Notes: generated from the sequence alone by a model not told the origin. A stretch of DNA of 64,000 bases from Dimorphilus gyrociliatus (GCA_904063045.1 CAJFCJ010000002.1:806001-870000); one strand, 5' to 3'; shown: positions 1-64,000, numbered from the stretch's first letter. Numbers and translations: made by a program.

Positions 1-3000
1 TACCCTTGTAAACATCCGCAAACTGACCTTCACCCAAAATATCTCCCAATTTAATTTTGTTTCGATCAATTTCGTAATCTTTGTCTGTCGAGACGAAAGG
101 CTAACTCTTTTCTCTATATAATCGATGCTACTTACTACAAGGCATAGAATAATCTCCATCTTCTTCAGTTATTTCTGCATAATCGGATATATCTATTACA
201 TATTAATACAATTCATAAAATAAATATGTGACTATTAAAAACTTACGACTAGACATATGTTGAGGACTTGTTGAGTTGCTACTTTGATCTGTTGAGCCGG
301 AGGAACGATTGTACATACTCTCTCTTGGAGTAATCGGAAGACTTTCACCTGTGTTCAAGAAGCTAAAATGAAATTATCTTTGCATTTTACAACTTTTTAG
401 CATTAAAAAATTGGTTAATACATGTGTATATTAAAAACTTTTTAAACTTGACTACTGAAATAAATAAAATCTGATAAAGCTTCGAAAAAATTTTTAAACA
501 AATAATATCTATACTAAATAAGGCCATTTTATTAGAAAATAGTTTGGGTACTCGTAATTAGAATATTATCATCTGAGGTGTTTAAGGGTAATTGCATAAA
601 TAAACTATACAAAATACCTGCAGAGTCGACGGAAAGATGTCTCTTTTTAATACATTCTGAATAATATTTCTAAGTTAATTGCCTGATAGATATAATTAAT
701 GTTTTTTACCATTTCTACACCAAACTGTTTGGCCTGCCCATAATTGGCAATAGCCATCGATAAGAGAAGCAATATTTTCGGCCTCATGGAGAGAATTACA
801 GATAACATTTACAGGCTCATTTGTTCCAGCAACCTGAATTACTAAACACCCCCGATTTTCCTCTTCCAAAGTGCGAATTTTCTGAACATTCTTGAAGCTT
901 CCTATCTTCTTGGGTTTATCTGCTTTCTCAGTCATATAACTTATTCCAATAGAAGGCCCAATCAATAAAGTAAGAGATATATACAAAGGGCTACCAAAAC
1001 TACAATCGAATTTTTCTTCATCAAACTTCCACACCCTTCGCAGAAGGTCAAAAAATCGAAAAACACATTGCTCTTCTGATAAACAATGATTTTGTTTGAA
1101 AAATTTTTGTAGCATTTTTCTCATTTCTTTCGGTTTTGTACTTTCCAAAACTGTTCTGGGGAAAAACCTATTTAGTCCAATATCTTTTTCCAAGTATTCG
1201 ATATTTGATTTTTTTTCCAAAGCTGAATCATGCAAATCTTTAAAAAATCGCCTGATTTCCAAACATCCCAGGTGAACAGCAATGTCCCTATCAATTTGCT
1301 CAGCTGCCAACCTCATGTAATCATCTCTAACCTAATTAATATCAGTAAGTAAATAAAAAAACTTTTACTTATCATCATACCTGATCATAAAAGAAGTAAA
1401 ATGTGACAGGATCCTTGACAAGTAATTCTTTATAGCAATTAGGAAGGTATCGGAGACGAAGTTCATACCTGAAGATTTTTATTTTTTGTTAGTATCATAA
1501 AAGAAACAAACAAGTTAGAATTGCCTGCAATGGTTTGAAATTTCACGAAACCGCTGCTGAATTTCAAGTACAGTTAAGTCGTGTGGCAACCAAAAAATCT
1601 CAGCAACATTAATTCGCCGAAGTCTAAGAGTATAACAGCCACGAAATAATCTTGTTCCAGCAGCTATTTTCGGCAGAACCAAATTAATAACATCCTGGGA
1701 ATGTGAAAAGATATAATAATCGAACAACCAGTATGATTTATGGAATACATACAAGAACAGTGTTCTGCTCAAAGCATGGGACTGAAAAGAAACAACCATT
1801 TGGGCAGTATACTTTAAATAGGCACTTATTTTCGGGATTTGAATGCAAATACATATTATCCATAATATCCACAATTCGAACACCAAATTTATCTCCACAA
1901 GGTGGCATTCCAGAAGGCACTATAGGTGGCGATACGGGTACAGCTCGGGATGGAGGAGGTTTCGTACTCCATAAGTTGGGCCATGCGGACAACTAGAAGA
2001 AGTAAATGATGAGTTTTTGCTTCAGAGCCTAATAAGCCTAACCCTGAGAAATTTAACTCAGTGCATTTATTTGGATACTATTGAAGCTGTTTCCTTAACT
2101 TGAGACGATCTCTTTCATACAAGGAAACACAATTTTAATTGTAGAAGTATACAAAATAAACCAAGTTACAACAATGACTATAAAATAAGAATACTTATAT
2201 AAATTTCCTATGAAATAGCCTAAAAATAAAACTTTCAAGAGAGCAAAGATAGATAATCAAAAGGAATTAAGTTGCAGTGGGTTATTGATACTTCTCATCA
2301 CCCGCATAATGTAGGAACCGAAAAATGAAATTGTAACATAAATTTAATTATTTCCAATTATAGTGACTTTGCTGATGACTGCTGATGACTCAATGACCTT
2401 TAGAAACAATTACCATCGCTACAATTGATAAACTCGGGTTTTCTCATTTCGCTTGGTAGCTCGTTCAAATTAAAGGTGCTCGTAAAGAAAACAAGAATTA
2501 AACAAGGGCATTTAACAAAAACAATATGGCTGTATGAAGAAACAGGTGCAGATATTTCAGCTTATTTCCTGTTTCATCCGCAAACCTTTAGTGAAGATTT
2601 GCATTGGTATAAGTACGTTTACTACACCTACGTCTGTGGTTGCATGTGATATATTTATTAAAAATAATTTTTAAGTGACATAGAGCAAAATTTTATCGTT
2701 CGAGAGACAGAAGCAATATTCTTTAACAATACCCCTACAAATATACACTGCACTCTTAATAGCGATGATTTGTCATCACGAATTAATGCCATTAATAGCT
2801 TATGAGATATACGAAGAGAACTTTAGTATCTTTTTTTATAGAAAAGCCCCCTGAGACCAAGGCTTTCAGGAGAAAATTTCTAATTTCTTTAGGATAAATA
2901 AGTAAAAACCTCTATAAGTCTCTGTTATTATATTAAGCGATACAAAACCTCATGCACTTGAAGAGACTAACGAATAAAAATATTACTTAGAAATCAGCAG

Positions 3001-5133
3001 CAAGTTTCGCGATGGCATAAATAGATAGCTAGCTGATGCAGAGTTAGATGCAAGCCCTTAGGCTACTATTAATACAGCTTACATGGTTTCATTTATTGTG
3101 CATTTCATTTAATAAAGAATATTTTATCAATGAAATTTACAGATAATTTAAGTTACAATAACAATAACTAAAGTTTAAGGGAGCTCAAAAACCCTACTAT
3201 ATAAGAAAATTACGTAATTAAGGTAGTTAGACCAAATAGCACATAATTTTATTGATTTATTTATATTTTACTCTGAGGTAGTCAGCAAAATTATCTTTGA
3301 AGGAATTTTAATGTAATCGATTTTTTCTGAGCATCAGAGTTGAAAGAGCACTTAAAATTTTACACTGTTAAATGGAGTAGAGCAGTGATTGTAACAAGGA
3401 AAGGATGAATAAGGAGCAATAAGTTGTAAATAATGACTATAGTGAATTTGCGTGCACAATACAGCTCAATCATGTCTTTGAAAACGGCTTATCCAAGTGG
3501 TTGTCTAAAAAAACAATTTTATTGCGAGTATGATTCTAGACAGCAAATAACAAATATGTACAATATAGCATAAGGATTCAAGGCAATTATGACGGGTTTA
3601 TTTTATCGTTGTATGCCATCGCCGAATCATAATGCCCTTAATACAAATGGTCTGCACATTGTAAAGGACGTTTTTGCTTTAACTCTCTGGACTAGAAAAG
3701 CATCATCATCTAAATTTTTGTGGGAAGCTGGAAGCAATTACTATTCCTGGGAATGTAATGAACAAATGGGCAAAACACGAGCGTCAGCTCCTGACAGACT
3801 ATACGCCTATAATGAAATAAACAACTGATGGATGATGTGCAAGTTTTGTAGCGTTCATCGACTCGTTTCTAGGCTAGTGCTTAGTCGAATAACCCACTTT
3901 AATGCTATGACTCAATAATAGACAAGCGATTAGGACACATCGTGGGATATTAATAACGATAGATTCTACATCACCTCATAATGATTGGTGTTGTAATGAT
4001 GACATATTTCCTAAAGATTCCTAGTCAGATTCACCGCAAATCAATAACTACCGTAAACAAAGAAGCCAACAATATTTCGAGGAAAAAACAAACCTTGTCT
4101 TCCTTATGTTAAAATAAGATTCATTGTATGTAAATTGTGTTCAGTTTAGGTCTTCTCCAAGAAAATTTTTCTTGTCAATCAGAAAATTTAGTCAGAAAAT
4201 CTTCAGTCAATTTTAAAAGAGAGAAATTTAATAGGAATCTAAAATCTTTATTATCGCTCGCTTAGTATATTTATCCTCTCTTCGCTGCTGAAGATTTCCT
4301 TTTATAATGATTGATTACTAGAGATGTTAGGAACATCATATTTTCATTTTAGTATGATTAGAATAAATTTTATTATAGGAGACTTTAAAACTAAATTATA
4401 TTATAGTGTCAAAATATTAATTAATTTTTAATCCTTCTCAATATATCATGTTAACACTAGTTCAATCAGAATATGGTATGGATAACTTTGGAGAATGGTT
4501 TCAAAAGAATTGAGTATTATTTGCAATTCATGATCTAAAACATATGGGAGCTAAATAGATAAATTTGATAATAAACCTTTTATCGGAAGGACGACGGTCA
4601 ATCATTTACACAATTTTCTCATTGTTCTATTTCGGAGTTAGTTATTAAAAATTCATAACCAGTAGCATCTGTTTTCTATCGGTTACAAAATAGGGCTATC
4701 TTTATATCTTAATGAGTCAAATTAAGAGATAAATAACCTGCTAGGTCAAATATATTTGCAAGTGTTTTCGGTATCTATGATATATGGATATATGATATAT
4801 GTAATAAAACAGTATTATTTTTTGTATTTGAAACAGCGATCTCAATGCATGTCTTCCACTCGTCTAGTATCCTATCATATGCTTCACGATAGAATAGAAT
4901 AGTGCTAGAGATCATATATATTAATTTAACAACGTAAACTTTTCCTTAATGACCCTGTTAATTTACATATACACAAATATATATTATCAAAAGAATATTT
5001 CTCTTAATATAAGACTAAAAACTTAAATGCAAAATTTAATACTCACTCTGCGACTATTTTTTCTTCTGGATGAGCCTTGAGAACAAGTGGATGCAGAAGA
5101 TATACTGTCCTCGCTTGTCGAGCTTCTTCTCAT
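1..5133 (-). CDS. PTK2: Focal adhesion kinase, 5' part (N-terminal extension, FERM domain, linker with Y397-equivalent site, start of kinase domain); continues past the left edge
   Basis: Phase-consistent exons: 5133-5047, 1992-1753, 1694-1525, 1468-1381, 1331-710, 656-618, 348-247, 192-136, 84-1. Translation gives FAK FERM motifs (YELRLRYLP; DIAVHLGCLEIRRFFKD; ALEKKSNIEYLEKDIGLNRFFP; AENIASLIDGYC), the autophosphorylation motif SDYAEI followed by DYSMP (Y397/Y407 equivalents), and kinase subdomain I DYEIDRNKIKLGDILGEGQFADVYKG. The first exon (5133-5047) is less certain than the rest. Confidence 0.95.
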
Positions 5134-8100
5134 TGTTAAAACCGCTTTCGTTAATCAAGAAAAAAAGAAGACGTCAGACTCATTAAGCCTTTACTTCTTT
5201 CAAGACGTCATGGTAATTTCGCCTTGCTTGACGTCTCAATCTTTCAACAAAAACACTAGGGCTAGTTACGTTTTCATTTAAAAGTATACTCGGCGGATGC
5301 TATAACTCTTTCGGAACTCTTTTATCCAAAAATTCAATAATAAACTGTAAAAAATCATCCGGACAGAGTTTACACAACGTCTTACGACGGATTTCCCGAG
5401 CGAATAGTCCTGTTAAGTGTCTTATTACTCAGTATGTAAATCAATATTTATATGAAGTGTCCAAATGCCGTTGAAATCAGTTTTATAATATAAAACTCCA
5501 AAAATCTTGTTGTGATTAAATAAACCAGTCTGAATTTACACAAGGCTACCAATAAAACTTTAACAAAAATTTGCAAATATCCAATATTATAAAGTACATA
5601 AAAATGGGCTCAATTCCTGTGTATATAAAAGATAGCAGGTAAAAAGTATATCCGAGGTTGTAAAATTGCTGTATATTTTCCAAATCCTACTGCAATGTGC
5701 GGCGCACGTGCTAGAATGTTTATTTCATCGACAAAGTCGCCCTCTACCGAGAATGAATCAATTGTGAAAGATTGATCAATGAAGTTTCATGTAACTCTTT
5801 GCTTCTTGCTAATTTCCATAAATGCTTCAACTTCAGAAAAATTACTTTAATGATGAGTCTAAATCCTTTCTGTTCAACTATGAATGTACTTGTAAAAATT
5901 TTTGCATATGAAACTGCCTGGTTCAATTGCAAAGCGGTAGGAAAACAAACTCAGTGAACTTTAACTGTTTGAGACTTGATAATCAATGACTCCCTGCATC
6001 TAATTTCGGCATAGAGTAGAAAATAATATGTGTGTACAAACTAAGTTCCTTTTATGTGTACGCATTGTCACCGCAGAGTATCTCTCAAGCAAATATTCGA
6101 ACGACACTGCGCATATTTTAAGAGTCACACAGCTGATGAAAATGCATTTAACAAGAGCACGAATGTTTGCTCAAGTATTAATTTAAGGGATTATAGCGTT
6201 ATGAAAGATAAACACAAAGCTTAGCTATTCCAATCTAATATCCATAACTATTTATCAACTTATTCTTGGAAAAGAAACAACATGCATGATTCTGGCTAAT
6301 AATTTATGCAAATTGTATCGTACACACCCTTTAAATTTTTTATAACGTGCAAATTAACGTCTGATACTTACCAATCTTCTAAAATCTTTACAATCATATA
6401 TTTCTGTAATTTCCCTACAAGGTATTACTTAACATTCATATTTGCATTGTAACAGTCGCTAGATGTCCACAGTTGCAGAAATGTTTGATACACTCCATTA
6501 TGACAACGAAGTTTATAGTTATATCCCTGGAGATGGCGCTGTATTACCTTTTCCACCTTCGATATTCAATCGAACTATTGGCACTTGAGTATTCCATTTA
6601 TAATAGATAAACGCAAAAAGTGATTAAATTTTATCCTGATAAATAGGTGTGTTTGAGAGCGAATTGATATTTCAATGGAAGAAAGACAATAATCATCTCT
6701 AATACCATATACTGTATATTAGGAATATTAATTACATTTGATAAATATTTAGAGTTTTCTATCTTGTAATTCCTATAATCATATTTTCTATTATTGAGAT
6801 TTATTATAATTAACGATTGTTGTATATACCTAAATTGTTATTATGAATAATTTATGAACTCGTATATATATATGTCTTTTTGCCATATGTTCAGAAGTTT
6901 TTATTTATTAATTTGGCATTATTTGTCATTTTAATAATTCTTAACACTTGTTACTAGAAAAATATATGTAAAAGTTAATCTGTTCAAAGTAACTCATGAA
7001 ACTTGAACATTTTTCTTCTCAATTAATTTAAAGTTAGTCGTTCTTATTAATAAAAATATGGTCTTTGAAAACATGTCTCTTTTAGCTATGTAGAAGTAGT
7101 TTTAAGTCCTACTTTCTTGAATATAAAAAGTTTAAAATAAACTAAAAAATATGTTAAAAAAGTACATAAATAATTCATATGTCGTGATTATATTCAGACT
7201 GCTATTATTTCTATACATTTCTATGAGCTTTGAATTCTATCTATAGTTATGAAGTGCAAATATGATTAACAAGAGTAAATCAAATAAATAAATTCAATCT
7301 TTGATCAAAAGTTATGCTAAATTTATTTCTGATTCCTATTATTTAGTATAGGATACTATTCTTTTTAGTATAATAGATATATTGAATTCACAAACATTTT
7401 GCAGTTACCATTCAACTGATTATTGGAATATAAAACGGAAATTTTATGCTTTATTACTTAAATTATTTATGAATGTATAAGTCTAATTTAAATTAAATTA
7501 ATTCATTTATCCTTTTAAGTAGTTAAACTATTCAAATAAAAAATAATTTCAAAACAAAGATAGATTTATTACACTCACACAGTCAATCCTTGTTGACAGG
7601 TGCATGTTTTCTCTTGATACTTTAAAGGAAATATATTCTAGAAACATAAGAAATATTCTCAAGACTCTATATTTGTCGTTTCTAATATATTCTGTGGTCT
7701 TGGGAGACTATACCAATCAACAAACTAGTCGTTGCTTTGCATAGTCATAGCAACAACTTTGCTTAACCAGCAAAAAAAAGTAAAGTCGTTTTTGTTTTAA
7801 AGTAGAAGACATTTAATAGACTTTCTACTAATATCTGAATTTATTTAAATAACTCGCACTAACTTCAGCTATCTTTCTGCCGAATTGAATGATCTAAATT
7901 ATGCAAACACATCTTTAGTGTATCATTTTCACTTGATTCAAGCTTCATTAAATAAATCATTTCTTTTTAGCAAGTTTGCTCTTTTTGTGAAAATTTTTGC
8001 ATTTGTGTAACTTTAGCAATACCTGTACAAACCTTACCTAATTAACCATTTCTATATATTGATTATAAGTCTAAGCATCTCCAGCTCTTACGGTGTTTTT

Positions 8101-8370
8101 CTTTAGCAAATATAATTTGAGCGGTTCCTGTCAATATATTGAATATACTTCATGAACCGTCTTTGTGACCTTTGGAAATAAAAAATGAAAGCTGTAAAAA
8201 ATTTTAAGAAATAAAATATATGATGTTGATAAAAAATATTTCAACAAGAAGAACAATTTTATTAAGAAATTTTATATGTAAATGTTATTAACATTTTTCA
8301 GAACTGATTTTTATTTACACAAACGTACATGAAAAAGATGAACTGAAAATATTGTAAATATTGCACTAAA

Positions 8371-9630
8371 TTAGTATCTTCTATAACTTTTTGTTCGTCT
8401 TTCTACTGTTTGACCTTCGTCCGAGCTAGAATCTCTTACATTTTGCTGGTTCTTCTTTACAAAAGTGTAAGTAATAAAATTAAACAAGCCACCCAAATTA
8501 CTGAAAGTCGATACAACGGCTACCCAAAATACTGGTTGAACTTCCACAAACCCATGGATGGCGTACCCTATGTACGCCCACCACTGAGCTAAATGAATGG
8601 TAAGAAGTTAGTTTTGAAGATGTAATAGACGATCAAATATTACCGATATAAACAGCAACGAATAGCATCATAACTTTGGCCGTCCTGTGGTATTTTGCTT
8701 GAGAAGTAGTGGTAGCCATAGAAGCGCTAACTCTTTTAATTTTCATCCATACCAAACCATAATTGATAATATTGGAAAAGAAGACTGTAATAAAGGCGGC
8801 AGCAACAATTATACTGAGTACCTTTTCACCGGGTTTTCTTTTATCCAAGAAACACCTATTCGTACAGTTATTTATTTAGTATAGTATTCACAAGTCTTTC
8901 TTATAACGTTTAATTAGTAATGATATGTTGACTGAATCTGCATTGCTGCATTTCGCAGGTAAACAGTAACTCTAGTTAAGTTTGTTATAAATTCTACACA
9001 ATAAATTAAGCCTACCATGCTCCACTAGGGCCCCAATGATTTGAAATCGCAACTCCTAGACTTATTGAGAATGGGATTCCATAGGCGTATAGTAGAAGCT
9101 TCCAGTCGTATTTTCCAAGCTCTACTTTTATTTCTTTAACAACCATCATGAAGGCGTTGAAGGCGGTAAAAACGACAATCAAACTCTGAGAAAAGACAAA
9201 GAGATTGAGAATAGAAGCAAAAATAGCGCAAGGTATATCTGGAGGATGATACGAAATAGCCAACATCCATGTATGATCTATTATGTGATTTAAGCAATAT
9301 CCTAAATCAGAAATTGTCAAATAGAACACTAGTCTCTCTCCGATTGGTCGGGTGAAAACGGTCCTTTCCTTTTTCATTAAACTTACTTGAGTAAAAATAC
9401 TAAGTGACAGTGATAGACCTAAGCTGCAATATTTTTAAACTTTAAGCATGAAATAATAAGACGATCAAGGGTTTATAAATTGAGTTCTTTACAATAAAAA
9501 TTAAATAAATAAGAGAAATCTTTTTATCAAACCTTACAAGACCAATAATATGCAGTACATAAAATTCGGCTCCAGGATACCCCATAACGGGAACAGTTGG
9601 ATCATTTGAGGCCGTAGTGGTTGATTGCAT
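8371..9630 (-). CDS. Orphan 7-transmembrane receptor, cAMP-receptor-like/GPR157-like class, about 311 aa, 4 exons
   Basis: Exons 9630-9533, 9423-9016, 8855-8644 and 8588-8371 join in frame with GT-AG introns (936 nt including stop). There are seven hydrophobic segments and family-type motifs: ERLVFYLTISDLGYCLNHIIDH (TM2), a C before TM3, GPSGAWC (ECL2 Cys), YHRTAKVMMLFV (TM6) and FSNLGGLFNFITY (TM7). No DRY motif. Confidence 0.85.
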
Positions 9631-12600
9631 GACTAGAGAAGCGTCGAATGAAATAAAGCGCGAGGCAGTGTTGCGCCTGTTCGATTATGATAACATGTAT
9701 ATTCTTGTTCCGCAGTTAAATGTTATCTAGTTACTTCTTCTTAAGTTGTAGAAAGTAAGTGCTAATTGTTTTTTTTATTTATCGTCTTAAATATAGCACT
9801 GTACATACTAAAACATTCGATTAATATTCTTTGTAAACTTATGTATGGTAGGTTTTCGACATCGCTTTCATTATTTTTATTATAAACAGTGTGCAGTCAA
9901 TAAAATATTTTCATGTTGACTATTTGCTTATCCTTTCCTTTAATTTGATTCAAACGATTAACGATGAGATCTCTTTATCAAACATATTTTATCACCTATT
10001 CATAATTGATTTGTATTTTCAAAGAGTGAAAATTGATGGCAAGATCAATGAAGAGAATTCCGGAAGATATTTTAATAAATACAACTTGTTGTTAGGCTTT
10101 AGTTTGTTTATTAATGTTTTTTCTATTTTTACCTTTAAAAAAGTGTTTCTTAACATAGAAAGACATGAATCATTTAGTTAATGGAATAGTTTTATTTCTA
10201 AAAATCAATTTTTAAACTTTTATATAAATTGAAAATGGTCATCTACGATATATTTACAATTTAGCTAAAATGAGAAGTGGTTACGAAACTGCAAGAGCGT
10301 CATTTTTTTATAGAAAGTAATAGAATTTCACTTGTAGCTAATACAAAAGTAAGTCAACGTTTTAATAAATGTAATTTTGACAAATCAAAACTTCTTTAGC
10401 AACTACCCAATTTATTTATATTCCGGAACAAACTTTTAATTTCCTTTCTGACTTAATTATAACATCAAGTAAATATTACACAGAAAAATAGTTATTTCTT
10501 TAAAATGAGAATTAATGCTCCTTATATCAGTTTAAAGCCTGTCAAAATTTTTAAGAGCTCTTAACTCTTCAAGGAAAACTGAATAGACTAATATTCCTGC
10601 TTAAAAAAATAAATATTGTTGTAATGTTAGCCATGAAAAAATATAGATGATAAATTTTGATACTTCTAACAAATTTTTCAGATTAATAAAGCAAAAAAAG
10701 TAAAGTTAATCCTGCTTGTAGGAAGTCAATATTATCTATTTATTTAAAATTAGAAACATTTAAAGAATATTAACGATTTTGAAGCGCCATCTAAAGACGT
10801 ATGCAGTAACAATTTGCGATTACTGTTTCTATCCTCTGAATGAATTTAACGATTCCTGAGAAAAGTATGTTATTGTGCGCCATCTTCTGGTTAAAAAACA
10901 AAATAATTAAAATTCCTAAACAGAATTATTTTGCAGCTCAATATTTTTAGCTAATTTAACAATGTTTTTCTTCATAACATCATCAGTATTACAATAAATA
11001 AAACGACCTTGAATCTTAACAAAGAAAGTTAAGAAAAGAGCGTTACGTTTTAAAGAAGCTATTAAATGCTGTTAGTGAGAGTCCTTCTGCTTTTTTAAAG
11101 GACCGTACAGGATTGTTATGCTGCTCGGCGTTGTGTTGTATTGCAACAGCTAATGTGCTTTCTCGGTCTTCATTTATTAACAGCACTTAGAGAGAGCAAC
11201 GTTGAGCTTTTCTTAAAATATATATTTCTCTCATAGAACAGCAGACGGCCTAATGAAATGTTACTGTTGATGCATCTGATGCTAATTTTTTAAAACGCTT
11301 TCAGCTTAATGCGTTTATTATGTGATGCGTATACGAAATGTGCGTATGTAATAATATTTCTATTGTTATCTGATTCGACAGATTCCTTTTTTTATGCAAT
11401 TAATATAACCGGCGTGTGCGAATATGAGCTGATGGTATTTTTATTATATTATAGTGATTTCCTGAATTTTATTACATATGCGAAAAGGATTCTTACAAAT
11501 AGATGAAAAGTAAATTAATACATAAATAGGGTCTAGTCAGCCAATTGGTAAATATCCAAATTAAAAGCTCTTTGTTTGGGATTGTATTTGTGTTTAACGC
11601 TTATATTAATATAGAATATTAAAAACAGATGGAATGTTCAGTAGTATCATCTTCAACACAAGGATTCAATTCTATAATATTTATGCTTGCAAATGTAATA
11701 AATATACAATTTAATATAATAAATATAATGTAATACATATACACTTTAATGAAAAAGAAGTGAAGTGTATCAAGGCGGCGGCGTGTCATTGTTCAAATAA
11801 AATTAATTGCACGAGCCAGTAGATTATGTTTGCAAGGCGTTTTCCTATACAAATGGTTGTTTGCAGTCGTAATTAGATGTTTGTTTTCAATTTATTAAAT
11901 GCCAGTATCGTGAGTGGCGGCTGCTTTTTGCTTAGACAAGCCATTATTTGAGGCCTATTCTGACATCTACGCATGAACTGAGAGTTAACTGTCTTGAGTG
12001 ATTACATAAAGTTTAAATAAATAATTTTGAATCAAGTCAAAAGAAGATAAATTAAAATGTAGAAATTATTTTTTGAAATGTATATGTGGAGACGTTTATT
12101 GAATCAAATAGCTATTAAAATATGCAAGAGATATTGTTCATGCTGAATTACGTTTGTTTCCTATATTTTCTCATACTAATAAATAATTTGCAGTTGGGCA
12201 AGAAAAGAAAATTTTAGTTATTTTATGCAATGTATATGTATATCTCAAATAGCTTCTCTGTTATTCATTGCGGTTCCGTAAGTATCTATCATTCTAGAGG
12301 ATTCTGGGGAAAAGTAAGAAAAAGTTTGTAAATATTTCATTCATTTATATTTACAAGTAGAATTAATATCGATTAGGCAGATCAATATCAGCGCAAATTG
12401 TCAGACTAATGAAATTGTGACATTCATGAATATAGAATTTCGTCAGTCGTTTCTCCTGTTTATACGCTTAAACTGGCAGTTAATGTATAATGTATATAGA
12501 AAGTTGAGAAACTTGAGATAGAGAAAAGAGAGCCTATTACGGTGGCAGACATTTAGCAAGTGGAATAGAGCATTAATGGCTCTGTCAATCACGGCTGCTA

Positions 12601-13262
12601 TATACGAATCCGAATTTCTTTGTTATGCAATATTCCTCAGCAATAAAAAGCGCGGCGTGATAGAGCGTTTCAATTATCCTAAAATGACTGTAGCACAATT
12701 TAAATTGACACATAAGGCGAAAGCAATCATTTGCTAAGTATACTATTTCAGAGAACGCACTTATGTTAATTCTTTATTCGCTTTTTCTTCTCCAGATTTA
12801 GCACTTAGTGTCATCTGTGAGAATGCACCTTTTGTGGATTGTTGCCGAAGAAAGCATTTGCGAGCTTTGATGTTTGCTTGGCTTAATTCACTCAGTCAAA
12901 CCGACGTTTTTGCGTGCACTGTGTGGCTGGAGGCTAGTAAAATTACGCTGAAACACAACTCCGCATCCTCAGGTCAATAGATGATTGCGGGAATATTTTT
13001 TTATGTTAGTCTTTGAAAATAGAAGATTTTCCTGTTTTTATAATGCGTGCACCGCTATACATGTTTTGCTTACGATAAACGCCAGTGATACCCGTTTTTC
13101 CATATCTCTGTTTATTATGCCGTGCATATATATACGTAATATTATAGCTTTTTGCAAAGGTGTTTTTTGCTCTAAAGTATGTTTGATTATAGGTGAAAAT
13201 AAATTTACATTGTATATGCTATATTTTACATAAAAATTATAAATATTTTTATATACAGACAG

Positions 13263-13264
<2 letters not shown>

Positions 13265-13305
<41 letters not shown>

Positions 13306-13339
13306 ATATATGCATATATATATATATATACATGTATAT

Positions 13340-13376
<37 letters not shown>

Positions 13377-13400
13377 AATATATATATATATATATATATA
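13265..13400. repeat. Interrupted (TA)n microsatellite, ~135 bp, downstream of the LMO stop codon
   Basis: Directly visible TA runs broken by CA/GCA/CAA interruptions; explains the YIYIYI pseudo-ORFs. Confidence 0.97.
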
Positions 13401-13586
13401 CTGTATATACATTTATTTATTTATTTATAACAGACAATAGGATATTAGTAGATAGTCGCATATATTTTACTCTTTGAGATATATGCTCTTGGTTACATAG
13501 ACTATACATGTGTATGTATAGCCTGTATTATTAGAGGGACAGTGATTGTTATGTACAATGCGTCCTACCATTATGGGCGCAAATCC

Positions 13587-15594
13587 TCAATGCAACTGTG
13601 CAGCGGGTACAGTAATTGTTGTAGTAGTCGTCGTATTGTGATTAGTGGTGGCTATACTATTCGGACTAGGACTTCCGTATCCGCTTGACGCGTCGTCTGC
13701 ATTGATATTCTGAGTTTGGCGTTTCATCTGTGCAAGGGCATTGTAGTTATAATTAGGCGGTGGAACGGCACTGGGAGGCATCGACGCATAGACCATCCTT
13801 TCCTCATAGTCCATTTCGCAAAGAATCTTATTGTCACATAAGTAAAAGCGGTCCCCCACGCAGAATCTGTGACTGCACTGTTGGCACGCGAAACATTCTA
13901 GATGATAGACGTTGCCTTTAGCTCTCATCACCATTTCGAAAGCAGGAATCGTTTTGGAGCAGGCGGCGCAATGGCCGGTTGTGCCGAACAATCTGCGTTG
14001 AAAAGGCGAATTGATTAGCTTGAAGAGGCTCGCGTAATATATGGAGATCGTATTAGGTGACTGCGCGCCGCATTAACGATTATCGCCGCGCATATAAAGA
14101 GGCTTCATTTCAGAGAGTATATATAAATTTATACTAGGCGTAGGCCTAAGCGTTATATATACTCTTAATTAAGGCGGCTGACATGCGAGAAAAAGTAGAA
14201 TGTCAAGATTAATTACTCCAAGAAACGGGGCGCGGCGCACGAAAAGCTCGTTTCTTTTGCTGCGTCATTAACCTTTTCAATTAATTCAACCGTTGTTAAT
14301 TAAAAAAGGCGAGCGCCAACTTACTTTCATTATATACGTACTTATACCTATACGCTGTATTTCTATATGCCATATATATATTATAAGTAACATAAATTTA
14401 CATGAAAGGTTCTAAGCATATGTCTATAAAGACAAATATGTTAAAAATTTTTTTTCTAATCTTATTATTTTTTCCTATAATGTATAATATAATATTGGAT
14501 AAAGATTTATTACAATTTATATATAGACCGGAGTAGTTTTTTTCCATGATAATTGTCTAATCAAGCATCCTTCAGAAAGAAATTTAAATTTATTTAGCAT
14601 AAAGTACTAGAGCCTTATATATTTTAAAAGTGATAAGTTGATTTTTTAAGTAATGTACTTTGATCTTTCAAGTCCTAAGATTTGATGAATTATTTGAGCA
14701 TTATATTTCATATTAAAATTAGGATTTCACAACCTTTTTCTCAAATATTAATAATTTTTATGAAAAATAAATCCTATAAAGCGAATTATCATATACTATA
14801 TTAATATTATATTAATTAGTTATTGTATTTATTGAATTTTCATGCTGACCATTCTTGAATAGATATAATAATTTTGATTTCAATTCAAAATACCTAAATG
14901 ATAAAAGTATAAATAATGCACTACTGTACTGTGGATGAGTAATAGCAGTGTAGTATGTACTAGAAATTTAATTACTATTTAATGTGTCAATACTGTATAC
15001 AGTTGTAAGTATATATTTACAGTATGTACTATTTAGAGCACATACACATATAAATATATTTATGTTATGCTACAAAAGTTATAAGATCTACACTCTCTAC
15101 ATATATAGTGATTCTCGATACATTCACACTAATTATTGCGCTAGCATCATTTTCTGCATCAGTACAAATGCACAATGCCGCGCCTGATTATTTTCAATAC
15201 TTCCTATTCGATGCGTGCGCGCCAACCTTAAATAATCTCTCCTGCACAGCAGTAGTTGGGCTCGACTAAAGAGTGTCGATCCGACTTCTCCAAGTCGACA
15301 GTCACAACAGGAACACTTGAGGCAATCTTCATGCCAATACTGATCGAGTGCCTTGAGCAGATAGCGTTCGGTGATCTTCTTCTGACAACCAGAGCATTGT
15401 TGACCTTCACTGACGGTTTCCAGGGATGTAGGAGCTGGATAAAGCGACCACCATTAAATTTCAATTAAATTTAAATCAATTAATTAACTTAAATCAAACC
15501 AGAGGAAATATAGAATTCATACAGGTGACAATTCGTAATTCTTGAATAGCATTATTATATCTGTCTATGTTATAATGCATCCTATATACATATT

Positions 15595-15630
<36 letters not shown>

Positions 15631-17930
15631 AATGGAAAAACAAAAACGAGTTGCGTTTTCTGCTTTTAAGCTAATGGGCCGATAAGCGTATTTGATTTTT
15701 TTTCGACTAGAGCCACCTAATCCGCGTATATAGCTTATATATGGGAAAAAAGTATATATTTTCTTTCAGCCATATCAAATCGCGTCTGACTTGATGTCAC
15801 TTAGTGGATTGTGAGCTCTTTCAAATCAGGAAATGAACTTGCACAATCGATCAACGCGGTCGCCGATGCGAAACTAAGCGCGCGTGAGAGTGTGTTTATA
15901 TATATGTGGGAACTGTATTAGACACTATTATTCCTCTAACAGTACATAAATGCTTATACACTTTACAAAGTGCATTTTATTTTATTTAAATACACCAAGT
16001 AGCATCTAAGCCGTCTGTTATATTAAAGTAGATAAAATATTAGATATATTGTATAGTCATATATAAAATGTTATCATGTAGTAAGCACGTTAGCTCGAAG
16101 CGTTTTTCATTAAGGCGCGCGCACTACCGCGTACGAAATCAAACGTTAACAGATTGGCGAAATGAAAACGTAATTAGGTTTGAATGTAACGGCGAATCGG
16201 GGCAATGCTCGGCAGCTTTGCGCTAATGGCGCTTTTAAAAAGGCGATATTCGACTGCTAATGCGGGTTCGGTGTCGATGGGCGCCATAGCTAGTAAGAGT
16301 CGCAGATGCGCCTTTTCGCCGCCGGCTTTTAAGGGCGAAAACTCGACAAACAAGCACTAAGATGGAAATTAACGACAGGGACGCACTAGCCGCGTCTAAT
16401 ACCGTATATAGCGGCAGCTATTTAGCGCTATTTGTTGCGGCCTTCTCCCGACACAACTGCACCAATTAGCTATGTGAATGCTTACAATCAACTTGCGGCG
16501 GCAACTTTAGCGTTCGAATTTCAACGACTCTTCTTCTCTCCTTAATTCCTATTCAATAATCATGTGCTTGCCTCGGAGATTCTATATATACCACCCCAAT
16601 TCGCTCTCTCGTAATGAATAATAAATTGCTTTACGCTGCAGATACTTTACAAGAATTATTTTTGTATATAAGGCTGCACAGTTTATAGGCTTATACAGAG
16701 TATTTACGTATTTATACAAACCATACACATAAAAAACAGTATTTGGTACAAAGAGAAGATACTGACAGGTTTTTTGTAGATAAAATGAATAATCATTTCA
16801 CTAGAATGGGATATACCTAGTCAAACAAATAAATTATTATTTAAGAGAGAACGAGGTATAATATACATAGCAATGAAATAAAACGCGCACTCGGTGTGGC
16901 GGTCGTCTAGAGGGACAGCGAGGCAGATTGGCGGCGTCCAGTGGCTAGATTGGACCGCCTGTCCCAAGGTGCGGTTCGGCCCAATCGGCTCCGTTCAATC
17001 AATGCCGCCCAATTACGAAGCCCTATTGTATGCACGGATACATACAAAATATAGAACGCATCTGAGTTACAGTCAATGCACGTCGCAGAAATTGAATGTG
17101 GAACAATCAAACCTTTAGTTGTCTGACAAAAACTTAGAGTTTGGCACATATCTACACAAATATTTTAAACGCCCTAACTAAATTCGCTTCTACCGCCAAT
17201 ACCATTAGCCACGCGCGCGTTTCGCCTCGCCCTTAATTAGATTGATTCCTAATGAGCGATTAGGCCTAGGTCATAAACGGATTGGTATTAGCAATAATAC
17301 GAAGATGAAAGGCGCACGTAAAACATTGGTAATCAGTATAATGAAAAAGTAAATGGTATTGCAATAATCATATTGACCGCAAAGCATATAAATGCGATGG
17401 CGAGGAAATTAATTCTCTTTGCACGTTCCTCATTTGGATGAAAGCAACGACTTTTCTAAATTCGAAAATACCGCACGTGCCCTCGCCAAAAGAAAAAGTC
17501 AAAGGTCGAAACAAATGGTGGCACGCATCGCCTTTCGAGCGAAAAGACGAAACGGAAAGGGCGCCGATTCGGCGGCCAGGCGGAGGCGAGCGAATTTATA
17601 GGCGGCTTTGTCTCATTTCCTGTGTGCTTTGGTCAATTTCCTTTTGCCGCCTGTATGGCGAGCAGCATTTCGATCGCTTTTAGCGCACGTGCGGGCAACG
17701 TCATTTATCTTCTTTCTCTCTCCTCACCACATGCCGATTCGATTTGGAAAAGGGGTGAGAGGAAAAATTCTCTTTCTCTTGTACTCTTTGTGCGTTTAGT
17801 TTTTCGTCAACTGTGCGCACGTCTAGCGCGACAGTTACAGGCGTCGTGGCAGTAAGTGGCGTAATTTACGAAGGAAATTGGAAAACATGTCCAGAATATA
17901 TATATATATATATATATTTAGATATATATG

Positions 17931-17979
<49 letters not shown>

Positions 17980-18916
17980 AATTAGCGTAAGCCGATATAG
18001 TCTGGGTGCGGTCATCAAACATAATGATATAGCACCGAGCCGAGTGGTGCTTGTCGGCAGCGTACTGATTAGCTAAATTAGGAGTGCCTAGCAGCCAACG
18101 ATGATATACGCCCGCAGCTTTGTTATATAGCACGGAGAGAGAGTGTGCGCCGCTCATTAACGCCTAACTATAACAAAAAAGGCGGTATACGCGTCAGGTG
18201 ATTTGCACACTTAATTACAGCCAGGCCTCTTTCTCTCTTCCAATTAATTCGAGACATATTCAGTTGGTAAAATGAAAAGATGTTTAAAAATTCAATTTAT
18301 ATTGGATAATATCTCTATAATAGCTAACAATTTTACCTTCTATTTCTCATATGCACTTTTAGATATTAATTAAACCAATTATTACACCTCATCATTTGTG
18401 TCTCACTCTTTATAATATATAGTGTAAAGCTCAAGCAAAAGATAGATTATGTATATTCTATTCATACATAAAGAACGTACTAACGATATATCGTACATAT
18501 ATACAGTATAAACACGCTTGTAAAAACGTGCGCCGCAACTGCAATTTTACGCTTTGGCGCACATCAAACGCACCGTGTCCAGACTCGGGCTTTGCACAGT
18601 TGCCGTCGACTAATGACAGACTGCAGCAATAATTAGCGCACAAACGATATCGAATGACGGATTCGCGTGCGCTCCCGATTTTCAGGCGCGTGATTAATTC
18701 ATCATAAAAGCCGGCTAATTGCCCAATCAATACTTTATATGTATCAGAGAGCGCACGTGCGAAAACTAGAACTAGAAACTTACCGCTGACCAGATGTTGA
18801 TTAGATGAACGGCTGGGAGCGTCTGCCCCTTCCAGAGGTTGTAAACTGGAATCCCTGGAAGATGTCGAACTCGGACATGAGACTGCCGTAGCCGCTAGCG
18901 AATCTCGTTTCTCCAT
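13587..18916 (-). CDS. LMO1/3: LIM-domain-only protein, LMO1/LMO3/Beadex type (two LIM domains)
   Basis: Exon 15434-15227, read in a frame not shown in the ORF track, gives [57 protein letters not shown]. Exon 13992-13587 gives [49 protein letters not shown]. These match LMO1/3 signatures ([29 protein letters not shown]), not LMO4. The LIM1 exon has no ATG and a phase-1 acceptor; exon 18916-18784 (ATG...AGC G|GTAAGT, phase 1) supplies the start. Confidence 0.93.
15604..15630. repeat. (TA)n microsatellite
   Basis: Pure TA run in the LMO first intron. Confidence 0.95.
17896..17976. repeat. Interrupted (TA)n microsatellite
   Basis: Two TA runs separated by a short spacer, in the LMO first intron. 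Confidence 0.95.
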
Positions 18917-18923
18917 CGACCAC

Positions 18924-18957
18924 ACTGAATGGCGCGCAACGCCTGCACGCTTTTATA
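18924..18957 (-). promoter_or_regulatory. TATA box + Initiator core promoter of the LMO gene
   Basis: On the minus strand TATAAAAG begins at 18957 and Inr TCAGT has its A at 18926. That places TATA at -31, the canonical spacing, 10 nt before the ATG at 18916. Confidence 0.7.
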
Positions 18958-21801
18958 TCAAGTACAATAGCGCCCTCTAGTGTTTGTGGAATAGTTTGGT
19001 TAATTAAGGACGGAATTCGAGAAGGCTAAAGCGTGTTTGCGTAGGATTCCGTAACTGGCGCGGGATGGCTAACGGCTGCTGACCATATTCCAAGTGTAAA
19101 CGATGCTCGCGTCAAAGTCGCGCCAATATACTCCATTAAGGGGTACTCAGCTAAGAGTGTAGACTTTCCACGTTGACGACTGTAATGACAGTAGAACAGC
19201 TGCGTCCCGTAAAAAGTCATTTAATAAAATAAAGATGCAAAATATAGTCAATGCGTAGTACCGGTATACGAAACCTTACTAATTATATATAAACGCTAAT
19301 CTTTTCTCATCACGACAGACAATGCGATTAGGCGAAGCACGCGCGCTAATGAAAAAATTCCACCAAAACGACGCTTTCGGCGAGCGTCGGTTTACCAACT
19401 ATAAACGGCATCCGTAATGGAGAAAATAAGTTTTAGAAAGAAAGAGCGAGAAGATTCATTAGCGAAGGCAAACAAAGCAAATGACGCTATGCGGATCGCA
19501 TTGCAACACGATGAGCGTCTCTGGCGGCGGCGGCAACGGCGGTGGTGGCGGAGAGACTTAAAAAAGCTAAAAATTGAACCAATTTCCCAACTTCTGGCTC
19601 TGGACGTGATGCCCGCGTCAATCAAGCGCTCATTAGGCCTTTTTACGGATCTCATTAGTGTGTAAGCAACGCGCCTCTAGCTGACAAACGCAGTGCAAAA
19701 TTGTGCCAGACATCTGCTGCCCTTAACAAGCACATTATAGGCTTCGGCACCGGTTTCAATCAATTTCTCGCGGCGTCCTTCAAACACTGAAAGGCACTCT
19801 GCGGCACATCGATTATCAAGCCTATAATGCTTACGGACATCGTCGACCGCCGTCGAATTAAAGCCGGTCGACATCGTCGCGCCCTCGACGCTCGTTATCG
19901 AAACGCTCTCAAAAATCGAACGATGTCTATACGCTTAACCGACCTTTCATCTACTTTAACCCAATTACAGCGTTTACAAACAAGACGTTTTTAGAATACA
20001 AGGAGAACGTCTTCTCTTTCACATGCTCTTTACTATAACCAATATATTCCAATAACATGTGCACACAAGTTACTCATAAGGCATTGTATTATGCTTTATG
20101 TATGTTATTAGCCTTGTAATCTAAAGACGAACATGCCGAACTAGCAACATCTCGACACGCGTTCGAACGCATCCGAGCTTGCCTTTAAACAAACCGTGAA
20201 TAGAAGCGGCACGTATTCAGTTTTGCAGTTTTACGCGCGTCGACGATCAGATCATATCTGCTTGCTTACGACAGTCTGCTGCAAACTGATAAGCAACTGA
20301 ATAAAGCGTCGTGTATCGTTTATACTTTCTTTTTAACAACTTTTTCTATTACTTTTCGTTTACGCATTATTTCCGCCCGTCAGAATCGTGCTGGATATAG
20401 GAAATGAAAAATCGTGTTTCTACATTATGCCAATTGTATATTTAAAAAAGAGCAAATAGGAATGTCACGGTGGGGTATGTAAAACAGCAGATGATAATAG
20501 TTAACTTATGAAAGCTTCATTTTAAATTCACTTAAATGATTATTATACTTTCAACAAATTACATAGTCAACTGTATATTATTTTGATAACATAGATATTA
20601 TTATAGATTTTATAATAAGAATACTCATAAGAAATAAGATGTCAGACTTTTATGGTATTTATAATTAAATAAGATAATTATTACTTATAATAACTCTGCT
20701 AACCTCATTCTTAGATGGCAATTTCCCTCCGCTTTGTGAACGCATTATTTTTTGGCGACATCTCTTGGACTTTTTTAATAAATATCATTGTATAAAAGAA
20801 TATTTCAGCATGAATTCAATGTCTTAAAGATGGTTTCCTTTTACGACTTTTCCTAATCTGATTAGTATGATAATATGTCTACTCTGTTGGGTGCATTAGC
20901 TTCAGAATCGAGGTCAGTTCTGACATACCCGTAAGCGTTTTGATCAACTGAACTATGGTGACATTATCTACATTGGATAGATCGCAAACGTTGATTTTTT
21001 TATCATATATTTAAAATTACGATGACTATTTTCGAGCAGGAATTCGATTCTACTACCAGTCACAATGCCTAAGGGGAAAAACGATACCTAAGCTAGTTTT
21101 GAATATTACTGTTTTTGAGTGCCAATCTAACTCTGAACTACAACATTAAATTTTTCTATAATTCTACAGTGAACTATTTACTGACTGATACTCCGAGAGA
21201 TCCGAGATCAAAGTCAAATTATGCGGTACATACTGTAAGTTGCGGCTCTATTCTTGTTATTTGCTTAGATATGCTTCGATTGTGTGCAAGTCACTAGAGT
21301 TCTATTCGTTCGCGAGAACGGGAAGCCAACATCGAGAGTGTATTCCAATTTACTTCGCTGTTAAAAGCTTAATACCAATAAAAATTTTTTATCATTTCAA
21401 GTTCTAATGCTACTATTCTTACAGATTTATTAATTAAAAAATTGATAGTTAAAATTTTTTAATAGCATTACGGTAAAGTGTGTTTTTTTAAACGGAAAAT
21501 ATCTTTAGGTCAATAAAAAAATTACAATTTTGGAGGAAAATGTACATAATAATCTGTAGGATTGATAAACATTGGTTTGTTAAAATAGCTTTTTGCGGAA
21601 AACGTTAAGTTTTAATTTAAATTGCTATCACAAACGTAACATTTGTAATTCTTTCTTGTTTTGATAGACTGTTGTTACTTTCCAAAATTGATTATTATTT
21701 TGGGCTAATTCATTCTCTCTACTTTCGCTTAAAGAATAAACAATTTTGCATTTAATACTTATTTTTTAGCTGAACTATTTCATTTCCAGCAAGATATTGC
21801 T

Positions 21802-21825
21802 TATATATATATATATATATATATA
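21802..21825. repeat. (TA)n microsatellite
   Basis: Pure TA run. Confidence 0.9.
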
Positions 21826-23011
21826 CAGACTGTTTAAATTCACTTTAGCTAACTATTCTACTACTGCTTGCATTTGAATTAGGTAATTTCGTTGTATTCG
21901 CTATATGACAACACTCATCGGTTTTTCTCTTTAAGTCTTCTAATTCACTTCGTATAGTACATGTAGTACAACCTAATACTCTAAACAATTTTCCGTTCCT
22001 TTAAATAACCAGCAGCCGAAGATCGCAATTGAGATAATGTTTTCTAGTTGTCTTATGGTGAATAGTTTAAGCGTTTTTTTTTGTTTTAAATTTAACATGT
22101 TATTTAAATATTTCTATCTAACTACAATTTAGCATAGTAAAGTGTCAATAATAAATACAATAAAAACAAAATTTGGTGAACACTAAAGTAGAGATATTAA
22201 ACTATAATCACTTTAAACTTATGTTTGGAGAAATACATCTCATTTTACAATCTTATATTATTATCTTATGCTTACTATTTTTAGATTACGAAATTGATTT
22301 CCATTCATCAAAGAAAGCTAAGTGGAAAATTTAATTACCTCGATTTACCCTGACATCTCTATTCTTATAATTGTTTATAAAACATGAAATTGATTACCTT
22401 ATAATTTATAAAGGTTTTAAGATGAATTAAATTTAATTTTATGACGCAATATGAATGTTAGGAGCAAAATTGAAATTAATTGAAAACACCTTTACAATTT
22501 ATTTGTTAAGGCTATTTGAAAACAAGCAGTATTTTGATTGAATTGATCATATCCGATCAAATTTTTTTTACTCGACACAAGTGTATAAGCTCTTTAATTT
22601 TTTCTGCACCAATACTAAGATAGTTGATCAATTTATTAATTCTTATATATAAATATTTAATTTATAAATTAGGTACAATAAATGTCTATATGGTATATTT
22701 TAATATGTTTACACTGTATTTCAAAACTTCGCTTTGAACTATTGATTTCAAATTATTTCTTCATAATACTCTATGCATTCGGTCAGATAGAGAAAATTCT
22801 GCTTCTAAGAAGAATTAAACCTTCCTTCAGGCTATTATCTTACTGTTTTCCAAGGCAACTCCAAAGGAATGAATAGATAAGACAAATAAGTTTTTCTAAA
22901 TTTTGTTTTATAAACTAGTACTTTTTACAGAAGGGTTCAGAAATTTACAACTTTTTTAACAGTGTCGAAAACAAATTAACATAGCTTTTGAAATTTTTTT
23001 GGTAGTAAATA

Positions 23012-25211
23012 TCAAGAGTTTTCAAGTAGTGCCCTTGCCATCTTAGCACCCAATTCCTCCTCAGACTCCTCATCTTCCTTGTCTGTGTTATCAGATAGCA
23101 TACTATCACTTGAAGATTCATCAATGTTATCATAACGAGGTTTCTTACATTTAGGCCTTCGTAGTTTAATCTTTCTTTTCCATCCTTTTGGATATTCTCC
23201 ACTTAAAGATTCATCAGAAGAAGAGTCAGTTACACTTGGACTCGAGAGTACTTTTCGTTTAAGTTCAATTTCTTCAGGTGTTGGGGCCTCTTCATCATCA
23301 GATTCACTAGAAGATGCTCCATCTATGAGATCATCGACTTCTTTGTCCATATTCGACAGCTCTTGTTTTGAAAGTTTGCATAGATTAAATATTGGGTCAG
23401 TCTTGGATTCAGATTCTTTTCGTTTTCGTTCCGCTTCCTTTTTCTTCTCCTCTTCTATTTGTTGTTTAATAGTTTCGGCTTTTTTCTTAGCTAAGCGAGT
23501 TGCTTCTAAATTCTCCCGATTTGCATCCGATGATGTTTGTTCATTCAATGGGAAAAGTTCCTCATCACAGTGCTGCCATCTATCAGCACATTGATATAAC
23601 CAATTAGGATTAACGGTTTTTATCTTTCCCGATTTCATTGCATCGCTAACCTTCTTCGTTCCTAATTTGGAAGCAACTAGATGCGTTGTAGGTTCATCTC
23701 CATGCAATATAATATCATTATGTACAACACTCCCCAACGAAACAGCACTCTGATATGCATAAGAAAGACCTGGTTTAACACATCTCGAAAATACTCCTGA
23801 AAAACATATACGTGTTCCACGTAAAGTTTCAGCCCGAATACTTTGGACAATATTTTTTGTCAATGGTATTGGATCATTTTTCAGGTTGTACTGGTCATAA
23901 TAGCGCTTATGTATTCGATGTAATATATCTTCTAGATGTGATAGATAATCATCTTTATCTTCCCATTCAATCATATCTTCTTCTACTTCTGTTGTTTTTC
24001 CATCCTTATTTATTACCTTTTTCACCTTTGTTATTCTTTCTGATCTAGTAGATTGCTTGCTTGGGTCTAAATATCCCTGTTCCACTTCACCTTCCCTTGG
24101 AACGTGTACTGGTGCATTTATATCTGCAGTACCAAGAAAGAATCTATAAGCTGGCACTTTAACAACGTTTTTATTAAAGCTCCAAACGTCTTCTCTATCA
24201 TCAATGATGACAACCAAGGAATCACCACAAGGAAAGAGAGCGCTAGATATTTAAAAAAATTCGAATAATTTAAACTGGCTAATTTAACTTGTACAAATAC
24301 CTTAGGTTCGCTGTCTTGGCATTTTGAGAAAGACATTCATCTCTTGATAAAATTCTATGAGAAAAGTATTTCGATTCTGGATCTAGAAGATTAGCTATAG
24401 TATGAGCATAACGTCTTACGCCGAATGTTGCGATATGCATTTCATATTTTGCAGACATATTTTCCAAAAAATGTTCAGTCCCTGGTCTAAATTTTGAATG
24501 AAACCACTGCATTTTACCACCAGCTTGACGAGACGGCAGTTCAAAGTGTTGTACATCTTTCAGATTTCGAGGAACGTCGTCATTGGTAGTATGAATTAAA
24601 GTTTGATCAAGGTCAACAAGTAAAACCAGCTGACGATTTTTTAACAATCTTTTTTCATCCTTCCGTCCCAAAATCTCAGCTCTCTGAAAGTATCTTGCTT
24701 AAAAATTTGTCGACATATTTAAATAGCTTACATTTTGAGAAACTTTTAACTCAGGTATACTGTTAACCATGCAGACAGTTGCTGTTTCAGTTGAAGTTGT
24801 AGGATTATCACTAGAACTATTTAATAGAGTATTATTAGTTTTAAAAATAGCACAAATAAACTCACTTTAAAAGATCAATTCCACAATCTGCACATAATCC
24901 CTTCATAATCGTTTGATGAAGACATCGAATGGTAGTATCAATTGTCAGCAACGTTTGGCTGTTAAAATATTTATAATGGACGATATGTTAAATGTAATAG
25001 CTTACTCTTGCTCGACGTTGTCTTCTGCCATTACTAAGATGCTGGCTATGCCTCCAGAGATCTTGCTTTTCAGTGTATATTTTGCTGTATCTCCTTCAAT
25101 TTTGTAATAGCCAAGTACAGTTCCTGGATTGACAATTTCGCCATTTTTAACGTTCCACCTTTTCCAGATAACTGGATGAGGTAACTGAATATTCTCAACA
25201 GGTTGTGCCAT
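23012..25211 (-). CDS. CTDP1: RNA polymerase II CTD phosphatase FCP1, 5 exons
   Basis: N-terminal region, then CLHQTIMKGLCADCGIDL, the catalytic LLVDLDQTLIHT (DxDxT), FRPGTEHFLE, ILSRDEC, LFPCGDSLVVIIDDREDVW, a BRCT domain (THLVASKLGTKKV...VNPNWLYQCADRWQHCDEELF) and an acidic tail ending in a helix (LGAKMARALLENS) like the TFIIF-binding end. All four introns are GT-AG and in phase. Confidence 0.97.
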
Positions 25212-25746
25212 TCTGTACTAACTATTAGTAAGTCGTTTTTATCACTCTTATCTTCCTCCCTACATAATATATTTGACACCAAGGAAAGGAATAATATTTT
25301 GCATTAGTTACTACCAGTTTCTTTTAAGCGATCCTTAAACTGCTTGAAGAGAATTATTTTAAAAAACGGTTAAACTTTTTGCATACAGCTGCCGAAAATT
25401 ACTAAGAAACTCTATTTTGGGAAATGTTCATAAAAAATTGCTCAATATTAACCTTTATATCAATTATTTGCATTATTAAAAGATGGCGCCACTTATACGA
25501 ACGCCCGTATTCCGCAGACAAAAACATAAATTCTTTATTGGCAATTGTAGGGTACCCGTCTCAAAATATGTTGAAAATATTAATAGACATTAATAACAGA
25601 AATAAAAAATAACTGTTTGAAGTCGAATATATAATGTTGTTTTGCATTTGGTTGTTAGAAAATTATCTATATGGTTGAATGCAAAAATTTTTTGATTGAG
25701 AAAAAAATATTCTACGCGAGCCTAACTGGAATGTTCAATTCGTAAA
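25212..25746. promoter_or_regulatory. Probable bidirectional promoter CTDP1/NMT
   Basis: Divergent start codons are 535 bp apart. AAGATGGCGCC (YY1/CTCF-like core) lies at 25480-25490, and AAAATGGCGG overlaps the NMT ATG. Confidence 0.6.
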
Positions 25747-28004
25747 ATGGCGGACCGCGAATCACTCGTGGAGAAGTCTGAGAATGAAGGACGGGACTCT
25801 GTTGGTTCCGAAGCTGACGTTGAAGAAGAAAAATTACCAGAAGTAAAGTTAGTTTAAGGCTTTGTTGTAAACTTTTTTTGGATAGTGAATAGGCTGTTAT
25901 TTACGTCCAACAATTGTTTGTCGGCTAATTCTGTAATAAAATTCAATCAAATTATACTTAAGCAGTCTACGATTTCAAAATATCGGAATTTTAGCATTAA
26001 TATTTATTGGTCGTTCTAGAGCTTTACACGAATTAACATTTACCAAAAATCTCATGTTAACTAATTTTAAGTAAAAAAAAACGTGTAGGTCATTTTGAAC
26101 TCGAGCTATTCGATATTAAGAGATTAATGTCTATACTTATTAATTATACTAGCGCTCCAAAGAAAAAAACGAAAACGAAGAAGAAGAAGAAGAAACAGGT
26201 CGAAATAGCAACTACTAGTGACTCTGATGCTGCTCCTTCCCTAGCTGCTGACTCCCTCACCGAAAGAGACTTGAACTCTGAACAAATTTCAGGCGTTGGG
26301 GAGCTTTTGGATCGCTTAAACCTAGAAACTAACGCTCCTAAATCCATTGAGGATGCTCGAAAGAAAAATTATAAATTTTGGGGAACCCAACCAGTTCCAA
26401 AATTAAGTAATACAGTAAAAACACTTTTATGTAATACTTACATTCAATCCGTTTGTAGCTGAAAATACCAGGGGTAAAAATGCACCTATAGAACATGATA
26501 AAAGCGTTGAAGAAATTAGAGCAGAGCCATTAACACTTCCTGACGGTTTTATTTGGGATGATGTTGATATCAATGATGCAAATCAGGTATTGAGACAACA
26601 ATTTAAGTGTTCTGCCACCGTAGTTTTTCATCTATCAGTTAACAGAATTATATACTCTACTAAATGAAAATTATGTGGAGGATGATGACAATATGTTTAG
26701 GTTTGATTATTCCCCCGAATTTCTTCACTGGGCTCTTCTTCCACCTGAGTGGAGAAAGGATTGGCATGTTGGAGTTAGAGCGAGCAAAAGTAGAAAACTT
26801 TTAGGTTTTATTTCTGCAATACCTATTAGAATTAATATTTATGATAAGTACGTTCGGTTTAATAGCAATATGTGGAAAATAATTATATATTCGTAGGATT
26901 CAGAAAATGGTCGAAATAAATTTTTTATGTGTCCATAAGAAGTTACGAACCAAAAGAGTCGCACCCGTTCTCATACGCGAAATTACAAGACGAGTAAATA
27001 TAACTGGCCTCTTTCAAGCAGTCTACACAGCAGGAGTTGTTCTCCCTAAGCCAGTGTCTACTTGCAGGTAATTATATCCATATGGTGGGCATCTTGAAAT
27101 ATATAAAAAATGTGATCGTATTTCAATAGATATTGGCATAGATCCCTTAATCCTAAGAAATTGATAGAGGTGCGATTTTCTCATCTCAGTCGGAATATGA
27201 CCATGCAGCGCACTATTAGACTTTATCGGCTACCACAGGTTTGAATATATTTTTTTTAATTTTTAACAACTTCATGTTCGGCTTTTCATAGGAAACAAAG
27301 ACACGTGGATTTAGGGAATTAACTGAGGCAGACGTCAGAAATGCATTCACCTTACTACAAACAGTAAGCGGTCTTCAAACGAAGAAAATTTTAATTAGAG
27401 ATCTCTTTTACAGTATTTAAACACTTTCAATTTGTCGCCTCGATTCAACGCTGACGAGTTTAGGCATTGGTTTCTGCCACGAAAAGGAATTATAAATAGC
27501 TATGTGGTTGAGGTATTAAATAATTTGTCTATCAATTAAAATGTAAAGATGCCTTTTCATTTTGATTACAGCAAAATGGAAAGTTAACCGATTTTGTTAG
27601 CTTTTATACTCTCCCATCGACTGTTATGCAACATCCTAACCATAAGTCCTTGAAAGCAGCATATTCATTTTACAATGTCAGCACCGTTACGCCATGGGTA
27701 GATTTAATGCAAGATGCCCTTGTGACGGCCAAAAATGTGAGCATGTTGATTAAACTCTCCTTGTCATTGCTATACCTTAATTTATATAGATGGATTTTGA
27801 CGTTTTTAATGCCTTGGACCTTATGGAAAACAAAAAATTCTTAGAAGAATTAAAGTTCGGTGTGGGTGATGGAAATCTTCAATACTATTTATACAATTGG
27901 GCGTGTCCGGAAATGCGACCAGACGAAGTAAATTGATTTTATACCTATATAATACATATATGACAATCGCTATGAACTTTCAGGTTGGACTCGTCTTGCA
28001 GTGA
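25747..28004 (+). CDS. NMT1: Glycylpeptide N-tetradecanoyltransferase (N-myristoyltransferase), multi-exon
   Basis: Acidic first exon and poly-Lys tract ([13 protein letters not shown]), [31 protein letters not shown], signature [29 protein letters not shown], second signature [16 protein letters not shown], and the diagnostic C-terminus VGLVLQ* (stop 28002-28004). NMT1 vs NMT2 is a vertebrate distinction, so the symbol marks the family. Confidence 0.97.
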
Positions 28005-28324
28005 CAAGAAAGCGTCTTATTATGGTTGAAATTTTTTACTTATAGTTATTTCTCCGAACGTATGAATAAATTGTATGAAAATTCGACTAAATAACTAATT
28101 TGATTGTCTATTCAATAATTATTCAACAATACTTTTCCTTCAAAGCACTACATTCATTTATTCATTAATTGTAAACAAAATGTAGTCATTGTATTATATA
28201 AATTATAGTAAATATTTCAAAGTAGAAGACTTCTCAGAAAGAATGCTGCAGAAAGCTTTGACAACATGAATCAATGACAAATTAATAGAAACCATATTGA
28301 TGACTACAGAAATATTCTGAAATA

Positions 28325-28739
28325 TTACTCTCTCGCCATGGATTCGGCTTGAGCACTACCACCTTCGACTTCCTGGGCTTCCTGTACCAAAGAGCAGATA
28401 GCGCAAAACCAATGCATAACGCAATCATTAATGAACGAGCCCTGAAACAAAATATTTACTTAGTAGTCTCGTTGCTAAGATGCAATAGTTCCAAGCTATT
28501 GAAAACTATTGATGATTTTCCTATACCTCAATTCCCTTAGAATCTCTAATTTGACCTCGGATTTTAGCTCTTGACCAAATACCAATTGGTCCTAAAATTG
28601 ATAGACAGCCGTACAAGATACAACTTTCTCCGACTGCTTCAGCGTTCTTTCCAGCTGTCAAGCAGGGTACGAAATACGTAATGATACAAATTCCACAGTT
28701 GTCAAAACAACCAAACAGTCCGTGTTGAAATTCTCCCAT
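28325..28739 (-). CDS. PLAC8/cornifelin-family Cys-rich protein, 109 aa, 2 exons
   Basis: Exons 28739-28527 and 28441-28325 give MGEFQHGLFGCFDNCGICIITYFVPCLTAGKNAEAVGESC...RAKIRGQIRDSKGIEGSFINDCVMHWFCAICSLVQEAQEV, the PLAC8 pattern (GLFGCF, CxxxxFxPC, R..IR...GIEGS...DC...FC..C.L.QE). Confidence 0.93.
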
Positions 28740-28970
28740 TTTTAAAAGTAGTATTAAAAGTTTTTTCACAACCTGATCGAATGAAACGCGGCAGGCAAGT
28801 GGCGCGGGCTAACACTCGATGTTTTTACGTAGTGATAGGAGACCGTTGCTACGTTAAGTTGATTTGAGTTTTTCCTAAGCTTCCATGGCACCCACGATTA
28901 TCGACTCTAGAGACTGAAAGTGACGTCAGCGGTTTATGTAAATATATTTTTAAAATATTCCTGTAGTATA
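28740..28970. promoter_or_regulatory. Probable bidirectional promoter with X-box-like motif and CRE
   Basis: 231 bp between divergent ATGs. GCTTCCATGGCACC at 28879-28892 matches the palindromic RFX X-box GTTNCCATGGNAAC at 12/14; a perfect TGACGTCA lies at 28921-28928. Confidence 0.5.
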
Positions 28971-29738
28971 ATGGGGTTAATGCCTAGTTTTCCTTTTATC
29001 TATGAGCCAGTTTGTTTCGTCGAGGAGTCTTTCTTAGATTTAAACGGAAATTGGACAACAGAATTTATTCATTATCAAACTGTGAATATACCAAATGACA
29101 AAGAAGTTTATGAAAACGCCTTTAGGCACCCAAGAGATTGGGAAGAGAATGCCTGTGACTTATATCGAAAAATTTTGCCAGAACGGCAAAGAATTCAGAA
29201 TGCGCGTTTAAAGTTTCATGATTGCAGTGTTCAAGAAATGATACGAAAATGGCCTCAAACGACCTTAGATACTTTACTGGATTTACGATCTTTTTTTTTG
29301 TCCTTTGACGTAAATGGGGATTGTTTGATTGACTTTAAAGAATTTTGTATGGTATTAGACGAATTAGGAGATCGTACCCCGCTATGTTCAAGAAAGTCTT
29401 TTTTTAAGCAGAAAGACTCAGATAAGTCCGGTGCTCTTGACTTCGAAGAATTTTTAGAATTATTTTCAAGGTTCATGGAAGTTCCATCCACTTCAATAAC
29501 AAATAATAAGAAGTTAACCCTTTTAAAAAGTCATGGTCTCCTTTCGGAAGACTCTAATTCAGATTTACACACTTTTTCTGACATCAGTGATCCTCGGCAA
29601 GATGTTAATGTAACATATAGTAAATTAGAGGCCCAAACGACCATTGACTTGGAAAAATTGTGCGAGAAAGCCCGTGATGCTGCTCGTATCCTACGGCAGC
29701 TGAACGTAAAGCAGCAAATAATTCATGGCTTATTCTAA
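28971..29738 (+). CDS. Uncharacterised intronless protein with a pair of EF-hands, 255 aa
   Basis: Uninterrupted ORF from the first ATG (28971). EF loops DVNGDCLIDFKE and DSDKSGALDFEE sit in a helix-loop-helix context, with a unique N-terminal region and a C-terminus ending QQIIHGLF. Confidence 0.85.
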   Translation: MGLMPSFPFIYEPVCFVEESFLDLNGNWTTEFIHYQTVNIPNDKEVYENAFRHPRDWEENACDLYRKILPERQRIQNARLKFHDCSVQEMIRKWPQTTLDTLLDLRSFFLSFDVNGDCLIDFKEFCMVLDELGDRTPLCSRKSFFKQKDSDKSGALDFEEFLELFSRFMEVPSTSITNNKKLTLLKSHGLLSEDSNSDLHTFSDISDPRQDVNVTYSKLEAQTTIDLEKLCEKARDAARILRQLNVKQQIIHGLF

Positions 29739-30122
29739 AAATTCAAAGTATTATACGAGTTTATATATAGTAATTAAAGTTTATTAAGTAAAGATACAAG
29801 TTGAGCAACAATTTGCACCAAGTATCAAAAGTTAAATCTATAATTTAGCAAAATTATACATAAACTTTCATTCTTCATCACTTTTTCTCTTTGGTATACA
29901 TTTCTAAGTAAACAGCTACTTGGTCGATTTTTGAAAATATAAACAGAAAAGTTAAACATAACGTGCTCGAAATAAATTTTTAAAGCAAAACGAAACAATA
30001 GAATTAAAGAAATAAGTGCGCAAAAAATTTGAACAAAATTTACTGATAACCAAATATGTTCACAGCACACTGTACTGATATTTATGAACACTGTACGCAC
30101 TGAGTCAGTTTCTTGATATGAG

Positions 30123-33100
30123 TTACTTTGACATGTCGGGGGATTTTACTTTTCTATATTGATCACTTGAGACTGGTCGAGAAACAGCTCCCTTTGATGT
30201 TTTTGGGGTACTAGTATGTAAGGGTGATGCCGATTGCTTTGGTGACGGAGTTGACGGATTTCGACTCCTAGTGGCTGACGGTGTACGTCTTTTAGTAGAA
30301 CTTGTCGGCGTTGTTACTATTCCCCGTTCAGATTGCGTTGCCGGTAAATTTACCGTCCTTGTCTTTGTGTGATGTGTCTGATATGTTACTGTACTCGTGG
30401 TTCTACCACCAGCATGCGTGGTATCTTTTCTATAAGTTGTGTAAACTTCTGGTTCTGACAAGTCTGATCCCTCGCTAGCTCGAGACGATGCTCTTGAGGA
30501 AGCTCGTGAAGCAGTTCTTGTGGGGATCTTCAAGCGACTGGGAGTTGACCCAGGCTTTGACATAATTTGGCGAACTTCTGTGTCTGGGCTAATCCTGGAT
30601 TTTTGAGGAGTTTGCCTCCATGGTGTGCCATATTGTGTTTTTTCTCGAATCTATTAAATGGTAATAATAATCTTTATTCATTTGAAAGCTAGAGACTAAC
30701 AGCAGTTCACCTGAACCCAAAATGTACTAAGAAATATTAATAATTTTTTGGATAGGAATGAGTCGATGATTACAACAAGGCATAACAGCACTAAACACAA
30801 ATCCACAACATTACATAGCGCAGAAATCGCTATTTTAGACAATGACTGCATATTTGCTTCTAACCGTTTCTTTTGAATATAATGAATAGTGTTTTACATA
30901 AATGGCGAAACAAAAATAAATTTTTAATGCGCTGGGGGGTTTTTTGTTAGAAAATTTTGGTTTGTTAGCAATATTCGGAAAAAATTACTTAGTAAGCAAA
31001 TAATGCGAATAACAGTACCAGGATACGACATGCTGTGACTTGCATAGCGGCTAAGTCGCACAACGGTAAACGACACCCTCAATTAAATATTATTCTCGCT
31101 AGTCAGGGTGTTGAACATGTGGCGAGCAAAAATCGATATAATATAATATTTTTAAAACGGGATTTTTAAAGTAGCGTCTGTATCAAACTAAATAAACAAC
31201 AAGGGGTATTTTCAATTCTATACCTCTGACCAGTTGACATGACGAACTGGTATTCGACTGTGATATTTTTGCTGACACTAAATGTGGTTAATATAAATAC
31301 TCATTTGCTTAACAGTAGGGAATTTTGACTGAAAAAAAACTATTGTACCTTTATTATTGGTCCTGAAGCAGTAGACGTTGATTTACTACTCCAGGTCGAC
31401 GTTGAACCAACAGATGGTGCAGAATGACCAGAATGGGTTAAAGGACTCTTGGACTTGAATGGTGCCATGGATTGAGCCACTCCTGTGGCTAAGATAAACC
31501 TCTCTCGTAATTCAACATTTGTACGACCCTTTGCTGTTAGGAAGAATAAATATAGTTAAAATTCTATTTTAAATCTAAGAGACCATTTCACTTTCACGAC
31601 ATGCTTAAACAAGGATTTTCAAGACGACAAAAAGAGCAAATATCATGCTTTCAAAATAAGTTTTCGGTCTGTTGCACTCATATTAATCTCTTTTACTATA
31701 GACTAAAATAATTCTATTTTTTTCGTCTAGAAAAGTTCATATCAAAACCTATAATAACGGGTAATGGTTTGCTAAATGTTAATATAAATAATGATGCCAA
31801 TGCACTTATTTGGCTTTTAGGCTTTTTACCCCAAATCTTTTGCTTCCGAAGTAATTTTCTTTTAAAAATCAGTCTTCTTCGCCTTAGTAGTGCAGCTGTT
31901 TTATTTTACACAACAAATAAAGAAACAACAACTAAAGAATAAAATAATATCATAAACAGTAAACTGTCCCAACTAAATAAATATCCCGAAATGAGACAAC
32001 GAAAATACGCCTTAATATTATTCTACCTTGTTGTCTGTGTTTTCTATGAGGACATGTATTTGATAATACATAATCATATTTGGTTAAAAAGTTACCAAAA
32101 TCCGTATCTGATTAGGCAAGTTTGTAAAATATTGAAAAAGGTGTGTTGAAATCGAAAGTATTTTATAAAGTATATCGGAATATTTTAATATCAATTTTGT
32201 TTTTTTTTACCTCTACAAGGATCATTTTTCACAAGAAATTCGTCGAGAGCAACCCATCCTCCTCCAACTCTCACCATTACTGTTGAGCGTAGTATTCTTA
32301 CAAGTCGTAGCTTTTGAGATTCTCCAAACTGTATGAAAGAATATCACTTTTCCTTAGATATTTATTTATTACTTGAAAGTAAATCTAACCCTATATTTCC
32401 CTTCACCGATTTTATGAATTCGGTATTGTCTTGAACATGTGCATCTGTTTGCTTGCTTTCTCACTTCGTCTTGAATTCTTTCTCCTTCAGAGAGACGTTG
32501 TCTCTGTTTATAAATGTATTAGAAATTGTCTATTATCTTTAAAAAACAATATTTACATCTTTTTCCGGTTTAAGTGCATTGACAAATTCTTTATAGTCGA
32601 TGAAACCGTCTTTGTTTGTATCAAAGACGTCAGCGACAGCCTCCATCTCAAGACGACTGGTAGGAAAATCTGAAAATGGTAAAAAGTTACTTTCTTTTTG
32701 TATTTTTGGGAAATAAAGAAATGGACAAACGAAGAAACAAATAGGGTGGGGTATAAAAAGTGCGAACAATATTTCCTATACAAGCGATTGAAAGAAATAG
32801 TTCAACTCCGAGCATGCATTTTTTACCTTTACGCGCCCAATTAGCCATACGACCTAAGAATAATACATTAATATTTTTAAAAATGACCGTCACCCAAGTT
32901 TACCAGCGTAGAGAAATAATAGTTAGTGCCTTGTTAATATATATATATATATATTTATATGTTGATTTATGCAAACTTACTCGAACTTATGACTCCTTCG
33001 ATAAATTCATCTCTTGTAATTTTTCCATCTCGATCTTTGTCTTGCCTCCTAAATAAGTCCATTACTCTGGCTTTATTATGATTCATCCAATCCATATATC

Positions 33101-36100
33101 TTTGTCTCCAATCGTCAAAGCTGAAATTTTGCATACGATCTAGTTCCTTTTGCTGTTGCAAAGCATCTAGCAATTCCTGCTTCCTATTCATGGCCATAAG
33201 CCATACAGACCTCCATGTGTTGAATAATTCTGCCGCTCTAGGATCAGTGAAATCAGCTGGTTCAGGTGTCCTATCACGTTTTTGTCGAAATCCTCGACCA
33301 GCTGGAGTCCTTATTGCTGATGGAGGCGGTTTCTTATATTTTTTGGTAACTCTATCTACTAAGGGTCTTCTAGCAGAAATATCATCTTCCATGGTTTCAT
33401 GGGCATGCAGTAGTTGTTCCAATATTGGTTCATTATTGGCTAATGGCTCACTTTCAAGCTTTAGAAGTTCTCCATAAGTTTCCACAAGCCATCCCTGTAG
33501 CTCGGCCATTTGATCATTTGTTTCTTTCGCTTCATTCAAAGCAGAGGTCAGCTTTTGAAGCCTGGATTCAGCCGCATCTTTTAGTTCTTTCCATCGATTA
33601 TCCAGAACCCGCAAGTGATTTTTGAGAGTTGGTTTTGCATCATCGTGAGCTTTCTTTTCAATTTCTTTACCAAGTTGAACCACGCTGTCAAATTCAGGTT
33701 GTTTTTGGTCGATTGTATTCATTAATTTATTGTGCGTATCCAATTGTTTATTTAGAGACTGAATGTCTTCCGGTACATTGCCGTGATATTGACAACGTTG
33801 AATAGCATCAGTTAACCATCTCGTTAGCTCATAACTTCGCCTCTGAAGATCATCAGCGTCAAATTTGGCTTTGGCCAAATTCTTTCGACGATCTGCACTT
33901 AATTTTGACACGACGTCCCATTTGTTATTAAGTTCCAACAGATCATTCTCTAACTTTGCAGCGTCGCTCGCATCTGCTTTACTAATAGCATCTTGCACAC
34001 GACCTACTGTAGTGTCCAGTAAAAGATGTTTTGATGACAGTTCTTGTTCAAATGTTTCATGCTTTGTTAATAAGCTACGGACAGTATCGATATCGCCATC
34101 GACAGCAAGAGTATCACTTAGCCTATCAAGAGATGTGTCCAACCAATCATTTAATTCATTTATAGCTCTAGTTAAATCTCCTGCATCGATCAAAGCGCTA
34201 TCAAGCTTTTGTTGTTTTCTTTCTTTTTGTTCACTGAGCATTTTCCATTTATCAGATAAATTCTTTAACATGTTATGCAATATTTTTTCATCAGAACTTT
34301 CTGGCTCCGATTCATTTTTTAGTTGATGTCCTAATCTAATTATTTTATCATATTGAGGTTGTTTAGCATTTATAGTTTGCGCCCAGTTTTTATGTTTTTG
34401 CAATTGTTCTGCAATTTTTTGAGGATCTTTGCTAATTTGGTGAGTTGAAGTAAGAGATTCAAGTTGTTCTTCCAACCAGCCAACTAGTTCTTTTTCTCCT
34501 TCATCAAATTGTCTTGCACTTCGGTGAACATTATCAATTGCCCTTGTACGTTCTGCTGCTTTTGTTAACAGTTTTTGCCACCTTTTGCCTGTGTCTTCTA
34601 TGACATTTCGAATGAGCGGTTCATCTGGATGATTTTTTGAACTGGACATAAGTTTCATTGCTAAGTTTTCCAAATGATGTTGATCGTCACGTTTAGCAGA
34701 TATATCTCTTTGGTACTCTTGATGAGCCTTTGCTTGTTCAATTACTCTTGGAAGAACTCGTGAAACAAGTTCAGCTTTGCCAAGTTTTCTTTCCGCATTC
34801 GTTAACCAGTCGATAAACGATTTAAGCTCACTATGGAAATTTGCTGCTTCATTTGCAGCTTCTTCCAATTTTTGTTTCTTCCTAGCTGCAGAAAGTTTTA
34901 TGTTATCCCATCGGGATTTTATTTCTTCAAGAGGTTTTTGTACTCTTGGAACTAAACGTTCCGGCATCTTAGCAATAAGTTCATCTCCTTCCATTTCAAG
35001 CTGTTCAACCCTTGGTGAAAGTTGATCAATCTTTAATTCAACATTCGTGACGAAAGATTCCAACTTATCGTGTGTAGAATCTGGAAGGGCTCCGACACTC
35101 ACAGCAGTGGTCATATAAGCATCTAGTTCTCCCAATTCTATCTGAACCTGGTTCATGTTCTCGTGAAAATTCTTCGCTTCCTCAAATGCATTCATCAGCT
35201 GAGTTTGTTTACGATAGAGCTTGTCGGATACTCTTGGCCAAGCTTCTCTTAATTTCATAATTTGTTGTCTTGTTTTTGAATGTTCTCCGTCTGCACTAGC
35301 AATAACATCGTGAGCAGCACTCATGATATTTTCGTACGAATGTTGATGACTTTCTAAGTCCGATGATAAATATTTTAATTTTCCAAGTTCGGCTTCTACA
35401 ACAGTTAGATCCCCTCTAACTTCCTCACTAGAGTCGATTTTGTCTTCCATTTTACTTAACCAATTTAAAAATTCACTAAGAGTGGCTTGGAGTTGACCAA
35501 GACTGAGTAGAGCATCGCTTAAGTTTTGTCGTCTGTCTTTAATTTTGGAGCAAAGGTTTTCAAATTGAACTACCAAGTCCCTTAGTGGATCTTTAATTAC
35601 TTGACCTTCTGAAACCGATCGCCCTTCGCACAACTGCTTTCCTTGAGCTACTAAACGATCTATTTGTTCTTGTTGCGGTTCCAATTCTTTAACAATACCA
35701 CTTAGTAAGTCAAGTTGTGTATTGATTTTGTCAGTATCAGTTGCTATTGGGCCTTGCTTTCGAAGCTCTTCTTCAATACCTTTTTGCCAATCGAGCATAG
35801 CTGTCAAATCATCCCAAAACAAAGTGGTTTTTCTTAGGGCGTCGTCTAATTGTTTTTGCCTATCGGCCCATGCTTTGTTCAGATTTTTCCATTGAAAGTC
35901 AACATCTTGAATGTTTGCATGTACTTCAGGTTTATTGGGTTGTCCAACAAGCTCCAATAGCTGATCTCCTTCATCTTTAACATTATCTAAAACAGAAGCA
36001 ACTGCTTGAAGTTGCGGTTTCAATCTTTCGAATTCTTCTTGCTGCATCTGAACTTCTTGTGGATCCAGTGCTGGTTGTTTCTCAATGTCCAACTTCCTTT

Positions 36101-39100
36101 GTAATTCACTAATATCTTCATTCACTGTGTATACATGGTCATGAAATTTTTCACTAATGTTCAATGTTTTGGCTATTTTTTCTGTGCGTTTATCATTTTC
36201 ATGTTTAGCTGTTTCATATTGGCCCCACAGATCATTCAACTTTTCTCGAACAACGGTAGCTTGAGGATTATTTGCTCTTTCTAGCTCTTCTGCTCGAGCT
36301 TCTAAGGATTTTAATAGATTTTTCTTCTCCTCCAGCTGTTCTTCTATTTCTTTGGCGGATTCTAGTTGATCTTTCAGAGAGTTTGGATTAGCTGCTATAG
36401 GTTCAGGTCTTTCAACCGTTTCTTCTATTGCTTTTGCTACAGTAGACCGAACTTTTTCTAGGTTTTCTGTCATTTCAATAGCTTTGGGGAGGGCTTCTTG
36501 TACCTGTCTTAATCTTTCGCGAACTCTTTCAGATGAGTTTCCATAACGATCTTTGTCTTGTCTTTGAATTTCACTAATAGAGTCAGATGCTGGCTCTTTA
36601 ACGGTTTGTTTTAATTGTTCGCCAATTTTTTCTATTTTATTAACTAGGGGTTTGTAATTATCCAATTCGACTTGTAAAAATTTTAAGCTGGATTCTTGGT
36701 CATGTAATCCATCAACTGTTGTTGTAGGAGACTCATCGGTTAACGATTTTGTTTCAAAAGTATCCAACCACATGTTTAGATCTTCGTGTACATCATTGAA
36801 AGTTACTGCTAATGGTAATGCTCTCTCTATTGATCTTAATCTCTCTCTACTAGCTATTTTTACTCTATCACTGGTCTCTTTAAGTTCACAGGCTTTCTCA
36901 TTAAGAGGATCATCTTCCTCCAAAGAATTTTCTCGCGATATTCTTTTACTGGCAGCTAAAACGTCTCTTGCTCGAGCTTCCTGACTCGTAACTTCTTCAT
37001 GTAGAATTTTTTGATCAACTAATAGTCTTTCCAATTCAAAAGGCTCAGCTGAGAGAGGTCCTGAAGTCTTCATTGAATCATGAGCGTTATTAAACCAGTC
37101 ACATAACTCATCCATTTTCGAAAGCATTTCTTGACTTTGGGCAGTTCTTAGAGCTAACTTTTCACCTTGCTTTTCTATTCGATCAGCAACGGCATCTAAT
37201 TTCTTACTATCGTTAACAACAATTTCATCAATTGGAGAAGAATCTGAGAGGACATCAGCAAGCTTTCTTCCATTTTCAGACAATTGATCGACTAGCATTT
37301 TACCTTTTTCCAATTGATTCTGTAACCGTTCTAAATGAGCTAATGCTTTTGGTCCTGAAATTTCTTCAGATGAAAGTTCTGGTTCTAGATTTGAAGATAC
37401 GAAATGAAGAATCTGCTCATGAGTTTCTTTGAAAAGTTCGGCTGCTGGTAAAGCTTCATCCAGCTTATTTATACGATTTTCAACTTTTTCCTCCAAATTT
37501 TTATAACGGTCTTTTATATTTGAAAGAGTTTCATTTAGTTTATTGGCCTCATCATCTGGAGCACACTGAATTAAATCAGAACCAAGAATGATAACGTTAT
37601 CAAGATCTTCCTTCTTGTGTCTTATGTCATCTCTCAAAATTTGATTGTCGTTTAAGAAAGCAATTAAAGCATTTGGTTGGGAGGAATTTGGACAAGATGT
37701 TAACGAGTCATTTTTTTCTGTGTTATCCAACCAGGTAAGGAGAGGTTCCAATTTGTCTCTAAATATTCTTGCAGCTTCTTCATTCTTATTCAGCTCCTCT
37801 TGACGATTTTCAGCAGTTTCTTTCATAGACTGCCAGCGATCGACAACTTTATCTACCATTTGCTTCCACTTTTCTGAATCAGAACCAGAGATTACCTCAT
37901 CAGCAGCATCTTTTGCCTTTCTGATTTCTTTTTCTCTTTCATCTAGCATATTTTGCAGAAATTTCTGTTCATGTTGTTGAACAGCTAAGACATTTATATC
38001 AACAGAAGGTGCTTGCTGATCAATAATTAATTTTTCAGCATCGGTAGCCCATTTTAAGAGAGGTTCGACTGCTTCTTTAACCTTTCCTCGCCTAGCAAGG
38101 TCGCTTGTTACTTGACATTCGCGTCTTACAATGTCTTCTATCACTCCGCTTAATTTTTGCTCGACTGATTCTATTTGATCTTGAAGACTTTCCAGGTCCA
38201 CTCCAGGAGAAGCAGATTTCTTCAAATCGATTCCGTCTTTACGAATTTCAGTCATCTTATTTTTAATTGGTTGAGTTTTATTTTGAAGAATCTATAAAAA
38301 AATTATAAATGAAAAAATAAATAAGAATATATTTCAAACTTAATACCCTCAATTCATTCTGCAGAGAAAGTAAAGATTCTTCATCATCAATATTTTTAGG
38401 GAGATCAGAAACGTAATCTACCAATTCCTCTATGTAAGTTTTCGCTTCCATCAAATCAGAATCAATAGTATTTAATTTTTCATTGACATCGTTTAAATTA
38501 CGCAAACGAGCATCAATCTTATCAGCCAATGAATTTCTTCTTTCTCGTATCTTCTTTATCTGTGAGAAGTAAATTAGAAAAATAATATTTCGGCAGATAT
38601 AGGTGAAACAACCTTTGAACGAAGAGGATCCGATTCAGACAAATATCCCTCTTCGCTTAAGTCATCGCTTGTTTGGAGGACATTCATAATTTCCGATTCA
38701 AGAGCATCAATTTTTTCTTGCAGTTCCTATAAATATTTTTTCACTTAAAAAAACTTGTAAAATTCAAAGAAAAAGTTTATTAACCTCTGTTGCATCTAAT
38801 TGGTCTCTAATATTATCCAAGTCCCTCGCAGGTGGAGGCATGGTCTGTAGGTTATCTTCTAGGTCCTTTAACTTTTCAGTAACATTATTTATTTCAGCCT
38901 GTAAAAAAATAAATTTTAAAAATTAAGGACTAGAAAATTCAGCATTAAGAAAACCTTAAGATCCTCAATTTTTTGGGAACCCTCTTGCATAATCAACAGT
39001 TGATTTTTAATTTTCTCCTCAATATTTTCTCTCATATCATTTAATTCTCTTAACTCCATTGAGTGTCTCTGATCTTTTGAATTTCCCATCATTTCTAAAT

Positions 39101-42100
39101 CGATAACTATTTCATCGATTGCTTGCAATTTTTCTTTTACAACTAAAGTATCATCAAGCAATGCTTCCAATCGGGATACTAGTTTCGAGTCCCTTGCTGC
39201 TAAACCTGGTTGACAAAGAGAATCATATCTGTCATTTATTTTTTCAATTCCTGATTTTGCGTCTCTTATTGCTTCATCAGTTTCGTGCAACTTTTGAACA
39301 ATATTTTCCAAGTGATCAATGCGATTGGCAATTGCTTTTTCAAGCGACGACCATCTTTCTTGTAGATTATTCACCTTCGATTGAATATCATCTGGTTGAT
39401 CGACATATTTAGTCAACTCTACTGCATTCATTTGCAGGTTGTCATGGTCTAATGACTTTCTGAACATTTCGTTTTGCCAGGATTGAACTTCTTTCTGTTT
39501 TGCACTGATCAATTCTTTTTCTAGGAGTATTGGATCAACTTTCTCTAGTTTTTTCTCCATCATGTCAAGCCAAGCTGTAAGCAATTCAAACGGTCTTTCA
39601 ATTTTCTCAGACAAACTAGCTGCATAATTTAATTTATTCTTTTTATCATGTAAGCTGGTTTTCAGAGCTTTAAGCTGTCTGTCTACTGCTTCTCTTGTCT
39701 CCCCCACTTCAGGGAAATCCTTAGAATTTGAACTACTCTCTAACAGCTTCTTCCCCTTCTCAATAGCTAATCTTATTTGAGGTTCTCTGTCACTTAAATC
39801 TCTAGACCAATTTTCCATTTGGAGGACATGGCCTTTCAAATCTTCACTATTGGATGAAGTTGGTTCTAAACTTATCATAGCATTATCCAATTCTTTTAGA
39901 TATTCATCATAATTATTTAATTCTTCTTTAAGTTTATTGGTTTCTACCGTTGCACCTTCTATGGCCTTTTCTTTTTCGTTTAGGAGTTTTTCGATGCTTT
40001 TTAAAGGCCTTTCAACGGCTGCTACTTTGGTTCTCAATTCAAATTTTGTACTTGGATCTTTGGCTCTTTCTAGAAGCTTGTCAACAATACTTCGAGTGTT
40101 TTCTAACAGCGGTCGTTGTTCATTTAATTCTCCTTTTAAAGTTGCTATTTCTTCTATAAGAATATTCGGTTGCATGGAAGCGGACGGCAGACATTCTAAT
40201 TTTTCATTGGCTCCTGTTGTCCATTCATCAAGTTTTTGGAGTTTCTCATACATCTGAGAACTAAGATCATTAGCATCTTGTAGTTGATTATATCTCTCTT
40301 GAAGACTGTCTTTAAGATTGTCCCACTTCATAACTATTCCATCAAGTTGTTTCGAAACATGCTTATTTTCATCTTCAGCATCAGCTTTATCTAAAATAGC
40401 AAATCCCTTCAATTTAATTTTGTCAATTTGTACTTCATAATCTGTCATTTCCCCTTGCAATAATTCAACTTGTTGAATTTGAGAATTCAGAATGACAGGA
40501 TCAAGAGTTACGGCACCTAAAGTTTGAGCCATTCTCTCCTTTTGATTAAGCCAATTACCTACAAGTTGACAAGAACTATCAAAATCTTTTAGTTCAATCA
40601 GTTCTCCTCTCAATTCTTCAAGGGAGTTCATTCTCTCTTTAGATTTGGATTTTAAATTTTGCCAGCGATCCTCTGAAAATATAATTATTAATTCTTGTTT
40701 TTATATTTCATATGACTTTCTCACCTAAGTCTTTCCACTGTTTCTTTACATCTCGCAGGCCAGGCACACGGTCACGATTTCCGATTAAGTCTTGGGCGCA
40801 ATTTCTAACCGAGTCCATTAATCCTTCCTTCTTTTCAAGTTCTTTCTGGAATTCTTCTAAAGATAACAATCCTGCAGTAACTTCCTGCTGCGTCTTTGGA
40901 TGAGAAGACAGAGAAGGTGCAGGATCTGAGTCCAACCATTCAATCAAGGCTTGAACATGCTCCAAAAATGAACGCATTTTAGCAATTGTTAAATGCAGAT
41001 CTCTTTCTCTTTCAGCCAGTCTATCTCCAATAACTTCGTATCTATCGTTCAAATCAATAAGTTCTTTTTCGATAGACGAGCTCTCTTCTAAAAATGGACA
41101 ATTATAAAACAGATAACAATATTAAAGAAAAGTAATTCATGGAGCTATTGCAGGTATAAAAGCCCTGAAAATTTGGAGAACCTTACCATCAATAGCTGAA
41201 TGAAGGTTATCATGAGAAGCATGTTTACTGCTGACACCACTAGATTCACTAGTAACAGGACTGACTAAGCCCCTACTTGGAGGTGATGGGGATTTTGTTG
41301 GAGAGCGAGATCGTAACCGGGAAGAAATAGGTCCTGTGGGCGTAAGCATAGCAAAGAAAAGAAAAAAGAAAGGTTTTAAAAGCTGGGTTTTAACCAAATC
41401 CTTGAATAATAAAATAACGACTTACGTTTTGGCTTAATAAGAGAGAGCGAGTCATCTCTTTCAGAAGAATCGTATGCAAGACCTGTTTCATAAAGTTTGT
41501 CCATTGTTTGTACAAAGTCTGTATGATCCTTCAAAAGTGGTTGAATTGCATCAACCTGCAATGTTAATTTATCCATATCTATTGCAACAGGTCCAAGAGA
41601 TTGAACCTTTTCCTCCATATCCTTCAACCACAATTCTGAAATATTTTTCAATTTCAGATATTCTACTTCTTTTTCTAATCTGGCTTTGACTGAGCGTTCC
41701 TTTTCAGTCAGGAGCTCACAGAAGGAGTGCCATGATCTTTCCAAAGACTGAAGCTTGCCTTTTACACAATGAGAATCTGCTGAATTCTTATCTGCTAGGA
41801 GCTCTTGTGCTAATCTTTTTATATGCTCCAAATTTTCTACTCTCTTTTCTTTTTCAATTATAATCTTATCTACAAATTCTTTGAAATTAGTTGGGTTTCT
41901 CTGACATTCTCTAGAAGTCAGCTGGTCGGTAGTCGGGGTGATCCAAGATTCTTGTTCTCTAATCGCTCCGTTAAGCCTATCAAGTTTTTCACTCGTTTTA
42001 AGAAGAGCTTTTTCCCTGTCTGTGGCTTTTTGTGCAATCGTATCGTATTTCTCGCATAATACAACAGCTCTGTCTGATGAACTATTTCTTTTAATTGAGT

Positions 42101-45100
42101 CAACAGCAGGCTGGTGAGCATTTACATCTGCTTTTAAGGCTTGGCATTCTTGTTTCTGAAGGGCCAAGCTTTCTTCGTTTAGGCTACAGCCTCTCATCAT
42201 AGAAAGGATTGTGTTTGTTTCCCTTATCCACAGAGCCAAGTCGTCTAAAGTTTGACTAACTTCTTGGGCAGCCACAAGAGTCGTTTGAATGTCGTGGGCA
42301 GTATTATTCACAAAATTCGTTAGTGCACAGTGGCGTGATTCTATATCTTTTACGCAATTTTCCACTGTTTTCAATGAATTGCGATCAGCATTCATGTCAG
42401 TTAGACTATCAGTTAACAGTTTTCCTGCCTTCTTTAAGTCGTCAACCTGTCTATTATGTGCCACTATCTCGGCATTCATACTTTTTATTCTTTCTAGTTT
42501 ATTATGAGCATCCCCACTCTCAGTACGAAAATTTTCTGCTCTTTCTTCTGCATTCTTCAGCCATGCAACAAGACTATCTGCATTATCGTAGAAATATTTT
42601 GAGCATTCTTTCGTAGTGCTTAGTTTATTAAATAGATTATCGTATTTTAATTTTAGTTCAATATAGCTCTCTTCCATATCCTTGTACTGTTGCTTTATTC
42701 CGTCGCATTCAAATACACTACTTTGCCGTTTCTTTAATTTTGTTGTCTTTTCAACAGCTACAATAAAATTTTCAGCCAACTTTTGAACTGACTTTGCTTC
42801 TTCAATAAATCTTTGTTGAGTCAAATCCATGTAACGAAGGTCTCCTTTCTTAGCTAAAACGTCTCCAGTACATTCTTTTAGGCGACGAAGTACGTTATCA
42901 AGCATAACTAGGTCTTGGCTATCTTTTTCTATTTCTGCTATTTTAACTGTAGCCTCATCCAACCAATTAGAAAATCGCAAAGATTCAGTGTTAAATTTTG
43001 AGAGCTCTTCTTTGGCAGAGGCAGCAGCTTTGAATCTATTCTCCGTTTCGCATTTTAGCTGCAAAAACATCTATTATTCAGAGTACATTTACACGAGTAA
43101 TACAAACTCTCTCAAACTTCTCCTTTACAATCGGCATTAAAGTTTCGAGCTCAAGGACTTGTTCATTGATAAGTTCATCACGATTACTATGCAGAAATTC
43201 ATCGCATTGATCTAAAAGATTCATGGCGATAGGAAAGTATGTATTGGTCTCATCTTTCAAAGCCTGGAAAGAAACAAATAACAAAAAAGAAGCATGTGTC
43301 ATAAAAATCAAACCTCTATAGAGGAAATTAACTCTTTAATATCTTGAACATTTTCAGTAATATTTTGAAATGTCAGAGATATCATAGCTTCTTCAGCATC
43401 CTTTGCTTTGTGTTTCAATTTTCTTAATTCATGAATCAGCCTATCGTATATCTCATCAGTCGAAACCTATAATAAAATTTAAATTTAAGCCAACAAAACA
43501 CAAGAAGCACAGCGATCATTCACTCAATATAAATTAGTAAAACACTCATACACCAAAATATTTAATATATCATAATCGTTGGTTATGAAGCATGTTAACG
43601 CTGTAGATCATCAATTCAAAAAAGCGCTGAAAAAGTCAAAAAGTAATATCAACATTTCAAGAAATATACGAAATGTCAAAGAAAGAAATTAACTTACCGT
43701 CAAGCTCAAAGCATTTGAATCTCAACTAATCACAGTTGGGATCAAGCAAAACTCAAACATTACGAAAATCAAATATTAGATGTTACAAAAAAGAATAAAA
43801 AGAGATTGAACAAAACATGAAACAAACCTTCGAAGAATGAAATATACTAAAAGGATCTTCGCTTGTATAACCAGCATGCATTGGTTCATTAGAAATAGAC
43901 CTATCATTTGACTTACTATCAATGTTGGAATTTTTGGGGTCTGCAGATTCAAGAAAAACAACATTCTCTTTGGGAGAAACCTCACGTAACACATTATCGG
44001 ATTTGACATTAACATTAAAACACTCAGATTGCTTCTTTAATGGATCATCTGGAAGACTGAAATTTTCATGGCTATTTTTAACCTTACTTTCAGTTCCATG
44101 CAATACAAGTGGTTTTATATCATCACAAACAATCACATTATTTTCAATAGCATCAGGTATCGAAACAACAATTCCCGTTGTTGGATCTAGAAATTTGTTA
44201 TTTTTTCCATCAATAATCCCTTTTTCTATTGCCTTGTATAAAGATATCAAGGACTCAGTTGTAGGATCTCGGACTAACGATTTTTTATTATCCAGAAGAC
44301 CGCAGTTTAATGCTTCATTCAAATTTAAAAACTTTCCAGTAGCATCATCGCGAAACATTCCAGTTACAGGGTCAATAAGACCTTTATCATATGCTTCATT
44401 AAGAGTTAATGGTCTTGATATTAAACCACTATTTATAGCTTCATTTAGACTTATCATTTCATTAGTATGCGGATCTTTCATTTTTCCACTATCACCATCA
44501 ATTAAACCTCTCTCAATCGCCTCCGTAAGTGAACAATTTTCGCCAGTCTTGTTATCAACTATCAGTGAAGCATTCGGATCTAAAATTCCTTTTTCAATTG
44601 CTTCTTTTAGTGAAAGCTTTTCTCCGGTTTGTGGATCGATGATTTTTCCTGATTCTTTATCATACAGATTGTTTTCAATTAACGAATCTAATGACATCAA
44701 GGGTTTAGTGTCCTTCTCTAAAAGTTTCTTCGAATTTATTGCTTCTAGTAACTCTTGAGGTGTTGTTATCAATTTTTCGCTTAATGCTTTATCCAATGGG
44801 ATGACTTCTCCCGTCATTGGGTGAACCATAGTGGATTTTGATGGGTCGATTAAACCACGTTTAATGGCTTCTTCTAATGTTAGTACTTCACCAGTATTTG
44901 GATCAATGACATTTGCAGTTTGTGGATTGAATAATCCTCTTTTAATGGCATCTTGAAGACTTAGCTTATCTATTCTTTCCAAAGGAGTAACAAGTCCAGT
45001 ATTGATGGCTTCAAAAATATCCATATTATCATCATTCAAGCCCTTAAATTTTCCAGTTTCACCATCAATAATACCAGCTTTTATAGCATCTTCTAAAGTC

Positions 45101-48100
45101 ATCATTTTACCGGAAGTGTTATCATTAATAGTTTGTTTTCCGTCAATTATTCCACGTTTAATAGCGTCAGATAATGATAAAAGTTCATTCGTGTTTGGAT
45201 CTTTTACAAGACCAGTATTTTTATCAAAAATACCTTTCTGTAGTGCTTCATTTAGAGAACAACCGCTGTCTTTCTTCTTAACGTCGACCGGATGATCTAT
45301 CCATTCCATTGTTTCAGTTAAAGGCGTCTTTCTATTGGTCAAATGATTAATAAGTTCTGCATTTTCAACAATTCCTAACTTAAAAGCTTTATCCAAAGGT
45401 AATAGTTCACCAGTACTGTGATCAGTGATTTTAGTAGTTGTTGGATCAATTAAACCACTTTCAATAGCTTCTTTGAGTGAATATTTTTCTCCAGTATTTG
45501 GGTCTGTTATTTCACCTGTTTTTTCATTTATCAGACCATTTTGTAGAATTTCATCGAGTGTTAACGGTCTATTTGCCGTATTAACAGTTATACCAGTCTT
45601 AATTGCTTCTTTTAACGGCACTTTCTTACCAGTTATTGGGTCACAAAACATGTTCATCTCACCATCAATTATACCTCTCTCAATTGCAGTTTTTAAAGGT
45701 ATAAGTGCGCCTGTAGACGGATCTCTGACCAGTGATTTTTCAGTATCAATAAGACCTGCCTTAATAGCATCATTCAAAGTCATCAACTTTCCTGTTCCCT
45801 CATCTCGATACATTCCAGTTGAAGGATCAAAAAGTCCCTTCTCATATGCATCTTTAAGAGTTAATGGTCTTGATATTAAACCACTATTTATAGCTTCATT
45901 TAGACTTATCATTTCATTAGTATGCGGATCTTTCATTTTTCCACTATCACCATCAATTAAACCTCTCTCAATCGCCTCCGTAAGTGAACAATTATCGCCA
46001 GTCTTGTTATCAACTATCAGTGAAGCGTTCGGATCTAAAATTCCTTTTTCAATTGCTTCTTTTAGTGAAAGCTTTTCTCCGGTTTGTGGATCGATGATTT
46101 TTCCTGATTCTTTATCATACAGATTGTTTTCAATTAACGAATCTAATGACATCAAGGGTTTAGTGTCCTTCTCTAAAAGTTTCTTCGAATTTATTGCTTC
46201 AATTAACTCTTGAGGTGTTGATATCAATTTTTCGCTTAATGCTTTATCCAAGGGGATGACTTCTCCCGTCATTGGGTGAACCATAGTGGATTTTGATGGG
46301 TCGATTAAACCACGTTTAATGGCTTCTTCTAATGTTAATACTTCACCAGTATTTGGATCAATGACATTTGCAGTTTGTGGATTGAATAATCCTCTTTTAA
46401 TGGCATCTTGAAGACTTAGATTACGTACTTTTTCTGATGGTCTAATAAGTCCGCTATTGATTGCTTCCAAAATATCTATATTATCATCATTCAAGCCCTT
46501 AAATTTTCCAGTTTCTCCATCGATAATACCAGCATTAATTGCATCTTCTAAAGTCATTTCTTTACCGGAAGTGTTATCAGTTATTGTTTGTGTTCCATCA
46601 ATTATTCCACATTTAATAGCGTCAGATAATGATAAAAGTTCATTCGTGTTCGGATCTTTTACAAGACCAGTATTTTTATCAAAAATTCCTTGCTCCAAGG
46701 CATCATTCAGCAAACAACCTTGATCTGACTTTTTAAGATCTTCAAACTGATCTTTGCATTTTATTGAATCAAATAGAGGAGTTTTAGTGTTTGTCAAAGG
46801 ATCTACAAATTCTCCATTAATAATAAGTCCCATATTTACAGCTTCATCCAATGATAAAACTTTGCCAGTTGTAGGATTTGTAATTGTACCAGTTGTCGGG
46901 TCAATTAAACCAATTGCTAAAGCTTCTCTAAGTGAAAGTTGTTTTCCAGTATTTGGGTCTATGATTTCACCTGTCTTATCATTTAAAAGACCTCTTTTGT
47001 TAATTTCATCCAGTGTTAACGGTCTATTTTCCGCATTAACAATCATACCGGTTTCAATTGCCTCTCTCAATGGGATTTTCTTACCAGTAATTGGATCACA
47101 AAACATGTTCATCTCACCATCAATTATACCTCTCTCAATTGCACTGTTTAAAGGTAAAAGAGCGCCAGTAGATGGATCTCTAACCAATGATTTTTCAGTA
47201 TCAATAAGACCTGCCTTAATAGCATCATTCAAAGTCATCAACTTTCCTGTTCCCTCATCTCGATACATTCCAGTTGAAGTGTCAAAAAGGCCCTTTTCAT
47301 ATGCATCTTTAAGAGTTAATGGTCTTGATATTAAACCACTATTTATAGCTTCATTTAAACCAATCATTTCATTAGTATGCGGATCTTTCATTTTGCCACT
47401 CCCACCATCAATCAAACCTCTCTCAATCGCCTCCGTAAGTGAACAATTATCGCCAGTCTTGTTATCAACTATCAGTGAAGCGTTCGGATCTAAAATTCCT
47501 TTTTCAATTGCTTCTTTTAGTGAAAGCTTTTCTCCGGTTTGTGGATCGATGATTTTTCCTGATTCTTTATCATACAGATTGTTTTCAATTAACGAATCTA
47601 ATGACATCAAGGGTTTAGTGTCCTTCTCTAAAAGTTTCTTCGAATTTATTGCTTCTAGTAACTCTTGAGGTGTTGATATCAATTTTTCGCTTAATGCTTT
47701 ATCCAATGGGATGACTTCTCCCGTCATTGGGTGAACCATAGTGGATTTTGATGGGTCGATTAAACCACGTTTAATGGCTTCTTCTAATGTTAGTACTTCA
47801 CCAGTATTTGGATCAATGACATTTGCAGTTTGTGGATTGAATAATCCTCTTTTAATGGCATCTTGAAGACTTAGATTACGTACTTTTTCTGAGGGCGTAA
47901 GAAGTCCGCTAGTGATCGCTTCCAAAATATCTATATTATCATCATTCATGCCCTTAAATTTTCCAGTTTCTCCATCAATAATACCAGCATTAATTGCATC
48001 TTCTAAAGTCATTTCTTTACCGGAAGTGTTATCACTTATTGTTTGTGTTCCATCAATTATTCCACATTTAATAGCGTCAGATAATGATAAAAGTTCATTC

Positions 48101-51100
48101 GTGTTTGGATCTTTTACAAGACCAGTATTTTTATCAAAAATTCCCTGATCCAATGCTTCATTTAGTGAACGACTCTCCTTTTTCTTTTCTATGAGTTTTG
48201 AAAAACCTTCGCCGTTTTCCATTATTTGTGCTATAGGCCTTGCCCTCTTGGTTATAGGGTCGATAATTTCTCCATTATCGATGAGACCTGTTCTTACCGC
48301 TTCATCGATTGATAACATTTCACCACTAACAGGATCATTAATTTTTATGGATGTTGCATTAATTAAACCAGTTTCTAAAGCTTCATTAAGTGAACATTTT
48401 TTCCCAGTATTTGGGTCTGTAATCTCTCCCGTAGCTTCATTTAGGAGACCTCTATCTTTGATTTCTTCAAATGTTAACGGCTTTGTTTCTGCTTTGACCA
48501 CCAGTCCGCTTTTAATTGCTTCTTTTAAGGGAACTTTTTCACCAGCTATTGGGTCACAAAACATGTTCATCTCACCATCAATTATACCTCTCTCAATTGC
48601 AGTTTTTAAAGGTATAAGTGCGCCAGTAGATGGATCTCTAACCAATGATTTTTCAGTATCAATAAGACCTGCCTTAATAGCATCATTCAAAGTCATCAAC
48701 TTTCCTGTTCCCTCATCTCGATACATTCCAGTTGAAGGATCAAAAAGTCCCTTCTCATATGCATCTTTAAGAGTTAATGGTCTTGATATTAAACCACTAT
48801 TTATAGCTTCATTTAGACTTATCATTTCATTAGTATGCGGATCTTTCATTTTTCCACTATCACCATCAATTAAACCTCTCTCAATCGCCTCCGTAAGTGA
48901 ACAATTTTCGCCAGTCTTGTTATCAACTATCAGTGAAGCATTCGGATCTAAAATTCCTTTTTCAATTGCTTCTTTTAGTGAAAGCTTTTCTCCGGTTTGT
49001 GGATCGATGATTTTTCCTGATTCTTTATCATACAGATTGTTTTCAATTAACGAATCTAATGACATCAAGGGTTTAGTGTCCTTCTCTAAAAGTTTCTTCG
49101 AATTTATTGCTTCAATTAACTCTTGAGGTGTTGTTATCAATTTTTCGCTTAATGCTTTATCCAATGGGATGACTTCTCCCTTCATTGGGTGAACCATAGT
49201 GGATTTTGAAGGATCGATTAAACCACGCTTAATGGCTTCTTCTAATGTTAGTACTTCACCAGTATTTGGATCAATGACATTTGCAGTTTGTGGATTGAAT
49301 AATCCTCTTTTAATGGCATCTTGAAGACTTAGATTACATACTTTTTCTGATGGTGTAATAAGTCCGCTGTTGATTGCTTCAAGAATATCTATATCGTCAT
49401 CAGTAATACTCTTTATTTTTCCAGTTTCCCCGTCAATTAAACCAGCATTAATTGCATCTTCTAAAGTCATCATTTTACCTGAAGTGTTATCAGTTATTGT
49501 TTGTGTTCCATCAATTATTCCACATTTAATAGCGTCAGATAATGATAAAAGTTCATTCGTGTTGGGATCTTTTACAAGACTGGTATTTTTATCAAAAATA
49601 CCTTTCTTTATGGCTTCATTTAGTGAACAAGAATTGTCTTTGTCCTTACTGCCCACAGTTTGGTCCTTTAATTTCATTACTTCAGATAAAAGCATCTTCT
49701 TGTTGGTCAAAGGATTCACAACTTCTACATTTTCGATAATTCCTAACTTTACAGCTTTATCCAAAGGTAACATTTCACCAGTGGCTGGATCAGCAACTGT
49801 AGCGGTTGTTGGATCAATTAAACCAATTTCAAAAGCTTCCTTAAGTGAATGTTTTTCACCGGTAAATGGATCTATGATTTCACCGGTCTCTTCGTTTAAG
49901 AGACCTTGCCCTATAATTTCATCAAGGTTTAGAGGTATATTTTCAGCATTAACTGAAATTCCACTATCAATTGCTTCAAGTAAAGGTATCTCTCTTCCAT
50001 TAACAGGATCATAAAACAAATTCTTATCACCATCTATTATACCTCTTTCTATTGCACGGTGTAAAGGTATAAGTGCGCCAGTAGATGGATCTCTGACCAA
50101 AGATTTTTCAGAATCTATAAGACCTGCCTTAATAGCATCATTCAAAGTCATCAACTTTCCTGTTCCCTCATCTCGATACATTCCAGTTGAAGGATCAAAA
50201 AGTCCCTTCTCATATGCATCTTTAAGAGTTAATGGTCTTGATATTAAACCACTATTTATAGCTTCATTTAGACTTATCATTTCATTAGTATGCGGATCTT
50301 TCATTTTTCCACTATCACCATCAATTAAACCTCTCTCAATCGCCTCCGTAAGTGAACAATTTTCGCCAGTCTTGTTATCAACTATCAGTGAAGCATTCGG
50401 ATCTAAAATTCCTTTTTCAATTGCTTCTTTTAGTGAAAGCTTTTCTCCGGTTTGTGGATCGATGATTTTTCCTGATTCTTTATCATACAGATTGTTTTCA
50501 ATTAACGAATCTAATGACATCAAGGGTTTAGTGTCCTTCTCTAAAAGTTTCTTCGAATTTATTGCTTCTAGTAACTCTTGAGGTGTTGTTATCAATTTTT
50601 CGCTTAATGCTTTATCCAATGGGATGACTTCTCCCGTCATTGGGTGAACCATAGTGGATTTTGATGGGTCGATTAAACCACGTTTAATGGCTTCTTCTAA
50701 TGTTAGTACTTCACCAGTATTTGGATCAATGACATTTGCAGTTTGTGGATTGAATAATCCTCTTTTAATGGCATCTTGAAGACTTAGCTTATCTATTCTT
50801 TCCAAAGGAGTAACAAGTCCAGTATTGATGGCTTCAAAAATATCCATATTATCATCATTCAAGCCCTTAAATTTTCCAGTTTCACCATCAATAATACCAG
50901 CTTTTATAGCATCTTCTAAAGTCATCATTTTACCGGAAGTGTTATCATTAATAGTTTGTTTTCCGTCAATTATTCCACGTTTAATAGCGTCAGATAATGA
51001 TAAAAGTTCATTCGTGTTTGGATCTTTTACAAGACCAGTATTTTTATCAAAAATACCTTTCTGTAGTGCTTCATTTAGAGAACAACCGCTGTCTTTCTTC

Positions 51101-54100
51101 TTAACGTCGACCGGATGATCTATCCATTCCATTGTTTCAGTTAAAGGCGTCTTTCTATTGGTCAAATGATTAATAAGTTCTGCATTTTCAACAATTCCTA
51201 ACTTAAAAGCTTTATCCAAAGGTAATAGTTCACCAGTACTGTGATCAGTGATTTTAGTAGTTGTTGGATCAATTAAACCACTTTCAATAGCTTCTTTGAG
51301 TGAATATTTTTCTCCAGTATTTGGGTCTGTTATTTCACCTGTTTTTTCATTTATCAGACCATTTTGTAGAATTTCATCGAGTGTTAACGGTCTATTTGCC
51401 GTATTAACAGTTATACCAGTCTTAATTGCTTCTTTTAACGGCACTTTCTTACCAGTTATTGGGTCACAAAACATGTTCATCTCACCATCAATTATACCTC
51501 TCTCAATTGCAGTTTTTAAAGGTATAAGTGCGCCTGTAGACGGATCTCTGACCAGTGATTTTTCAGTATCAATAAGACCTGCCTTAATAGCATCATTCAA
51601 AGTCATCAACTTTCCTGTTCCCTCATCTCGATACATTCCAGTTGAAGGATCAAAAAGTCCCTTCTCATATGCATCTTTAAGAGTTAATGGTCTTGATATT
51701 AAACCACTATTTATAGCTTCATTTAGACTTATCATTTCATTAGTATGCGGATCTTTCATTTTTCCACTATCACCATCAATTAAACCTCTCTCAATCGCCT
51801 CCGTAAGTGAACAATTATCGCCAGTCTTGTTATCAACTATCAGTGAAGCGTTCGGATCTAAAATTCCTTTTTCAATTGCTTCTTTTAGTGAAAGCTTTTC
51901 TCCGGTTTGTGGATCGATGATTTTTCCTGATTCTTTATCATACAGATTGTTTTCAATTAACGAATCTAATGACATCAAGGGTTTAGTGTCCTTCTCTAAA
52001 AGTTTCTTCGAATTTATTGCTTCAATTAACTCTTGAGGTGTTGATATCAATTTTTCGCTTAATGCTTTATCCAAGGGGATGACTTCTCCCGTCATTGGGT
52101 GAACCATAGTGGATTTTGATGGGTCGATTAAACCACGTTTAATGGCTTCTTCTAATGTTAATACTTCACCAGTATTTGGATCAATGACATTTGCAGTTTG
52201 TGGATTGAATAATCCTCTTTTAATGGCATCTTGAAGACTTAGATTACGTACTTTTTCTGATGGTCTAATAAGTCCGCTATTGATTGCTTCCAAAATATCT
52301 ATATTATCATCATTCAAGCCCTTAAATTTTCCAGTTTCTCCATCGATAATACCAGCATTAATTGCATCTTCTAAAGTCATTTCTTTACCGGAAGTGTTAT
52401 CAGTTATTGTTTGTGTTCCATCAATTATTCCACATTTAATAGCGTCAGATAATGATAAAAGTTCATTCGTGTTCGGATCTTTTACAAGACCAGTATTTTT
52501 ATCAAAAATTCCTTGCTCCAAGGCATCATTCAGCAAACAACCTTGATCTGACTTTTTAAGATCTTCAAACTGATCTTTGCATTTTATTGAATCAAATAGA
52601 GGAGTTTTAGTGTTTGTCAAAGGATCTACAAATTCTCCATTAATAATAAGTCCCATATTTACAGCTTCATCCAATGATAAAACTTTGCCAGTTGTAGGAT
52701 TTGTAATTGTACCAGTTGTCGGGTCAATTAAACCAATTGCTAAAGCTTCTCTAAGTGAAAGTTGTTTTCCAGTATTTGGGTCTATGATTTCACCTGTCTT
52801 ATCATTTAAAAGACCTCTTTTGTTAATTTCATCCAGTGTTAACGGTCTATTTTCCGCATTAACAATCATACCGGTTTCAATTGCCTCTCTCAATGGGATT
52901 TTCTTACCAGTAATTGGATCACAAAACATGTTCATCTCACCATCAATTATACCTCTCTCAATTGCACTGTTTAAAGGTAAAAGAGCGCCAGTAGATGGAT
53001 CTCTAACCAATGATTTTTCAGTATCAATAAGACCTGCCTTAATAGCATCATTCAAAGTCATCAACTTTCCTGTTCCCTCATCTCGATACATTCCAGTTGA
53101 AGTGTCAAAAAGGCCCTTTTCATATGCATCTTTAAGAGTTAATGGTCTTGATATTAAACCACTATTTATAGCTTCATTTAAACCAATCATTTCATTAGTA
53201 TGCGGATCTTTCATTTTGCCACTCCCACCATCAATCAAACCTCTCTCAATCGCCTCCGTAAGTGAACAATTATCGCCAGTCTTGTTATCAACTATCAGTG
53301 AAGCGTTCGGATCTAAAATTCCTTTTTCAATTGCTTCTTTTAGTGAAAGCTTTTCTCCGGTTTGTGGATCGATGATTTTTCCTGATTCTTTATCATACAG
53401 ATTGTTTTCAATTAACGAATCTAATGACATCAAGGGTTTAGTGTCCTTCTCTAAAAGTTTCTTCGAATTTATTGCTTCTAGTAACTCTTGAGGTGTTGAT
53501 ATCAATTTTTCGCTTAATGCTTTATCCAATGGGATGACTTCTCCCGTCATTGGGTGAACCATAGTGGATTTTGATGGGTCGATTAAACCACGTTTAATGG
53601 CTTCTTCTAATGTTAGTACTTCACCAGTATTTGGATCAATGACATTTGCAGTTTGTGGATTGAATAATCCTCTTTTAATGGCATCTTGAAGACTTAGATT
53701 ACGTACTTTTTCTGAGGGCGTAAGAAGTCCGCTAGTGATCGCTTCCAAAATATCTATATTATCATCATTCATGCCCTTAAATTTTCCAGTTTCTCCATCA
53801 ATAATACCAGCATTAATTGCATCTTCTAAAGTCATTTCTTTACCGGAAGTGTTATCACTTATTGTTTGTGTTCCATCAATTATTCCACATTTAATAGCGT
53901 CAGATAATGATAAAAGTTCATTCGTGTTTGGATCTTTTACAAGACCAGTATTTTTATCAAAAATTCCCTGATCCAATGCTTCATTTAGTGAACGACTCTC
54001 CTTTTTCTTTTCTATGAGTTTTGAAAAACCTTCGCCGTTTTCCATTATTTGTGCTATAGGCCTTGCCCTCTTGGTTATAGGGTCGATAATTTCTCCATTA

Positions 54101-57100
54101 TCGATGAGACCTGTTCTTACCGCTTCATCGATTGATAACATTTCACCACTAACAGGATCATTAATTTTTATGGATGTTGCATTAATTAAACCAGTTTCTA
54201 AAGCTTCATTAAGTGAACATTTTTTCCCAGTATTTGGGTCTGTAATCTCTCCCGTAGCTTCATTTAGGAGACCTCTATCTTTGATTTCTTCAAATGTTAA
54301 CGGCTTTGTTTCTGCTTTGACCACCAGTCCGCTTTTAATTGCTTCTTTTAAGGGAACTTTTTCACCAGCTATTGGGTCACAAAACATGTTCATCTCACCA
54401 TCAATTATACCTCTCTCAATTGCAGTTTTTAAAGGTATAAGTGCGCCAGTAGATGGATCTCTAACCAATGATTTTTCAGTATCAATAAGACCTGCCTTAA
54501 TAGCATCATTCAAAGTCATCAACTTTCCTGTTCCCTCATCTCGATACATTCCAGTTGAAGGATCAAAAAGTCCCTTCTCATATGCATCTTTAAGAGTTAA
54601 TGGTCTTGATATTAAACCACTATTTATAGCTTCATTTAGACTTATCATTTCATTAGTATGCGGATCTTTCATTTTTCCACTATCACCATCAATTAAACCT
54701 CTCTCAATCGCCTCCGTAAGTGAACAATTTTCGCCAGTCTTGTTATCAACTATCAGTGAAGCATTCGGATCTAAAATTCCTTTTTCAATTGCTTCTTTTA
54801 GTGAAAGCTTTTCTCCGGTTTGTGGATCGATGATTTTTCCTGATTCTTTATCATACAGATTGTTTTCAATTAACGAATCTAATGACATCAAGGGTTTAGT
54901 GTCCTTCTCTAAAAGTTTCTTCGAATTTATTGCTTCAATTAACTCTTGAGGTGTTGTTATCAATTTTTCGCTTAATGCTTTATCCAATGGGATGACTTCT
55001 CCCTTCATTGGGTGAACCATAGTGGATTTTGAAGGATCGATTAAACCACGCTTAATGGCTTCTTCTAATGTTAGTACTTCACCAGTATTTGGATCAATGA
55101 CATTTGCAGTTTGTGGATTGAATAATCCTCTTTTAATGGCATCTTGAAGACTTAGATTACATACTTTTTCTGATGGTGTAATAAGTCCGCTGTTGATTGC
55201 TTCAAGAATATCTATATCGTCATCAGTAATACTCTTTATTTTTCCAGTTTCCCCGTCAATTAAACCAGCATTAATTGCATCTTCTAAAGTCATCATTTTA
55301 CCTGAAGTGTTATCAGTTATTGTTTGTGTTCCATCAATTATTCCACATTTAATAGCGTCAGATAATGATAAAAGTTCATTCGTGTTGGGATCTTTTACAA
55401 GACTGGTATTTTTATCAAAAATACCTTTCTTTATGGCTTCATTTAGTGAACAAGAATTGTCTTTGTCCTTACTGCCCACAGTTTGGTCCTTTAATTTCAT
55501 TACTTCAGATAAAAGCATCTTCTTGTTGGTCAAAGGATTCACAACTTCTACATTTTCGATAATTCCTAACTTTACAGCTTTATCCAAAGGTAACATTTCA
55601 CCAGTGGCTGGATCAGCAACTGTAGCGGTTGTTGGATCAATTAAACCAATTTCAAAAGCTTCCTTAAGTGAATGTTTTTCACCGGTAAATGGATCTATGA
55701 TTTCACCGGTCTCTTCGTTTAAGAGACCTTGCCCTATAATTTCATCAAGGTTTAGAGGTATATTTTCAGCATTAACTGAAATTCCACTATCAATTGCTTC
55801 AAGTAAAGGTATCTCTCTTCCATTAACAGGATCATAAAACAAATTCTTATCACCATCTATTATACCTCTTTCTATTGCACGGTGTAAAGGTATAAGTGCG
55901 CCAGTAGATGGATCTCTGACCAAAGATTTTTCAGAATCTATAAGACCTGCCTTAATAGCATCATTCAAAGTCATCAACTTTCCTGTTCCCTCATCTCGAT
56001 ACATTCCAGTTGAAGGATCAAAAAGTCCCTTCTCATATGCATCTTTAAGAGTTAATGGTCTTGATATTAAACCACTATTTATAGCTTCATTTAGACTTAT
56101 CATTTCATTAGTATGCGGATCTTTCATTTTTCCACTATCACCATCAATTAAACCTCTCTCAATCGCCTCCGTAAGTGAACAATTTTCGCCAGTCTTGTTA
56201 TCAACTATCAGTGAAGCATTCGGATCTAAAATTCCTTTTTCAATTGCTTCTTTTAGTGAAAGCTTTTCTCCGGTTTGTGGATCGATGATTTTTCCTGATT
56301 CTTTATCATACAGATTGTTTTCAATTAACGAATCTAATGACATCAAGGGTTTAGTGTCCTTCTCTAAAAGTTTCTTCGAATTTATTGCTTCTAGTAACTC
56401 TTGAGGTGTTGTTATCAATTTTTCGCTTAATGCTTTATCCAATGGGATGACTTCTCCCGTCATTGGGTGAACCATAGTGGATTTTGATGGGTCGATTAAA
56501 CCACGTTTAATGGCTTCTTCTAATGTTAGTACTTCACCAGTATTTGGATCAATGACATTTGCAGTTTGTGGATTGAATAATCCTCTTTTAATGGCATCTT
56601 GAAGACTTAGCTTATCTATTCTTTCCAAAGGAGTAACAAGTCCAGTATTGATGGCTTCAAAAATATCCATATTATCATCATTCAAGCCCTTAAATTTTCC
56701 AGTTTCACCATCAATAATACCAGCTTTTATAGCATCTTCTAAAGTCATCATTTTACCGGAAGTGTTATCATTAATAGTTTGTTTTCCGTCAATTATTCCA
56801 CGTTTAATAGCGTCAGATAATGATAAAAGTTCATTCGTGTTTGGATCTTTTACAAGACCAGTATTTTTATCAAAAATACCTTTCTGTAGTGCTTCATTTA
56901 GAGAACAACCGCTGTCTTTCTTCTTAACGTCGACCGGATGATCTATCCATTCCATTGTTTCAGTTAAAGGCGTCTTTCTATTGGTCAAATGATTAATAAG
57001 TTCTGCATTTTCAACAATTCCTAACTTAAAAGCTTTATCCAAAGGTAATAGTTCACCAGTACTGTGATCAGTGATTTTAGTAGTTGTTGGATCAATTAAA

Positions 57101-60100
57101 CCACTTTCAATAGCTTCTTTGAGTGAATATTTTTCTCCAGTATTTGGGTCTGTTATTTCACCTGTTTTTTCATTTATCAGACCATTTTGTAGAATTTCAT
57201 CGAGTGTTAACGGTCTATTTGCCGTATTAACAGTTATACCAGTCTTAATTGCTTCTTTTAACGGCACTTTCTTACCAGTTATTGGGTCACAAAACATGTT
57301 CATCTCACCATCAATTATACCTCTCTCAATTGCAGTTTTTAAAGGTATAAGTGCGCCTGTAGACGGATCTCTGACCAGTGATTTTTCAGTATCAATAAGA
57401 CCTGCCTTAATAGCATCATTCAAAGTCATCAACTTTCCTGTTCCCTCATCTCGATACATTCCAGTTGAAGGATCAAAAAGTCCCTTCTCATATGCATCTT
57501 TAAGAGTTAATGGTCTTGATATTAAACCACTATTTATAGCTTCATTTAGACTTATCATTTCATTAGTATGCGGATCTTTCATTTTTCCACTATCACCATC
57601 AATTAAACCTCTCTCAATCGCCTCCGTAAGTGAACAATTATCGCCAGTCTTGTTATCAACTATCAGTGAAGCGTTCGGATCTAAAATTCCTTTTTCAATT
57701 GCTTCTTTTAGTGAAAGCTTTTCTCCGGTTTGTGGATCGATGATTTTTCCTGATTCTTTATCATACAGATTGTTTTCAATTAACGAATCTAATGACATCA
57801 AGGTTTAGTGTCCTTCTCTAAAAGTTTCTTCGAATTTATTGCTTCAATTAACTCTTGAGGTGTTGATATCAATTTTTCGCTTAATGCTTTATCCAAGGGG
57901 ATGACTTCTCCCGTCATTGGGTGAACCATAGTGGATTTTGATGGGTCGATTAAACCACGTTTAATGGCTTCTTCTAATGTTAATACTTCACCAGTATTTG
58001 GATCAATGACATTTGCAGTTTGTGGATTGAATAATCCTCTTTTAATGGCATCTTGAAGACTTAGATTACGTACTTTTTCTGATGGTCTAATAAGTCCGCT
58101 ATTGATTGCTTCCAAAATATCTATATTATCATCATTCAAGCCCTTAAATTTTCCAGTTTCTCCATCGATAATACCAGCATTAATTGCATCTTCTAAAGTC
58201 ATTTCTTTACCGGAAGTGTTATCAGTTATTGTTTGTGTTCCATCAATTATTCCACATTTAATAGCGTCAGATAATGATAAAAGTTCATTCGTGTTCGGAT
58301 CTTTTACAAGACCAGTATTTTTATCAAAAATTCCTTGCTCCAAGGCATCATTCAGCAAACAACCTTGATCTGACTTTTTAAGATCTTCAAACTGATCTTT
58401 GCATTTTATTGAATCAAATAGAGGAGTTTTAGTGTTTGTCAAAGGATCTACAAATTCTCCATTAATAATAAGTCCCATATTTACAGCTTCATCCAATGAT
58501 AAAACTTTGCCAGTTGTAGGATTTGTAATTGTACCAGTTGTCGGGTCAATTAAACCAATTGCTAAAGCTTCTCTAAGTGAAAGTTGTTTTCCAGTATTTG
58601 GGTCTATGATTTCACCTGTCTTATCATTTAAAAGACCTCTTTTGTTAATTTCATCCAGTGTTAACGGTCTATTTTCCGCATTAACAATCATACCGGTTTC
58701 AATTGCCTCTCTCAATGGGATTTTCTTACCAGTAATTGGATCACAAAACATGTTCATCTCACCATCAATTATACCTCTCTCAATTGCACTGTTTAAAGGT
58801 AAAAGAGCGCCAGTAGATGGATCTCTAACCAATGATTTTTCAGTATCAATAAGACCTGCCTTAATAGCATCATTCAAAGTCATCAACTTTCCTGTTCCCT
58901 CATCTCGATACATTCCAGTTGAAGTGTCAAAAAGGCCCTTTTCATATGCATCTTTAAGAGTTAATGGTCTTGATATTAAACCACTATTTATAGCTTCATT
59001 TAAACCAATCATTTCATTAGTATGCGGATCTTTCATTTTGCCACTCCCACCATCAATCAAACCTCTCTCAATCGCCTCCGTAAGTGAACAATTTTCGCCA
59101 GTCTTGTTATCAACTATCAGTGAAGCGTTCGTATCTAAAATTCCTTTTTCAATTGCTTCTTTTAGTGAAAGCTTTTCTCCGGTTTGTGGATCGACGATTT
59201 TTCCTGATTCTTTATCATACAGATTGTTTTCAATTAACGAATCTAATGACATCAAGGGTTTAGTGTCCTTCTCTAAAAGTTTCTTCGAATTTATTGCTTC
59301 TAGTAACTCTTGAGGTGTTGTTATCAATTTTTCGCTTAATGCTTTATCCAAGGGGATGACTTCTCCCGTCATTGGGTGAACCATAGTTGATTTTGAAGGA
59401 TCGATTAAACCACGCTTAATGGCTTCTTCTAATGTTAATACTTCACCAGTATTTGGATCAATGACATTTGCAGTTTGAGAATCTAATATTCTTGTTTCTA
59501 ATGTACCTTCTGTACTCAAATTTTTTTCGAGGTCTTTTTCTCCTAAGAGTCGTTGTTTAAATGCTTCTGTTAAAGGCACTACTTTTCCTGTTGTTTTATC
59601 AAGATAATTATTTTCGTTGATATCAATGATACCCTTTTCTATTGCTTTGGATAGTGGAATTAGTGCTCCTGTGTGATTATCTTTCACTAAAGAACGTTCT
59701 CCGTCTATTAAGCCAAGTTTGAGAGCTTCTCTCATTGTTAATTTTTGTCCATTGAGCTCATCGATAAAAATGCCGGTTGAAGGATCAAAAAGCGATTTCT
59801 TAAATGCTTCTTTAAGAGTCAGCATTGGCTTTATTTCTGATAATTTTGTTGTTATTGGAACAAGTCGATTGGTTTTAGGCAAACAAATCCATATTTTTTC
59901 GAAATTTATACGCGCATGAGGGTTTTGGATCTTAGTGTAAGGTATTTCTTTCATGTTATCAGTTATTACAGAATTTACTATCTTTGGATCTTGGGAGATA
60001 TTTTGGTATTTTTGTACTAGTTCTGATATTTTTATCTTTCCACTTTCGGTGCAGACGATTGATCTAGGATCTATTACTGTAAGTCTAATCGCTGTTGCAA

Positions 60101-63100
60101 AATCCATTTCATTATTAAAAATATGTATATTTTTTTCCAATATGCGATTCTTAATGTTAAGTTGAGCCAATGTTAGTGGCTCTATAACAATACTCTCTGA
60201 TAAAGGAATTTTTATATTTCTCTCCTGGTCAAGGAGAAATTCGCCATTGTTCATGAAAAGTCCTTGTTTTTGTGCGTCTTGTAAAGAAATTACATCAGCT
60301 TGAGTTCTCGGGTCAAGAACTTTCGATTCAGGATCAATCAAATTTTTTTCCAAGGCTTTTTGAAGATTCATGGGCTGATTTGTTGAATCAGTAAATAAAC
60401 AAGTATCTAAGTCATAATAGTTGTTTAAAATAGCTTCAAATAAAGTCGTAGATGAATTCGTGGGCAAAATTTTCATTGAAGTCTTTGTATCTTTTATTGT
60501 TGACGTCTCTCCCGTTTTAGTATTAACAACTAAGCCTTCATCTGAAAGCAATATACCTAATGCTAAACATTTGTTTAATGGCAGTAATCTTTGGGAAACA
60601 GGATCTCTAATTTTGCTCGATGGACATATTAACCCGTTAACTACAGATTCTTCTATTGTACAAAATGCCCCAGTTCTTGGATCTAACAATTTCTTGATGT
60701 TTTCATTGTACATTCCATACTCCACAGAAGTCATAAGTGGCATGGGTAAGGTAATAATTAGCCCACTCAAGACAGCTTCTAGAGGACTGTAACAACAATT
60801 ACTGTGTTGTAACATTCCTGTGCTGGCGTTAAAAATATGATTATTCATCGCTTTAGAGTAGGAAAGAACGTCTTTATGATCGATTATGAGAAAAGAGTTC
60901 TCATCAAGCACACCATCATCTATTATTTCACATATATTGGCTGCTTCAAATGTTATCGGATTGGTAAAAAGATGACTTGACATGATATAGAAATTTGAGA
61001 GCATATCTTCCAATGAAAGCTTCTTTAGCGATTTTAAGTCAATTAGGATTCCACATTCGATAGCTTCCCGAATTGTAATCTTTTCAGAATGCAAGTAGAA
61101 ATATCCTTCACGTAAATTAAGAAGACCACTACCAATCCAGGCGTCTAATTTCAAGAATTTTTTAATAATTGGATCTCTGATGAAAACATGGTTGATACTT
61201 ATATAACCAGAATCGATAGCTTCATCTATTGGTATTTTTGTACCCGTATTGGGGTCTTCGATTAAACCAGACTCCGGATCGTAAATGCCTGATTTAATAG
61301 CATCAACAAAAGATAATAATAATCTTTTATGGGGTCTTATCTTTTCAACCAATTTATCTTGATTTTGCACTATCAATCCAGTTTTGAGAGCCTCCGAAAG
61401 ACGTCGATATGCATTTCCTTCTTTTATTTGACCTTTTTTAGAATCTACAATACCGGCTGCTATAGCTTCAGCCAGAGTGAGCATTTTTCCCGAAGATGGA
61501 TCCCAAATTTCAGGTATATCGGATGCAATAACATTACTATTAATGCAGTCTTCTAAAGTAAGTGATCGGTTTGTTCCAGGTTCTATAAAGACATTGTTTT
61601 CGTCGTCGAATGTTCCAGAGCGTAAAGCATCAGTTAAAGATATTGGTCCTCGCCGAAATAAAATACCTCTCTCTCTCGCTAACATAAGTGGTATATGTTC
61701 ACAATGTTGCTTGTCATATACAGTTTGTTTTTCGGGATCAAAGAAATTTTTTTCCATTGCAGTTTCCAAATCCAAAACTTGATCATCACATTCACCAATA
61801 ATTGCATCATCAATATGAATTAATCCTCGTTTGTATAGCTCTAGTAAAGCATGCGTCTGCTTCTTAGAATCTTTAATTACATCTAACATTTCTGATGAAC
61901 TTTTCTTCTGATTTTGTTTCAAAGCCAAGTTCACTGCTTCATTCAACTTTATAAATTTACCATCAGAGCCATAATCTCCAGACTCCGCATCCAAGATATC
62001 CTTATCGACGGCTTCTTCTAAAGTCAAACGATTATGAGATATAGGATCAAGAACGCATATTGAAGAACGATCGACTATTCCTTTTTCAATAGCATCTAAC
62101 AGAGAATAAACTTCTCCTGTTTTCTTATCGCGTACTACTCCCTCTTTCGGATCATAAAGTCCCTGTTGTAAAAGCTGGTCGATTGTTGGCGGAGAAGTCT
62201 CAGAAATTTCCTTTTCTTTATCAGATACATTTATGGCGAGAAGAATTCCTTGTTCCAACGCTTCCGATAACCTAAGATACCTACCGCTGGCTTTATCTAA
62301 AACTAATTCTGAAACTGGATCATAATAGCTGTTTTTTGATGCCTCTTTTAGAGAACAAACTTCCCCTGACTGAGGATCTTTATACAACAGCTGACCCTTA
62401 TTTAGGTTACAGTTTTCATACAATTGAAGAGCTTCAGATACAGGTAAAACGCTCACTCTCTCACTCACTCCTAGTTCACTTTTTACAACAACATCTACAA
62501 CACTTACCTGTTCATTATTCGAGCCTATAGATTGAATATCTCCAATTGTTTCCTCCCCTTCTAATGCATCTCGATAGAAAGAGCTATCATCTGTATCTGC
62601 TGCAAGACTGCTGCCAATAGCAGTCACAGCTTCACCAGTAGTCGAAGTTGAAGGTATAGTTTCAGTTCTCGTTACTAAAAGCACCGTGATAAGTAAAACT
62701 ATGCATTTTAATATGCACTTTAATTGGTGGAAACTTACTATAGTTATCGTTTACTTCAGGATCAAATGATAAATCTGACTTTTTATCCTCGCTAGATGTA
62801 GATCGTTTGTGATCCTTTTCTGGTCCTATAGCGTCGCTGATAGCTGACTTATAATCAGATCTGCTATCAGATCCACCCGATAAGGGAGCTTCGTAAATAG
62901 AACTAGAATCCGACTCTTTTAGATGTAAATCGCCACAATCGGGATCATTAATGTGACTACTACGATCTTCTACCTTCGCAGGAAAGATAGATGAAGCGAT
63001 AGCAGCTCCCTTAGTTGGGCTCTCTGGCGATTTTTTAGTTTCGCTTTCATTTCGAATATTCTGAATTGTTTCACTATAGTCTTCTACAGACTTTACAGTT

Positions 63101-64000
63101 TCTGTTGTAGAAGTTGAAGTTAAAACGAAATGAGGCTGATCAGGAATAATTAAGCCTGCAGAGATGGCAATATCTAATGGTATAGCCTTTCCAGTTGCAG
63201 GATCTAACCATATTTTCTTTTCTGTATCTACAAGTCCACTTTTAATAGCAGCACTTAGCAACATTGGTGTTGACGATGATTCCAAAATATGATCTGTCTT
63301 TGAGCTGCTCACTTTCGGAAGTTCATGTCTCTTTACACTTTCATCTGTACTTTGTACAGTTACAGTTTGCTTAGTTTCTATCGTTAGCTGAGGCTCGTTG
63401 AACTCATTGCCAAATTTATTCCCAGATTCTGTTATTAATAGATTTAACTCAGCTGCTTTGGATAGATCTATATCCCCAAGTTGGGGATGATGAAAGGTAC
63501 CAGTTGCAGGGTCTATAAGTCCTCTTTGATTACCTTCTTCTAGGGATATTATTTCATTAGTATTGGGATCAATTATTTTTTCAATAGCCTCTATTCTGTT
63601 TTGATCTTTGAAGGGTTGTAATCTAACAGGTCTCCTTATAAATCCTTCATCATAGGCTTGTTTTATGCTTTGTATCTCACCAGTTTTTGTGTTACAAAAA
63701 GTTTGTTTATCTAGATCCAGTATTTTGCGATTTAAAGCTTCTTGAATAGACAACATTTCATTATCTGCTACATCGTAGACGACACTTATCTCAATTGGTT
63801 CTTCTTGAATATGTGCTTCAACCGTTACATAGGTTGCCTCATCTCTCGGTAAATCGTCGTAATCTCCATCGTCTGTTTCCTCTTCAGCTTTTATATAACC
63901 TCTTTCTATTGCCTCCAAAATAGACATTTGCTCTCCAGTATAAGTATTCATATATCTACCAGCAATTCTATTAGTAATACCTCGTCTTTCTGCTTCTTCG
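30123..64000 (-). CDS. MACF1: Spectraplakin, 3' portion: plectin-repeat region, spectrin-repeat rod, two EF-hands, GAS2 domain, Ser/Arg-rich tail; continues past the right edge
   Basis: Plectin repeats ([41 protein letters not shown]) from 64000 to 43828; spectrin repeats 43466-33000; the conserved [42 protein letters not shown] and [31 protein letters not shown]-hands; GAS2 domain ([14 protein letters not shown]...[42 protein letters not shown]); [13 protein letters not shown]; tail with [15 protein letters not shown]. The window alone holds roughly 10,300 codons. Single family member, co-orthologous to MACF1/DST/shot. Confidence 0.97.
43828..62674 (-). other. Giant single coding exon (~18.85 kb) of the spectraplakin
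   Basis: Acceptor GGTGCTTTTAG at 62675 (after a 64-nt intron 62738-62675 with GTAAGT donor) and donor AAG|GTTTGT at 43827. The frame is open throughout except for one missing base at 57802. Confidence 0.85.
44401..59477 (-). repeat. Coding tandem array: ten 1455/1458-bp units arranged as a 5823-bp four-unit higher-order repeat
   Basis: The marker CATCAAGGGTTTAGTG recurs with GG(G) at 44701, 46156, 47611, 49069, 50524, 51979, 53434, 54892, 56347, 57802 and 59256 (spacings 1455,1455,1458,1455,1455,1455,1458,1455,1455,1454). Antisense ORFs in the supplied track repeat with identical translation at offsets of 5823. Confidence 0.97.

What the first reader, a model, noticed from the sequence alone, without database searches (positions are those of the whole stretch)
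44401..59477. Protein-coding array organised like a satellite higher-order repeat (C-A-B-D x2.5, period 5823 bp)
In transcription order the ten units run C,A,B,D,C,A,B,D,C,A. Diagnostic peptides are C: [14 protein letters not shown]; A: [14 protein letters not shown]; B: [14 protein letters not shown]; D: [15 protein letters not shown] (1458 bp, one extra codon). Units one period apart looked identical, including synonymous sites, wherever I compared them. The only differences I found besides the 57802 deletion are three substitutions in the outermost C unit (59094, 59132, 59195). This implies two levels of evolution: older unit divergence, then very recent block duplication by unequal crossing-over, as in alpha-satellite HORs. 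The protein length may be polymorphic between individuals. An assembly over-expansion is the main alternative.
Basis: partly seen in the sequence, partly recalled or inferred. Interest (0 to 1): 0.75.

Follow-up and report, generated by a model that had tools for sequence, protein, structure and literature searches.

The report
Block-duplicated plakin repeats in spectraplakin exon
A giant exon of an annelid cytoskeletal-linker gene (spectraplakin, the shot/MACF1 family) holds ten 485-residue repeat units arranged as a four-unit block copied 2.5 times without one base substitution. The pattern is real in the assembly and instructive, but it is a known kind of repeat-protein evolution, and its copy number still needs checking against raw reads.

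Summary
On the minus strand, ten 1455/1458-nt units run C-A-B-D-C-A-B-D-C-A. At a shift of 5823 nt there are 0 substitutions in 8,873 compared positions. One base is missing from a GGG run at 57801-57803.

The array lies in an 18.85-kb exon (43828-62674). This exon is the second of two giant plakin-repeat exons of a spectraplakin gene ordered CH, SH3_10, plakin repeats, spectrin rod, EF-hand, GAS2. The assembly size and contig count match the published Dimorphilus gyrociliatus assembly.

There are three nested periods: 27 aa, 485 aa and 1941 aa. The unit types are mosaics. A 148-aa core is old (dS 0.5-1.0, dN/dS 0.27-0.51). The rest of each unit is homogenised between types (dS 0.01-0.23). Both edges of the array fall in these constant segments, which are natural substrates for unequal crossing-over.

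The frameshift is probably a long-read homopolymer error. The copy number could not be checked because I found no independent reads or contigs.

Close precedents exist: epiplakin (copy-number-variable, almost identical plakin-repeat domains in one exon) and spider silk genes (higher-level repeats in one exon). I rate it a new member of a known kind, of moderate-to-low interest. The scan had already noted this exon (s1-083333).

The parts
43828..62674 (-). Plakin-repeat exon 2 of the spectraplakin gene. It is 18,847 nt, or 6,282 codons plus a split codon once the one missing base is counted.
   Evidence: The open frames 43783-57801 and 57798-62684 give Pfam Plectin (PF00681) E = 0 and 1.2e-115. 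The acceptor is ttttag at 62675-62680. The donor is AAG|gtttgt at 43827.
62675..62738 (-). 64-nt intron (gtaagt...ttttag) between the two plakin-repeat exons.
   Evidence: Read directly. Phase 1 on both sides keeps the frame.
62739..64000 (-). 3' end of plakin-repeat exon 1. Its open frame of about 2,874 aa continues beyond the window to about G000:C2:877300.
   Evidence: an open frame of 2,898 codons with Plectin hits.
44399..59093 (-). Block-level array: 2.52 copies of a 5823-nt, four-unit block, with 0 substitutions and 1 indel between copies.
57625..59078 (-). Unit C1 (1454 nt). It holds the one-base deletion.
57801..57803 (-). Site of the missing base. This copy has GG where both other C copies have GGG. 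The frame stops 1-3 nt downstream, at 57798-57800.
56170..57624 (-). Unit A1.
54715..56169 (-). Unit B1.
53257..54714 (-). Unit D1 (1458 nt).
51802..53256 (-). Unit C2.
50347..51801 (-). Unit A2. This unit was used for the structure model and the searches.
48892..50346 (-). Unit B2.
47434..48891 (-). Unit D2 (1458 nt). Its variable core is 48163-48606.
45979..47433 (-). Unit C3.
44524..45978 (-). Unit A3.
44095..44523 (-). Older partial unit 'post' (unit positions 1-143). Its first 125 nt are identical to the heads of A, B and D alike; after that it is about 64% identical in protein.
59079..59525 (-). Older truncated unit 'pre' (unit positions 337-485).
59547..59834 (-). Older fragment matching unit positions 35-130. 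Together with 'pre' it forms a unit that lacks its core.
32967..43070 (-). Spectrin-repeat rod exons and EF-hand of the same gene.
   Evidence: Spectrin E = 8e-107, 2.1e-21 and 1.1e-20; EF-hand hits.
32212..32476 (-). GAS2 (microtubule-binding) domain exons of the same gene.
   Evidence: G000:C2:838212-838476, 74.1 bits.

Best explanation
**What it is.** The stretch is the internal plakin-repeat region of a spectraplakin gene, the family of shot, MACF1, dystonin and VAB-10. The host is a small-genome annelid whose assembly statistics match Dimorphilus gyrociliatus.

**Three levels of repetition.**
- The basic element is a short, 27-residue plakin repeat, predicted as a beta-hairpin plus one short helix.
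- About 18-20 of these make a 485-residue unit.
- Four unit types (C, A, B, D) make a 1941-residue block, present 2.5 times.

**How it most likely arose (inferred).**
- The unit types share nearly identical flanks (unit positions 1-95 and 244-486). These flanks have been homogenised by gene conversion or unequal exchange.
- The flanks surround an old, type-specific 148-residue core.
- The constant flanks (300-700 nt at 96-100% identity) are substrates for non-allelic homologous recombination in any register.
- A four-unit misalignment duplicated the block. At least one further exchange, or a conversion tract of about 3 kb, gave the present C-A-B-D-C-A-B-D-C-A.
- These events were very recent, or homogenisation is still going on.

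**Effect.** The amplification adds about 2,950 residues to a plakin-repeat region of about 9,150 residues. By analogy with Shot and MACF1b, that region sits between the plakin domain and the spectrin rod in the largest isoforms, where it would act as a long acidic spacer or docking region.

**The missing base.** The missing G is most likely a residual homopolymer error of the long-read consensus.
For: **Gene identity**
- Plectin repeats, E = 0.
- On the same strand and in order: CH at C2:883207-883623, SH3_10 at C2:879121-879312, spectrin repeats and EF-hand, GAS2.
- The best relatives are annelid and arthropod shot/MACF1/dystonin proteins, at no more than 30% identity.
- PDB sequence and fold hits are the plakin-repeat domains of desmoplakin, envoplakin, plectin and periplakin.

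**Hierarchy**
- Autocorrelation peaks at shifts of 1941, 485 and 27 aa.
- The structure model shows a hairpin-plus-helix about every 27 residues.

**Block identity**
- 0 mismatches in 8,873 compared positions.

**Mosaic units**
- Core dS 0.52-1.02 against flank dS 0.01-0.23.
- Private differences come in blocks, and all three 2|2 site partitions occur, 27:15:9.

**Edges in the constant segments**
-.

**Coding constraint**
- dN/dS is 0.27-0.51 in the cores and lower in the flanks.
- 14 kb of open frame lies downstream of the break.

**Single locus**
- The units occur only here in the assembly, with no alternative haplotig.
- There is no N in the window.

**Assembly method**
- PacBio, PBcR, Quiver, Pilon, HaploMerger2 (PMC7854359).
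- Its 78 Mb and about 350 scaffolds match G000's 77.9 Mb and 349 contigs.
Against: - The copy number and the perfect identity rest on one 2015-era long-read assembly that was also passed through a haplotype merger.
- Short-read polishing of multi-mapping repeats can make copies look more alike than they are.
- A four-unit periodic array is exactly where the register between overlapping reads is ambiguous.
- No independent contig or read of this exon was found.
- 2.5 copies need more than one event, so the history is inferred, not read off.
- The fold model is of modest quality (pLDDT 70.5, pTM 0.30). Global superposition on solved plakin-repeat domains is poor (TM no higher than 0.24).
Confidence: 0.7

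Rival explanations
1. The copy number is an assembly artefact. The real array has one block fewer (C-A-B-D-C-A) or more blocks than shown. The extra block would come from a register slip between overlapping long reads, or from HaploMerger2 joining two haplotype contigs one period out of step. The perfect identity would come from polishing with multi-mapping reads.
For: - The assembly pipeline is PBcR, Quiver, Pilon, HaploMerger2 and SSPACE-LongRead.
- The 14.7-kb array has a 5.8-kb period, of the order of read lengths of that period.
- The one frame-breaking homopolymer deletion shows that the consensus here is not perfect.
Against: - Overlap-layout assemblers tend to collapse identical tandem blocks rather than expand them (established behaviour; inference).
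- The contig is continuous, 4.6 Mb long, with no N in the window.
- No second copy or haplotig of the locus exists.
- Even the minimal alternative (1.5 blocks) keeps identical C-A pairs four units apart, so a recent block-level exchange is still needed.
Confidence: 0.25
2. The one-base deletion is real. The plakin-repeat isoform then ends at 57798-57800, after about 4,500 residues of plakin repeats. That gives a plectin, BPAG1e or VAB-10A-like protein ending in plakin repeats, and the remaining 4,672 codons are a freshly dead tail.
For: - The sequence as given has the break.
- Isoforms that end in plakin repeats exist in C. elegans VAB-10A and in BPAG1e (PMC2173965).
Against: - 14 kb of frame stays open downstream in AT-rich DNA, and the downstream units are identical to the upstream ones, so any such break must be extremely young.
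- A deletion in a GGG run is the typical residual error of PacBio CLR consensus.
- The site lies in a segment shared by all 11 units, where short-read polishing cannot place reads.
Confidence: 0.15
3. The block is not young. An older six-to-ten-unit array with four-unit periodicity is kept identical by continuing long-tract gene conversion, possibly under selection for exact repeats.
For: - Homogenisation between unit types is demonstrably active in the flanks.
- 2.5 copies are more easily reached by conversion of pre-existing units than by duplication alone.
- Other notes of this scan report sharply bounded near-identical tracts inside old duplicates elsewhere in this genome (unchecked).
Against: - Conversion has not erased the cores between neighbouring unit types, whose dS is 0.5-1.0. 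Tracts would therefore have to be strictly in four-unit register.
- There is not one difference in 8.9 kb.
Confidence: 0.2

Closest known systems
Internal plakin-repeat region of Drosophila Short stop (isoform PH) and of MACF1b / dystonin
   Same: - A giant exon of plectin-type repeats inserted between the plakin domain and the spectrin rod of a CH...GAS2 spectraplakin (PMC2173965; 10.1101/122010).
- The repeats diverge from the two-helix consensus and are not grouped into 4.5-repeat domains.
- A 27-residue period is shared by 58 of the 60 sampled relatives.
   Different: - About 9,150 residues in two exons here, against about 3,000 in Shot.
- None of the 60 sampled relatives shows any 485- or 1941-residue periodicity or near-identical large units.
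- Sequence identity to all of them is at most 30%.
Epiplakin (EPPK1)
   Same: - A plakin-family protein encoded in a single exon.
- Modules of about 500 residues (a plakin-repeat domain plus linker) that are almost identical and vary in copy number, giving 9-17 domains in human and mouse (PMC9563781, PMC8782857).
   Different: - Epiplakin repeats one module type, not a four-type block.
- Its modules are canonical 38-residue, 4.5-repeat domains that bind keratin.
- It has no other domains.
- Here the units are acidic (pI 4.6-4.8) and lie in the middle of a spectraplakin.
Higher-level repeats in single-exon spider dragline silk genes (L. hesperus MaSp1 / MaSp2)
   Same: - Coding arrays with nested periodicity. 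In MaSp1, four ensemble-repeat types in fixed order form a higher-level unit that is repeated in tandem and homogenised.
- MaSp2 has a 2,334-nt tandem pair more than 99.7% identical, ascribed to unequal crossing-over (PMC1885213).
   Different: - Silk units are short and of low complexity (about 30 aa; about 120 aa for the higher-level unit), repeated 20 times.
- Here the units are 485-aa folded-repeat modules, the block is 1941 aa, and there are only 2.5 copies.
Alpha-satellite higher-order repeats; the nebulin triplicate region
   Same: - Diverged monomers inside a block and near-identical blocks, homogenised by unequal exchange, with less homogenised edges.
- The nebulin triplicate region is a coding block (eight exons repeated three times) that varies in copy number (PMC9109913, abstract seen).
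   Different: - Satellites are non-coding and have hundreds to thousands of copies.
- The nebulin block has introns.
- This array is one uninterrupted exon under purifying selection.

Membership tests
Spectraplakin (shot / MACF1 / dystonin / VAB-10) | N-terminal calponin-homology actin-binding domain in the same gene | tested here: met
   CH hit of 66.7 bits at G000:C2:883207-883623, minus strand, upstream of the repeats. Only one CH match was seen, and it is interrupted by introns.
Spectraplakin (shot / MACF1 / dystonin / VAB-10) | Plakin domain (SH3 embedded in spectrin repeats) | tested here: met
   SH3_10 (PF17902) hit of 53 bits at C2:879121-879312, minus strand, between the CH domain and the plakin repeats.
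Spectraplakin (shot / MACF1 / dystonin / VAB-10) | Spectrin-repeat rod, EF-hands and a GAS2 domain at the C-terminal end | tested here: met
   Spectrin E = 8e-107 with 11 stretches, plus EF-hand, in 32967-38255. More spectrin repeats lie in 38916-43070. GAS2 scores 74.1 bits at window 32212-32352.
Spectraplakin (shot / MACF1 / dystonin / VAB-10) | All parts joined in one mRNA | not testable with these tools
   No transcript data were available.
Plakin (plectin) repeat, Pfam PF00681 | Score above the curated cut-off | tested here: met
   1881.8 and 377.4 bits against a cut-off of 20.5. There are 41 hits in the genome, all but one at this locus.
Plakin (plectin) repeat, Pfam PF00681 | 38-residue repeat made of a beta-hairpin followed by two antiparallel helices | tested here: not met
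   The period is 27 residues. Only profile positions 8-33 of 39 are matched. The model shows a hairpin plus one 6-residue helix per repeat.
Plakin repeat domain (globular 4.5-repeat module that binds intermediate filaments) | Fold superposes on solved plakin-repeat domains | tested here: inconclusive
   Solved plakin-repeat domains are the top Foldseek hits (5dzz at E = 4e-9; also 4qmd, 1lm7, 1lm5, 2n03, 4q28), but TM is at most 0.24 and the model's pTM is 0.30.
Plakin repeat domain (globular 4.5-repeat module that binds intermediate filaments) | Basic groove that binds acidic filament rods | tested here: inconclusive
   Whole units are acidic, with pI 4.6-4.8. This is only a crude proxy, and no surface was analysed.
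Satellite-type higher-order repeat | Monomers diverged from each other, while copies of the multi-monomer block are near-identical | tested here: met
   Unit types are 86-88% identical in DNA (55-74% in the core), while block copies are 100% identical.
Satellite-type higher-order repeat | Long, non-coding array of many block copies | tested here: not met
   There are 2.52 copies, in an open reading frame under purifying selection.
Epiplakin-type copy-number-variable plakin modules | Almost identical large plakin-repeat modules in tandem within one exon | tested here: met
Epiplakin-type copy-number-variable plakin modules | Copy number differs between individuals | not testable with these tools
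   There is only one assembly, and no independent contigs of the exon were found.

The most novel reading that the evidence does not exclude
The unit architecture is not just a by-product of recombination. Old, type-specific 148-residue cores held between recombination-prone constant segments would form a cassette system. Such a system would let the worm's largest cytoskeletal linker change its length and its order of binding cassettes quickly, in steps of 485 or 1941 residues, with alleles of different length segregating and under selection. This would be a tunable molecular ruler in an animal whose genome is otherwise being compacted.
Probability: 0.1. Interest if true: 0.55.

Novelty: new member of a known kind. 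Interest (0 to 1): 0.3.

Why it matters
- **A clean worked example.** The array shows how giant repeat proteins grow. Three nested periods and three age layers are readable in one exon, and the recombination substrates (the constant flanks) are visible next to the parts that resist homogenisation (the cores).
- **Size.** If the copy number is right, the plakin-repeat region is about 9,150 residues, roughly three times that of Drosophila Shot. The animal is known for genome compaction, so the largest isoform would be among the largest spectraplakins described.
- **Annotation.** The locus is a trap for annotation and for short-read work. The one-base break splits the exon into two open frames, and the identical blocks cannot be resolved by short reads.
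- **A side observation.** Invertebrate spectraplakin repeats have a 27-residue, one-helix period rather than the textbook 38-residue form. This may deserve structural follow-up.

Tried and rejected
- **TRF.** It found nothing because its period limit is 500.
- **Bacterial gene reading.** The tool set and ORF lists first suggested it. I rejected it on the plectin, spectrin, CH and GAS2 content, the short gtaagt...ag introns, and the 78-Mb genome.
- **Whole-unit DNA search of the own genome.** It failed for size. A 120-nt probe worked.
- **Taxon from the spectrin exon.** This gave one weak hit, because the length window excludes full-length relatives.
- **COX1 for species identity.** It found only frame-broken, NUMT-like pieces, which cannot be searched by reference.
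- **Independent contigs of the exon.**
  - The word search with one unit gave at most 39% identity.
  - The exhaustive HMMER search with one variable core gave at most 41% identity. The list filled with giant plakin-repeat proteins, and no near-identical fragment was present.
- **Sub-periods inside the unit.** None was found beyond 27 aa.
- **"Post-duplication mutations" reading of the three substitutions.** Rejected.
- **"The 3' edge is a B-type head" reading.** Rejected, because the head is identical in A, B and D.
- **Handling of the break and the exons.** Inside my scripts I read the broken exon through with an N (X in protein) at the break.
- **Scope checks.** The contig is not human. Nothing here is a toxin, an effector or a virus.


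Full report
**1. What is in the sequence**

The window is 64 kb of AT-rich DNA (about 34% G+C) with no N. From about 30 kb to its end, the minus strand carries a series of very long open frames.

Repeat finding gives 10-11 copies spaced 1455, 1455, 1458, 1455 nt, and so on. A shift-by-shift comparison shows the following:
- At shift 5823 the sequence is identical, with no mismatch, from 44399 to 51980.
- The third copy then lacks one G of a GGG run at 57801-57803.
- At shift 5822 identity continues without mismatch up to 53271/59093.

That is 8,873 compared positions without a substitution, and a block-level array of 14,695 nt, or 2.52 periods.

An HMM of the unit finds ten complete units. It also finds truncated, older units on both sides: unit positions 35-130 and 337-485 before C1, and positions 1-143 after A3. 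Units one period apart have dS = dN = 0.

**2. What it is**

Both halves of the frame are dominated by Pfam Plectin repeats, at 1881.8 and 377.4 bits. The array lies in one exon, 43828-62674, with its acceptor at 62675-62680 and its donor at 43827. A 64-nt intron separates it from a second plakin-repeat exon of about 2,874 codons that runs beyond the window.

The other parts of the gene lie on the same strand:
- Downstream: spectrin-repeat exons with an EF-hand and a GAS2 domain at 32212-32476.
- Upstream: an SH3_10 plakin-domain hit at C2:879121-879312 and a CH domain at C2:883207-883623.

This is the canonical spectraplakin order, with an internal plakin-repeat region as in Shot-PH and MACF1b (PMC2173965; 10.1101/122010). 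I searched the exons one by one.

The nearest proteins are shot/MACF1/dystonin homologues of annelids and arthropods, at no more than 30% identity; the best is from Paralvinella.

The genome has 77.9 Mb in 349 contigs. This matches the published PacBio assembly of Dimorphilus gyrociliatus, which has about 78 Mb and about 350 scaffolds (PMC7854359). Earlier notes of this scan name the same species. I treat the species as inferred, not proven. The contig is not human.

**3. Anatomy of the repeats**

There are three nested periods:
- **27 residues.** The protein autocorrelates at 27 residues, as do 58 of the 60 sampled relatives (P0038 peaks at 227 and P0046 at 38); arthropod proteins often add a 99-residue period.
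- **485 and 1941 residues.** Only this protein autocorrelates at these shifts (0.54 and 0.74). No relative exceeds about 0.12 at any large shift.
- **Inside a unit.** Only the 27-residue period is seen.

An AlphaFold2 model of unit A (pLDDT 70.5, pTM 0.30) shows a beta-hairpin plus one six-residue helix about every 27 residues, with a few hairpin-less short repeats. Only profile positions 8-33 of the 39-position Pfam model are matched. The second helix of the textbook 38-residue repeat is therefore missing, as Röper and Brown suspected for Shot.

Solved plakin-repeat domains are the top hits by sequence and by fold (5dzz, 4qmd, 1lm5, 1lm7, 2n03, 4q28). The global superposition is poor, with TM at most 0.24. 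Homology to plakin repeats is therefore secure. A globular 4.5-repeat domain is not supported. The units are acidic, with pI 4.6-4.8.

**4. Age layers**

The four unit types are 82-83% identical in protein overall (80% for B against D), but the divergence is very uneven:

| Unit positions | Protein identity between types | dS | dN/dS |
|---|---|---|---|
| 1-95 and 352-486 | 95-100% (88% in the 82-108 bin) | 0.01-0.23 | low |
| 244-351 | intermediate | not measured alone (0.07-0.17 over 244-486) | not measured alone (0.22-0.37 over 244-486) |
| 96-243 (core) | 31-68% | 0.52-1.02 | 0.27-0.51 |

A five- to twenty-fold drop of synonymous divergence inside one unit is not explained by protein constraint. 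It indicates homogenisation of the flanks between unit types.

In agreement with this, private differences come in blocks: C-specific in positions 1-54, B-specific in 82-162 and 298-324, and A-specific in 271-351. All three possible two-by-two site partitions occur, 27:15:9. That is incompatible with a single tree and typical of gene conversion.

There are therefore at least three layers: old cores, later flank homogenisation, and the block amplification.

**5. Edges and mechanism**

In that segment all unit types differ at only 4-10 sites. At 59094 and 59321 the older unit carries the A/B-type base. They are differences between paralogues, not mutations that arose after duplication.

At the other end, the first 125 nt after A3 are identical to the heads of A, B and D alike. 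The sequence then diverges sharply.

Both edges thus fall in the constant inter-core segment, which is the natural substrate for non-allelic homologous recombination. One tandem duplication gives exactly two copies. Reaching 2.5 copies needs a second exchange, such as a gain followed by the loss of B-D, or a conversion tract of about 3 kb over pre-existing units. This history is inferred.

With no substitution in 8,873 sites, the 95% upper bound on divergence between copies is about 3.4e-4 per site. The events are therefore very young, or conversion is continuing.

**6. The frameshift**

The missing G stops the frame at 57798-57800. Downstream, 4,672 codons stay open in AT-rich DNA and are identical to the upstream copies.

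The assembly was made from PacBio CLR reads with PBcR, then Quiver and Pilon. Homopolymer deletions are the typical residual error of such a consensus. The site also lies in a segment shared by all eleven units, where short reads cannot be placed. I rate a consensus error at about 80-85%.

**7. Is the copy number real?**

This could not be tested.
- For the assembly: the units occur only at this locus, and there is no haplotig. The contig is continuous. Overlap-layout assemblers tend to collapse identical tandem blocks rather than expand them (inference from general knowledge).
- Against trusting it: a haplotype merger and scaffolder were used. Polishing with multi-mapping reads can erase small real differences. 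Neither the word search with a whole unit nor the exhaustive search with one variable core found any near-identical independent fragment.

I put the assembled structure at about 70% for "at least two identical blocks" and lower for "exactly 2.5".

**8. Comparison with what is known**

- **Epiplakin.** This plakin-family protein is encoded in one exon and carries almost identical plakin-repeat modules whose number varies between individuals, 9-17 domains (PMC9563781; PMC8782857). That is a direct precedent for both the structure and the predicted polymorphism.
- **Spider dragline silk genes.** These show four repeat types in fixed order forming a homogenised higher-level unit, and a 2.3-kb tandem pair more than 99.7% identical, all in single exons and ascribed to unequal crossing-over (PMC1885213).
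- **Nebulin.** Its triplicate region is another coding block that varies in copy number.
- **Satellite higher-order repeats.** The analogy describes the pattern well, but the array is coding and has only 2.5 copies, so it is not a member of that class.

**9. Verdict**

This is a real and tidy example of hierarchical repeat evolution in a spectraplakin. It is unusual among the 60 relatives sampled, but of a known kind. Interest is moderate to low. The main open point is read-level confirmation of the copy number and of the one-base break.

Noticed in passing
G000:C12:820176-836267 (minus strand): A second locus combines an SH3_10 hit (836151-836267), one weak plectin-repeat hit (835104-835178) and a GAS2 hit (820176-820304). 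It may be a second, much smaller plakin or spectraplakin-like gene. No strong spectrin hits were seen there at E <= 1e-8.
   Followed up: no
G000:C26:604073-605291: COX1-like pieces lie in three different frames, with in-frame TGA, TAA and TAG codons, inside a nuclear-sized contig. This is probably a nuclear copy of mitochondrial DNA.
   Followed up: no
Proteins P0001-P0060 and window 43828-62674: 58 of the 60 invertebrate spectraplakin plakin-repeat regions sampled have a dominant 27-residue period (arthropod proteins often also 99), not the textbook 38 (P0038 peaks at 227, P0046 at 38). The model here shows one helix per repeat. I do not know of a structural description of this short form.
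   Followed up: partly
window 696-1316 (-), 23012-24217 (-), 28920-29738 (+): The neighbouring genes are a FAK-type FERM exon, an FCP1-type phosphatase C-terminal part with BRCT, and an EF-hand protein. They are ordinary.
   Followed up: no
window 16000-20000: G+C rises to 41-44% against about 32% around it. There is no Rfam match anywhere in the window.
   Followed up: no
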